From Macrostomum lignano (lineage: Eukaryota), in NCBI GenBank assembly GCA_002269645.1, contig NIVC01000237.1, forward strand, positions 529,153-593,152: a stretch of 64,000 nt of DNA. The letters run 5' to 3'. A model generated the notes under the pieces. That model was not told the origin of the DNA. It did no database searches and saw only the letters and a program-made list of their open reading frames with translations. This document shows, piece by piece, positions 1-64,000 of this stretch. A program made the translations under genes and the position numbers. Positions within the stretch are counted from its first letter, which is position 1. Every line of letters begins with the position of its first letter.

Positions 1-3000
1 TGTTTTTACAGTTTCAAGCCTTTTTAGTAGGACTTAGTTGTAACAGCTTGACCCCAGAATACCCCGACGAAAGACAAGGCCCTTGTACGTTGGCTGCTGC
101 TTTTTGTGCTCTCCGCAACCTCAGTTGACCCTGTCCCTGTCAAGCAGCAGCAGACACCTTGCTTTGGCAAAGTACAAGCCTAACCCTAACCTGTACTGTA
201 CCCGACTACCCGTGTCTACTAGTAGTCCATAATATATAGCCAATGGCTCGAAATTGAAAACTTACGAGCATACAAAAATTCAAATACCTTTTAATCGAAA
301 TTCCTTTTTATCGATCTATTCTTTCGATCAGTTCATTAACTTAATTTATTGCGTTTGGTTCCCACACCGGCGCAAGTTCACAAATTTATATAAAGGACTG
401 TGACTGTTATCTGCTAGGGCCCAAACTATCGACCCTGTATAAGTAGTAAATTACCTATGCCCAATCCACTAAATTAAAAGGTTGAATTAATTACTCCTTC
501 GTCGGGTTCTTCTAAACCCACGATTGCACTAAATTTCGTATTGGCTTTGCAAGCGTCGCCTCGTGTTTTTTTAGGGTCAGGTTGTGTGCGAGTTTTTTGC
601 GGTTACGTCCTACTCCAAACTTGTGGTCAAGCGACTCAAGCCTGGATAGCTTAATTAATGGGTCAAATATACGGGGTGGGGTCTAGCGTGACTGTGCTTG
701 CCGCCCCGGCCCAGTGATGTGATGTACATGAAATGGGGTGGTGTGGTTTGACTTGACCTCAGGCTGGCTATTGCCATCAACCCCCCTGCGTGAATTCTCC
801 AAATTAACCCCCGCCAAACCCTACCCCCGCAAGGCTGAAAACTGAAAAGGACAGACAGTCAGTGAGACGGCGCTAGCCAACATATAACGTTGGCGATGCG
901 GAAAGGAGGGGGGAGAGAGTGTGGAATTTTGGTTTAGCGTGTGGTTGTTAGATTTCTATTTATAGATTATGCGCCGCGCGACCCCAAAACACCCGCCACC
1001 CCAGCCCCTCCAATTTCCGCCGCCGCCACCCCCGCCGCCCTAGCCTTTGGGTCCGGTCGTATTTTTCAGGCTCCAATGCTGAGGGGCGGCAGCAATTGCA
1101 ATTGGAATGGGGCAGAGCGCAATGGTTGGAAACGTTCAAGAAGCATGGCGCGGTTTTCGATTGGAAGTTTTTGGAACTGCATTTCTCCTTTCACTAGGAA
1201 AGTACTTCTTAGTCTCGTCGAAGTTCAGGCTAGGGGTGAAAATGATTTTTTGACTTTCAAGATATTTTTGTTAGGAAAGAATGCGCCACTGCACGGTCAG
1301 TTCATTTTGATACGGACTTAGGGAGTGTGAAAGTGACAAAGAGAAAATAAGTTTTAATCTTACCAGAGCCATGGATTTTTTGGTGGGGGAGGGACAAGCC
1401 CAGAATTCTACATGTACAGTTGTACACTGTACATTATTTTCAGAATCATTGTTGTCTGCGCTCATTTGGCGTCGCAGGCACTCATTTTGGCGCCACAGGC
1501 GCTATATTTTGTCACCCTGAAGCAAAATTATTGATTTCCATAACGGGTCACAAGGTTGGGTGGGGGGGACAAAGCATTGGCATGAGCCATGATGTCCCAC
1601 CATAGCTTTTACTAAGGGGATGGGGAGACATGACCCCCTGCCCCCCCCCCCCTACCCACGTGCACGGGGCTGTGCGAGCAGTGTCCCTGGTCAGCTTATG
1701 AACTTTACACAGTATTGTATTTGAAAGTTTTTGCCCCCAAAACGGGGTTTATTTGTTATTTAGTTCTAAGAAATTGAATAAGAGATTTTACTACGGGCCA
1801 CTGCTGCTTCTGTCGTGTGCGCTGGTGCATTTTCCTGTGCACAGATTACGGATATCAGCTTTCTAAATCCGTGCACCCGAGCTTCGCTACACAAGACTCT
1901 CCTTGCTTTATCCGAGTACCTTTTTTGGCGCAGTTTGCGCCTCATCACAGCAAGCCAGATTTGAAGCCAGCCTGCAGAGCATTTTTAAACTTGCACTCTT
2001 CAAACCGGAATTGTTGGTCTGCTTTCGCTCAAAAGCAGGATCAGATCTATAGCTCTGCAGGGTTGTCTGGTTTCAGGTCGAAACTGCATGAGAAATGATG
2101 GCTGGTTGCAGTGGGTGAACTCTGTGAAAGCAAGCAGCATGACTGCATGCAGGCGCACGAACAGAAAGAACGCTGCTGCATGGGCCGAATTTCAGCTTGA
2201 ATTTCGCTACATTGCGGAAAGCCTGTCGGATCGTCACAGGTCTTGGGTGGCGTCACCAGGCCTGTCCTCGCATGTCGGTATTGGGCACACGCCAGTGTCA
2301 GCAGCATGCAGCATCTCCTGCATCGCCTGTCGGCAGTATGATTCAGTGTCCACCAGCTGGGAGCCCTACATGTACATTTGACTGCCCACGATTTAGATTA
2401 GGGTTAGGGTTGAGGTGTCAGGGTGTCCATATAGTCACCTGATGCCACCTGTTGAAGGTCCAGAAGCTCCGCCTGGATGCAGGCCAGTGACCAACGAAGT
2501 CAGAGCTGATGCAGACACATCCGGTCGACGTGCTGATGAAATTTGAAGGCTTTGCAAGGCTGCACTGAGGCGCTGTGCTGATTGGCGCACAGGGGTGTAC
2601 TGAATACACTATAGCGCCTGCAGTGACATTTGCCTGCAGTGACATTGAGTTTTTGAGTTTGACTCAAAGGTGTTAAGTGGTTTCAGTTAGACAACATAAA
2701 CGTAGACGGATAGCTCGCTTCACATTTTTTGCCGTAATATTTCATGGAATCAGCTTATAAAACCAGCAAATATCAAACTATCGCCGAATCACGCTTCTGA
2801 GCACATCCGCTCTACGAGCAGCTGTTAAGGGAAACCGGCAGACCTACAGAACCCGCTACAGAGCCTACAGAAAACCATGAAACTGGAGTACAAGTAGCGG
2901 CACACATTTGACTCCCTCCCACCCCACCCGCTGCTCTTGTGTGCAGCCAGAGTTCGAATTCCAGACTTGGGAACGCCTCTCACGGGCTCGCCATCATAGA

Positions 3001-3335
3001 CTGGAGAAGCCCCCAACCCCCAGCGCAGCATGCTGGACTGGCTCAGGCACTGCAGTGCTCTTTCGCACGGAAAAGCGAGAAATCTGTGTTTAGAGTGGCG
3101 GCGGCGGATGAGCGCTGCACTCTCCCCGTCGTCAGACTCTGCATCAATGCGTGGGTGAAGTGCCTGAAACACGTAGGCAGGGGAGAGGGCGACTCATGCT
3201 CCAGCCAGTATCCCGCAGCAGATAGGGACATAATTGCCATTCTGGTCGGAGCTGCACGTTTGATTTAACGGTGTGTAACAGGCCCAACTTCACAAGACAC
3301 CTAAACTTTAGAACTGTCCGTCACAACACCTAAGC

Positions 3336-5197
3336 ATCCCGAAAATGTAAACATCCCGACACCCTAAACATCCCGACACCCTAAACATCCCGACACCCCA
3401 AACATCCCGACACCTTAAACATCCCGAAACTCTAAACATCCTGACACTCTAAACATCCCGACACCCCAAACATCCTGACACTCTAAACATCCCGACACCC
3501 TAAACATCCCGACACCCTAAACATCCCGACACCCCAAACATCCTGACACTCTAATCATCCCGACACACCAAACATCCTGACACTCTAAACATCCCGACAC
3601 CCTAAACATCCTGACACCCTAAACATCCCGACACTCTAAACATCCTGACACTCTAAACATCACGACACCCTAAACATCCCGACACCCTAAACATCCTGAC
3701 ACTCTAATCATCCCGACACTCTAAACATCCTGACACTCTAAACATCCCGACACCCCAAACATCCTGACACTCTAAACATCCCGACACCCTAAACATCCTG
3801 ACACCCTAAACATCCCGACACCCCAAACATCCTGACACTCTAAACATCACGACACCCCAAACATCCTGACACTCTAAACATCCCGACACCCTAAACATCC
3901 CGACACCCTAAACATCCTGACACTCTAAACATCCCGACACCCAAACATCCCGACACCCTAAACATCCCGACACCCTAAACATCACGACACCCTAAACATC
4001 CCGACACTCAAAACATCCCGACACCCCAAACATCCTGACACTCTAAACATCCCGACACCCTAAACATCACGACACCCTAAACATCCCGACACTCTAAACA
4101 TCCCGACACCCCAAACATCCTGACACTCTAAACATCCCGACACCCTAAACATCCCGACACCCTAAACATCCTGAAACTCTAAACATCCCGACACCCTAAA
4201 CATCCTGACACTCTAAACATCCCGACACTCTAAACATCCTGACACTCTAAACATCCCGACACCCTAAACATCCTGACACCCTAAACATCCCGACACTCTA
4301 AACATCCTGACACTCTAAACATCCTGACACCCTAAACATCCCGACACCCTAAACATCCCGACAGCCCAAACATCCTGACACTCTAAACATCCCGACACCC
4401 TAAACATCCTGACACTCTAAACATCCCGACACCCTAAACATCCCGACACCCAAACATCCCGACACCCTAAACATCACGACACCCTAAACATCCCGACACT
4501 CAAAACATCCCGACACCCCAAACATCCTGACACTCTAAACATCCCGACACCCTAAACATCCTGACACCCTAAACATCCCGACACCCTAAACATCCCGACA
4601 CCCCAAACATCCTGACACCCTAAACATCCTGACACCCTAAACATCCCGACACTCTAAACATCCCGACACCCTAAATATCCCGACACCCTAAACATCCCGA
4701 CACCCCAAACATCCTGACACTCTAATCATCCCGACACCCCAAACATCCTGACACTCTAAACATCCCGACACCCTAAATATCCTGACACCCTAAACATCCT
4801 GACACCCTAAACATCCCGACACTCTAAACATCCCGACACCCTTAACATCCTGACACCCTAAACATCCCGACACCCTAAACATCCCGACACCCCAAACATC
4901 CTGACACCCTAAACATCCTGACACCCTAAACATCCCGACACTCTAAACATCCTGACACCCTAAATATCCCGACACCCTAAACATCCCGACACCCCAAACA
5001 TCCTGACACTCTAAACATCCCGACACTCTAAACATCCTGACACTCCAAACATCCTGACACCCTAAACATCCTGACACCCCAAACATCCTGACACCCTAAA
5101 CATCCTGACACCCTAAACATCCTGACACCCTAAACATCCCGACACTCTAAACATCCCGACAACCTAAAAATCCCGAAAATGTAAACATCCCGACACC
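3336..5197. repeat. Minisatellite, 17-bp unit (AAACATCCCGACACCCT), about 110 copies
   Basis: Periodicity is directly visible, with variants CCT/CCC and CTCT/CCCT. Both ends carry the same variant ATCCCGAAAATGTAAACATCCCGACACC. Confidence 0.97.
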
Positions 5198-6515
5198 TAG
5201 AACTTAAATACAGAAGAGAAAAAACTTTACAAGCAAAACTATCCAAGCACAAAATTTAGAATAAGCTACCCAGTGTAAAAGGAATCAAACCTCGAAATGT
5301 CTGCAACAGGTTCCTCATTAGGCAGTCATATGTTGAAGCGCTATTTAGATGGGGAATTTGGAATATAAACGGCTGAATAGTTAATAAATGCAGCAATCGA
5401 GATGCAAGCAAATTGCAAAAGCAAATGCAAAGAAGCAGGTGTCAAACTCGCGAAAGTTCAGCCATTACGCCCACACGAGCTAGAAAGAAGATATTTATGC
5501 AATGCATACTGTGGTCACTGCTACAGCAATTATTGACCTTTGACAGGCCAGCCACCGCCCCCGCGACTCTGATAAATTGCCAGTTAAAATTGCAGAGGCT
5601 TAAGAATGGCCATAAATAGGCAGCCGAACCAGCAGTTTATCAGACGAAGCGTTCAAAGCGCCTTAGTTTGTAAACTTCCTGTTTAAAGTGAAAAGTGAAA
5701 TTTCCCACTCAGCCAGCTTGCTTAGCTCGGTTTACTAACGAATGCGGACTGCAGCCGCTAATGGAGTCATCCGGGGCGACCTAAGAAGCGTTTCTTAGAA
5801 ACAAGGCTGGAAAGCCGGAAATTCTAAGAAAAGTTACACTGCAGTTAAACTATTAGCTCTCTAGCTAAATTTTGCAAAACTATATTTATTCGGTTCACAT
5901 ACAAACTATGCTACTAAAAGATCCACGCTAGTAGAACTGTGCGCAAATGAATTCGAATTTTCAGAAACAAAAGTGTATTTGATTAGCAAAAAATGATGCA
6001 TCCTGAATTTTCGATTATTCATAAGTCCGTATTGAAATTTTATTCATTCGAGCATGATTCAGCCAGTTTTAGTGATGTAATTCGGCCTAGCAACCAATGG
6101 ACGAGAGCGTCATAATGCGGCATAATTGAAGATGCGTTTGGGGTTTGTGATGCATGACTTGCAATGGTGTGTAGCTATTGTTAATATTGCAGTACAACAA
6201 TATAAAGGCGATATTCAAGAACTTTGCCGATCAAGCTACTAACAGTGGTATGATTGGGACACACGATGGCGAACTGCCGAAACCGACTACTTAAAAAATA
6301 AAAGGAAAATAACTCATGCGTAAAAAACCAACCTCGAAACCTATGGACACGAGGACTTAAACTCGGGGGTAAACCGTATTTATGAAATTGGCGAAAAAAT
6401 GATATACATCATGCAGACCAAAAAGGGAAGAGAATGTTTATCAGAGCAAAAACAAGATTAAGACAAAAACATTTGAGAGTTTGAGTTGGTGGAACCAGTT
6501 CTGACAGCGGACAGC

Positions 6516-9500
6516 TCAGAACTCCATAGTGACCGTCTTTGTCTTCAGGTACTCGTTGAGAGCCTCCTCACCTGAAATATCGGTTAATTGTGCCTTGTAG
6601 TCCCTAGAACTGTCCCTGAAGAAATCTTAACGACGTGTCCTTAAACGACTCCACAGAGAGCCGTGCCCTGAAGTGACCCCGCAAGCGTACTTTTAAGTGA
6701 CCCGTCAAAACGCTGTGAAAGAGAGCCCCTAATGATATGTACTTAGTGCTGAGCTGTGAAAACACGCTGCATTGTATCGACGTATCCTTAAATGACCTTA
6801 GAGAACCGTGACCTCAAATGACCCCACCGATATGTACTACAGTGAACTGTCAAGACTAACCGAGATCCTTGCCGAAGCCGGACTGCTTGAAGCCGCCGAA
6901 GGGCGCGGCCACGTCAGTTTTATTGTAGGTGTTCACGAACACGGTGCCGGCGTGGATCCGCTCGGAGACGCGCAGCGCCTTGTAGATGTCGCGGGTGAAC
7001 ACGCCGGAGGCCAAGCCGTACTCCGTGGCGTTGGCGCGGCTCAGCACTCCGTCTATATCGCCGTCGGGAAAGTCGGAGATGATCATCACGGGCCCAAAGC
7101 TCTCCTCCTGGGCGATGTGCATGTGGTCCTGCACCCCGGTGAACAGCGTCGGCTCCATGAAGAAGCCGCGCAGGCCGGCCACCCGGCGGCCGCCGCAGAC
7201 CAGCTTGGCGCCTTCGGAGACGCCGCGCTGGCAGTATTCCAACAGCTTGTCCAGGTGCGCCCGGTGGTTTTGCGGCCCGTGGTCGGTGGCCCGGTCCAGA
7301 GGATCGCCGATGCGCATCTTCGCGATCTGACGGGAGCAATCAGGCCGGGGTTCGCCATCGGTCTCTCATATTTCATATTTCCTTTAACATATTTACTTTA
7401 ACTGGAACAATTTCAATCCTAATCTACTTCTTCGTGCAAGCCCTCTGTAGTCACCCTCTTCCCCCTCTGTAGTGACCCTCTTCTCCCTCTGTAGTAACCC
7501 TCTTCTCCCTCTGTAGTGACCCTCTTCCCCCTCTGTAAGTGACCCTCTTCCCCCTCTGTAAGTGACCCTCTTCCCCCTCTGTAGTCACCCTCTTCCCCCT
7601 CTGTAGTGACCCTCTTCCCCCTCTGTAGTGACCCTCTTCCCCCTCTGTAAGTGACCCTCTTCCCCCTCTGTAAGTGACCCTCTTCCCCCTCTGTAGTGAC
7701 CCTCTTCCCCCTCTGTAGTGACCCTCTTCCCCCTCTGTAGTGACCCTCTTCTCCCTCTGTAGTAACCCTCTTCTCCCTCTGTAGTAACCCTCTTCCCCCT
7801 CTGTAGTCACCCTCTTCCCCCTCTGTAGTAACCCTCTTCTCCCTCTGTAGTGACCCTCTTCCCCCTCTGTAGTCACCCTCTTCCCCCTCTGTAGTCACCC
7901 TCTTCCCCCTCTGTAGTAACCCTCTTCTCCCTCTGTAGTAACCCTCTTCCCCCTCTGTAGTAACCCTCTTCCCCCTCTGTAGTAACCCTCTTCCCCCTCT
8001 GTAGTCACCCTCTTCCCCCTCTGTAGTAACCCTCTTCTCCCTCTGTAGTAACCCTCTTCTCCCTCTGTAGTAACCCTCTTCCCCCTCTGTAGTAACCCTC
8101 TTCCCCCTCTGTAGTCACCCTCTTCCCCCTCTGTAGTAACCCTCTTCCCCCTCTGTAGTCACCCTCTTCCCCCTCTGTAGTAACCCTCTTCCCCCTCTGT
8201 AGTGACCCTCTCCCCCCTCTGTAGCTACCCTCTTCTACCTTTGTAGTAACCCTGCTCTCCATCTGTAGTCATCATCTTCTCACTCTCTTCTCTTTGTCTC
8301 TTGTACCCCCACCCAAGCCTGCCCACCAGCCTCTATTCCGCCCCAGCAACGCAGGCAGTTCTGGTCAGTCCAAACCCACCTCAACCTTGACGGCCTCCAC
8401 AAAGCGGTCGTGAATTGACGCCTCCACAAACAGACGACCGGCCGCAATGCAATTCTCGCCCTTATTAAAGAACACCCCGTTACAGGCCATTTTGACTGCT
8501 TTGGAAAATTCGCAGTCCGCAAAGACAATCAGGGGACTCTTGCCGCCCAGTTCCAGGCTGCACTTTTTCAAGTTGGCGCTGCAGGCAGCCATAATGGTGC
8601 GGCCGACCGGAGTTGAACCCGTGAAGCCCAGCTTGCGCACCTCCGGGTGCTCGGCAATCGACTGGCCAACCGCGGCGCCGGGGCCGGGCAGGACGTTCAC
8701 CACGCCGGGCGGGAACCCGGCCCGGGCGACCAGCTCGCAGAACTTCAAAGACGTCAGCGGCGTCACCTGAGCCGGTTTGAGAATCTAGGAACAAAAACAG
8801 TGAATTTTTGACGCGGTGACACAAATATTCTCGACTTGCCTGCTTTAAGTAGCGTCGACAAGCCAAAACATAAATTAGAAATGATAGAAAATCTTACCAC
8901 AGTGTTGCCGGCAGCCAGACAGGCGGACATTTTCCAGGCCAGCATCATCAGCGGGTAATTCCAGGGCGTGACGATGCCGCATACCCCGATGGGCTCCCGG
9001 ATGGTGAGGGTCAGATTGCGGTTCGGCCTGGCGTGGTTAATCGGGATTGTCTGGCCGTGGATTTTATCGCACCAGCCGGCGAAGTAGCGGAACGAATCGA
9101 TCGACATGCCAATGTGAGTCTTCAAGGCCAGGGTGTACACCGCGCCGGAGTCCAGGCTCTCGATTGTGGCCAGCTCCTCCTTGTGGGCTTCCATCAGGTC
9201 GGCTAGGCGGAACATCAGACGGCTGCGGTCGCGCGCGTTCATGCGGCCCCACTCGCCGGAGTGGAAGGCCGCGGAGGCAGCGGCCACGGCGGCATCAACG
9301 TCGGCCTTGCCGCAGTAGGCGACTTCGCAGATCACCTGTTGGCAGGGTGGGATGATGCTATATGCCTTTGCTGCTTCAAGGTGTTTACTCGAAGATCTGG
9401 GAGGCTGGTGAGTACAGTCTGAAGATCTGGGAGGCTGGTGGGTACTGCCTGAAGATCTGGGAGGCTGGTGGGTACTGCCTGAAGATCTGGAAGGCTGGTG

Positions 9501-12500
9501 GGTACAGCCTGAAGATCTGGGAGGCTGGTGGGTACTGCCTGAAGATCTGGGAGGCTGGTGGGTACAGCCTGAGGGTCTGGGAGGCTGGTGGGTACAGCCT
9601 GAAGATCTGGCAGGCTGCAGTGTCGAGCACTCACCTCCTCGGTGAACGGGTTAACAGTGGGGCTGGTCTTGCCGCTGGCAGCATCCACGAATCGGTTGTT
9701 GATGAAGGCCTGGCGCGGGAAGGCCACCTCCATGCCGTTGGCCTGCAGGCGCACCGCGTCGTACTGGAAGCTGCCGGCACCGTCGGCCCCGGCCCGGCTA
9801 CGTTGAACAACCAGCGCGAACAGCTCGCCCAGCGTGGTTGCCATGTAAACCTCCTCGTTGCTAAGCGACACTTGAATCGAATTTTTTATCTCTTCAACCA
9901 GACGAGTGACGTCCATGGAGCCGGCGCCAGCTTTGAAAAAGTCCAGATCGTCGGGCAAGTCGCCCTCCCTGGCCAGGATGCCTCGCCAGATGCGCTGCAG
10001 CTCCGGCTTCATCGCCGACTCCGCGTCAGTCAAGTTGGACACTCCAGCCGCGGCCTGTGGGTTTAAAGGCAAATTCAGGCTCGAGTGTACATTGGTCGGG
10101 GACGAGATTTAAAGTTCAATTGTACATTGGCTGGGGACGAGATTTAAAGTTCAAATGTACATTGGCTGGGGACGAGATTTAAAGTTCAATTGTACATTGC
10201 TGGAGACGAGATTTCAATTTCAATTGTAGATTGGCTGGAGACGAGATTTAAAGTTCAATTGTACATTGGCTGGGGACGAGATTTAAAGTTCAATTGTACA
10301 TTGCTGGAGACGAGATTTCAATTTCAATTGTAGATTGGCTGGAGACGAGATTTAAAGTTCAATTGTACATTGGCTGGGGACGAGATTTAAAGTTCAAATG
10401 TACATTGGCTGGGGACGAGATTTAAAGTTCAAATGTACATTGGCTGGAGACGAGATTTCAAGTTTAATTGTACATTGGCTGGTGACGAGATTTCAATTCA
10501 AATGTATATTGGCTGGGGACGAGATTTCAAGTTCAAATGTACATTGGCTGGAGACGAGATTTCAAGTTTAATTGTACATTGGCTGGGGACTAGATTTCAA
10601 GTTCAAATGTAAATTGGCCGCGGACGAGCACGAGACAGCTGATTTAAATTTAGATTGACTAATAAGTACGAGATACTGGATTGTAGTGTGCACTGAAATA
10701 GACATTCATCGCCTACCTGGTCGGGCGACAGCCCCAGCTGCTTGGCCGGCACAGTTTTGCCGGACGCTTCCAGTCGGGCTGTCGCCACGCTGACGCAGTT
10801 GCCATCGAGGCCAAATAGCAGCAGGCCGTCCGAGTGCGTCAGCGGCGGCTTGCGGCCACCGTCGGCGTAGCCTTCAATCAGCAGATCCTGGCCGGGGTTG
10901 GGCGCAGCGGCGGCGGGCAGCTGGCCGGCGGGGACCAGGCGGCTGCCGAACAGGCTGACCCGCTCGCCGTTCACCAGGGCCCAGGCTCCGGGCACTCGGT
11001 CGCAGCCGCGGATGAAGTTGTGCAGCTGGACGGCGGTGGCGCCGGTGGTGGCCCAGTCGATTTTCGCCAGCTCCGCTGTCATCTTGGGGTCGTAGGTGGC
11101 GCCCTCGGCTGGCTGCACGAGCTTGGGGGCCGAGCCGGCCGCGATCTGGTCCACGGCCTCGCCCTGCCGAATTTGATGGGGAGCAGGCGCTACTGGAGAT
11201 GTGGGATCATGGGAGTTTGGGACTCTATAGTTCTGGGAGTTTAGGATTTCTAGTTCTGGGAGGTTGGGATTTCTAGTTCTGGGAGTTGGGATTCTAGTTC
11301 TGGGGGGTCTAGGGCTCAGAATTTGGGGGATAGGGATTTAGGAGTTAAATACTAAGGATTTAGGGAGTTATTACCTAGACATGTTGCAAAAGGCTTCTCC
11401 AGAAACCAAAAATCTCAATAAGCAATAAATTAGTAGACCCATATTTAATAAGACTTTGAAGACTTTTAAGAATAAATAATAAAAGAATGACAAATTAATT
11501 TTTTTTCATATAATAATTCCAGCACTCAACTTCGAGCTAGATTACCGCCTCTCTATCTTATCTACAATATCTCTCGCTAAGAAGGGGGTGTGGCCACTCC
11601 AGAGCGTGCGGTAACAGGCAGGGCAGCTAGCCGAGATCACGTGACCCGGCCAGCCGGCTTCGCTTGACCAACTATCTAGAACCCAATAGAAAAGCGCACA
11701 CAGCGGTTCTAAACTGCGTTAAACACGGCGAGCAACCAAAAAACAAAACCAGTTGAAACCGGTTGGTTCCATTTCAGCCGGTTCAGTCATTCTGGCTGCC
11801 ACGCGCCGCAAACAACTCTGACCCCGCAGCCACGCAAGTAGCTATGGAGCTGTCCAATTGGCGAAATCCACTGATAACTTTTTGGTTCTGTTATTACAAC
11901 TGTATCAGCCCCAGATTAACCAGTTTTCTTATAACTAGTTTGCAGTCTGGTAATAGATTGGAGAAAATTCTCAGTTCACCCGAACTTATTATTACAAGCA
12001 GACGCTATTCAAAGTACAATATTGAGAAAATTCTATACGACAATAAGGACACTTTGTACTTGAAAATTATTGGACAAAGTTTGGCGGATAAACTACAACT
12101 CCGAAAAGCACCTTTTCATCATAAGATTGAAATATCATAATCTCACAATAATAATAATAGATTACACCTTGCCCAAATGGGCAGGGGACTGCTGAAGACT
12201 GTGTACGGCTGTTCAGTCCAAGGACTGGGGGGAGGGGGTCGCCAAACACCCTCAGTTACCTCAGCACCCATTTTACAGCTCGGTGAACTGAAGCTTACAC
12301 AAATTGTTCCGAGAATCAAATCGGGTTTGTGATATTTCGGGTTAATTGATATTTCGGGTGAATTGATATTTTGGAGTTCGGGTTTGTGATATTTCTGGCT
12401 TGTGATATTTCAGGTTTGTGATATTTCTGGCTTGTGATATTTCGGGTTTGTGATATTTCGGGTTTGTGATATTTCGGGTTTGTGATATTTCGGGTTTGTG

Positions 12501-14210
12501 ATATTTCAGGTTTGTGATATTTCTGGCTTGTGATATTTCGGGTTTGTGATATTTCTGGCTTGTGATATTTCGGGTTTGTGATATTTCGGGTTTGTGATAT
12601 TTCGGGTTTGTGATATTTCGGGTTTGTGATATTTCAAGTTTGTGATATTTCGGGTTTGTGATATTTCAGGTTTGTGATATTTCTGGTTCGTGATATTTCA
12701 GGTTTTGTGATATTTCGGGTTTGCGACATTTCGGGTTTTGTAATATTTCAGGTTTATGATATTTCGGGTTTGCGACATTTCGGGTTTTGTGATATTTCAG
12801 GTTTTATGATATTTCGGGTTTTGTGATTTTTCTGCATGGTTTGTGATTTTACGGGTTTACGATGCCCCCCCCCACCCACACCACAGACCGACCGGCTCAC
12901 CATAGCCTTGACGCCCTCAGGGAAGAGGAAGCGCTTGTACAGCGAGTTAAGCGTGTCCTCCGGCTCGATCTTCACCTCCCTGGTCAGTAGCACGGGCCCC
13001 GTGTCTAGGCCGTCATCCGCCCAGAATATGCTGAACCCGCCGATTTTATCGCCATGGATTAGCGTCCTGTGTGCGGTTGCCAAGATGATCATGAGATGCC
13101 CCCCAAAATCAATTCAAATTGTGAGCTGCTGGACGCCTTACCAGTTGATAGCGGAGGCCCCTCTATGCCTTGGCAGTATGGACGGGTGGTAAACAATGCT
13201 CTGGTGCTTTGGGTAATTGATTATCTCCATGGGGATGAACTGGGAGCAGAACGGCAGAACATTCAGCTCGGCGCCAAGGGATTTGTACTCTTCGAATATC
13301 TCCGGGATCACCTGTGTGCGGAAATATGACCAATAATTATGCGAGTATTAATTAATAGTACAACAATTACTGTGAAAATTAACAATTGACAAGAAACATG
13401 ATGAAGGGCTTGAAACTTCAATGGGTTTTATAATTCTCACACCCCATGAGATTCTTCACGTTCTCACACCCCATGAGATTCTTCACGTTCTCACACCCCA
13501 TGAGATTCTTCACGTTCTCACACCACATCATATTCTTCATGTTCTCACACCCCATGAGATTCTTCACGTTCTCACACCCCATGAGATTCTTCACGTTCTC
13601 GTACCCAATGAGATTCTTCACGTTCTCACACCCAATGAGATTCTTCACGTTCTTACACCCAATGAGATTCTTCGCGTTCTCACACCCCATGAGATTCTTC
13701 ACGTTCTCACACCCCATGAGATTCTTCACGTTCTCACACCCCATGAGATTCTTCGCGTTCTCACACCCCATGAGATTCTTCGCGTTCTCACACACCATGA
13801 GATTCTTCGCGTTCTCACACCCCATGAAATTCTTCACTTTCATGACACACCCCTAAAACTCCCAGCCAACCTGACGCCATAGCGACGGCTATCTGACATC
13901 TCCCACAAATCTCAAACCTGGTTTTTGACTCGCCAGCGGGCATATTTGAACACGGGCACATTTGCAGCGGCGGCGGCTTGAGCTGCGAAGAAATTTGTTA
14001 CCATCACAACGAAAATGGTTATAAAAGGTCATCGCTTGGTCAAACACACAACTACAAACTTTTATACCAATATTGGAACTCACCAAGAATATCTTCTTTT
14101 CCACCTTTATCAGGAATAGTGAACACCCCAACAATGTCATAGCCTTTTGACTGCAATAGTTTGAACACTTCAGCACCAAAGGCACTCTGTCCAATGATTG
14201 CAATCTTCAT
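6516..14210 (-). CDS. ALDH1L: 10-formyltetrahydrofolate dehydrogenase (ALDH1L1/ALDH1L2 orthologue), 10 coding exons, about 919 aa
   Basis: Exons (minus): 14084-14210, 13918-13982, 13142-13311, 12901-13066, 10717-11163, 9635-10054, 8898-9335, 8380-8784, 6861-7326, 6516-6571. All are GT-AG and phase-compatible, 2760 nt in total. Motifs: [25 protein letters not shown] and WADDGLDTG (formyltransferase/hydrolase domain); [10 protein letters not shown] (carrier-protein Ser); [20 protein letters not shown] and EESFGP (ALDH domain); C-terminus [12 protein letters not shown]. Confidence 0.97.
7440..8270. repeat. Intronic minisatellite, 22-bp unit (GTAGTCACCCTCTTCCCCCTCT)
   Basis: Visible tandem periodicity in the ALDH1L intron 7327-8379. 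Source of the TTEGEEG pseudo-ORFs. Confidence 0.95.
9390..9612. repeat. Intronic minisatellite, 30-bp unit (GAAGATCTGGGAGGCTGGTGGGTACTGCCT)
   Basis: About 7 copies in the ALDH1L intron 9336-9634. Confidence 0.95.
10085..10615. repeat. Intronic minisatellite, 35-bp unit (TGTACATTGGCTGGGGACGAGATTTAAAGTTCAAT)
   Basis: About 15 copies in the ALDH1L intron 10055-10716. Confidence 0.95.
12325..12850. repeat. Intronic minisatellite, 16-bp unit (TTTGTGATATTTCGGG)
   Basis: Visible periodicity that degenerates at both edges, in the ALDH1L intron 11164-12900. Confidence 0.95.
13425..13850. repeat. Intronic minisatellite, 27-bp unit (CTCACACCCCATGAGATTCTTCACGTT)
   Basis: About 16 copies. Source of the 9-aa periodic pseudo-ORFs (ENVKNLMGC). 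Confidence 0.95.
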
Positions 14211-14772
14211 AGTTGGATTCTGAGTAGAGACTGACATGCAAGATAGTATGATTTTTAAATAAAATTATACAGATTACGATCTAAAGTTTTTGATAGTGGT
14301 TTTCTTGATTAAGTAGTCAGTGGTTACTATAATTGGTTAGAGGTAGCATATGCATATATTACAAACATTATTGTATTGAACCTTAAATAGTCATCTATAT
14401 AAGTTTAATAGATACCTATTTAAAACCTATAGTAAGAAAGATGTCCTCTATAACTAGTATGGAAAATTCTAGTGCATACAAGGTGTCCTTAATACACTTG
14501 ATATAAATCATAGCATATTCTGAGTTCCTTAAGGAATTTGGCAAATAAAACTTTTGGTAAATATGAAATATAGCAAATTTGACATAAAATATAGTACTAA
14601 TATTTGTTAATCTAACTTGAAATTTTAAATGTTTGGCTTTAATTTCTATTATATAGTTTTTAAAGGTTAGGTCATAGAAATAGTGCATGCAAATGGCACA
14701 AAGACAATGTACAAATTGTCTTCCAAAACTTTATTCTAATGCATGCTATGCTATTCTCTTGACTCACTCAAG

Positions 14773-17630
14773 TAGGGTGTCCAGTGAGCCTATTTTTAGC
14801 GTGTGCAAAAACGAAAAAACGTGAAAAAGTGGTCTTCTTTAAATGGCTGTAACTTTTTTAATATGTAAGATATGGCTATGTTCTTAAATTCATTGAAAAA
14901 TAGACAAATAGATCTTTCAAACAACATATAGTTTACATGTTTAGGACATACGATTACAAAGATACAGACTGTCAAACATCGTGTACATTTTCGTACATTT
15001 TCAAAACTGTGCCGAATTTGCTTGAAAATATGGGATCGGGAGGATTTGTTTTTTAGTAAATGAGTGCATAACTGCTAAGAATGCTTGCACACTGAGTGTA
15101 GGTAACTTCCTGGAGGTCATTTTAAGTGAACTTTTTTTGTTCAAAAATATGTACATGTACATGTACATGTACATGTAAAATTTAAAATGGTCATAACTTT
15201 TGAATGGAAAGAGCGGCCACCCTAATTCTTTTTGCTACTTACTTCTAGTGACAAAATAAAACTTTTAGGCTAGACAGGATGAGTGTAACTCTTGCCGCAG
15301 TATGCTTAATGGAAATCGCCAAAATACATGCAAATCCCCATAAGGGACATAAAAATCGGGAAATTTTTGAAGCTCGAAAGAATGGCCAGTTAGTTTCTTC
15401 GATAAAATGATAGCAAAACAGGCCAAACTCTTTGTCCTAAAGGCACATCCTGGTAGCTTTTGCCGCACCAAAGTTATTAAGCATAATTGGCACAGGTGTA
15501 CATGCAAAATACACTACAGAGATAGGAAAAATGTACATTGAGGGGTTGTACATTCGAAAAGAAGTCATATATGCAATTTTTTTTAAAAATGCTAGCAGGA
15601 CTTAGGATATACTTCAACTTTTATGCATTTCTCACTAATCCATCCTTTACTTGCAGATATTGCAGATGCCAGACACGCTGCACCTACATGTATACAGTAG
15701 CTGCTATGAGCGCCTGACAAGCTCATGGTGCAGCTTTCTACACAGTCTCCTCTGATCATTCCAGCTGGGCCCGAAGATCGCGCTTCGAAGCTTCTTGAAG
15801 GCCTGCATCGGCGCCCCTCTTCTCTGAAGGGGACGAGGCAACAGCAGCAGCAGAGAAATGTTGGCAAACTGGCGTGCTGGAAGTCGACTCTGGCGCAGTT
15901 GCAGCTGGGACCACTGCAGGAAAGACAAATATCTGGTCCATGTAGATGGCCCAGGGACTCTGCTTGCCAGCAGCTTTCTCGCGCACCTTCGACCTCAACA
16001 GGTCCCGCGTTTTTTTCCTTCACTTTCGTTACTGCCTGCCACAGCCACAGGTTATAAAGTTATAAAGTACGTCTGGTTCAGTGGATACAGACAGACTGAT
16101 ACATTCTGCCAAGCTAATTTATACAGTATTAAAGCACTAAAATGGAGCAGCTGAGTAAAAGCTGAGCTGACTAAAAGGGTTCTCAGTCAATTCAGCTTCT
16201 GGCAGACAAACTGACTGGGAATGAAAACGGGAGCAGACGAATCGAGCGTCATACTCTCATAATGTACATGTACATAATACAATGTAATCACGCTGTGTAG
16301 TGTACTGCCCCCAAGATTGTTAGATTAGCTACGAGCGAGTCACCAATGCGACACTTTATCGCCGAACTGGTGTCCGTCTTAGCAAACTGTTGCGCAGTTG
16401 GCGACTCCAGTCTCCAGCTGCCAGGCCATGTCAACCAAGCTGATTCGTATTGCCCGCAGCTGGTGCTGATGCTGCTGACGCTGTAGGCACTGTAATACTG
16501 GAGAGGAAAGGCACGCACTCGCATTTTATTGACTGCCTGCCGGCTGATGCAGCTGACACCCTTGACACTGCCAATGATGCGACCTATACATTCGTGTCAA
16601 AGCCCTGAAACCCACCCTGTAACATTGTCTCGATCATGCCTGACTGGCTTGACTGTAGTAGCTACAGTTGTAGTACTGTAGTAGACTAATAGTACAATGA
16701 GAAGACCAGCACAGCAGACGAAATGTTCATTTAGATATTTGCTGACGAGCTGACTGCAGATGAATTGGTAGCAGACAAATTGACTGGATTACAACGGAAA
16801 GCTATTGTGCTGAAAAGTGGACACAGTGAACAAGTAAATGAATCAAATAATGCAGGTAAACTGTAAAGGTAGATTCAATTGCTGAATTCGGGCATGGCCT
16901 TTTCAAAAATGAAAGTACATGATTTAGTAACATATTACTTAGTAAAGCATTGATTCATTACATTACAATTGTCAGATGGACTACAAAAAAGTTTTTAATG
17001 ACTTTAGCATGAAGATAGAAGATAAGGATTGACAGGAGCTACATCGATTTTTGACAACCAGAGTGGTACTTTAGAAGACCCATTTTCATGGAAATAATGG
17101 TCAACTATTTGCATACTACTTATAGTAGAAAGTCAAAAATCTTACTAATTATAGTATACAAGTATTACTTTAACATGAAAGTAATACAAATTAAGGTTAA
17201 TAGAAAGAATACCATGATAAAGCCAAAAAGTGGTACTCTAGAAAAAAAAGTTTTCTTCCCTTTTTCTGTCTTAATCCCCAGATATCTGCATATATAGAAC
17301 AGTAAATATGTACAAAAATATCAGAAAATGTTATGGTAACAAAAATCTACAAAATAACACCTAAAACACTAAAATCGGTTATGAAATAAAAAAGTTACAG
17401 ACATTTTACTGCAAAAAACATGCTTTTTTGCCCAAAAATGGCACAGTTTTTAGTGTATTTGAGATAGGAAAAAAACACCATTTTTTCGAAATGAAAAACT
17501 TCATAACTTTTTTATTACTTGATCAATTTTTAAAAGTCTAGTGTCATTTCACTCATAATACCCAGGGCTGCAATATGGCTTGATTAAAAATTTGGATTTT
17601 GAAAAAAAAATTTTCTCACTGGACCCCCTA
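14773..17630 (-). mobile_element. Non-autonomous hAT-type (hATw-like) DNA transposon, deletion derivative
   Basis: Left TIR TAGGGTGTCCAGTGAG starts at 14773. Right TIR CTCACTGGACCCCCTA ends at 17630. Perfect 7-bp TSD ACTCAAG at 14766-14772 and 17631-17637. Internal minus ORF 15756-15998 (AAGKQSPWAIYMDQIFVFP ... DLRAQLE) resembles the N-terminus of the transposase at 39965 ([19 protein letters not shown] ... ELRAQLLE). Confidence 0.88.
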
Positions 17631-18731
17631 ACTCAAGTCTTTCAAGACTAAAATAAAAAATGAAGCAGAATAATATTTATTGATTTCTTCCTTGACACTA
17701 TTTAATTAAGTTAGAAAAAATAAAAAGAGCCTAGTCTATTTATTTTTGGTTGGTTGAAGGAACTTCTGATAAAATAATATAAAGGCAAAACAAATTGAGT
17801 CTTATTGTAATATTATTCTATTCCAGAAAATTTCTAGGATACAATGTATAATAATATAGAAATAGACAATAGTAGGTAAATTAAATGTAGGCCTAGCTAT
17901 TATTACAAATGAAGTTGTAAAAGATGCAGTTTAATTTATTCTTATGGTTATAGCAATAATAGATAGAGTTTACAGCAACATGGACCATAGTTAGTTATGG
18001 TTATGGACTTATGTCAATGCCAATGGTCAATTGAAATATATACAGTTTAAAAAGCCGTTAAATTATCAGGACCAAAACAGTCCTGATTTAAAACGGCTTG
18101 ATAAGCACTAACACATACGATAGTTGACTATTAAAGTACTTCAACAGAGTAGTGCTGCTCAGCAATCAGGACGTCTGGTCTTTTAAAGAAAAATGTGTGC
18201 AGCCTTAGTTCGTAGAAAATAGATTGTTTGAAATTTTATGCAAGCGTTCGATCGATACGAATATCATTTCCAAGGAAAATATTTCAAATTACATTTAACA
18301 ATTATTTTAAACAGGAAATTGTTGCAAAAAAACGAAAAAAATTATTACACTTTGTTAAAGTGTTACTTAATTTTGACAATGCATATTTACAGGAACGTGG
18401 AATGAAGATACATTTTTTATAACCCTTTGCTCCAACAAGCATTGATTGGCTTAATTTGATTATATTAGTATAGTAGTTGTGGTTTAAATTAAAATTAAAA
18501 TAAAACCTATTTCAGAAAACCTTTGAAAGTCAACTGATCTCAGTTTACTGACATATCTTGATTTATTAGTTGCCTTTTGCCCACTTTTTGTCCCACCTAG
18601 ACCTGGCCGTCTCACCGTCTGTGCTGTGCTGAAAATTAAGTTAAAAAGCTTTTGCTGTTGCCTCAACTTGGCCTTAATTTCATTGTTTTTAATCAATACC
18701 ATTGTACCATAAATTATATACATGCTAGAGA

Positions 18732-21700
18732 ATGACAGAAGAACTTGATGCTCTTAAAAAAGTTGAAGATGTTTCAGAGTGCATTAAGCAACTTGCATCA
18801 TCGAATGATCCAACAAAACTTGATGCTGCTGACAAATTGTTAAAAAAACTTGAGGATGGATCTGAGGATCTGAGAACAAGTAAGTATATATGTTTTAAAT
18901 TTACTTTTATTCCTTGGATTTTGTTTTGACTAAAGGTATATTGATTTGGGTCAACTAAGTGTTACATTGCAATCGGCAATATGCTTTATGTATTGGATAA
19001 TTTATCTAAATTCTAGGTCTGATGTAAAGTAACAACATTATTATCTTTTCTATACAACTATAGTCTATTGTTTCTTGTTGTATCTTTTTAAAATGGTGTC
19101 TAAACTTTAAATCACTAATTGATATTCCCTAAAAATTCTTGGTTAGGCCTGTGCTATAATTATCAAAACTTTAAACTTGCTTTTGATATACATTTCAACC
19201 AAGATTATGCCTAGATGCTATACTATTATACTAGAATCATAAAAGCTATTGGTAATCTTGCTATGAATCTAGGTATAATACTATAAATCCTTGTGCATAT
19301 TCTTGCTCTATATATAAATGCATCATTGAATTTTTCAGTGCCTTTAAAATCCAAACTGACCATCACCCTTATCACTTCAGAAACCAATAGGACAGTAATC
19401 ACAAAAGACTCATCAAATGGAAATGCATCAGGTATGTAATGTATTTTTCATTTAAATTCAAATTCTACTCACAGTAGTGTCGTCTGCTATTGCTTGTTAT
19501 TTCTGTAGCCAATGCCACTGAGTCGGCAGCTTTCATGCGCGAGATTGAGCGCGACGCTGCCGAGCGCGCCGATAGGCGCGAGCGAAATCGGCGCCGAGCA
19601 GCTGAATGGAAAGACCGCGGCAACGCGCAGTTCAAACTGGCCAATTATGACCAGGCCGTGGACTGCTACACCCGCGGCCTGGCCATCGCCAAAGACTTTG
19701 AGCTGCTCTATCAGAACCGAGCCAACTGTTACGTCAAGCAGGGCCGCTTCGAGGAGGCTCTGGCGGACGCCGAGGCCGCCATCTTCCTCACCAGAGAGAA
19801 ATGCGCCAAGCCGTTCTTTCACCAGGTGCGTTGCAGATCTGAGCCTACAAATTTATGTGGCCGCGCCACGCAATCGAAACCAGGGATTTTTACTATGAGG
19901 GTTCCGATCCGATGAGAGTAGAATACATGTAAATGTGAGATCTTCCGGAGAAAGTAGAATAGATGTAAGATCTACCAGAGAGAGTAGAATAGATGTGAGA
20001 TCTACCGGAGAGAGTAGAATAGATGCAGGATCTGCCGGAGAGAGTAGAATAGATGTAAGATCTACCGGAGATAGTAGAATAGATGTAAGATCTACCGGAG
20101 AGAGTAGAATAGATGTAATATCTACCGCAGAGAGTAGAATAGATGTAAGATCTACCGGAGAGAGTAGAATAGATGTAAGATCTACCGCAGAGAGTAGAAT
20201 AGATGTGAGATCTACCAGAGAGAGTAGAATAGATGTGAGATCTACCAGATAGAGTAGAATAGATGTGAAATCTACCGGAGAGAGTAGAATAGATGTGAGA
20301 TCTACCAGAGAGAGTAGAATAGATGTGAGATCTACCGGAGAGAGTAGAATCAAAGCGGCTAAATCAAAGAGCTTCTCAACCGCCATCCAAGGCCAAGGCT
20401 CTAACCGGTTTAAACCGGCTGTCCGAGGCCCGCGAGGCCTACAGCCGAATGTCATCCTGTTCGGACGCGGCTCCCGGCCACGCCGATCGCTGCCTGGCCG
20501 ACCTGGACCGGCTGTCGGCGGCTCGCGAAGCCGAAGCTCGCGCCCTGGAGGAGTTCAGCAGCGGCGGAGGGAACTCAGTGGAGATGCTGATCTACCGGCT
20601 GGCCAGGGGCGACCAGCCGACCGCCTACTACGCCGCCGGGATGCGCTGCCTCGCCGCGCTGCTAGTTGGCGCCAATGAGCGCGCCCTATTCCGAGCTAAG
20701 AGCGGCTTCAGCCTGCTGAATAAGCAGCAGGTGGTGGTCACTACGCTGGCCGTTCCGCTCGAGAGCATGACTGATGCTCAGGTGGGCATTGTTTATCCAG
20801 ATTAGGGTCGCGTCAAAAAAGGTCACAGATATTGTCGGGTCAAATAAGGTCACGGATACGGTTAGGTCAAGTCAGATACCATAAAATACGAGATATCGTC
20901 GCTTCAAGTCACAAACTGATGGGGTTAGGCCAGATTAAATAATCACAGGTAGGGTTAAGTAGCCAGGGAGAAAAGTCTCAGAAGTATAGTATATCCAGAT
21001 CAAATAATGTCACGAAAATCGTTAGGTCAAATAAGGTCACGAAAATGGTTAGGTCAAATAAGGTCACGAAATATGGTTAGGTCAAATAAGGTCACGAAAT
21101 ATGGTTAGGTCAAATAAATTCAGGAAAATGGTTAGGTCAAATAAGGTCAAGAATATGGTTAGGTCAAATAAGGTCAAGAATATGGTTAGGTCAAATAAGG
21201 TCACGAAAATGGTTAGGTCAAATAATGTCACGAATATGGTTAGGTCAAATAAGGTCACGAAAATGGTTAGGTTAAATAAGGTCACGAAAATGGTTAGGTC
21301 AAATAAGGTCTCGAATAGGGTTAGGCCAAAGCCAGGTCATGCGATACGATCAGGTCCGGCCTTCCCTCTCCTCAGCTGGATCTGCTCACCGCCTCACTGA
21401 TTCTGGCCGCCACCGTGGCCGAGGAGGACTCTGAGAACTGCCACCAGCTGGCCCAGCTGAGCAAGCCCGGCCAGCTCGCCGCCCGCGCTGTCGATGTTGT
21501 CGCCTTCAACGGCGCTTCGCCATCCGCCTCGGCTGCTCGCCAGGCCGCGCTGGACGCCCTGTCGAAGATCGGGCAGCTCGCCTGCGACCGCCTCTGCGGC
21601 TGCTGCGCCGAACCAGCCGGTCTGGTGGCTGCCCTGCTGCGCCAGACTCAGCGCCAGGCGGCCCAGACGGCGCTGGCATCGGCGCACCTGTTCAGCCAGC

Positions 21701-23644
21701 TGGCCGGCTGCGTCCGGCTCCGGGAGCGGCTGGAGCGGGCGGCGCCGAACGCCTTGGCTGGCATCGCCCAGGCCGGCGAATCGTTGGTGTCCGCCGGCGC
21801 CTCGGAGAGTCTGGCCGCCTTCTGCATGGCCGTTGAAGCGCTTCGCCGATTGATGGCCGGCTGTCGGCCTCTGCGGCAGGCCGCCGCCGCAAGACGGGCT
21901 TTCCTGACCGCCTGCTGCACCGCCTTGGAGCGGTACGCGCCGGACAAAGAAGAGGACTGCGGAGGCGAGGTGAGCAGATTGTGCTGAGTCAGAATGGGTC
22001 AGTCTGGGTCAGGTTAGTTCATTCTGAGTCAGGTTGGGTCAGGTTGGGTCAGGTTGGGTCATTCTAAGTCAGGTTGGGTCAGGTTAGGTCATTCTGATTC
22101 AGGTTAGGCCATTCTGAGTCAGATTGGGTCATTCTGATTCAGGTTGGGTCATTCTGAGTCAGGTTGGGTTTGTCTGAGTCAGGTTGGGTCAGTCTGGGTC
22201 AGGTTGGTTAATTCTGAATCAGGTTAGGTCATTCTGATTCAGGTTGGGTCATTCTGATTCAGGTTGGGTCATTCTGAGTCAGGTTGGGTTTGTCTGAGTC
22301 GGGTTGGGTCAGTCTGGGTCAGGTTGGTTAATTCTGAATCAGGTTAGGTCATTCTGATTCAGGTTGGGTCATTCTGATTCAGGTTGGGTCATTCTGATTC
22401 AGGTTGGGTCATTCTGAGTCAGGTTGGGTTTGTCTGAGTCGGGTTGAGTCAGTCTGAGTCAGGTTGGTTAATTCTGAGTCAGGTTAGGTCATTCTGATTC
22501 AGGTTGGGTCATTCTGAGTCAGGTTGGGTTTGTCTGAGTCAGGTTGGGTCAGTCTGGGTCAGGTTGGTTAATTCTGAGTCAGGTTGGGTCAGTCGGGGTC
22601 AGGTTGGGTCATTCTGAGTCAGGTTGGGTCATACTGAGTCAGGTTGGGTCATTCTGAGTCAGGTTGGGTCATTCTGAGTCAGGTTGGGTCATTCTGAGTC
22701 AGGTTGGGTCATTCTGAGTCAGGTTGGGTCATTCTGAGTCAGGTTGGGTCATTCTGAGTCAGGTTGGGTCATTCTGAGTCAGGTTGGGTCATTCTGAGTC
22801 AGGTTGGGTCAGTCTTGGTCAGGTCGAACTACCATTACTATTGGACGTGTGGGTCATAGTGTTTCTGATTGGGTCAGATTGGGTCAAGCTTGGATTTTTG
22901 AGTTTGGTTTCAAGAGTCGAGTTTGCTCGAGCTGGGTCAGGCCAGGTGTCAATTGGTCAATCCGATCCGCCACCGCAGCTGCAGCAGTCGGCCGCGGCCG
23001 AAGTGGCCGCCCTGCTCGCCTCGGCCAGTCTGGAGGCCACCCCGGCCGTGTCCGGCGCCGCCGTCAGGCTGGGCGAGCTGGCGCTGCGCCTGGCCAGCCG
23101 GCCGTCCGTGGCGCCGCAGCTGCGCGAGTTCAGCCTGGCGCTGCTGGCCACTCTGGCGCCGCGCTCAGTAGAGCTGGCGCGCCAGATCGGCGCCGGTAGC
23201 TGGGCGCCAAGCCTGCTTAGCCTGTCGGCGCGCGTGCTGGCCAGCCCGGACCACCCGTGCGCAGCTTCGGTTCTGCGCGTCCTGGCCGCTGTGCTGGCGG
23301 CCCAGCCGGAGGCGCGCGGCCAAGTAGGCGACGATCCGCAGTGGCTGGAGCTGCTGCTGGAGCTGCTGCACTCGCGGGCCGACTGCCTGCTGGGCAACGC
23401 GGCGCTCTGCCTGAGCCACTGCATCGAGGACACGGCGGCTGCCGAGCTGCTGGCCCGCACCGACATTGTCCGCCTGCTGCTCTGCCGCATGCGCGACTGC
23501 CGCGAGCGCGAGGCCAAGGCCAACTGCGCCATCCTGTGCGGCAAGCTGGCGCAGGCGCACCACGGACACAGGGAGCGGCTGGGACAGCTGGATGGGATTA
23601 ATATCCTCAACTCTGTCATCACCTGTAATAATATCAAACTATAA
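18732..23644 (+). CDS. TTC12: Tetratricopeptide repeat protein 12 (TPR + ARM; dynein-arm assembly factor), 6 exons, about 721 aa
   Basis: Exons 18732-18879, 19381-19431, 19509-19825, 20392-20781, 21376-21969, 22979-23644 are phase-compatible (2166 nt). Motifs FMREIERDAAERADRR, WKDRGNAQF..NYDQAVDCYT.GL (TPR), YYAAGM, LLGNAALCL and NCAILCGKL..L.GINILNS match recalled TTC12. The exon-6 acceptor is the least certain boundary. Confidence 0.9.
19915..20352. repeat. Intronic minisatellite, 30-bp unit (AGAGAGTAGAATAGATGTAAGATCTACCGG)
   Basis: About 14 copies in TTC12 intron 3. Confidence 0.95.
20995..21325. repeat. Intronic minisatellite, 27-bp unit (GGTTAGGTCAAATAAGGTCACGAAAAT)
   Basis: About 12 copies in TTC12 intron 4. 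Confidence 0.93.
21985..22822. repeat. Intronic minisatellite, 20-bp unit (GTCAGGTTGGGTCATTCTGA)
   Basis: About 40 copies in TTC12 intron 5, beginning within about 15 nt of the donor. Confidence 0.95.
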
Positions 23645-23694
23645 CTTCCGCTTTTTGAATTCCCCAAATTTTCAAATCTTCCGTAACTTTTCCC

Positions 23695-24345
23695 AATCTA
23701 AGTTCTCTCAAATTGGGATTTCTTGCTTGGTCTGCAGTTTTCCCTATTGGAATTCTCCCAGTTTGGGATTTCTTGCTTGGTCTGCAGTTCTCCCCATTGG
23801 AATTCTCCCAGTTTGGGATTTCTTGCTTGGTCTGCAGTTTTCCCTATTGGAATTCTCCCAATTTGGGGTTTCTTGCTTGGCCTGCAGTTTTCCCTATTGG
23901 AATTCTCCCAATTTGGGGTTTCTGGCTTGGCCTGCAGTTTTCCCTATTGGAATTCTCCCAATTTGGGATTTCTTGCTTGGTCTGCAGTTTTCCCTATTGG
24001 AATTCTCCCAATTTGGGATTTCTTGCTTGGCCTGCAGTTTTCCCTATTGGAATTCTCCCAATTTGGGATTTCTTGCTTGGTCTGCAGTTTTCCCTATTGG
24101 AATTCTCCCAATTTGGGATTTCTTGCTTGGCCTGCAGTTTTCCCTATTGGAATTCTCCCAATTTGGGATTTCTTGCTTGGCCTGCAAGTTTTCCCTATTC
24201 AAATTCTCCTAATTTGGGATTTCTGGCTTGTTCTGCAGTTTTCCCCATTAGAATTCTCCCAATTTGGGATTTCTGGCTTAGCCTGCAGTTCTCCCCATTA
24301 GAATTCTCCCAATTTGGGATTTCTGCCTCTATCTGCAGTTTTCCC
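23695..24345. repeat. Minisatellite, 50-bp unit (AATTCTCCCAATTTGGGATTTCTTGCTTGGTCTGCAGTTTTCCCTATTGG), just 3' of the TTC12 stop
   Basis: About 13 copies with visible 50-nt periodicity. Confidence 0.95.
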
Positions 24346-25315
24346 AACTTAAAGTATAAACTCCAGCTTTCATTTTTAATTGTGGTCAGAATTATTGAGA
24401 AAAATCTGAAACCGGACATTTTCGCCTCACAACAGAAACTGCATTGATGTATGAGTAATGCTTTGTTTATGAGTACATGGAAGCCTGTCGTTTGTAAACC
24501 AAAGCTCCGTTCCACTGTCCCTCACCAGCGCATGTACTTTGACATTTTTTAATTGTTTCAATTTTTAAAATAGTTTTTATTTCTGTTTTCTTAATTGAAT
24601 TTCTTGTAAAAGATATTCTAAAAATCTAAATATTCTGAACCACGAGACGCTACTGAACACGGCACTGAGTGAGTAGTATGCCAAGTTTTACTCCACCCAG
24701 AATTGTAATAAGAAGATCACAATTTCAGCCAATGCGCGAGGGCTGCCTTCCATTCTATATTTTTTAATTCCGTACAAACTGGTCCTCCAGTCTGCCTGCC
24801 GGTCTTTAGGGGAGAAAAATCCCCCCTTCTGCTGAGCAGCGAGCTGTGGAGCCGGGAGCTGGGCGGGGATTTTTGTGCAACTAAAGCAGATCTCGCCAAG
24901 TACTGCAGGCACAATGTGGAGGGGTTGGGCAGAAGTGCAATAGAAGCAGAGATTTGCAGCCGGCAACGCCCCTTTTATTTTCTCCTGGGTAGAAAATTCA
25001 AGCCTAAGCCAAATAAGTCAAGCATTGCTTCAATTCTCCCAAAAAAGCGGCAGTTGTTCCTCTCTGCTCAGGACTCAAAATGTGAGCACTCTTAGTTGCC
25101 ATGTGCCCAGAGCCAGACTATGGAATCGTTTGGGGGAAGTGTGCTCCTCCTCCTGTGTCAGACCCGCTCCCCGCTCGTTAAAGCAGCAATAAAAGCACAC
25201 GAACTGGGATTCTTCCCCAGCCACTGCGTATAAATGCCGACCGCTGCTTGGTCGAGGCAGAAGCAGAAAGACAAACAGAAACCAGCAACAGCACCAGGGC
25301 AGAAGAGCATCAAGA

Positions 25316-28300
25316 ATGCTGCCGGTTGGTAGCGGAGGCGACAGCGGCTCCAAAGACGGCTCCAGCGGCGGCGGCAACGGCGAGCGTCTCTGGAGAACCA
25401 CGGCCCAGTCAATAGACCCTGCTAGAGAGATGACAAAGAAGGTCACGTTTTCGGTGAGCAATTAAAGAATCGCCCTCCAAACCCCCTTGAGAATCGCCCT
25501 CCAACTCCCCTTAAAAATCGCCCTCCAAACCCCCTTGAGAATCGCCCTCCAACTCCCCTTAAGAATCGCCCTCCAAACCCCCTTGAGAATCGCTCTCCAA
25601 ACCCCCTTGAGAATCGCCCTCCAAACCCCCTTGAGAATCGCCCTCCAAACCCCCTTGAGAATCGCCCTCCAAACCCCCTTGAGAATCGCCCTCCAAACCC
25701 CCTTGAGAATCACCCTCCAAACCCCCTTGAGAATCGCCCTCCAAACCCCCTTGAGAATCGCCCTCCAAACCCCCTTGAGAATCGCCCTCCAAACCCCCTT
25801 GAGAATCGCCCTCCAAACCCCCCTTGAGAATAGCCTGTTTTACCTCCATGAAAATCGCCCTCCAAACCCCCTTAAGAATCGCCCTCCAACTCCCCTTAAG
25901 AATCGCCCTCCAACTCCCCTTAAGAATCGCCCTCCAACTCCCCTTAAGAATCGCCCTCCAACTCCCCTTAAGAATCGCCCTCCAACTCCCCTTAAGAATC
26001 GCCCTCCAACTCCCCTTAAGAATCGCCCTCCAACTCCCCTTAAGAATCGCCCTCCAACTACCCTTGAGAATCGCCCTCCAACTCCCCTTAAGAATCGCCC
26101 TCCAAACCCCCTTGAGAATCGCCCTCCAACTCCCCTTGAGAATCGCCCTCCAACTCCCCTTAAGAATCGCCCTCCAAACCCCCTTGAGAATCGCCCTCCA
26201 ACTCCCCTTAAGAATCGCCCTCCAAACCCCCTTGAGAATCGCCCTCCAACTCCCCTTAAGAATCGCCCTCCAACTCCCCTTAAGAATCGCCCTCCAACTC
26301 CCCTTAAGAATCGCCCTCCAAACCCCCTTAAGAATCGCCCTCCAAACCCCCTTGAGAATCGCCCTCCAAACCCCCTTGAGAATCGCCCTCCAAACCCCCT
26401 TGAGAATCGCCCTCCAAACCCCCTTGAGAATCGCCCTCCAAACCCCCCTTGAGAATAGCCTGTTTTACCTCCATGAAAATCGCCCTCCAAACCCCCTTAA
26501 GAATCGCCCTCCAACTCCCCTTAAGAATCGCCCTCCAACTCCCCTTAAGAATCGCCCTCCAACTCCCCTTAAGAATCGCCCTCCAACTCCCCTTAAGAAT
26601 CGCCCTCCAACTCCCCTTAAGAATCGCCCTCCAACTCCCCTTAAGAATCGCCCTCCAACTCCCCTTAAGAATCGCCCTCCAACTACCCTTGAGAATCGCC
26701 CTCCAACTCCCCTTAAGAATCGCCCTCCAAACCCCCTTGAGAATCGCCCTCCAACTCCCCTTGAGAATCGCCCTCCAACTCCCCTTAAGAATCGCCCTCC
26801 AAACCCCCTTGAGAATCGCCCTCCAACTCCCCTTAAGAATCGCCCTCCAAACCCCCTTGAGAATCGCCCTCCAACTCCCCTTAAGAATCGCCCTCCAACT
26901 CCCCTTAAGAATCGCCCTCCAACTCCCCTTAAGAATCGCCCTCCAAACCCCCTTAAGAATCGCCCTCCAAACCCCCTTGAGAATCGCCCTCCAAACCCCC
27001 TTGAGAATCGCCCTCCAAACCCCCTTGAGAATCGCCCTCCAAACCCCCTTGAGAATCGCCCTCCAAACCCCCCTTGAGAATCGCCTGTTTTACCTCCATG
27101 AAAATCGCCCTCCAAACCCCCTTGAGAATCGCCCTCCAAACCCCCTTGAGAATCGCCCTCCAAACCCCCTTGAGAATCGCCCTCCAAACCCCCTTGAGAA
27201 TCGCCCTCCAAACCCCCTTGAGAATCGCCCTCCAAACCCCCTTGAGAATCGCCCTCCAAACCCCCTTGAGAATCGCCCTCCAACTCCCCTTAAGAATCGC
27301 CCTCCAAACCCCCTTGAGAATCGCCCTCCAACTCCCCTTAAGAATCGCCCTCCAACTCCCCTTAAGAATCGCCCTCCAAACCCCCTTGAGAATCGCCCTC
27401 CAACTCCCCTTAAGAATCGCCCTCCAAACCCCCTTGAGAATCGCCCTCCAACTCCCCTTAAGAATCGCCCTCCAACTCCCCTTAAGAATCGCCCTCCAAC
27501 TCCCCTTAAGAATCGCCCTCCAAACCCCCTTAAGAATCGCCCTCCAAACCCCCTTGAGAATCGCCCTCCAAACCCCCTTGAGAATCGCCCTCCAAACCCC
27601 CTTGAGAATCGCCCTCCAAACCCCCTTGAGAATCGCCCTCCAACTCCCCTTAAGAATCGCCCTCCAAACCCCCTTGAGAATCGCCCTCCAAACCCCCCTT
27701 GAGAATCGCCTGTTTTACCTCCATGAAAATCGCCCTCCAAACCCCCTTAAGAATCGCCCTCCAATTCCCCTTAAGAATCGCCCTCCAACTCCCCTTAAGA
27801 ATCGCCCTCCAACTCTCCTTAAGAAATTACGCTCTCCAACTCCCCTTAAGAATCGCCCTCCAACTCTCCTTAAGAAATTACGCTCTCCAACTCCCCTTAA
27901 GAATCGCCCTCCAACTCTCCTTAAGAAATTACGCTCTCCAACTCCCCTTAAGAATCGCCCTCCAAACCCCCTTAAGAATCGCCCTCCAATTCCCCTTAAG
28001 AATCGCCCTCCAACTCCCCTTAAGAATCGCCCTCCAACTCTCCTTAAGAAATTACGCTCTCCAACTCCCCTTAAGAATCGCCCTCCAACTCTCCTTAAGA
28101 AATTACGCTCTCCAACTCCCCTTAAGAATCGCCCTCCAACTCTCCTTAAGAAATTACGCTCTCCAACTCCCCTTAAGAATCGCCCTCCAACTCTCCTTAA
28201 GAATCGCCCTCCAACACCCCCTTGTGAATCACTGAACCAACTCGTACTCAATTATCATGAACCCCACAGCACGAAAGCCAGACTCCAACATCATCGGACA

Positions 28301-30349
28301 ACCTGTACTTTATATTCAATTTCTTCGAGACCATCACTCCGCCTCCGAGCTTTCGCACCTTTAAAGAGGGTTTTCAGCACGTGTCCAAAGTGATGGAGCT
28401 GCATCCGCAGTTTCTCAACGGGCTGCTGCTAAAAAATGTCGAGCCGTTCGGTTTGTGAAAAAAATTAAAACTACCTGATGATATTGGCCTGTAACTAGAG
28501 GCTGCTATCAGATTCTTAGAATCACCGTCCACTTTCTAGAATCACTCTCTAATTCCAAGAATCATTCTTCGATTTCTAGAAACACTGTCTAAATCTTAAA
28601 AAAGCTCTTCGATTCCTAGAATCCCTATCTAATTCTTAGAATCACTCTCTAAATCCTAGAATGGCTCTCCGATTCCTAGAATCCCTATCTAATTCTTAGA
28701 ATCACTCTCTAAATCCTAGAATGGCTCTCCGATTCCTAGAATCCCTATCTAATTCTTAGAATCACTCTCTAAATCCTAGAATGGCTCTCCGATTCCTAGA
28801 ATCCCTATCTAATTCTTAGAATCACTCTCTAATTCCTAGAATCACTTTGCAATTCCTAGAATCACTCTCCAATTCCTAGAATCACTTTGCAATTCCTAGA
28901 ATCACTCTCCAATTCCTAGAATCACTCTCCTATTCCTAGAATCACTCTCCAATTCCTAGAATCACTCTCCAATTCCTAGAATCACTTTGCAATTCCTAGA
29001 ATCACTCTCCAATTCCTAGAATCACTCTCCAATTCCTAGAATCACTCTCCAATTCCTAGAATCACTCGCTAATTCTTGGAATCACTCCCCAATTCCTAGA
29101 ATCACTCGCTAATGCCTGGAATCACTCCCCAATTCCTAGAATCACTCTCTAATTCCTGGAATCACTCCCCAATTCCTAGAATCACTCGCTAATTCCTGGA
29201 ATCACTCCCTAATTCCTAGAATCACTCTCTAAATCCTAGAATAGCTTTTAGATTCCTAGAATCCCTATCTAATTCCTAGAATCACTCTCAAGTTCCTAGA
29301 ATCACTCTCCAATTCCTAGAATCACTCACCACTTCCTAGAGTCACTCTCTAATCCCTGGAATCACTCTCCAATTCCTAGAATCACTCTCCAGTTTATATT
29401 TTTTGGTAATCAAGCACCCTTTATTTCGCCAAGACCCGGCCATCTCTTCATCTCACTCCCCAGACCGATTTCCCTACCTGAGCTACTCGGTTTTTTACGT
29501 GCAGCCGCCGACCAGCAACTTCATTCACGACCCGACCTGGGTGAAGGTGATTCGGGAGGGTCACGGTGACAACCAGGTGCATCATCAAGGTGAGCGATTT
29601 TCTTACATGCATGTGTAAATATTGGATGGCCAACAGTCACTCTATAGACACTCCAATAATCACTCCATAGACACCCCAATAATCACTCCATAGACACCCC
29701 AAAAATCACTCCATAGGCACCTCAATAATCACTCCATAGACACCCCAATAATCACTCCAAAGACACCCCGAAAATCACTCCATAGGCACCCCAAGAATGA
29801 CTCCATAGAACCCCAATAATCGCTCTCCGGACACCCAAAAAATCTCATGGCTTCCTCGTCTCCTGAACAGCCCAAGCTTGGTCTCATTCCATCAATGCAC
29901 CACCCGAATGCTCAGGCGGCTTCAGCGAGCTGCACACCATCTGGATGGACCCGAACGATTCCGGCGCTTCCAACCGCTGCCGACGCCCGTTGTCGCCAGC
30001 CTCGGCCTACATCGTTGTCAGCTGCCGGTTGCTAGGCAACGCCAAACAACTCGAAGCCAACTGGCGCCAATGGAGCGGCGCCGAGTTCATCCTGCGCAGC
30101 CTGCAGCCGCGCCAGCTGTCCAGCCTGAGGCGCATCAGCTTCTACCGCCGGGCCGTGTCCCGCTGCTCCTTCACGCACATCCTGCTGGCCGAGTTCACCG
30201 ACTGCGCCGAGATCTACCGGCTCAGAAACTTCGTGGCTCTCATCAATGCCAGGCATTGTGGAGTGGCCGGCCTGTACACAGTCGAGTCACAGTTCTGCTC
30301 TCCTCAGCTCGCCGAAGATGATCAGCAGGAGCTTCTGGATCAGAACTGA
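25316..30349 (+). CDS. Uncharacterised protein, 4 exons, about 307 aa (possibly the invertebrate DUF7153-like family, unverified)
   Basis: Exons 25316-25453, 28270-28450, 29464-29589, 29871-30349. Donors are GTGAGC, GTTTGT and GTGAGC, acceptors are CAG, phases 0/1/1 are compatible, and the join gives a stop-free 924-nt frame (..LNGLLLKNVEPFGDRFPYLSYSVF..LEANWRQWSGAEFI..LRRISFYRR..). The start codon is the least certain part. Confidence 0.75.
25465..28225. repeat. Intronic minisatellite, 24-bp unit (AAGAATCGCCCTCCAACTCCCCTT), with a 625-bp higher-order repeat
   Basis: Marker variant CCCCCTTGAGAAT(A/C)GCCTGTTTTACCTCCATGAAAAT recurs every 625 nt (track ORF starts at 25824, 26449, 27074, 27699). 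Confidence 0.97.
28495..29392. repeat. Intronic minisatellite, 20-bp unit (AATTCCTAGAATCACTCTCC), with a 60-bp higher-order block
   Basis: The 60-nt blocks starting at 28621, 28681 and 28741 are identical. Confidence 0.95.
29635..29820. repeat. Intronic minisatellite, 23-bp unit (ATAATCACTCCATAGACACCCCA)
   Basis: About 8 copies in the last intron of the uncharacterised gene. Confidence 0.9.
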
Positions 30350-30579
30350 TTTACATTATCAGCTATAGTTATGTAGTGTGTCACCGATGGTACATGTAAT
30401 TTTGAATATTTAATGGTAGTTATTCCTACAAAACGTTATATACGAGTACAGAAGATGCATCTGACTTTTCTCGTTTGTTACGGCGCAGGGATATCCTAAT
30501 GGATAACTCTACTTACAAAAATTTCTATATGCTACTCTCTGTACTTTATTATACTTTGTGCGCTCTTTTATTGTATCGC

Positions 30580-32700
30580 AGAATTATGACTCGTTTTTTG
30601 CGACAGAGTCAGAGCGGTTGCGAAAAAGCTGGCAGTGGCCGAGAAAGCAGATCCCAATTAACCCCAACGAAGTGGAAGGGAAGGAGTAAAAGCAGGAAAG
30701 CAGAGTTAGGTGGATGCTGTCTGCAGCTGCAAAGCCAAGAAAGAAGTGGAGCGCTGGCGGCGCAACAGGGTAAAGCTGACAGAAAAGTAGCGGAGAACAG
30801 CGTCCGATCTTCAGCCTCCAAAGGCCCGAATGTCCGAGTCTGACAAGCCGATTTGATGGCAGAAGCTGGCACCCCCTCGCCGGACGCAGCCAGACACGCA
30901 CGAAGGCAGCTGATGAACTGGCTGGCTGAGAGCTCGCCTCCGTGGCCGTAGCCAAAGAGCGGCGTCCTTGAGTCGTTGGCTGGTGGACAGGTGCAGGTGA
31001 GACTGCAGAGCGGTGACTCTTGAACAGGTGGCAGAAGGACGACATGCGGCGTCGACCCGAACTGGTTGGTCTTGGACTTTGGGACTTTGGGACTTTGGGA
31101 CTTGGACTTTGGCAAACTTCCAGCAGCCGGATGAAGCCGATAGTCAGGCCCGCTTCCTCGTCTCGAGAATCTTCTCTTCGGGCAGCGACTTGGTACCGGT
31201 AGCGGTGCCAAGGAAGTCGATGCATTTCGTAGGCCTGACAACCGTGTCCCTTGATGGTAAAGCCGAGGCGCTGCAAGATGTCCAGCAGGCAACTGAAAGC
31301 GGCGAAAGCCTCGGACTCGGATCTCCCAGCGACTGCCCAGCCATCCAGGTAGTTCACCGTAGCAGAAAAGCCAAGCCGGTTCATGTGCCGGGTAACAGCG
31401 GCTGAAAGACGGTGGAAAACTTCGCAAGCAGCTCTGGCGCCGAAGGGAAGCCTGGTGTCGCAGCTAGAGCAGACTGTCCTGGCTGTCCGAGTCAAACCGC
31501 CAGGCGAGGCCGACGAACCCGTAGTCAGCAGGCTTGATTGGCGCGGACCGACCTGTAGGCGCTTTTGAGATCAATCTTGGTCATGTAGTGTCCCGGAAGG
31601 ATATGACGGACCAGCTGCTGGACAGTGCAGTACGTGATGTACTTCTGTTGGTAGTAGCAGTCGTTGACAGACTTGCCGGTCGGATAGGACAGGTCATGGA
31701 TCAAGCGCGGACCCGTCTGTCGGACTTGGGAACGGCGCCGATCGGGTTGACTTTGATTTTTTGAGGTAGCCAAGTACGTCAGTTAAAAGACTTTCAGTGC
31801 TGTCAGGTAGCCGCCGGGAATTTTTCCTTGATCAGCTTTTGCAGGATGATCGAGTTGGCCGCGATCCACTGACCAGCAGAGATACTGGACAGCTTCAGCT
31901 CCTGCTTCCTGGGTGTGAGGGAACCATTCTCCATTGTGGCGATCAACTGCTCCTGATTGGCTGAGCCGGATCCTCTGGCTAGCTTGATGTGGACTCTGAT
32001 CAGATGCAACTTGCGAGTCGAAGCCTGGCAATTAGCGGCTTGAAGCTGAGCCGCCTCCCTCATCCCAGATTCAAAAACCCTCGGACAACTGCAGACCGGC
32101 ATGTACTTTTTGCTCACTTGATGATGATGCTGGCTGAGGCTGAGCCGTCAAGCGCTGCTGAGTGTGAAGCCAGGGACAACTAAAACACTGTTGTCCCTGT
32201 GTGAAGCTGTTGCTGAAGATCCCGACGACGGCCTTCCCGGACTTGCAGTTCAAGCGATTTCACCTCCTGTCGCAGCGCCGCCAACCGATCGCTTCCCGCG
32301 CTCGGAGGCGCCTCTCCCGCGCTGCCGATGCCATCTCGGCGTCCGGAGCAGAAGAAGTCATCTCGGAGTTGTTGAACTCTTCGTCAGCTCGCTCTAAGCC
32401 GAGTGGCGGCAGTGGAAAAGCGCTTGGCGAGCTGTTGTTTGCGGCACGTAGTAGGCAGGCCTCCGTTTCGCAGCTCAGCCTTGAGTTGGCGCACGTTAAG
32501 TCGCTTTGGGCTGGCGGCACTCATGACAGCGGCTGAGCAAAAATTGAAAATGGCTGCCGAGACCGCGGGTGCAGACCGCGGCTTTAAACCGGACGGCCAA
32601 AACCCCTCAACCCCCGCCAGAGTATAGAGAGGCATGTACAGCTGCACCCGCCCCCCCGGCGCGCCTAACACCTTACTCAGAGAGGAACGATTGCAGTACG
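30580..32700 (-). mobile_element. Degenerate, internally deleted DIRS-order (DIRS/Ngaro-like) tyrosine-recombinase retrotransposon
   Basis: Minus-strand fragments in the order gag, RT, YR. Gag: SAP motif (RLNVRQLKAELRNGGLPTTCRKQQLAKRF, ATG 32524) and SISAGQWIAANSIILQKLI. RT: PRLIHDLSYPTGKSVND..YMTKIDLKSAYR, LPFGARAACEVFHRLS..NYLDG and CIDFLG. YR: KSKTNQFG..SPLC..PLF..SQFISCLRACL..GLSDSDIRAFGG*RS. Frameshifts and stops are present. Boundaries are approximate. Confidence 0.88.
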
Positions 32701-33586
32701 CTCACACAGTGTACAACCCACAGTACAATGTACATGCAAATTGTTGAGAATGTACATGTAGCTTCATCGAAAAAATTTTGTCGCAAGAGGCCCATTGATT
32801 CTATAGCTTTTTTGTTGAATAAATTTTAACTTCGTGGTTATAATTCACAATTACATGTACTTCTAGATATAAATTTGCATATATGTAAATGTCTATAACG
32901 GTCGACACACTGCATGAATTTTATTGTTAGGGTTTTTCAACCACAGCTACGTGTAGATTGAGGAAGGCATAAAGTTCAATGAAATTTTTACAAATTCTCG
33001 CAAATTAATTAATATGTTTTCTATACTATTTTTTACATTAAAATAATTTCAAAAGTGTTTTATGTTTTATACTATGTATACGCATACGCACTTCATCAGC
33101 TCTCGTAAATACCGTGCCGAGTTAGATTTCATTTATAAGGACCATAACCAATTATACATTTTTAGTTTTAAGACAAATCAAGGTCGTCCTTGCGTCTAGA
33201 TGGTAACAGCATCGGGATAAGAAACCAATCATGCTACGATTTTATGAATGATAAAGTATGTTGCAGTTACTTTAAAATGATTCGTTTAGGAGTACAATAC
33301 AACGATGGATCTAGCCAGACACAATAATACTAAGTCTTCTTAAATAAAGAACAAAAACATTTTACCCAATTTGGGAAAACTAATACTTTGTCTTATTTTA
33401 TTTTAGATTAACCATAAAAAATTTGTTAATTCAATTACACTGGAAATGCTTTGACAACTGTATTTTACATTGGCATTCGTGTCGAGTGGCTCATTCATAT
33501 TCAGAAGCTGAGCATTGCGCAGATTATTCATAACATAAGCAAATTGTTTTTATCAATTTATCCACTACCCATTATATCAATTAAAA

Positions 33587-36500
33587 ATGAGCAAAGCAGC
33601 CGCAAAATCAACCGCACCTGCAAAAAAATCTAAGGCAGATTATGAAGGAAGGAGCAAGCCATCACAAATTCGTGAAAGCAACATTGTGGCGGCAAAGTGT
33701 AAGTTGTATTTTGTATTGGCAAAACATTTTTATTTCGCTTCGTGCCTAGTTCGTGGGATTAACGAATTAAGTGCATTAAGTTTTGAATATTAACTTTAAG
33801 TAACACTCAATACTAAGCAGCACTCAATATGACTCAGTACAATATTATTACATTACAGTGTATTTTATTACCAGCCCCTCTACAGAATAGTGCAGGCACT
33901 TATCCAGAAATTATTGAGAGGCAACCTAATACTATACTTTTAAAGATGCAAATCATCAAAATAAAGCAAAACTATAATAGCAACACCTTTAACTTAGGAC
34001 AGGAAAGGGTTTTATTAAGATTCTAAAAGTTATCGACACCTGTAATTCATTTGTTGTTTAGTTTTTATAATACATATAAAATTAGACTGTCCAGTGAGAT
34101 TACCGTAAGTTGAAAAAAACACGAATTTTAGCAAAAAATGATATTTTTTGTTGGCGTACCAGAAAAAAAGTATTGCACATAAAGAAAAACCAAAGTATAC
34201 CCTAAAAAGTAAAGAACACTGTTGTTATTTAAAAAAAAAATGGAGACAAAACAATGCACTACAATTAATGCGGTGACCAGTCAAAGTGGATACATTTTAC
34301 GGTAACGAATCGCATTGGCTCCATTTTGAAATGAAAATCACATTTCAAAAAAAGTTTTTTTTCCACAAAAGGGTACATTTTAACAAAGTTTCGCTACTAA
34401 TATGCAATGTTCACATTTAAGACAAACCAGTAACTGTATTTTTGAAAGAAAAAAAGTTTTTTTATGGACTATATAAAGCGATAAAAAATTTTGTTGCCCA
34501 AAAAAAGTATTTAGTCGATCTCCGACGCACTAATTCAGTTTAATGTATGAAAGTGGCACTTCATACCAGCCGTTCGCAAAGAACTGCTTGTGCATCGGTG
34601 TTGTCCGAAAAAAGTTATTGAACTTTATATTTTTTATACTTCTACATGTATTTTGCCATTTAAAATAGAAAAAGGCTTGTCATTTTTTTTAAACAGACCG
34701 ACGCAGTTGTATTTGCACATTCTTCGCCCCTATTGAAATGTAAAATAGATGAAACGTGTGCAGCCCACTCATTGTGTGTCCGTTTTGAGAAACTTTTCTT
34801 TTTGTTTTTCCTGCATTCATGTGCATGCAAACTACTTTGTACTACTTACATAGAAAATATGAAAAAAACGAATTTTTCATTACTTTTTAGTTCTTTATTG
34901 CAAAAAATAGAAAGGAGAAGTGAAACTTAATGCAGTCATGATTTATTTCAGCCTTGGGGGTCACTGTGGAGGCTTCCATTGGAAAGCTGCTGAATTTCTG
35001 ACCCCCAGTAATCAGTATATAGCTATCCCAACAAGTGATCCCTGGCAGTCGCCTGGTCAGCGACTCTAACTCCCATCCTACTGCTAAATTGGCCAACATT
35101 TTACGTAGGCAATTTAATTAAGTCAATCTGTATTGAGAAGCATTTTAATTCTGAGCTACTACTACTACTAGTACTATTTATATATTTTTAACAAATAACC
35201 ATTTTATTAACTACATATTATTCAGAGTTACTGAAGTTTTAACTTTAAAAAGTTGAATTTGTCCTTGAGATTCCTTGCAAGTGAGTGACTTTTTTGCAAG
35301 GTCATTTTTTACCACTAATTAAATACCTTTTCTTTAATACTACAAGTTCACTTCTTAAACAATGTCGACGTTTAAGGTGTATTTACATTTGTGGTCCTTC
35401 TTACACTTTAATTTTAAAAGCATTCATAAAATAAAAATAAACGTACTATGCAATTAGAAAGTAGAAGGTATATTGTTTTTCTTTAAGCCATTTGCCCATT
35501 TGTCATTCATTTTTTACACTTAGTATTCAATGAGGCAATGACTCCCGTTTAATTTAATTAACATTTGCTTTTTAATCATCACTGTCCCAGTCGTTGGCCA
35601 GGATGCGAAGGTCGCCGCGAATGTAGTCGCGGTACAGGTCGTAGGGCACCGGCTTTCCAGGAAAGTCGTCAAACTCGACTAGGAAGCGCTGGTCGAGGAC
35701 GTCGCGGCTCAATCCTGGCGTTGGCACCTGCCGGATGATGTAGCCAGCGTTCCATTCTTCATAGTCCGCTACGTCGGAGTCTTCGTCGACGTACGCGAAG
35801 AGCATTTCGATGCGGAGACCGGCATAGAGACGCGGCAGGCCTGATTGCGTGCTGTCTGGCTGGGCATCCGCGCTGGCCTCATCACTGGAGACCGTAGCTG
35901 AAGGCCGGGCGCCGCGACCACGCCCTCGGCCTCGGCCTCCTTCACGCTGGTGTCCTTTGCCACGGCCACGTCCTCTACCGCGCTGCACACTGGCATTGGG
36001 GGGCTTGGCCTTCTTCACTGTGGAGGCAGCAGGTGGCCCGCTCGCTTTGGACAAAATGGCCTGGACGGCGGATTTGACACGTTCCTCGCGAACTTCGGAT
36101 GCCAGGGTCGAGCCGGAATGTGGCGTGGCTGACTGCTGTGCTGCCTCCGTCTGCTGTGCCAGAATTTCCAGAACTTCTTCCAGATTCTGGTGCAGCTGGG
36201 CCAAAGAAAAGCGCACGCCACGAGCCGAGAAGTTAAGCAGATGGCTCTTATCCTTCGGCAGGACCATCTCTGTGATAAATGAAGTAATATTTTTGTAAAT
36301 GTACACTTTTTCCACTTATATCAGACTTTTCTTTGACAAGTTACATAAAGTTACGAGCTTTTTTGGCATTTGTAAATTGTTATGTCACTGTTTTGAATAA
36401 GAAAGGTAACGCAGCTTGCTCAGACTTACTGGTACACTTGTGGAGCCGCAGTTGCGCCTTTATTGCAGTTTCCTGTTCGGCAGGCTGCAGCGATGCCAGA

Positions 36501-39500
36501 TTACTGGCCATACCCTCTGCGGTGCGCCACATGCCTCCGTATGACTCGACGCCACTGATGGTGTTGCGCAGGTTGGCCGCACGCTGCTGCTTTTTGCGCT
36601 GCCTCTCATCGAGCTTGCGCCGCATGAGCTCCTGGCGTCGCTCACGATTCAGGGTTGCCAATCTGGCTGCCCGACTCTCCATCAGCGGCGCAAGGGCCCG
36701 GGCCCGGGTCAAGATGAGGTCCTTCTCGCCCTCGGACTTTTCCCGGAGCCAGTCGGCGGTGCGATTCTGGCCGAACAGGACGGTGGACTCCCTGGCCAGA
36801 AGCCTCATGTGCGGCTTGCCCTGGACTGAGTAGTCTAGTGCCGCAAACATTCGCTCCCCGGCGACGTTGTCCTTCGGTGCCTGTGCAGCCGCGGCTGAGT
36901 CCTCAGTGGAGAGGCTACGTAGGCGGCCGCCGTCAAGGTGGTCTGCCACTTCTCTCTGAAGCAGCACCAACATGTGGGCGCAGATGACCTGGTGTAGAAG
37001 AGAATGAAAAATAGTAGTGGAATTTTTTTCAAACAATTTCATTTATCACTGACACATAACTATTGATGTTTTTGTCTGCTTCTGTTCATAGTCCTAGCTT
37101 TTTTAACTAACCTGAAGGGCTTGGCCGACAAGGCTGTTCTCCTCCAGGGACGCCTCCGCAGTCGTCAGCGCCTCCCAGGAGGTCTGCGCGTCAGCATCCC
37201 GCAGTACGGAGTGCGCCAGCTCGGGGAACGGGCCCTGCAGCTCAACCGATGGGGCGACACTGTCGGCCGAGGCGACGCTCTGCAGCCAACGATGGGCAGT
37301 CTCATAGTGCCGATTCATATCGATCAGCGTGACGCCTGAGTCGCGCAGCAGCGTCCACAGAGGCCGGATGAGCAGCAGGTCGAGTAACCCAAGGGCACGA
37401 CAGCCAGCCAGCAGCACTCCGGAGGCGAGGTCAGCTTCCACCGCAAGCAGCAGGCGGTTCTTACCCTCCGACGCGGACAGAAAGGCCGATAGCACGTCCT
37501 TCTGCCGGTAGAGAAAGCCGCCATTGGGGAAAATCACATAAAGGCGATTCCCTCTGAAGTCCTCCATTCGGAAGGCCGGCTTATCGTGAATCGCCAAGTA
37601 GGACTCCAGCGATGTAAAGACACCGCATTGCTCACTGCCTAGGTGATGAAAGGCCTTGCAAACAGTGCGGATCAGCCGCTGGGCGCCAGACTCTGCCTTT
37701 GACGGGTAAAAACCTGCACACGCAGCAGCGCCAAGGGGCCCCAACGAGGCGCACTTCTCGAAATCGAGCAGCGCCTTGTCTGCAACACCAGCCAAATTCA
37801 CAATGACGTGCATGCCGCAGAAGAGGGCCACCATGCGAGGAGGCGCCGGCGCTCCCTGCCGATCGGCTAGCTGGGAGCGCATGTCGTTGAGCAGAAGCTG
37901 TTTTAATGTTCATTTTTGTACGAAAAAATGTAACAACCGTATTACTTATTATTATTATTGTGTTTCAGTTTACGTTTACTGCCGGCTTGGTTTAAATTAC
38001 TAGTTATATTACTTAAAAGTTTACAAAAATAGGTGTTATAATATTAATAAGTACTAAGTAGTACTAGTAGGGCATTATTATTAATTAAGCAATTAAGTCC
38101 GAGGCCAAACGGCAAAAGGGTGTACAAACGTGAAGGCTTTTGTTGACAACGTGCCGGTCCGTCATCAGAAACTTCAGGGTCATCACCACGTTGCTCTTCA
38201 TTTCCTGGCGCTCCTCGTCGCTGCGATCTCCAAGCGTGAGGGCGCAGTAGTTGTACACCAGATCGTCCATGCTGGCGTCGAACTCGCGGAAATACACTTC
38301 CGCAGTGCCGCCCTCCACCTCACGCAGCGACAGGCAGACGGTGCGGTTGGCGCCCAAGCCAGTGTCAATCTGCAAATTAGTGATTGTAATGTATTGTAAA
38401 TTTAAGAATTACGTATGCATTTTTTAGCAGCAAACATTCCAACTTTTTTACTGCTTTTTGCTTTTAATACTATTGTTGTTACACTTAAACACAGCTGTTG
38501 TAATGTGTTAAACGGGTTGGGTGGTATGGGTTCTTTTTCAGGCTCACCTGGTACTCGGCATAATGACGACCCTTCTTGGAGGTGCCATCAGTCATCAGCG
38601 TCAGCGGGCGATTCGCCAATGAGGCTGCCAGGACGCTGTCCAGGCCACTGGCTTTTGCCAGGCAATTGCCCACGCTGAATGCTGTGGAAGCCACCAGTGA
38701 TTTTGACGGAAGCGGCAAGACAGTGGGGCTCGCATCGAACGACGTCAGCCCAGACAGGACACACCGGATGCAGGGCGAGACATATCGAACCGGGACGTGG
38801 CAGTCCAGGACGAGATTGACGCATGTCTCGATGACCTGGTCGGAAACAGGGTCGTAAAATTGAAACTAAAAGTTAAAATATTTCAATTAAAACATGATAA
38901 TTATCTTGTTTGTCATTGCCATGCTCGCCAATTGTCACGTTTTTTCTTCTATACAGTACAGTTTATAAATTATAGATACAAAAACCACCCAGTTTACAGA
39001 CTAAATGAAAGGAAACAAACCTAAATGAAATTAAGCAAAACAGAGTAAGGCTGTCTTACCCGATTCGTGAACTGCATGCCACCTTGAGAAGGCCGCTTCT
39101 CCATTGTCGCCAGCCCTCTGCCCTGCGCAGCCTCTTCCAGCAACTCGGATGCCTGGTCCAGGCTGCTGTGCAGCTCGTGAATGTGGCTGCGCAGTTCGCC
39201 GACCTGCTTCTTGCTCTTCTGCAGGCCGGCATTGTTGCCGTTGAGCTGCTGTAGGCGGCTGCGCAGTGTCCTATTCGCCTCTTTTAAGCGCAATATTGTG
39301 CGCTTCTGCTGCAGGGCTGCGTCATGGGCCTTGTCCAGACGGTCATGAAGCCGGCGCAGCTGATGGGAAACCACCTTTCGAGGGAGTCGTCTGGCAAGAC
39401 GGCGCTCCAGCCTCTGCTGCTCCTGCTGCTTTTCCAGCAGCTGGGCACGAAGCTCATCGATGATTTCCTTCAGAGCTGCCTCCACGCCCAACTGTTCGTC

Positions 39501-42500
39501 TATGGACATGCCCGACACAGCAGACGTAGCACTAGCAGCAGCAGCAGCACCGCGTCCAGGTGTGGCAGCAGCCTGAGCATCGTCAGTATTGTTGGCATCG
39601 CTGTCATCACTCTGCTGCTGCTCACCACCAGTGATATCACGCTTAGGCGTCACGGACAGCTGCTGTAGCTCCTGCAGCAGAACGTTCGGTACATCCAGGT
39701 CACCCTTGACGTAATTTTCGTACGACGAGGGCTTCCCAGCAGCCACCTCCTCATAGTGGCGCCGACGCAGGACCACAGCATTGCCCCTCTCACGTTCGAC
39801 CTTGCGCAGAAGGGCCTCCTTCGAACGCAAGCTGACAGCTGTGGGGGGAAGGCCCATGGCACGCAGGAGGCGGGTCGCTCGACTGGCGCCATTCTCGCCC
39901 TTGGCCTTGGCTTTATCGACAAATTTGATGGCTCTCTCAATGGAGATGGGGATCAGGCGATCCATTGGACTTGGACAAGTGGGAGTGGGGTCAAGGACAC
40001 GAGGACACTAAACTAAATAAAACAGTTCAGTTGACAATAAATCTGGCAATTGTAGAAAAGCAATTGTAGCTTTTGTATCTTCACTACTTCAGTAGCTGGA
40101 ATGCAGTAAAAAGAGCAGGGGTCAGAAAGGTAAATAATAATTATAATATGTAATTATAAATGGACTAAAATGACTAACCAGTTTGACTTTCACTGTCTCA
40201 GTTACAAGTACAAGATAGTATGAACCCTAGGCCTAGCCTGGCATAGGCCAGCCAGGACTATATATATAGCTATGAGACTGTATAACTATATGTTATAGTA
40301 TAAGTATAATATAATTAACATATATTATACATATAATTATATATAATGAATAATTGTTTCAACTTAACTTCTTGAGAGTTGACTGAAGTCCCCTGAGCCT
40401 AAATGACTATGTATGATATGACTATGAGTCTTGCACGAGTTATGACCATGCCTGAAGACTGAGCCTAAATCTAGTAAATGATCTTTAACTTGTTTACTTT
40501 TAAGGTTAACTTAAATTTAAAATTAAATATACACTTTTGCAAAATAATTGTGTCTTGTGAACTGATGGACAAAATCAAACAGAAAATGTGCTGCAGATAT
40601 GCCAAAAAGCTAAAAAACAGTGATAAAAAGGCAACAAAAAAGTAGAAAATGTTTTCTATAACCTACATATAAAGAAAGAAGGTACACACAGTTGTAGAAA
40701 CAACTGTTTGTCATATAAATGTAAAGTTTCACTGCTGAAACCAAGATATTTTTCAACTTGTAGACAAAAAAGTTCTAAAAACTTGCCCGGATGAGCCAAA
40801 AAGCTAAAATAAGTGACAAAAATAGAGATAAAAAGTTTTTAAAAAATGTTCCACCCTAAATAGAAACTCCAAAATTTATCTATGAGTACAAACCACTGTT
40901 TACCTTTAATTTGCAAAGTCTCACTACAAAAGGCAGGATAGTTTCTAACTTACTGACAAAAGAATTAAAAAATCATGCTCCGGCATATGCCATTTTTTTC
41001 AACTTTTGTAACAACATGTAAGCATATTTTTCATATCCAACCATGTAATGACAGAAAAAGCATGGCAAAAGAAGCAAAACAAGTAGATCTTTGAAATAAG
41101 ACCAAAAGTAGCAAATTTGGACAAAAAATGACTATTTTACACTCTACTAAAGTACCTTTTTTCAAAACTGATATCAAAAAGGGAACAAGCCCATAGTGTA
41201 ATTTTTATATCTAAAAAAACGCAAATTTTGAATCTTTAAATAGCCATAACTTTTTTATCACTTGACCAATCTTAACAATCTTGGCCATTTTGGAAATCAC
41301 TCAAGACCCTCTATCATGCTAGACAAGAAAAAATAGGATACCATAAACTTTAGAAAACTCACTGGACAGCCTAATAAAATATGTATAACTTTTTTTAAAT
41401 TCCGAATCATACCATGGCATAAGTGTAATATAGTATGTTAGAAAAATATAATATTTGCAATGGTATATTATTAATTTTTTTCCTAAATAGTAAAAAAGGT
41501 CATTCAACTTTGCAAGTAAATTTCTTAAGAAAATGTCTATCATAAGTCCCATAGTTCGGCTTGTGTATTAGTGTATGCCAGGTTAAATGCCAAAAAATGA
41601 CAAGATCTTATTTGTATATCATGGTTTGTATGTCAATACAAAATACATATCATTTGACACAATGTATCTGCTATCATGTACCCTAGGATATATCCTGATA
41701 TATATTGAAAAATAGTAAGACTAAGACCTTTGTTTCTAGACTCTAGATAATATATATGTATGCTAGAAAATTCTGGCATACAGAAGGACTTAGAGTACAC
41801 TATTGGTAAACAACTTAGCATATAAAAAGGCCTAGCATCCACATTTCAGATCATATAATAGTAGTATATGCCTGAAAATTTGGGCATGCATTGGCCTTGC
41901 ATGCCAAAATTAGGCATGCACAATTTTCATGTATCACTCCTGAGAAAGAAATATGCATATATACTTAGTATAAAATTTATAGAATCACATGGAAGAGTTA
42001 TTAGGAAGTAGAAAAAAAAATAGAAAAAAGTTAAATTTCAAGCATAAATTTCAAACTTTCCAGTTTTTTCAAGCTTAGAATAAAGCATAAACAAAACTTT
42101 GCATGTATCAATTTTCTGCTATGAATAGTATTGCCAAAAAAGCATTAAAATCAATTAAACTATCTGATAGTAAGGGTATATTACACAATTTAAAAAAGGT
42201 CATTTATTATCAAAACTTAAAAAGGTCATTTATTGTTGCAACACTGGCATTTTTGAGAATGGGCATGCACTAAATTTTTTTGGTGTGCATTTGTAATTAT
42301 TCAATTTTTGTTCAGGTGTGCACCTAGCATGATCTGGACTATGGCCTGGCATGCCTCTTAGTGTATAGCTTGGCATATAGAGATTGCCAAGAGAACAGGT
42401 AGGACCAAAAGTTCTGAGTCCCAATCAATCTACACAATTAGCATATAAAAATATTGGAAAGAATAGCCAGCCCTTTACAAAAAATGAAAAACTAAATAAG

Positions 42501-45500
42501 AAAAACTGGGTTAAACTTTTCTAAGAAATTCAAAGTAAAACAAAAAATAGTTAAAATGAACTTGTTGTATACAGTTTAGTAAAAAATTACCAGTTTTAAT
42601 ACATTAATTTTTCAAGTAATAAAATTTTGCAAGTTGATAATATTGGTCATAATTTATAATTTTTTGGCATATTTTTTATGCAATAAAAAGTTCATTGGCA
42701 TACATGAGCTATGGAAACAATTTTCATTCTGGTGTATAGCTATACACAATCCTGACTATGGCCTTGTTATACACTGAGAAATCCTAGTGTACATGTTGCC
42801 TTCCAAACTATGGCATTAGTCATTTACCCAATTGTTTTACATTTATAAAGCATAGCAAACAACATATTATAAGTCTAAATATAATAGGCATTAAATATAA
42901 AATATATTACTGTTATTTTAACTAGTATATGTATTGCATATATTTCTTCTAGTTCTGGGCATTCCCAAGATTAAAAGGTCAATAGGCCTTCAGTATTTTA
43001 TAAGTCAGCTTTGAGATCTATTTTAGCTCCTTTACTTTAATTTTCTATTTCTCAGTAGTATATATAGTATATGCTCTTTTTACTTCACTTTATTGAAAAT
43101 TAACTAAGTTGAATTGAATTCTCAAAAATTTAATTTTACTTGGGACATTTCTTATTAATAGCTAACTTTGTTATTACTGGCAGGTGAAGTTGGTTCTCTT
43201 TGAAAATTTGAACCCATAATCTTAAAGAAGCTATTTTGTGAATAAATATTCATACATATGCAGCAGGGTCTAGGGCATCCTTGCACCATGTGCATGGGTA
43301 TATAAGAAAGTTTTTGTGTGCCATGCAGTGAAGTTTTTTCTGCATGCAATATTCTACCAATGGTGAGCTATGTAGGTAAAATATATTAAATATTAGTTGT
43401 GTTAAGTAAATTTCATTAAATTTTCAATTTTAGCTGTGGCCTCTGCTATCCGTACTAGCCTTGGTCCACGGGGCATGGATAAGATGGTGAGCTTTTCATT
43501 TATATACATTTGTGAAGCAATTCTGCGACTAATTAGTTGCTTCCTGTATCCTCTATTTGCAGATCCAAGAAGGCAAGGGCGAAGTGACAATTACTAACGA
43601 TGGAGCCACCATCCTCAAGCAGATGAAGGTGATCCATCCGGCTGCCAAGATGCTGGTTGAGCTGTCCAAAGCTCAGGATATTGAAGCCGGAGACGGTACC
43701 ACTTCAGTGGTTGTGCTAGCTGGCAGCATGCTGGAGGCCAGTCAAAAACTGCTGTCTAAGGGCATCCACCCGACCATCATCTCGGAGTCCTTTCAGCGGG
43801 CCGCCGCACGCGCCTGCAACATTCTCGACACTCTGGCCACGCCGGTACGGGTCTCTAGCCTTGATTAGTATATAATAGCTAGTCAAATTAGCTGGTTTGA
43901 TAAAAAAATACAATTAGAGGTCACAGCGCAAGTGAAGGTCATACTAGTGCGTACCGAGGGCGTACAGTGCGATTGGAGGTCATATAGCTCGATTGTGGTC
44001 ATACAGTGCAATTGGGGTTCTTATATGTCGATTGGAGGTCGTACAGTGCGATTGGAGTTCATGTAAGGCGACTGGAGGCCATAAAGTACAATTGGAGGTC
44101 ATAAAGTTCGATTGTGGTCATACAGTGCGATTGGAGATCATAAAGTACGATTGGAGATCATACAGTGCGATTGGAGATCATAAAGTACGATTGGAGATCA
44201 TACAGTGCGATTGGAAATCATACAGTGCGATTGGAGATCATACAGTGCGATTGGAGATCATACAGTGCGATTGGAGATCATAAAGTACGATTGGAGATCA
44301 TACAGTGCGATTGGAGATCATAAAGTACGATTGGAGATCATACAGTGTGATTGGAGGTCCTGCATTGAGATTCAGCTCATTTATTGAAATTAAGGGTCAG
44401 TCAGTACAAAGTAGGAAATAAGATCATCCACCCAGCATAACTCAGGGTAACCTAGTAACGCCTATTCCATTTTAAGCATTAATATGTTACCCCATATAAT
44501 TCCCGTTTAACCTGCAGGTGGACATGACTGACAGGCAGATGCTGATGAAGATTGCGTCCACCTCGCTCAACTCGAAGGTTGTGTCGCAGTACTCCAGCGT
44601 CCTCGCCCCAATCGCCGTCAACGCCGTCTTGTCCGTCTGCGGCGGGCCGGACATCGTCAGCCTGAACGACATCCGCGTTGTGAAGAAACTCGGCGGCACC
44701 GTGGAGGACACGGAGATGATCCCCGGCCTTCTGCTGGACCACAAGACCTGCTCATCAAGCGGTGGAGTCCATCGGATGGAGAAGGCCCGCATCGGCCTCA
44801 TCCAGTTCTGCATCTCGCCGCCAAAGACTGACATGGAGAATACCGTTGTGCTCAACGACTACACCCAGATGGATCGCGTGCTCAAAGAGGAGCGCATGTA
44901 CATCTTGAACATCGTCAAGGAGATTAAGAAGGCCGGCTGCAACGTGCTGTTCATCCAGAAGAGCATCCTGCGCGACGCTGTCAACGATCTGGCGCTGCAC
45001 TTCCTGGCCAAGATGAAGATCCTCGTGGTGAAGGACATCGAACGGGACGAAGTTGAGTTCATCTGCAAGACCCTCAACTGTCGGCCCATCGCCTCTCTGG
45101 ACCATTTCAACCCGGACATGCTGGGCACTGCGGAACTGGTCGAGGAGGTGCAAACCGGCTTGTCTAAGATTACCAAGGTGTGGATTCAATGGCTAATCAT
45201 GTTTTGTGAATGCAATATGGGGTGTGACAGTGACTGCAATATGGGGCGTGTCAGTGACTGCAGTATGGGGTGTGACAGTGACTGCAATATGTGGTGTGAC
45301 AGTGACTGCAATATGGGGTGTGACAGTGACTGCAATATGGGGTGTGACAGTGACTGCAATATGGGGTGTGACAATGACTCTAGTATGGGGTGTGACAGTG
45401 ACTGCAATATGGGGTGTGACAGTGACTGCAATATGGGGTGTGACAGTGACTGCAATATGGGGTGTGACAGTGGCTGCAATATGGGGTGTGACAGTGGCTG

Positions 45501-47813
45501 CAATATGGGGTGTGACAGTGACTGCAATATGGGGTATTCTTCACATAGCTATTCAAATTTTGAAATGTTAGCATGACACCCTATATGCGGTCAGGCCGTT
45601 CGAGAACAATGGCAATTCTAATGATGACATTTACAGACCTGTTTTGACGCTATCTATGAAACAGATTTTCATCCTTGCACTGAAATAAATAATAGTACAA
45701 TATTTTATATTGAATTGTCGGAAGACACAACAGGTAACCGTTGAGATTTAAGCATCCCCTTCCGCTTCCATAATTGCCATATCCCAGGTAACGGGCATCC
45801 AGAACCAGGGCAAGACCATGTCCATCCTGGTGCGCGGCTCCAACAAGCTGGTGCTGGACGAGGCCGAACGCTCGCTGCACGACGCTCTGTGCGTCATCCG
45901 CTGCCTCGTCAAGAAGAAGTGAGTTGAATCATTTTGTTTGTGTTTGCAATAAAGCGCATCGGGTGATGATTAACACAGACCTGTTTTGATGTTCAACTTG
46001 AAAACAGACATAAATTCCGAATTTATGCTGACTCGAAATGCGCTACTGATCAACTATTTATTCCAATAGTTTTTGGATGAGAGGTGCTTTTATCATAATG
46101 ATGATTACACAGACCTGTTTTGAAGCATTAACTGCTGAAAACAACTTTTTACCTTTTTCTGACTATACCGGCACCATGTAATGTACGAGCGTATGTATCT
46201 AGATAGTTTTTAGCTTTAGCCAGTAGCTGACTCAGTAGTACTGTGAGCGTTTTTGCTACATATTTAATCTGTAAAATCTCCTTCCTCAGGCAGCTCATCC
46301 CCGGCGGCGGCGCCCCCGAGATCGAGCTGTCCCAGCAGCTGACCGCCCACAGCAACACCTTGGCTGGCATCGAGCAGTACTGCGTCCGCGCCTTCGCCCA
46401 GAGCCTGGAGATCATCCCCTACACTCTGGCCGAGAACGCCGGCCTCAATGCCATTCAGACCGTCACCGAGCTGCGCAATCGCCACGCCAACGGCGAGAAA
46501 ACTGCCGGCATCAACGTGCGCAAAGGCGCCATCACCAACATCCTGGACGAGAGCGTGCTGCAGCCTCTGCTGGTTAGCACCAGTGCCGTCAGTCTGGCCG
46601 CCGAGACCGTGCGCTGCATACTCAAGATTGACGATGTGGTAAGCAAATTGAGATTGAGTCTGGCTTACAAATGCTCTGATTTTATCGGTCCGTATCATTT
46701 CTTGTTGACCTCTACATAATCCTCCGTATTCTGCAAGTCGCCTCTAGATATCCCCTCTGTTCCTCTAGATATCCCCTCTGCTCCTCTAGATAATCCCCTC
46801 TGTTCCTCTAGATATCCCCTCTGCTCCTCTAGATAATCCCCTCTGTTCCTCTAGATATCCCCTCTGTTCCTCTAGATAATCCCCTCTGTTCCTCTAGATA
46901 TCCCCTCTGTTCCTCTAGATAATCCCCTCTGTTCTTACAAATCATCTCTGTTCCTCCAGATGATCCCCTCTGTTCTTCTAGATAATCCCCTCTGTTCTTC
47001 TAGATAATCCCCTCTGTTCTTCTAGATAATCCCCTCTGTTCCTACAGAGAACCCCTCTGTTTCTCCAGATGATCCCCTCTGTTCCTCCAGATAATCCCCT
47101 CTGTTCCTCTAGATAATCCTCTCTGTTCCTCTAGATAATCCCCTCTGTGCCTCTAGATAATCCCCTCTGTTCCTCTAGATAATCCCCTCTGTTCCTCTAG
47201 ATAATCCCCTCTGTTCCTCTAGATAATCCCCTCTGTTCCTCTAGATAATCCCCTCTGTGCCTCTAAATAATCCCCTCTTTTTCTCTAGATGATCCCCCTG
47301 TTCCTCTAGATAATCCCCTCTGTTCCTCTAGATAATCCCCTCTGTTCCTCTAGATAATCCTCTCTGTTCCTCTAGATAATCCCCTCTGTGCCTCTAAATA
47401 ATCCCCTCTTTTTCTCTAGATGATCCCCTCTGTTCCTCTAGAAGATCCCCTCTGGTTATTGCTCGCGCGTTCACTTATTACTAACTCGAAAATAATGAAG
47501 GTGCCCGTCAGTGAGGCGCCTCCTCGAAGCACGCCCGAGGAGGAGCAGATGAACTGAGCTGCAGATAGATAAGCTGCATCTCAGGCTTATAATAATAGGC
47601 TGGGTAATTTGTCAATGCCTTCTTTTTGTACAGTTTAATGTTGAGTTCGTGCCATTGTTTTGTTCAAAGTTCCGAGTTGGAATTCCAAAATATTGTTGTT
47701 TTGTGTTGAGTTTTGACATTTCTCAACTGCAGTTTTGCTTTTTAAACAAAATTTTTAGAATTTTAATTTCATAACGCCGTCATCATTTTCAGATCCAGTG
47801 TATCCGAGGTTAG
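33587..47813 (+). CDS. CCT4: T-complex protein 1 subunit delta (CCT-delta), 7 exons, about 535 aa
   Basis: Exons 33587-33698, 43434-43486, 43563-43844, 44518-45177, 45788-45918, 46290-46638 and probable last exon 47793-47813 (IQCIRG*). Motifs [66 protein letters not shown] and [10 protein letters not shown]. Confidence 0.96.
34083..41373 (-). mobile_element. Autonomous hAT-superfamily (hATw-like, 7-bp TSD) DNA transposon, 7291 bp, in CCT4 intron 1, antisense to the host
   Basis: Left TIR TAGACTGTCCAGTGAG at 34083. Right TIR CTCACTGGACAGCCTA ends at 41373 (1 mismatch in 16). Perfect 7-bp TSD ATAAAAT at 34076-34082 and 41374-41380. Encloses a spliced DDE transposase gene. Confidence 0.93.
35572..39965 (-). 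CDS. hAT-like DDE transposase, 6 exons, about 1158 aa, with C-terminal RG tract and spindlin-like Tudor domain
   Basis: Exons 39060-39965, 38548-38835, 38130-38369, 37112-37897, 36430-36988, 35572-36269 are GT-AG, phase-compatible and stop-free (3477 nt). Catalytic-type motifs: [10 protein letters not shown] (D), [10 protein letters not shown] (D), FCGMH (CxxH) and [10 protein letters not shown] (E). N-terminal coiled coil. C-terminal [36 protein letters not shown]. Confidence 0.88.
43960..44360. repeat. Intronic minisatellite, 20-bp unit (GATCATACAGTGCGATTGGA)
   Basis: CCT4 intron 3. Degenerate on the 5' side, homogeneous on the 3' side. Confidence 0.92.
45210..45535. repeat. Intronic minisatellite, 24-bp unit (GACTGCAATATGGGGTGTGACAGT)
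   Basis: CCT4 intron 4. Falsely extends ORF 44518..45576 as CDSDCNMG repeats. Confidence 0.95.
46740..47455. repeat. Intronic minisatellite, 22-bp unit (CTAGATAATCCCCTCTGTTCCT)
   Basis: About 32 copies in CCT4 intron 6. Confidence 0.95.
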
Positions 47814-50246
47814 GCAGGCCCCGGCAAGCTCTCGCATCACTGAACTCCAGGAAGACAATGCCCCAGCCTAAGCTGTTTGTTTGTTTGGTTATAAAAGCAA
47901 CTTATTGATAAAATAGGCACCTTTGCTACTCAGTTTGCTGAGCTTCTGTACCTTGTTATGCTACCCTCTTTTTTACTTTTTATAATAATAATAACAAATA
48001 GTAAGTAATCTATCGCAAGCATTGTTTACTCAGTTACAAGACGTTGCCATGGTAACTAAATTCTAAGCAGGCTATAAAAATGCACTTAATTTCAGCGTGT
48101 ATTGAATGCTCCCCACTCTCAATTACTGCAATTGTCTGTCTCGATGCCAGCCCTGGCTTGAATTTTCGATCAACTTTCCTTTCCAATAAATTTTTAATGA
48201 GGAATTCTAACCGAAGGCAATGAATGCAATTTGAGTCGCAGAAGAAATCCTACTTTTTTGACGCAATTTCTTTTGCCTTTGCCTGCTTCTTCTCTCAACT
48301 GCAGCCAATATACTAGTACTAGTAGCTTCAGTGCTGGTTTCTCGTCCCCCACTTCAACATTAATTTCTTTGCTTCTGCCTTTAGTAGCAGCTTCTCCGTG
48401 TGCTTTATACATCGCGAATTGGCCGTTTAAGTGATAAATAAAACAGTTGTTAATCATATTGACAGTTAAATACACATTCTGTCAGCCTGCTCTTAGGACA
48501 CAGTTTATTATCTCTATGCTGAACACATTTTTCATGATTACTTTTTCGCGATTCTTATTTCGTTATTAGTTTATAGCATTATGCTAGAAATCTAGCAATC
48601 TTCGGGGCGCCCAAAAAGCAAGGGACAGAAATTATTTATGTGAATCCTATTTGCCTTCAGTCTGAGCAATTCCCCCGTAAGTCTTGTCATCTCAGCAATT
48701 CCTCCAGTAAGCCTTGACAACTCATCAATTCCCTTAGTAAGCACCCCCCCCCAGATAGCATGAAGCTAGTAAAATAATCCCTTTTTCATCTAGTGCAGTA
48801 ATCCTTTACTCATTAAGTGCCATAATCCTTTAATAAGTCATTTAATAAAAGCTTTTATAATAAAGTTTACACTATCAATATTCGAACCCAAGTCGCTACA
48901 TTAGCAGTTCAGTCTGGTCATATCTAGGCTAGCTCTCATCGAATTTACAATATAAATTGTAGCACTTATAATTCAACACTCGCACCAAGTCAGTAAAAGT
49001 CACACGAAGCAGTTATGACAATCAAGTGTCAGTTTCAATTAAATTAACAATGTGCTTATCTAAATCAAGTCTCGCTCGCACTATACTTTTCATTGTTTTC
49101 AACAATTTGTAATAATTCAAGTCGGAGTTACAATTCAGTTGTGATGCGCATCAACTTTTTCAGAATCAGAATTCAACCAGTCAGGTTTTTCAGTTATCGG
49201 TTATTCTAATTTTTAACCCTAAAACTGACCCTAACCCCTAATCCTAACTCCTAACACCATGGGTGAGTCTTAGCATCTTAGCAATCCCCCCGTAAGCCTT
49301 GAACTGTTAGCAATCCTCCCAAGAGCCTTGGCATCTCAGCAACTCCCCAATGACTCAATGAGCCACAGCATTTCGCAGGTTCCCCGTGCCGTTCAGGCAA
49401 CGAATCCATTTAACCAATGAAAACGTCGATTTCCGGTCAGAGAACAGGAATATACGAAATATCGGGGAGCTTATCCGAATATCAAGCGTTTATAAAGGCT
49501 GACTAGTAAAAAAATGCTAGCCAAATGTTAACGATTTAGTAGACTACTTTAAATTTAATTTAAGATAGATTCTCCACTTTGCAGCGTCCACAAAAACTGA
49601 ACGCACTGGGAAAACTTTTTGTCAGCCCCGTCTGGATTGGTGTTAAATTTCAGGGTTTGCAGAGTATCAGAGTCTAAGATCAATGTTTGCATGTCACACC
49701 AACCCGGATGCCAACCTCACAAGTGAAGAAGCTGCTACATGTAGATTGCTCATTTGAGTTTCAAATAATAAAGCCTAACCTGGCTTTGGATTGGGCAAAA
49801 CTGACTAAAGGAATTCGCACAATTTTATTGATACAATTCTGTATAAAAATGCACGGGTGCCAACTGCAGTATCCAGATCAGGTTCCACAAGGTAAATTCA
49901 GAGCAGCAACGCCAAGCTTTGGGACTGCTGCGGTAGTATTTAATCAATTGTGCAGAATAGTATGAGCTTTCTGTCCCTCGAAAGGCCAAGGGGTGTCTGG
50001 GACTGAAAGAGAAGCTAGGGGAGGGGGAGGAGAGAAATGGGGAGGCTACCGGTTCTACTGAGGATGCTTAGTGGTTGCCAGGGGCAACAATGAAATAAAC
50101 AAAGCTCCACGGCTATTGTCTCTGTGAGGGCTTTTAGAGTCCCGCGGCGGCGGTAGTTTCCTGGCTTTCCGCAGGAGAAAACTTTCCTAATCCCTTACCT
50201 CAAGAGTCTGCATTCGACAATTGAAACTCACTACTAGCGGCTGGAG

Positions 50247-51569
50247 ATGTTCGGCAAATTGTTGATGATGGCGACTGCGCTATCAGTGATCTTCATCGCG
50301 GCTCAGGCTGCAGGTAAGCAATATGTTATACCTTCGTAAAGCGGAATTGAGCACGTCAGGCTCTCTAACGAATTGCAGAAACGATCAAAGTCGTGTGGTT
50401 TTCGAAGTCATCGAAGACTCAAAATGAAATTCCAGAGTTCTCTATCCAGCCGGTGAGCGAACCGATTGCGAGCTCTGGCTATAAAACTTTGCCGGGTCGC
50501 AATGAGAGAGACTGCGCGATGAAGTGCGAGTTGCTGGGCAGCCTGGTGTGCTCAGCCGTCTCATTCGTGCGGGAATCTGGTCTCTGCCTGCTGTCTGCCG
50601 TGCGGAATGCCAGCTTCGGAGCTGCTGGCGGCGGCAGCCAGGTGTTTCGGCGCACTGCCGGCGGGCTGGAGCCGTGTGAGTTTGAGCTCCAATCCATTTA
50701 AATTAAGATAATGATTGAATGCCCTCATGCCGTTCTCAGATTTCATCACGATTTCATTTTTATTTAAACAGGTAGCAACTAATTGTTTTCTAGCGTGAAC
50801 TCGAGGATTATAAAAATTCAGTAGTCACCCCGCACTGTTGTCTGAACAACATGATTACACGCAAGACCCCATGACATTGCATAACTAGTGCCTACACTGT
50901 CTTACTAGAAATGTTTTTTTGACTTTCCAGACATCGTGGGCGACAGGGTATTCTACCTGATTCTGCAGCGCCTCAGTGGCAACGTGAGCTTCGCCAGGAA
51001 CTGGACTGAGTACGAGAACGGATTTGGAGACAGCTCTGATTTCTGGATTGGTGAGTCCACATTCGGTTTGAAGTAACCTCTGTTCGATTGTCTTGGATTT
51101 GCTCTTAACCTTCGTTTTGAAAACAAATTGAAAATTTCTTTTAGGTCTTCGCATAATTAACGAGCTGACGGGCAGCACGCCCAGGCTTCTGAGAGTGGAA
51201 GCTGTGACCTGGGCAGGTGTTTTCTCTGCATGCGAGTACACCAACTTCACCGTGGCGGGTGCCAGCACCAACTACGCCATGACCTTCGGTTCGTACATCA
51301 ACTCAAACATGAGCTCGGACTCGCTGACCTACCACAAAGGCATGCAGTTCTCCACCACTGACCGGGATAACGATCATCGCAGCTCTTCCTGCTCTAATAC
51401 TTATGGATATGGCGGCTGGTGGTTCTACAGTTGCTTTATTGCTAACCCGACCGGCCAGTTCCGCTACTCCACTGCATCCGACTCAACAGGCATGATTTGG
51501 AAAGGTGCAGCCACATCGTCAAGCTCAGAACCACTGAAGAGCATTCGGCTTATGGTTCAGCTGGTTTGA
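50247..51569 (+). CDS. Secreted PAN/apple + fibrinogen C-terminal domain protein (FReD/FReP-like), 4 exons, about 302 aa
   Basis: Exons 50247-50313 (signal peptide MFGKLLMMATALSVIFIAAQAA), 50379-50675 (DCAMKC..VCSAVSF..GLCLL, PAN), 50931-51050 (LQRLSGNVSFARNWTEYENGFG..FWIG) and 51145-51569 (YHKGMQFSTTDRDND..C..GGWWFYSC). All introns are phase 1 and the total is 909 nt. Confidence 0.9.
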
Positions 51570-53269
51570 TGAGGCCTGCAGCCGGCCGCGGTAGATGATG
51601 AATACGGAAAATTATCTGAGCTGAACTTTGATCTCGTTGAAGAAATTGAACTGTGTTTTTTGAGTGAGTAGTCTGTTTGTTAAGTTGTCAGAAAATCGAA
51701 TGCTGTTATTGCTTTGGTAAACATTTATTGATGATTTAAACAAAATTGTTTCTGTAAAACAGTCAAGAGTCTTTTTACGTAGCGAACTTGTCAAGAATTT
51801 CAAATTCGGTACTTTTTAGAACAATAAAATTTTTCCTTGTTATAAATTCTCTTTGTTATAAGCATATGCGTGATATATATATTTTCTACCATTATACAAA
51901 ATTATCTTCTTTGAAATTCCAGTTTTATGCTCTGACTAATCGATTGTGACAAATTTAATTTCTGGAAAAAAGCAAGTTTCCCTGCGACTATACCCTACAC
52001 CACCTTAATAAATCCTATACGTCCGACACGCTTTCCTACATCGGTTCTTATTTGACTACAAAAATCAAGTGGCTTATAGGTAGTGTTCGTCTTGGTTTTT
52101 TCATCAAGGACCATACTATGAGTACATAAGGGTTACTTCGAGCTCAAAGAAGCACCGGCAGCAAAAAGAGTTGTAACATTCCCTCCATAACTCCTGAGCT
52201 GAAATCATACACAAAACTCACTCACACGAGCCACCATCTTAGTCAGAGCTGGCCCTTTGATCCTGCAGCCTAATCTTTTAAATTTTTCTCATTGATTTGC
52301 AGACCACCTACCAATCAAAAGGCGGCTCACTGGAGCAGTGAGAAGTTAAATGTCTCGGCATGGTTGAGGCTATCAAATAACCAACAGTGACGTAAATGGA
52401 TATCGATTGGGCCAGGGACTTATAAAATACGAGCGTATGCTATCTGGAGTGGAAATTACTGATGTCTCTGACATGGATGGACAGGATTATCGATTGATGC
52501 CACTCATCATTTTGGGGGCATAGCTTGGGCTATCCTCAGCAACAGTCCAAACTGAGAAAAAAACAATTGAATTTTGAGGGCCTGCGTTTCCAGCAAGAAT
52601 ACTATGGCAGAGGTCTACGGTTGGGCGATTCCGTGGTCGGCTGCTCTGCTCATCTCATCCAGCAGGTTAGGCTGCTGGTTGAAGAATTTCTTACAGCCTC
52701 AGCAGAGGTATTGCAGGCCGCGTGACTCCTGCCCAGGAGCCTTATGACTGCGTATTGATTATTTGGAGCCTTCCACAGCCTTGCCGGAGAAGCCGCTGGG
52801 TCACTGGCGCCAAAACCTCCTCCCAACTCATCTAAGAACAAGGGAAGGCTCCTCCTGCCTCTCTTTGCACAGCAGAATGCCTTCAAGCCTTAAGAATAAC
52901 TACCCCCCCCCCGCATAACTGGCATAGCTGCATGGCCTCGCTCGATTGAGAAGCCGATTAAATGCGTTGAAATGCTCGACTGCTATGAAACTGTTATATA
53001 GGAGTGGAGACTTTCCGTGCATGGCTATGTACTTTTTCGTGACAATAACACGCGCGTGGGATGCGTTTTAATGTCATTTTAGACGTTACGCAACGGCAAG
53101 TTAAACAATAACGAAGGGTAAAATTTATTTTTCGATGCTAGCAAAACTCCGGGAAACTGTTCAACAAAGCAATTGTGTGTAAATCAGTTAATACCCGGCC
53201 TACACAGTTACGTCACTCAAAAAGAATGTCGATCAGATTGAGACTGCCGCCAATGTTCACTTTCATCTT

Positions 53270-53940
53270 CTTTGACGGGGAAGCCTGCAAACGTAGTGCG
53301 CCAAACGTAGTGCACCAAACGTAGTGCGCACAGGCTCTTGATAAACATCCACACATTCCTCCAGCGTAGCCTCGCATATTGTGGTTGGACAAGCTAGGTG
53401 AACAGTCTCATTAGTTTCGGAAACTGTATGATTCAGCGCCTGATCCACAGCCAGAGATGCCCTATACAAACTGCGATCACGACGTCTCGATAAGTAGCGC
53501 TTAGCAGGTACGCTCACACTTTTGTTGCCCAGTAATGAGCATGATCTCCTGCACAGTCTGACCACAGGGATCCAGTTCGAACACTCTAGTTACTCTGCAG
53601 TTTAAGAAAGGTTGGCAACTTATTTGTCTAGATGCAAATGTGTTCACAGAGAAACATTATGAAATGATGGGCAAAAGCACAGGTCTACTACCTACCTTAG
53701 TAAGGCCTGCTTTCTCACTAACGTTCTTCATAAACTCTTGAAGATAGCGAAAGCCTCTAGCAGTTTTCTCGGAGAATCTATAGCGGTTCCCATCTCAACT
53801 GTCTTAATGACTTGGGCATGAATGACGTGAAAATCAAGTCGAACTCGTCGGATGGCACTCCTGATATCTCACCATTCGATATAGCTCCGTAGTTAACTGG
53901 AGGAGGCGGAAATTTTCCCACTGTAGGTGGCTCTACGTCT
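53270..53940 (-). pseudogene. Probable Crypton-like tyrosine-recombinase remnant (frameshifted, internally deleted)
   Basis: Minus-strand fragments in several frames: LRSYIEWW, EFDLIFTSFMPKSLRQ/DGNRY, RGFRYLQEFMKNVSEKAGLTK followed by a GTAGGT donor, QEIMLITG and NKSVSVPAKRYL. These resemble recalled Crypton/DUF3504 motifs (EL..L..F....R..DG..Y; M..IS..AGL; IM..TGH.S..Y). Confidence 0.42.
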
Positions 53941-54387
53941 GTCGAAGTTGACAATAAATTAATATAAGAACGAGCGGTTAGCGGGTGAGGAATCAGAAGA
54001 AGAAAAGCAGGGGTGAAAGGCCGAAGCCGCGAGCTGAACTTAAATTTATACTAACATAGCGAACAGGGTAGCTGAAATGTCTGTCAAATTTACGGTTATG
54101 ATAGTCTGTGGGAAAAGGCGTGGTAGACGAAGGGAGTTGGCTATCTGAAAAGTACGAGCGCTGTATTGCCAAACAGAAATTACAAATATTTAGAGAATGG
54201 AAATCCGACAGCGTCAGCCATGGCGATTTCGCTTGCGTACATAAAAGATGCAAGCAATCAAATCTACTAAGGCTATCTGCTCAACTCTCTTAACTTTCTA
54301 TCTCTCTTTACGAGCTATGGGGTAAAAAACTACAGAGCGTATTAATTTCGATGTGGACCATAGACAAAAAATTATTTATATTTTACT

Positions 54388-55260
54388 TGTAGAAAGTGGG
54401 GTCCTCGCCCCACACCCCCGTTCTCACTCTCCCCTACCTCGACTTCTTCTGGCGTCAACTATAATGCCATTGAAGTACTTGTGGTTTTCTCGGGGTGGCC
54501 TGGTAGGTCTTTGAATTCCACCGCTGCCACCAGTGAAGTACTTATGGTTGTCCTGCTGTCTAGCACAGTGATTTGGGCTCTCCGTCTTCTCAACTGGAAG
54601 CCTTCTATTTGCTCTTAGTAGCGTAGGTAGTGCTGCCACCAGTTCCTTCAGGTCTCGGCCTTGGGTGAGGTGAGCTTCCCGTCGGAACGAAATAACAAGT
54701 CAACGAACTCAGCACAGCGTGCAGATTTGCAGATTAATGAACAAGGCGTCCTGGTCAGCAGATCCTGCTGGGCTCAGGGGGTGACTGGGAAGGCAGTGCT
54801 AGCCTCCCTTAGGCTTGGGCGTCTAAGTTTAGTCAGGCCAATGGGTAACTGAACGAAGTCAACAAGAAGAAGAATAAGAAGACAATAAGAAGACTAATTC
54901 GACAACTAGGAGATTAAGAAGACAAAATTCTTGACTGAACCAAGGGTGAGGGGCACGTATTTATAGGCAGGAAATCCCCGCTGCGCCAGTGTGCGCCGGA
55001 CCTCGTGACTCTGGTCTATTTTTAGAAATGACGTCACTCTCTGCCTTAGAGAAGGCAGAGTCTGCGGGTATAGTGCACAGGGCCGCATGACTCAGTATCT
55101 ATTTTTAGAAACATGAGTCACCTATTACCTTAGAGAAGGCAAGGGCCCCGAAGCACGTGATTCCTCCTGTAAACACGGGCCAACGAGTGCAGTAAGCATA
55201 TTAACTGCACTTTAGGACTTCGAGAAAACAAGACTTGTCAGGTGACTTGCTTACATGACA
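54388..55260 (-). promoter_or_regulatory. LTR-like promoter module (TATA plus duplicated CRE/AP-1 block)
   Basis: TG/CA-type candidate ends. Minus-strand TATAAATA at about 54958-54965. An imperfect duplication of about 80 nt (CTATTTTTAGAAA..CCTTAGAGAAGGCA) carries TGACGTCA (55029) and TGAGTCA (55114). No TSD or partner LTR was found. Confidence 0.35.
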
Positions 55261-56534
55261 AGGGAAACAGGCCGCCAGCGTGACCTCAGGACAGGAACGA
55301 AACGCAGCGCAGGCCACAGCAGAGAAGCTCGTGACTGCAAGCAAGAGCGCAGAGAAGAGGGGGGCGCCAGAGAACAGGCAGCAAAAGGGGAGGGAGGCTG
55401 CCCAGCGGCGGGTAAAGTGCAGACAGCAAACCCAGGGCGAGGGCGAGGGCGAAGGAAGCTGCTGACAATAGTGCGACGCCTAACACCAAACTAGCGGATC
55501 ACTACACCATAGACGAAAGCGCATAGCAATGATTCTATCGCGCTCAAGCGCTAATAACACTAACACTCAAAAATCGTGCAGAATAATATTGATGTAACCG
55601 CCCTTGTCGCCTGTCCGCTCCGTAGAGAGACGAACGCATGGCTAGAGGGGGCAATGACCGTAGGCTGCCTATGACCGGGCAATGACCTGACGGACCTCCA
55701 GCACCAGACTGTCCCGCCCACATGATTAGTAGCTTTGGTAGCGCTTCGTGACCAGAGGGCCAAGGACCCACATGGACCCCACCTGTAGCCAAGGTGCAAT
55801 AGTTGGTCACTCGGTCATGGTATGACCGAGTGGCTGCCACCACTCTATGTGACCTGGCGCACCTGGATCTTTCTACCAGACCTCTCGAGGCTAGAGCCCC
55901 GCCTGGATTGGTTACCAGGGGATTTAGGCTAACAGGGGAGACGCATGCAGCCGAGTACAGGGACTCTGCTTGGGGCATGATCGGGAACTCTGGGCTCAAT
56001 CCTGGAGGATTTCTCAGCAGGGGATCCTTTGTGGCTGTGAGCGAGGCTGACTTGCGACTTTGATTACTAAGAGTAGTATGAGGCGAACATGTACTGTCTA
56101 CAGTTTAGATTGCTCAGGGCGAAGGGACGCGTTAGCATGGGGTTGCAACCTTCCTACTGCCATTCTGTGCCAAGACTCGCTAATCCCTCTACTGCACGCA
56201 CACGCGGCCCCGCAGCACGCACTCACAGGCGGGCTTTGCACGGGGAGAGGCCATTAGCTTACCCAAACTTCCTTATGCTTTGCCACCCCGGGAGAAAGGC
56301 TTAGCAAGCCATGAGTGAAATGATGGTGAAAGATTGAATAATGATGAAGTTAGTTAATAGTTAATAATTAGGCCCTTAGGCAAATAAGCAGGCAATTAGG
56401 CGGCTTCACTATTGAGTAAAATACAGCAAAAGATACGGTATCACAATTGGCTCAGCTCTCTAATCAGACAATGGAAAATAGGCAAACCCCGGATAAGCAA
56501 AGGCAATTAGAGCACAAATTAGTAGTAGGAACTT

Positions 56535-58519
56535 ACCGGCAGCTGCACAGAGAGAGAGAGAGGCGGAGTGACCGAGGGCGGCTGTAGGCTGCAGTCAGGC
56601 AGACGGTGAAGCGGCGATGCGCTGGAGCGACGAGGCGCTGATGTAGATCAGGCGATGCTGATGATGCTGGGCGGTATCAGACCGCTGGCCGATAGGCGAG
56701 CTCACTTGGGGAGCTAAGGATAACTTGGCGGTAACAGACCGCGGACCGGCAGGGATTCGTCTTATAGACGAATGGGTCAGAACTCAATCTGACAGCAAGT
56801 CCAAAGAAGGACGAGGAGAGGAACAGAGATAAACTCAGTTGAGTATTCTCATGCCGAAATCGCTTCCTTTTATAGACCTCACAGCCGCCTCCTCAAGGTC
56901 GTTACCATGGCTCCCTCTCTCTGATTGGCTGCCGGCAGAATGACGTCAGAATGAGTCATGATGAGAAGCATGAGACCGGCATAGCAACATGAGAAATCGG
57001 GAAATTGCGCAATCCGGAGGTGGGGTGGGGGGATAATTGGCGCAGCGGGTGGTCGCGAAAGTGTTGCGCAAGCAAACATTGAGAACAATAGGGCTGGGGT
57101 CGAGAACAAAGGAATTGGAAATCGGGGATAATTGGGGAAAACTGAGAACAATGGAAAAGTAAACATTGGAGAAAAGGTGATAATTAGGTGCGAAAACGAG
57201 AACAAAAGAAAGAGAAAATCGGAGAAAATGTGATAATTGGTGGGGGTCGAGAGAACAAAAGAAGCAAAAACGAGAACAATAGAAGCGGAGGTGGGGTGGG
57301 TGTCACATGAGAAATTTGGGAAGGAGAACAATAGCGTGAGAAAAGGTTGCGCAAGAGAGGGGGATGAGTCATCGATGAGTCACCGAGGGGGAGAAGGGGT
57401 CACACGACTTGCGTCACCGTTTGGGAGTTTGAGAGGGGATGGGGAGACGGTGAGCACACAAAGTACTGTAAGTAGACACAGGGAAAGAGGGGACAGCGCA
57501 GGAAAAGAGTGCAGAGGGAGACAAAAAAAGGAGGAGGTAGAGAAAGTACAGGAAGAATAGGGCGGGAACAGAAGAGATAGGGTAGAGGGGGAGGTACAGA
57601 AAGGGGTAGGGGCTCCGGAAAGGCAGGTGTGGCGGCAGGAGAGACGGGACCAAGGCAGCAGGAGGGGTGCAGCAGAGCGGGAGTCTCCAGGCCCGGTCGG
57701 AGACCTGGCCGAGTCTCGACAGCTCTGTGCAGAGGGTGCACGGGATAGGAGGCACTTTCGAAAAAGTTCCCATGCCCTATCCCGCGACCAGAGCGTGGTT
57801 ACATCACACCCCCACTGCCTTTTGTGACGGAACTGGTTCCGTCATCATCACTGCCCAACATGGAACCACACAGACGGGAGCGGGATCTCAACCGAACGTG
57901 AAATCACAGAATTAACAAACCGCGAGCGGGAATGGAAAAAGGCGATAAAATAGAGGGGATAGCAATAAATTCACAAAACGAGATACATAGGTTGGAGTGC
58001 AATACAGAATTTCAAAAATTTCAACTGTTGCTGTGGCTAAAGTGGGAGGGGGAAACACAGACAGCGCAATAGTAGGGAGAAAAATAGCGAATTGTCAACA
58101 ATAAATTATCATAATTGGATAGAAGCGCAGCTGGGAAAGAGAGGAAACGGGGAAGGGTGAGGGAAGTGGGGAAAAAGAAGGGGGGAAGGGTTGCTAGCAC
58201 ACAGCCAAGGGCAGAGCCTCGGGGAGAATGACGATTACACAGGGGAAAAATACTAATGCAGCGCAGTAAATTAATAAGCTAATTTCGCCGGGAGTTCAAC
58301 CGCACGGAGGCCTAGCGTCCTTGAAGGCTCGGACCCCGCTTCAGCCAGTCAGAGGGCTTCGGGGCGATCGGTTGTAGGCTGGGAGGCGCCGCGTCGTGCG
58401 CTGGCCACTGTATAAAAGGCGCCACTGATAACGGGAGCCGGCTGCCTGCAACCTACACGGAGTCGCAGTTTCCAACCAAGGCACTCAGCGCGATTTTCCA
58501 AACTATACAACTACTCGGT
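56535..58519. promoter_or_regulatory. Divergent TATA promoters, each followed by a short exon and a GTAAGT donor
   Basis: Minus: TATAAAA at 56868-56874, donor after 56537. Plus: TATAAAA at 58411, donor after 58517. Between them lie TGACGTCA (56941), TGAGTCA (56952, 57365, 57376) and a strongly purine-skewed spacer. Confidence 0.45.
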
Positions 58520-59284
58520 AAGTCCCATCACCATCCTGATTTCCTTTCGCCTATACGTTAAACGAAATCTACCCACTCGCCATGCCTTTCGTTTTAAACT
58601 GAGCCAATTGCAGTAATAATATATGGCCTTTCTTACGGTAAAAGTAGTGAGCAGCCAACACAGAGCCATTTTTAGGAATTTTTAGAATAATGACACAACA
58701 ATGACTCGTATATTGGTTATTAAAGTTTAAAAATGAATATTATGGAAGAACCGAATATTAATAGGATAATTTCACACACACACACACGACAAACACACAA
58801 CGCAAGGGGGCGGAAAGGCGGGTCGGACCGGCCGGCGGACGTCGCTCAGCAGGCAGAAGCATCCTTACTCGAAATGGGCCTCTTGATTTAGCTGGTACGG
58901 GCCATATGCCCGCTGCCACCATTTTGAGAGAGGTTGCTAGGGAAAACTGCCACCAATTGTACATTAACAGGGAAGAGAAAGAGGGAACCCGTCACCACTT
59001 AGAGTGGATTGCCCGGGGAAACTGCCACCATTTGCCCTTCTACCAGAGGAGAGGAAGACGAAAAACTGCCATCACTTAGAGGTGTATCATTAAAAGAAGG
59101 CGGGGAAGAAGGCTACCACTACTTGATCACCTAGAGCTCAAGGGGAGGAGAGGGAATGAAGAAAGGAAGAAACCCCCAGGAAGGCCACTACCACACGCCA
59201 TAAAGTTAAAATCCCCATCTATCTACATCCTAATGCCCGGCTAGTTCCCTACTTCTATTTCATCCCTTAAATTCTCATTTTCAG

Positions 59285-59691
59285 GATTCCGGCCGCTAGT
59301 AGCCGAGCCCATCCTTGAAGAGAAGTCCGACTACGAAGCGCCCGAAGACAGCCATTCAGAGCCGGACGCCCCCTCTGATTCTGGGCCGGCTGCGCCATCT
59401 GGTGGCATAGGCGCCGCGGCTCCCGGGCCATGCGACCGCCGGGCCGCCAGCGAACCAGCGTCCGGGGCCGGTTGGCATCCGGTACCACCGCCGTTGTCAG
59501 CCCGAGCGCACGCTCCGCCGCCGGTCGCCGCGGTGACGCCCGTGGCTGCCGCTCCACAGCCCTTGCCAACCCCTGTGGTGGAGACCGACGGCTCCTGGCA
59601 TTTGGTCGTGCTGTCGACGGCCCTAATAGCCGGTCTCACAATGCACTGGCTACTGCTCTTGGAGCTATTTCTGCGGCTTCCCAACTGCTGA
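59285..59691 (+). CDS. Candidate exon encoding a Pro/Ala/Ser-rich peptide with a C-terminal hydrophobic segment
   Basis: Pyrimidine-rich acceptor (..TTCTCATTTTCAG) at 59284. Stop-free 134-codon frame 59287-59691 ending WHLVVLSTALIAGLTMHWLLLLELFLRLPNC. No ATG start was located. Confidence 0.4.
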
Positions 59692-60277
59692 TGCTGGTGG
59701 TTCTTAATGCTTACTTACTAATTCTGAACTATCTGTCCCCATAACTTGACTTTAATTACTTACCTGACTTTACATTGACTAAACCACTGGCCTACTCTAA
59801 ACTAATTGCTGCCCCATTTGCCTGATAAACTTAATTACATTGAAGGCCCCCCCCCTATTGCCTCATCGAAACCAATTAAAAGTTTCCAAAATCGGACTTT
59901 CACAAAGTGTGAACAAACACACGAAATCAGACCTAAAGGTGCTAATTTCCTACGGTCCCAGACTTCCATTGTTCCCAGAAAATCTTGAACAGCGGGCAGG
60001 ACCTCCTGTGGAGCAGACCCATAGAAATTTTACTAGTTTCCAAGTTAATATTTACTGATAGGGAATTAACGCATACTGTACGGGCCTAATTTTCGAGCTA
60101 AAATCTTAGATATTTAAACAACACCAACGAGCACGAGGTCACAACATTAATTCGAGTAATAGAGGGCATACGTAAATACGCGAAAAGCGGTCTCCAACGG
60201 GGCAACACGAGCAAAATTTCGACACGCGAATCGGGGGGGGGGATTAAGCAATCACTGGCTAGCTACCGGTCTGTTAC

Positions 60278-60802
60278 TCAGCGGGGGTCGAATGGGAGAC
60301 TCACACCTAGCAAGTAAACCTTTTCTGTTCGATAATCTATGATAGCATGCGTACTGGCTAGAAAAGCACTACCCAGGAGGGAAACTGCTGCTGAATTGCC
60401 AACGACCAGAAAGAGGATTCTCACCTCTTCTAGCCCAATAACTGCTGTGAGGGTGGCCTGGCCTAGCATCTCTAATTCATTGCCCGTGTAGGACACGGCC
60501 TTCACACATGGGGGCTCCAGGGCCTCCACACTCTGTCCGGTAATTTTAGTAAAGTCTTTGACTGTTAGCAAAGACAGCGCACTGCCCCCATCTACCAGGA
60601 GGCGGGTGGGAACATTCTCAATTGGCAACTCTACAACAATATCTCTCCCGCGTTGTCCTCCAGCTGGTCGTGGCTGATAGAAATCGGGTACCTTCTCAAA
60701 TCTAAACTTCTTGCTGGGCGGACGTGGCAGGTTAAGCTGGGCCCTAGAGAGGGAACGGGGCTGAGTTCGGGCCGGGCCATTCAGCCCTCCCACGGGTTTC
60801 CC
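60278..60802 (-). CDS. Retropepsin-like aspartic protease, overlapping the gag 3' end in another frame
   Basis: PTRLLVDGGSALSLL (D-G-G in place of D-[ST]-G), AVSYTGNELEMLG and SLLGSAFL..AIIDY. Stops at 60278 with no RT downstream. Confidence 0.82.
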   Translation of the reverse strand, partial: GKPVGGLNGPARTQPRSLSRAQLNLPRPPSKKFRFEKVPDFYQPRPAGGQRGRDIVVELPIENVPTRLLVDGGSALSLLTVKDFTKITGQSVEALEPPCVKAVSYTGNELEMLGQATLTAVIGLEEVRILFLVVGNSAAVSLLGSAFLASTHAIIDYRTEKVYLLGVSLPFDPR

Positions 60803-62225
60803 GAACCCGGGGCTCTTCAGGCGTGGAAGGAGGAGGCATCAGAGCTTGCGCGCGCAGCTGGGCGAGCCTCTCCTGCCTCTCCCTGGTAGCCTCGTCTAAC
60901 ATATCTCTGCCCCACTCCTCTAAATCTTGCCTATGGCGATCAGGTGGCGCACGAAGCTGCAATTGCTGCTGCTGCACACCCGGCGCCGGCGGCGTGGGCG
61001 CCTCCTGAATTGCAAGCGGCGGGGGCTGGGGTTGGCGCCAGTTCCTACTGCTATTAGAGCCGCCCTGCCCCTGCCTCCAGTTCCTGTTGGGAGTGGCGGG
61101 GCGAGGGGGCCTCATCTGCTGGGGCAGCTGGGCAACAGACTCTGCTGTCGCCTTCATAGTTTCATTGAGCTGCACCAGCTGGTTGCGCAGATCCTTTTGC
61201 GTTTGCTCTAGCGCGCCCAACCTCTCTTGCATCTCTGATAGGCCGTCACCGTCCTCCTCCGTCTCGTCAGCTTCCTGGTTCACCATCCTGACCCACTTGC
61301 GAGGGGGCCTGGGTGGCTGCTGAGGTTGCAGACGGACTTCGGTGCGGGACTCAGACCTGGGCGGGCCACTACTGTCCCATTTCCCGGCTAAGTCTGCGGC
61401 TTCTAACAGGGCTTGCTGCTGTTCTAACACCTGCTCAATTGTCTGCCAGCGACGGCTCAACAGATCTTGTCTGACCTGGCGGGGGAGCTTAGCGTGTTCC
61501 AAGTAGGTGTACACGATTTCTTGTTCTCTCTGCTCACCCTGAATCTGAGGAAACATGGCCGTTATCTGAGATCTTATCATAGCAGCAAAAGCACTATGTG
61601 ATTGGCCGGGTTTCTGGCTCAGATTCTTCAGCTTATTTCTCTTAGCCAGATCAGTGTTGGCCTCGCCCAACTGCTCTCCTAATCTAGATACGAACTGCTC
61701 AAAGGGCAATTGCCCGTCCAATCCTAAGGTTAAGTTCTGAAATTCACCTGGGAGGTGCGAGATGAGCACCTGCTTCCTAGCCTGATCTCCTACAGTTCTC
61801 TCCGCGTCCAGCTTGTAGATCATTCTCTCTACCCATTGCACAAAACAGTGTTCGCCGGGAGAGTACTTTTCTACGTAGATTTTCGGCCTCTGGGCGTCTT
61901 GGCCCATGTTTAGCTGGTTAAACGCATTGGCTATAGCAGCAACTAAGTCTCCTAGCTGCGGGACTGCCTGAGGAGGATTCTGGGCTGCGTCCGGGGGAGC
62001 AGCGGCGGCTGCTGCGTCACCCTGATTGGGAGCGGGAGCTGCTACTCCTTCATCTGGTTCCTCAACTACTACTGCTTCTGGAGGCTGAGGGACCTGGTTA
62101 CCAGCGGCTGCGGCCATTGCGGCTGCGGGGGCGGCAGCTGCTGGGGTGTCAGCGGCCGAGGGTGGTTGACCAGGGGCGTCTGCGCACACAGCTTCTACGA
62201 CCCTATCTCCACGCGCCCGTGACAT
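60744..62225 (-). CDS. Ty3/gypsy-type Gag (capsid) protein, 493 aa
   Basis: Uninterrupted ORF: Ala/Pro-rich N-terminus, capsid-like core (VEKYSPG..FVQWVERM..LKNLSQKPGQSHSAFAAMIRSQ..FP), coiled coil, and no CCHC knuckle. It lies directly upstream of a retropepsin ORF. Confidence 0.82.
   Translation of the reverse strand: MSRARGDRVVEAVCADAPGQPPSAADTPAAAAPAAAMAAAAGNQVPQPPEAVVVEEPDEGVAAPAPNQGDAAAAAAPPDAAQNPPQAVPQLGDLVAAIANAFNQLNMGQDAQRPKIYVEKYSPGEHCFVQWVERMIYKLDAERTVGDQARKQVLISHLPGEFQNLTLGLDGQLPFEQFVSRLGEQLGEANTDLAKRNKLKNLSQKPGQSHSAFAAMIRSQITAMFPQIQGEQREQEIVYTYLEHAKLPRQVRQDLLSRRWQTIEQVLEQQQALLEAADLAGKWDSSGPPRSESRTEVRLQPQQPPRPPRKWVRMVNQEADETEEDGDGLSEMQERLGALEQTQKDLRNQLVQLNETMKATAESVAQLPQQMRPPRPATPNRNWRQGQGGSNSSRNWRQPQPPPLAIQEAPTPPAPGVQQQQLQLRAPPDRHRQDLEEWGRDMLDEATRERQERLAQLRAQALMPPPSTPEEPRVRETRGRAEWPGPNSAPFPL
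60758..60802 (-). promoter_or_regulatory. -1 ribosomal frameshift cassette (GGGAAAC, 8-nt spacer, 7-bp hairpin)
   Basis: Heptamer at 60796-60802. Stem arms GGGCTGA (60781-60787) and TCAGCCC (60758-60764) with a 16-nt loop. Confidence 0.7.
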
Positions 62226-63618
62226 GTGAATGCCGGATAGCTGGGGGAGTACCCACTACCGGGAAGGAAAAGAAAAGAAAACCGGGGCAACTACAGGTAA
62301 AGACCGAAAAGTTGACCCGAAACACACAAACACAGACAAAACTCACACACTTGCGGCGTCGAAGAAAACAATTGAAAAACGGGTGGCTCCACATAATTCC
62401 ATTTAGGCAGTCCTAACGGCTTCACTCGGCAAAGCACACTGACTCAAACTGCGGCTACCACTACCAGTTGTCTATGGCACATCCTGACAGGGAAAAATTG
62501 GCTATTCAGAGAGACTTGACCTTCATTTTGCGGCCATGCTAGGGAACCCAAATGCCGACCGTAAACGGACTTACGGCACCTGTACAAATTCTCCCTAGGG
62601 TTGCGCGCCGGACCCCATTTCCTTAAGAAAGCTACTACGAAGAAGCGTTGGCGCCTGGACCCAAAAACCCAAGTGGCGGGAGCAATCCCCATGGAGGTCC
62701 TCCCACTTTACTGCCCTTGCACAGCCGGAAAACCGTCGGAGTCCAGTGGGGCTTCCACCTCAGGACTACCAATCTTGTACACGCAGCTTCACAAAAGGCG
62801 GGAATCCAGCTCCCCTACGTCTAGCAGAATCCACAAAAACCAAGACCTCCCCCTTCTGTTCAGAGCGAAGGCGCGCAGCGGGAGTCCAGACTAAACTGTC
62901 CCCGAAGTTTTCAGGTTAGGCGGATTACAAGCCTGAAACTCTCGCCCGCTTTCCTAGGATAAACAGACCTAAGTGAGTATCTTCCTGAAATGCTTGCCCC
63001 TCCGATACTCCACCTTTGCTGCAGCTCGAAATAGCATACTTGGGACCTTTATCTGATGGCGGAGAAAGTCCTACAGTTGTCAGCCTCTCCACTTTACTGT
63101 ACTTGAACGCCCGGTTCTACCAGGAGACAGCGGTACCTCCATCTAGGTTATTCCAAGTTGCCAGAGACGTCAACCCGTCTTATTGACCTTGCGGGGCACT
63201 GGGGTGGCACTCTATGTACCGGGGCTTTACATTAGGGGACTGCATGCAACCTGCGTCTAAGCGCTTAGTGGGCTGCAGTGGCCAGAGGGAAAAGAGTTGC
63301 GGCAATAGCGCCTTCCTGGGCCAGGCTGACAAGTCGGGCAGGAGCGCCGTTCTACCGGGTCGGGCTGATTGGCACACCCACCTCCCCTATCAGACTGACA
63401 GCAGGGGGGAGGAATTACTAAAGGAGGAGAATGCAGCAGGAAACATTACGAGATCACTGGGGGCCACCAGACTTCCAGTACACCATTCCAATACTCACTG
63501 AACTCCACTATCAATAGGATACTATGGGATCTACTATTTCCAGCCACTGCACCAGCCCAAATGCAACAAAGCAGTTACTACCGGGTCTGCAATACAGTGG
63601 GGAGAGTCAGCAGACACG

Positions 63619-63648
63619 TTGGGATCGAATCCCAGCGTGAAGGCACCA
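63619..63648 (-). other. tRNA-3'-end-like sequence, candidate primer-binding site
   Basis: The plus strand reads TTGGGATCGAATCCCAGCGTGAAGGCACCA (T-arm-like hairpin plus CCA). The minus strand begins TGGTGCC, in the same orientation as gag and 1.4 kb upstream of it. Confidence 0.4.
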
Positions 63649-64000
63649 GGTTACCGCAGAATTCAGCGTCCGGCTGATCGCAGGTATTCCATAGGAGGTG
63701 ACACTTTTTTTAGCCGAGATTTTTGATGTCACACTGATACCCTACAGAGATACAATCACACCGCTATTCCCATTCCTGCGAGACTTTGGTATCTCCCAAT
63801 GTTTCCAAGGCCATGACTACTGCTTCCCTTACTATGCAATATATAGCGAGTTCCCGCATAGCCCTTGATAGCTGTTCATTCTAATGGACAAACAAAACGC
63901 TCCGGTCTCTACGCATTTCTAGGATTAACTGAGCGATCAGGGAGAGCGACTGTTACACTCCCCGAGTAAAAGAAAGAGGTAGGACAAAGGAAAGAAATGC

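Follow-up and report, generated by a model that had tools for sequence, protein, structure and literature searches.

The window analysed here, a stretch of 64,000 nucleotides from the flatworm Macrostomum lignano, contains at positions 34083–41373 an intact, autonomous, intron-containing cut-and-paste DNA transposon of 7,291 bp that has been very recently active. The element is bounded by 16-bp terminal inverted repeats, namely, TAGACTGTCCAGTGAG on the plus strand at 34083–34098, on the 3′ side of the gene, and TAGGCTGTCCAGTGAG on the minus strand (reverse complement) at 41358–41373, on the 5′ side, and by a perfect 7-bp target-site duplication, ATAAAAT, read from the sequence at 34076–34082 and 41374–41380; both features had been noted in the initial annotation. 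The duplication is AT-rich and, taken singly, constitutes weak evidence. The inverted-end pattern is matched four times within the window, compared to 0.05 matches expected. Two further full-length copies (L001 and L002) reside at other loci of M. lignano, with 99.9% identity over 7.29 kb, and are flanked by the duplications CCTATAA and GTATAAT. Recent mobility follows from the presence of three such near-identical copies at separate loci, every one of them framed by a different, perfect 7-bp duplication; the element may still be active. The window also carries a non-autonomous family member of 2,858 bp (14773–17630), whose inverted ends are related and whose flanks, 14766–14772 and 17631–17637, both read ACTCAAG, again a perfect 7-bp duplication. 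A perfect duplication of this length is hence found at all four insertions, that is, the three full-length copies and the short relative. Comparison of the short relative with the autonomous copy by blastn and tblastn revealed no internal similarity; by eye, the subterminal segment at 41243–41275 is similar to 17503–17535 of the short relative. The non-coding parts of the autonomous element, both read on the minus strand, are an AT-rich subterminal region 3′ of the stop codon (34099–35571), with repeated AAAAAAGT(T) motifs, and an AT-rich 5′ non-coding or promoter region (39966–41357). The AAAAAAGT(T) repeats sit in AT-rich sequence, which alone may yield such motifs.

The transposase gene consists of six exons on the minus strand, with GT..AG at every intron and no stop codons, and encodes a product of 1,158 aa; the GC content of the exons (0.58–0.63) is set against that of the introns (0.28–0.33). 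Exon 1 (39060–39965) encodes an N-terminal region that lacks a zinc-finger signature and includes a long coiled coil (approximately aa 155–280), the protein of this exon yielding only weak, coiled-coil-type matches in Pfam and PDB. Exon 2 (38548–38835, with a corrected acceptor) carries the first catalytic Asp motif at 38598–38569 (LMTDGT, aa 382–391), and exon 3 (38130–38369) the second one at 38171–38139 (FLMTDRH, aa 465–475). Exon 4 (37112–37897) contains the CxxH motif at 37822–37793 (FCGMH, aa 504–513), an RGNRxY motif and a mostly helical insertion region, followed in exon 5 (36430–36988) by the catalytic-E motif of the SERxF type at 36874–36833 (GERMF, aa 779–792), about 270 aa from CxxH, and a coiled-coil-like segment. 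Exon 6 (35572–36269) encodes aa 927–1158 and the stop codon, and includes the C-terminal extension, an RG tract and a Spin/Ssty-like domain. The order along the protein is thus a coiled-coil N-terminus, a D/D/CxxH/E core, a C-terminal extension of roughly 370 aa with the predicted reader domain at its end, and, within that extension, the RG tract followed by the Spin/Ssty Tudor-like domain. All four previously noted motifs could be located and are shared by the family: an alignment of 76 of its sequences shows no variation at D2, C and H, and conservation of 90% or more at D1 and E.

The exon structure proposed in the initial annotation, six stop-free exons, stands with clean GT..AG boundaries and the junctions of a public transcript-based model, P0001, except for the start of exon 2. 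The acceptor of this exon lies 30 nt downstream of its earlier placement, giving 1,158 aa and not 1,168 aa, and the resulting junction, QFTNR/VIETC, is the one found in homologues and in P0001. The splicing of the last exon to the transposase, on which the assignment of the C-terminal domain to this protein depended, is likewise borne out, given that the exon 5/6 junction (HKCTK/MVLPKDK) is found in P0001. The annotation behind P0001 was derived from a genome-guided transcriptome assembly (PMC5730564).

The element had been labelled hAT-type, of the hATw lineage, an assignment that is not confirmed and for which the support lies at the level of motifs. Similar to Ac, hobo, Hermes and Tol2, the element has short inverted ends beginning with TAG, moves by cut-and-paste and encodes a single transposase, with the DDE triad, CxxH after D2, a large insertion between CxxH and E, and a SERxF-type E. 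The block VPKTNxxSERDFAxLDxxxRxKP...E...NNKT, together with CGLH after D2, resembles the classic hAT signature blocks, and we infer from these motifs that the catalytic core is hAT-like. By contrast, support from profiles was not obtained. The hAT-related Pfam families (dimerisation PF05699, DUF659, DUF4371 and BED) matched none of the 18 + 52 family members, even at E ≤ 1 (E ≤ 1–10 across all searches), nor the window protein and its paralogues, nor P0004, contrary to the UniProt name of the latter; no Pfam model covers the catalytic core of the family. A core-only profile built from 11 sequences produced no matches in PDB at E ≤ 10; Hermes is a solved hAT transposase, and both Hermes and the P-element transposase are expected among PDB entries. 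A BED finger is also missing, with no zf-BED match and no Cys/His pattern in the N-terminal 150 aa, and the long N-terminal coiled coil and the C-terminal extension with its reader further distinguish the protein from hAT transposases.

These differences could mean that the transposase is not hAT but belongs to a separate, unprofiled lineage or superfamily among the C/DxxH DDE transposases (hAT, P, Kolobok and Mutator), an alternative that we take seriously but regard as the less probable one. It would account for the unmatched Pfam families, for the failure of the core-only profile in PDB and for the coiled-coil N-terminus without a zinc finger, which is reminiscent of P-element architecture, as well as for the duplication of 7 bp, and not 8 bp, at all four insertions. 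The typical hAT duplication is 8 bp, but some hAT lineages have shorter ones, so that 7 bp does not exclude hAT. Moreover, the E-region and CGLH blocks fit the hAT blocks better than those of P (D(2)H) or Mutator (ESxN), P-element Pfam families are likewise unmatched, and the ends begin with TAG, like many hAT ends; the terminal tips are TAGAC, TAGGC and TAGGG, with YARNG matched in full by the short relative only. An affiliation with P-element/THAP9, considered owing to the 7–8-bp duplication and the coiled coil, found no support: no THAP or P-element transposase Pfam match was obtained, and the motif takes the form C(2)H in place of D(2)H.

The most distinctive part of the protein is its C-terminus. 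The initial annotation had recognized a spindlin-like Tudor domain at about 35599–35826 by comparison with SPIN1, and this assignment is now backed by profile, Pfam (for the relatives) and fold evidence. Judging from these comparisons and from the predicted fold, the region at about 35599–35829 on the minus strand (aa about 1074–1150) is a single spindlin-type (Spin/Ssty) Tudor-like domain. A profile of 17 family sequences (A8) matched Spindlin-1, -3 and -4 in PDB with E = 8e-14, and a profile of 76 sequences (A9) matched the spindlins with E = 2e-20, compared to E = 0.03 for a profile of the four Macrostomum sequences alone. All three spindlin repeats were matched, repeat 2 being the best, followed by the Tudor domains of SETDB1 and UHRF1, and hhalign returned a probability of 96.8%. 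The Pfam Spin-Ssty model (PF02513) matched 6 of 52 family members (best E-value, 2e-9), two of which, P0157 (25.4 bits) and P0161 (27.9 bits), exceed its curated cutoff of 25. The window protein itself did not match this model; nevertheless, its domain reaches 26.8 bits with an HMM from which all Macrostomum sequences had been left out, and is thereby tied to the Pfam-passing members. The AF2 model of the domain (pLDDT 82.5, pTM 0.67), in which four strands are followed by a short helix and then a fifth strand, predicts an SH3-like five-strand barrel, for which Foldseek ranks first the structure of Spindlin-1 in complex with an H3K4me3-K9me3 peptide (probability 1.00, TM 0.63, rmsd 2.2 Å); the E-value for this small domain is 0.11, with SH3, PWWP and UHRF1 Tudor domains ranking next. 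An earlier model from a shallow alignment was uninformative. Unlike spindlins, in which three repeats are packed in tandem, the transposase contains one such domain, fused to its C-terminus.

The transposase family is large, a threshold of E ≤ 1e-3 yielding at least 2,304 cluster representatives (269 at E ≤ 1e-30), and spans sponge, amphioxus and flatworm, including named members from Branchiostoma lanceolatum and Dysidea avara. That the domain is encoded by the last exon and preceded by a low-complexity tract, and that Pfam fails to recognize it in the window protein, would be compatible with a functionally irrelevant fragment of a host gene that was recently captured by the Macrostomum element through transduplication or exon shuffling. 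However, 23 of the 28 members with a complete C-terminus carry the domain, which holds the same position in sponge and amphioxus relatives both with and without introns, and the profile that excludes Macrostomum still detects it in the window, so that recent local capture is rejected as exceedingly improbable. From its distribution among the family sequences, the reader domain is ancestral to this animal-wide family and a near-constant C-terminal feature.

The residues forming the aromatic cage of SPIN1 are largely conserved, as are the acidic positions. Aromatic residues occupy the equivalents of F141 in 69 of 90 family sequences, W151 in 73 of 90, Y170 in 77 of 80 and Y177 in 50 of 76, and the equivalent of D184 is an Asp in 71 of 73; the equivalents of D184 and D189 are both conserved across the family. 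In the window copy, the predicted cage reads Y, W, F and V, with the W displaced by one residue, and may be weakened by this displacement and by the valine at the position of Y177.

The RG tract maps to 35982–35911 on the minus strand (aa 1023–1046), as previously noted, and ends 27 aa upstream of the Spin/Ssty-like domain. It is confined to P0007 and P0064, relatives from the Macrostomum lineage, with a K/R/E-rich linker in its place elsewhere in the family, and thus, by sequence comparison, is a lineage-specific linker outside the conserved module, with a probable role in nucleic-acid binding or as a methylation substrate. Given this restricted distribution, the earlier suggestion that the methylated tract occupies the cage of the same protein as a switch finds no comparative support. 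The frame of both the RG tract and the reader domain is set by the length of a C homopolymer at 35998–36003 on the minus strand. The window copy, with C6, is in frame, whereas L001 and L002, with C5, yield the frameshifted C-terminus seen in P0001; this is the sole coding difference among the three full-length copies. If C5 is genuine and does not stem from an error in assembling the homopolymer, the element also spreads as copies that lack the reader, perhaps through mobilisation in trans.

As the best explanation of the whole, we lean slightly towards a mobile, hAT-like transposase with a conserved reader domain that biases integration toward promoter-proximal DNA. Most likely, the domain would dock the oligomeric transposase onto methylated histone tails, and such docking would tether the transpososome to, or license it on, a particular chromatin state, thereby directing integration to the vicinity of promoters. 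The best-guess ligand would be a mark of the H3K4me3 type, given that spindlin repeat 2, which binds H3K4me3, is the one matched most closely. Three of the four insertions are intergenic and lie within about 2–4 kb of gene 5′ ends, which at n = 4 is statistically no proof. Several observations weigh against this explanation, namely, the valine and the shifted W in the cage of the window copy, the single domain as opposed to three packed repeats, the Foldseek E-value together with the uninformative shallow-alignment model, the out-of-frame reader in L001 and L002, and the hAT affinity at the motif level only. The more specific proposition that pan-metazoan DNA transposons carry a predicted spindlin-type H3K4me3 reader and integrate next to active promoters is tentative and, in our estimate, somewhat unlikely.

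Alternatively, the Spin/Ssty domain might not guide integration at all but act in allosteric regulation or in regulation through the methylated RG tract of the same protein, recruit a methyl-arginine host protein (Sm or PIWI-type), or contribute chiefly to oligomerisation or stability; even taken jointly, these roles appear unlikely. Spindlin repeat 1 is a methyl-arginine reader, the RG tract lies close upstream of the domain in the Macrostomum lineage, the window copy is short of one cage aromatic, and in other copies the domain is out of frame, all of which would fit a role other than guidance. Yet, most of the members that retain the domain have no RG tract, and an RG-dependent role is therefore not the conserved function, whereas the family-wide conservation of the cage and of D184 and D189 points to a peptide-binding reader and not to a structural module. 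We prefer integration guided by the reader, which would follow the same logic as chromodomain-carrying retrotransposon integrases and the RAG2 PHD finger.

Fusions of recombinases with chromatin readers in mobile elements are known mainly from LTR retrotransposons, and the chromodomain-type readers on Ty3/Gypsy integrases are thought to steer integration to a chromatin state. Chromoviruses and Gypsy-10_Ec32 of Ectocarpus (PMC12477816) resemble the present family in that a histone-methyl reader belonging to the Royal superfamily sits at the C-terminus of a recombinase, but the recombinase is an LTR retrotransposon integrase and not a DNA transposase with a Spin/Ssty reader; in a 2025 survey, a Tudor-carrying Gypsy element was called the first transposable element reported to have a Tudor domain (PMC12477816). 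Among the papers searched, none describes a spindlin-type domain fused to this transposase, in agreement with the initial annotation, and the Spin/Ssty reader of this animal-wide family is apparently a feature undescribed so far. Nor is the fusion a one-off, as it is conserved in a family whose cluster representatives number in the thousands and range from sponge to amphioxus.

RAG1/RAG2 offers a proposed functional analogy, as it too comprises a DDE enzyme of transposase origin, with a core of the CxxH type, whose activity is coupled to H3K4me3 via a reader. The RAG2 PHD finger, itself an H3K4me3 reader, belongs to a domesticated system and resides on a subunit of its own, whereas here the predicted Tudor-like reader is part of the same polypeptide in a live transposon. 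If the family does use the domain to read H3K4me3 and integrate at active promoters, it would represent a live equivalent of the RAG1/RAG2-PHD arrangement contained in one polypeptide. Should the domain guide integration, the family would provide a natural case of cut-and-paste transposition directed by a chromatin mark, a testable parallel to the H3K4me3 coupling of V(D)J recombination and, possibly, a small module with which to target transposon vectors. A shared ancestry of vertebrate spindlin genes with the transposon Spin/Ssty domain would be a further, less likely step. M. lignano is amenable to transgenesis, and together with the possible present activity of the element this makes experiments feasible.

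The 7,291-bp element is bounded by 16-bp inverted ends, TAGACTGTCCAGTGAG on the gene 3' side (34083-34098) and TAGGCTGTCCAGTGAG on the other strand (41358-41373), and by a target duplication of seven bases, ATAAAAT, identical on either side (34076-34082 and 41374-41380), so that the sequence bears out both the inverted ends and the perfect duplication reported in the initial annotation. Being AT-rich, this duplication is weak evidence on its own. With up to two mismatches allowed, the inverted-end pattern has four matches in the window, versus 0.05 expected from shuffles, and the remaining two delimit a second element (14773-17630) with ACTCAAG at both sides. The closest public protein to the window transposase, P0001 from Macrostomum lignano (99% identity), has coding sequences on two further contigs of GCA_002269645.1 (loci L001 and L002), and the complete 7.29-kb element is present at both, at 99.92-99.93% identity, in unrelated flanks and with its own perfect duplication (CCTATAA and GTATAAT). 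Perfect 7-bp duplications accompany four of four insertions, all in M. lignano, and, together with the near-identical copies in unrelated flanks, they establish a real transposon of the cut-and-paste type, active-looking and very recently mobile. The three 99.9% identical copies, each with its own duplication, rule out a host gene that is flanked by inverted repeats through chance.

The second element, a 2.9-kb non-autonomous relative, has inverted ends related to those of the autonomous copy and an unrelated interior, save for a subterminal stretch (17503-17535) that resembles 41243-41275. The sequence AAAAAAGT(T) is repeated in the AT-rich subterminal DNA of both elements (34099-34800, 40700-41357, 14789-15200 and 17200-17614; seven and five copies of the 8-mer), and these might be candidate transposase-binding repeats. 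The empty site reconstructed from 34070-34082 and 41374-41386, ATACATAT-AAA-ATATGTAT, is nearly palindromic.

The transposase gene lies on the minus strand and comprises six open segments separated by GT..AG introns, with a GC content of 0.58-0.63 in the exons versus 0.28-0.33 in the introns. Use of an acceptor at 38865 would add ten residues to exon 2 that are absent from all paralogues and from P0001, which read ...QFTNR|VIETC; hence, the acceptor is placed at 38835, yielding a protein of 1,158 aa. All five exon junctions are found in P0001, including that between exons 5 and 6 (HKCTK|MVLPKDK), in agreement with the six stop-free exons predicted initially. Given that the annotation of GCA_002269645.1 was derived from a genome-guided transcriptome assembly (PMC5730564), an independent model built on transcripts thus connects the last exon to the transposase.

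Comparison of the three 7.29-kb copies identified eight variable positions, of which one alone is coding: the C homopolymer at ~35998-36003 has six residues (C6) in the window and five (C5) in L001 and L002. The C5 state causes a frameshift immediately before the RG tract, and therefore decides whether this tract and the downstream reader domain are translated and accounts for the unrelated C-terminus of P0001. Because the window frame is kept in the paralogues P0004, P0007 and P0064 as well as in the wider family, we consider C6 to be the functional state; C5 could be either a homopolymer assembly error or a genuine reader-less variant. In some public Macrostomum models, among them P0003 and P0007, fragments of the transposase are merged with genes unrelated to it (a CRAL-TRIO-like region; the name 'protein kinase'); these models are probably annotation chimeras around insertions.

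Neither the window protein nor its Macrostomum paralogues yielded a Pfam match or a PDB sequence match, and the last 89-91 aa of the window protein likewise retrieved nothing in Pfam or PDB searches. A word-indexed homologue search returned Macrostomum proteins only (39-50% identity) for the window protein and no matches for the C-terminus alone. When a profile spanning the core and the C-terminus was searched exhaustively with HMMER, the number of cluster representatives recovered was 2,304 with E<=1e-3, 1,055 with E<=1e-10 and 269 with E<=1e-30; among the named members are two 'uncharacterized' proteins, one from the amphioxus Branchiostoma lanceolatum and one from the sponge Dysidea avara. 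Alignment of 76 sequences showed no variation at the second Asp or at the Cys and His of the CxxH motif, and at least 90% conservation of the first Asp and of the SERxF-block Glu; the corresponding motifs of the window protein are LMTDGT, FLMTDRH, FCGMH and GERMF. The D, D, CxxH and E motifs noted initially are, accordingly, present and conserved, and sequence comparison assigns the transposase to a large family in animals whose predicted DDE/CxxH core is conserved. The Dysidea avara gene (L003, OZ014529.1) is intronless, encodes 1,018 aa and is flanked by a candidate 42-nt, 90% inverted repeat (5112-5153 and 9487-9528) that is unrelated to the flatworm ends and around which no clear target duplication was found. 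MITE-like palindromes lie near this gene, at 3.9-4.1 kb and 10.3-10.5 kb.

The assignment of the element to hAT, and specifically to hATw, was not confirmed, although motifs and spacing are hAT-like. The CxxH motif follows shortly after the second Asp, the CxxH-to-E spacing is ~270 aa, the element ends begin with TAG, and the Glu is located within a ...VPKTNxxSERDFAxLDxxxRxKP...E...NNKT block that resembles the classic hAT C-terminal block. However, hAT families of Pfam had zero matches in the window protein, its paralogues and 18+52 family members at E<=1-10; the BED finger is absent from the window transposase; and the target duplication is 7 bp, whereas 8 bp is typical of hAT. PDB searches were equally negative for hAT, Hermes and P-element proteins, both with the full-length profile and with the 76-sequence profile, which matched only spindlins and coiled-coil noise, and the core-only profile had zero matches. 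The UniProt label of P0004, 'DUF659 domain-containing', was not reproduced by the Pfam search, and nothing relevant was found for 'hATw' in the literature. Considering the likeness in motifs and spacing alongside these failed tests, we call the core hAT-like, which we regard as the somewhat better reading of the sequences. That the core instead represents a separate lineage within the CxxH group would suit the lack of hAT Pfam, PDB and BED finger matches and the 7-bp duplication, but sits less easily with the hAT-like motifs, spacing and TAG ends; we hold it to be a serious, if rather less probable, possibility.

The C-terminal domain, for which the initial annotation proposed a spindlin-like fold, proved detectable with family profiles. 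A profile of four Macrostomum sequences had spindlins as its top, weak PDB matches (E=0.03; hhalign against human SPIN1, 74.7%), and the pattern LVGxxVxH...W.G.V...Y.V.YD...LL.D...GDL.I is kept in many distant family members. A 17-domain profile matched Spindlin-1, -3, -4 and spindlin-like 2 in the PDB with E=8e-14 to 8e-12 (hhalign, 96.8%, pairwise E 2.4e-10), hitting all three spindlin repeats with repeat 2 on top (33.8 bits), followed by other Tudor-like readers (SETDB1, 0.004; UHRF1, 0.02; SAWADEE, 0.2); for the 76-sequence full-length profile, the PDB spindlins reached E=2e-20. Pfam Spin-Ssty matched six of 52 family members (best E 2e-9), with weaker matches to Agenet and PTM/DIR17 Tudor, and the family proteins P0157 and P0161 exceed its curated cutoff, in accord with precomputed annotation. 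To guard against circularity, an HMM was built from 86 domains with every Macrostomum-lineage sequence excluded, and it scored the window domain at 26.8 bits over almost its full length. An AlphaFold model from a 4-sequence alignment had a pLDDT of 54 and gave an uninformative fold search; the one from a 17-sequence alignment (pLDDT 82.5, pTM 0.67) is SH3-like, a short helix separating the fifth strand from the first four. Its top Foldseek match in the PDB was Spindlin-1 with an H3K4me3-K9me3 peptide (probability 1.00, TM 0.63, rmsd 2.2 A, 76 columns; E-value only 0.11, the domain being small), followed by generic SH3-like barrels, PWWP and the UHRF1 tandem Tudor. Taken together, the profile, Pfam, leave-out HMM and predicted fold lead us to identify the C-terminus as a single Spin/Ssty-type Tudor-like domain. 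An uncharacterised PDB chain, 4hr1_A, ends in ...WDVYAQYARGDFNLLSDDE, which closely resembles the C-terminal 20 residues of the Macrostomum domain (E=0.03, 33 columns).

The domain was recognized in 89 of the 196 family proteins examined and in 23 of the 28 members with at least 300 aa beyond the E motif, the reader-less ones among the latter including the frameshifted P0001 and one garbled model. Because it is conserved across phyla, the domain is not a recently captured piece of a host spindlin. At the equivalents of F141, W151, Y170 and Y177, which we take to form the cage of SPIN1 repeat 2 (numbering checked against PDB alignments), aromatic residues occur in 69/90, 73/90, 77/80 and 50/76 sequences, respectively; the W151 equivalent is usually preceded by an extra W, and the D184 equivalent is Asp in 71/73. 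Judging from these alignments, the family carries a conserved C-terminal spindlin-type reader, its predicted cage mostly intact. In the window copy, the four positions are occupied by Y, W (shifted by one residue), F and V, making its cage only three-quarters canonical; the fourth is F in P0004 and P0064, the relatives closest to it. The RG tract noted initially is real (24 residues, 35982-35911) and recurs only in P0007 and P0064, which are Macrostomum-lineage relatives; elsewhere in the family, a K/R/E-rich linker occupies this position. The tract is thus a lineage-specific addition, which leaves the proposed self-occupancy switch without comparative support, as a possible feature of the Macrostomum lineage.

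In the most likely mechanism, the reader would dock the transposase onto methylated histone tails, H3K4me3 being the best guess for the mark because the closest match is spindlin repeat 2. Coiled coils suggest that the transposase is oligomeric and would probably present several readers. Docking would tether the transpososome or license it, and integration would be biased toward chromatin close to promoters; the logic is akin to that of chromodomain integrases and the RAG2 PHD finger. Alternatively, the domain might have a regulatory or protein-partner role. Promoter-proximal insertion fits the positions of three of the four insertions near gene 5' ends, which amounts to an anecdote. As suggested initially, both elements in the window lie near such ends: the autonomous copy precedes a CCT chaperonin subunit gene (43533-46720, plus strand; second recognisable exon at ~43.56 kb) by ~1-2 kb, and the short relative is flanked by the 5' ends of two divergent genes, one 10-formyltetrahydrofolate-dehydrogenase-like with aldehyde dehydrogenase and formyltransferase parts (6800-13100, minus) and the other for a TPR protein (19490-19915, plus), all read from translation. 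The L001 copy is located between a PARG gene and another gene, the two pointing apart, and the L002 copy inside a kinase gene.

The principle of combining a recombinase with a chromatin reader is already known. A Tudor-carrying Gypsy element of Ectocarpus, described in Genome Biology in September 2025, was, to its authors' knowledge, the first transposable element reported with a Tudor domain (PMC12477816). Our literature search found no report that connects transposases with spindlin or Ssty domains, and public records of family members read 'uncharacterized' or 'hypothetical'. In the literature and public records searched, the pairing of a DNA transposase and a Spin/Ssty reader appears undescribed, as does its wide occurrence in animals.

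Elsewhere in the window, translation revealed a host-gene fibrinogen-related domain (51195-51570, plus), a gag- and protease-like ORF pair (60278-62225, minus) and a reverse-transcriptase-like fragment (30584-31495, minus), the latter two of which look like retrotransposon remnants or copies in the neighbourhood of the element. Long tandem-repeat arrays (~25400-28400, 13400-13900, 19850-20450, 23500-24450, 7400-7900, 43900-44300 and 45200-45570), the largest spanning ~3 kb (25.4-28.4 kb), yield spurious long ORFs in many frames.
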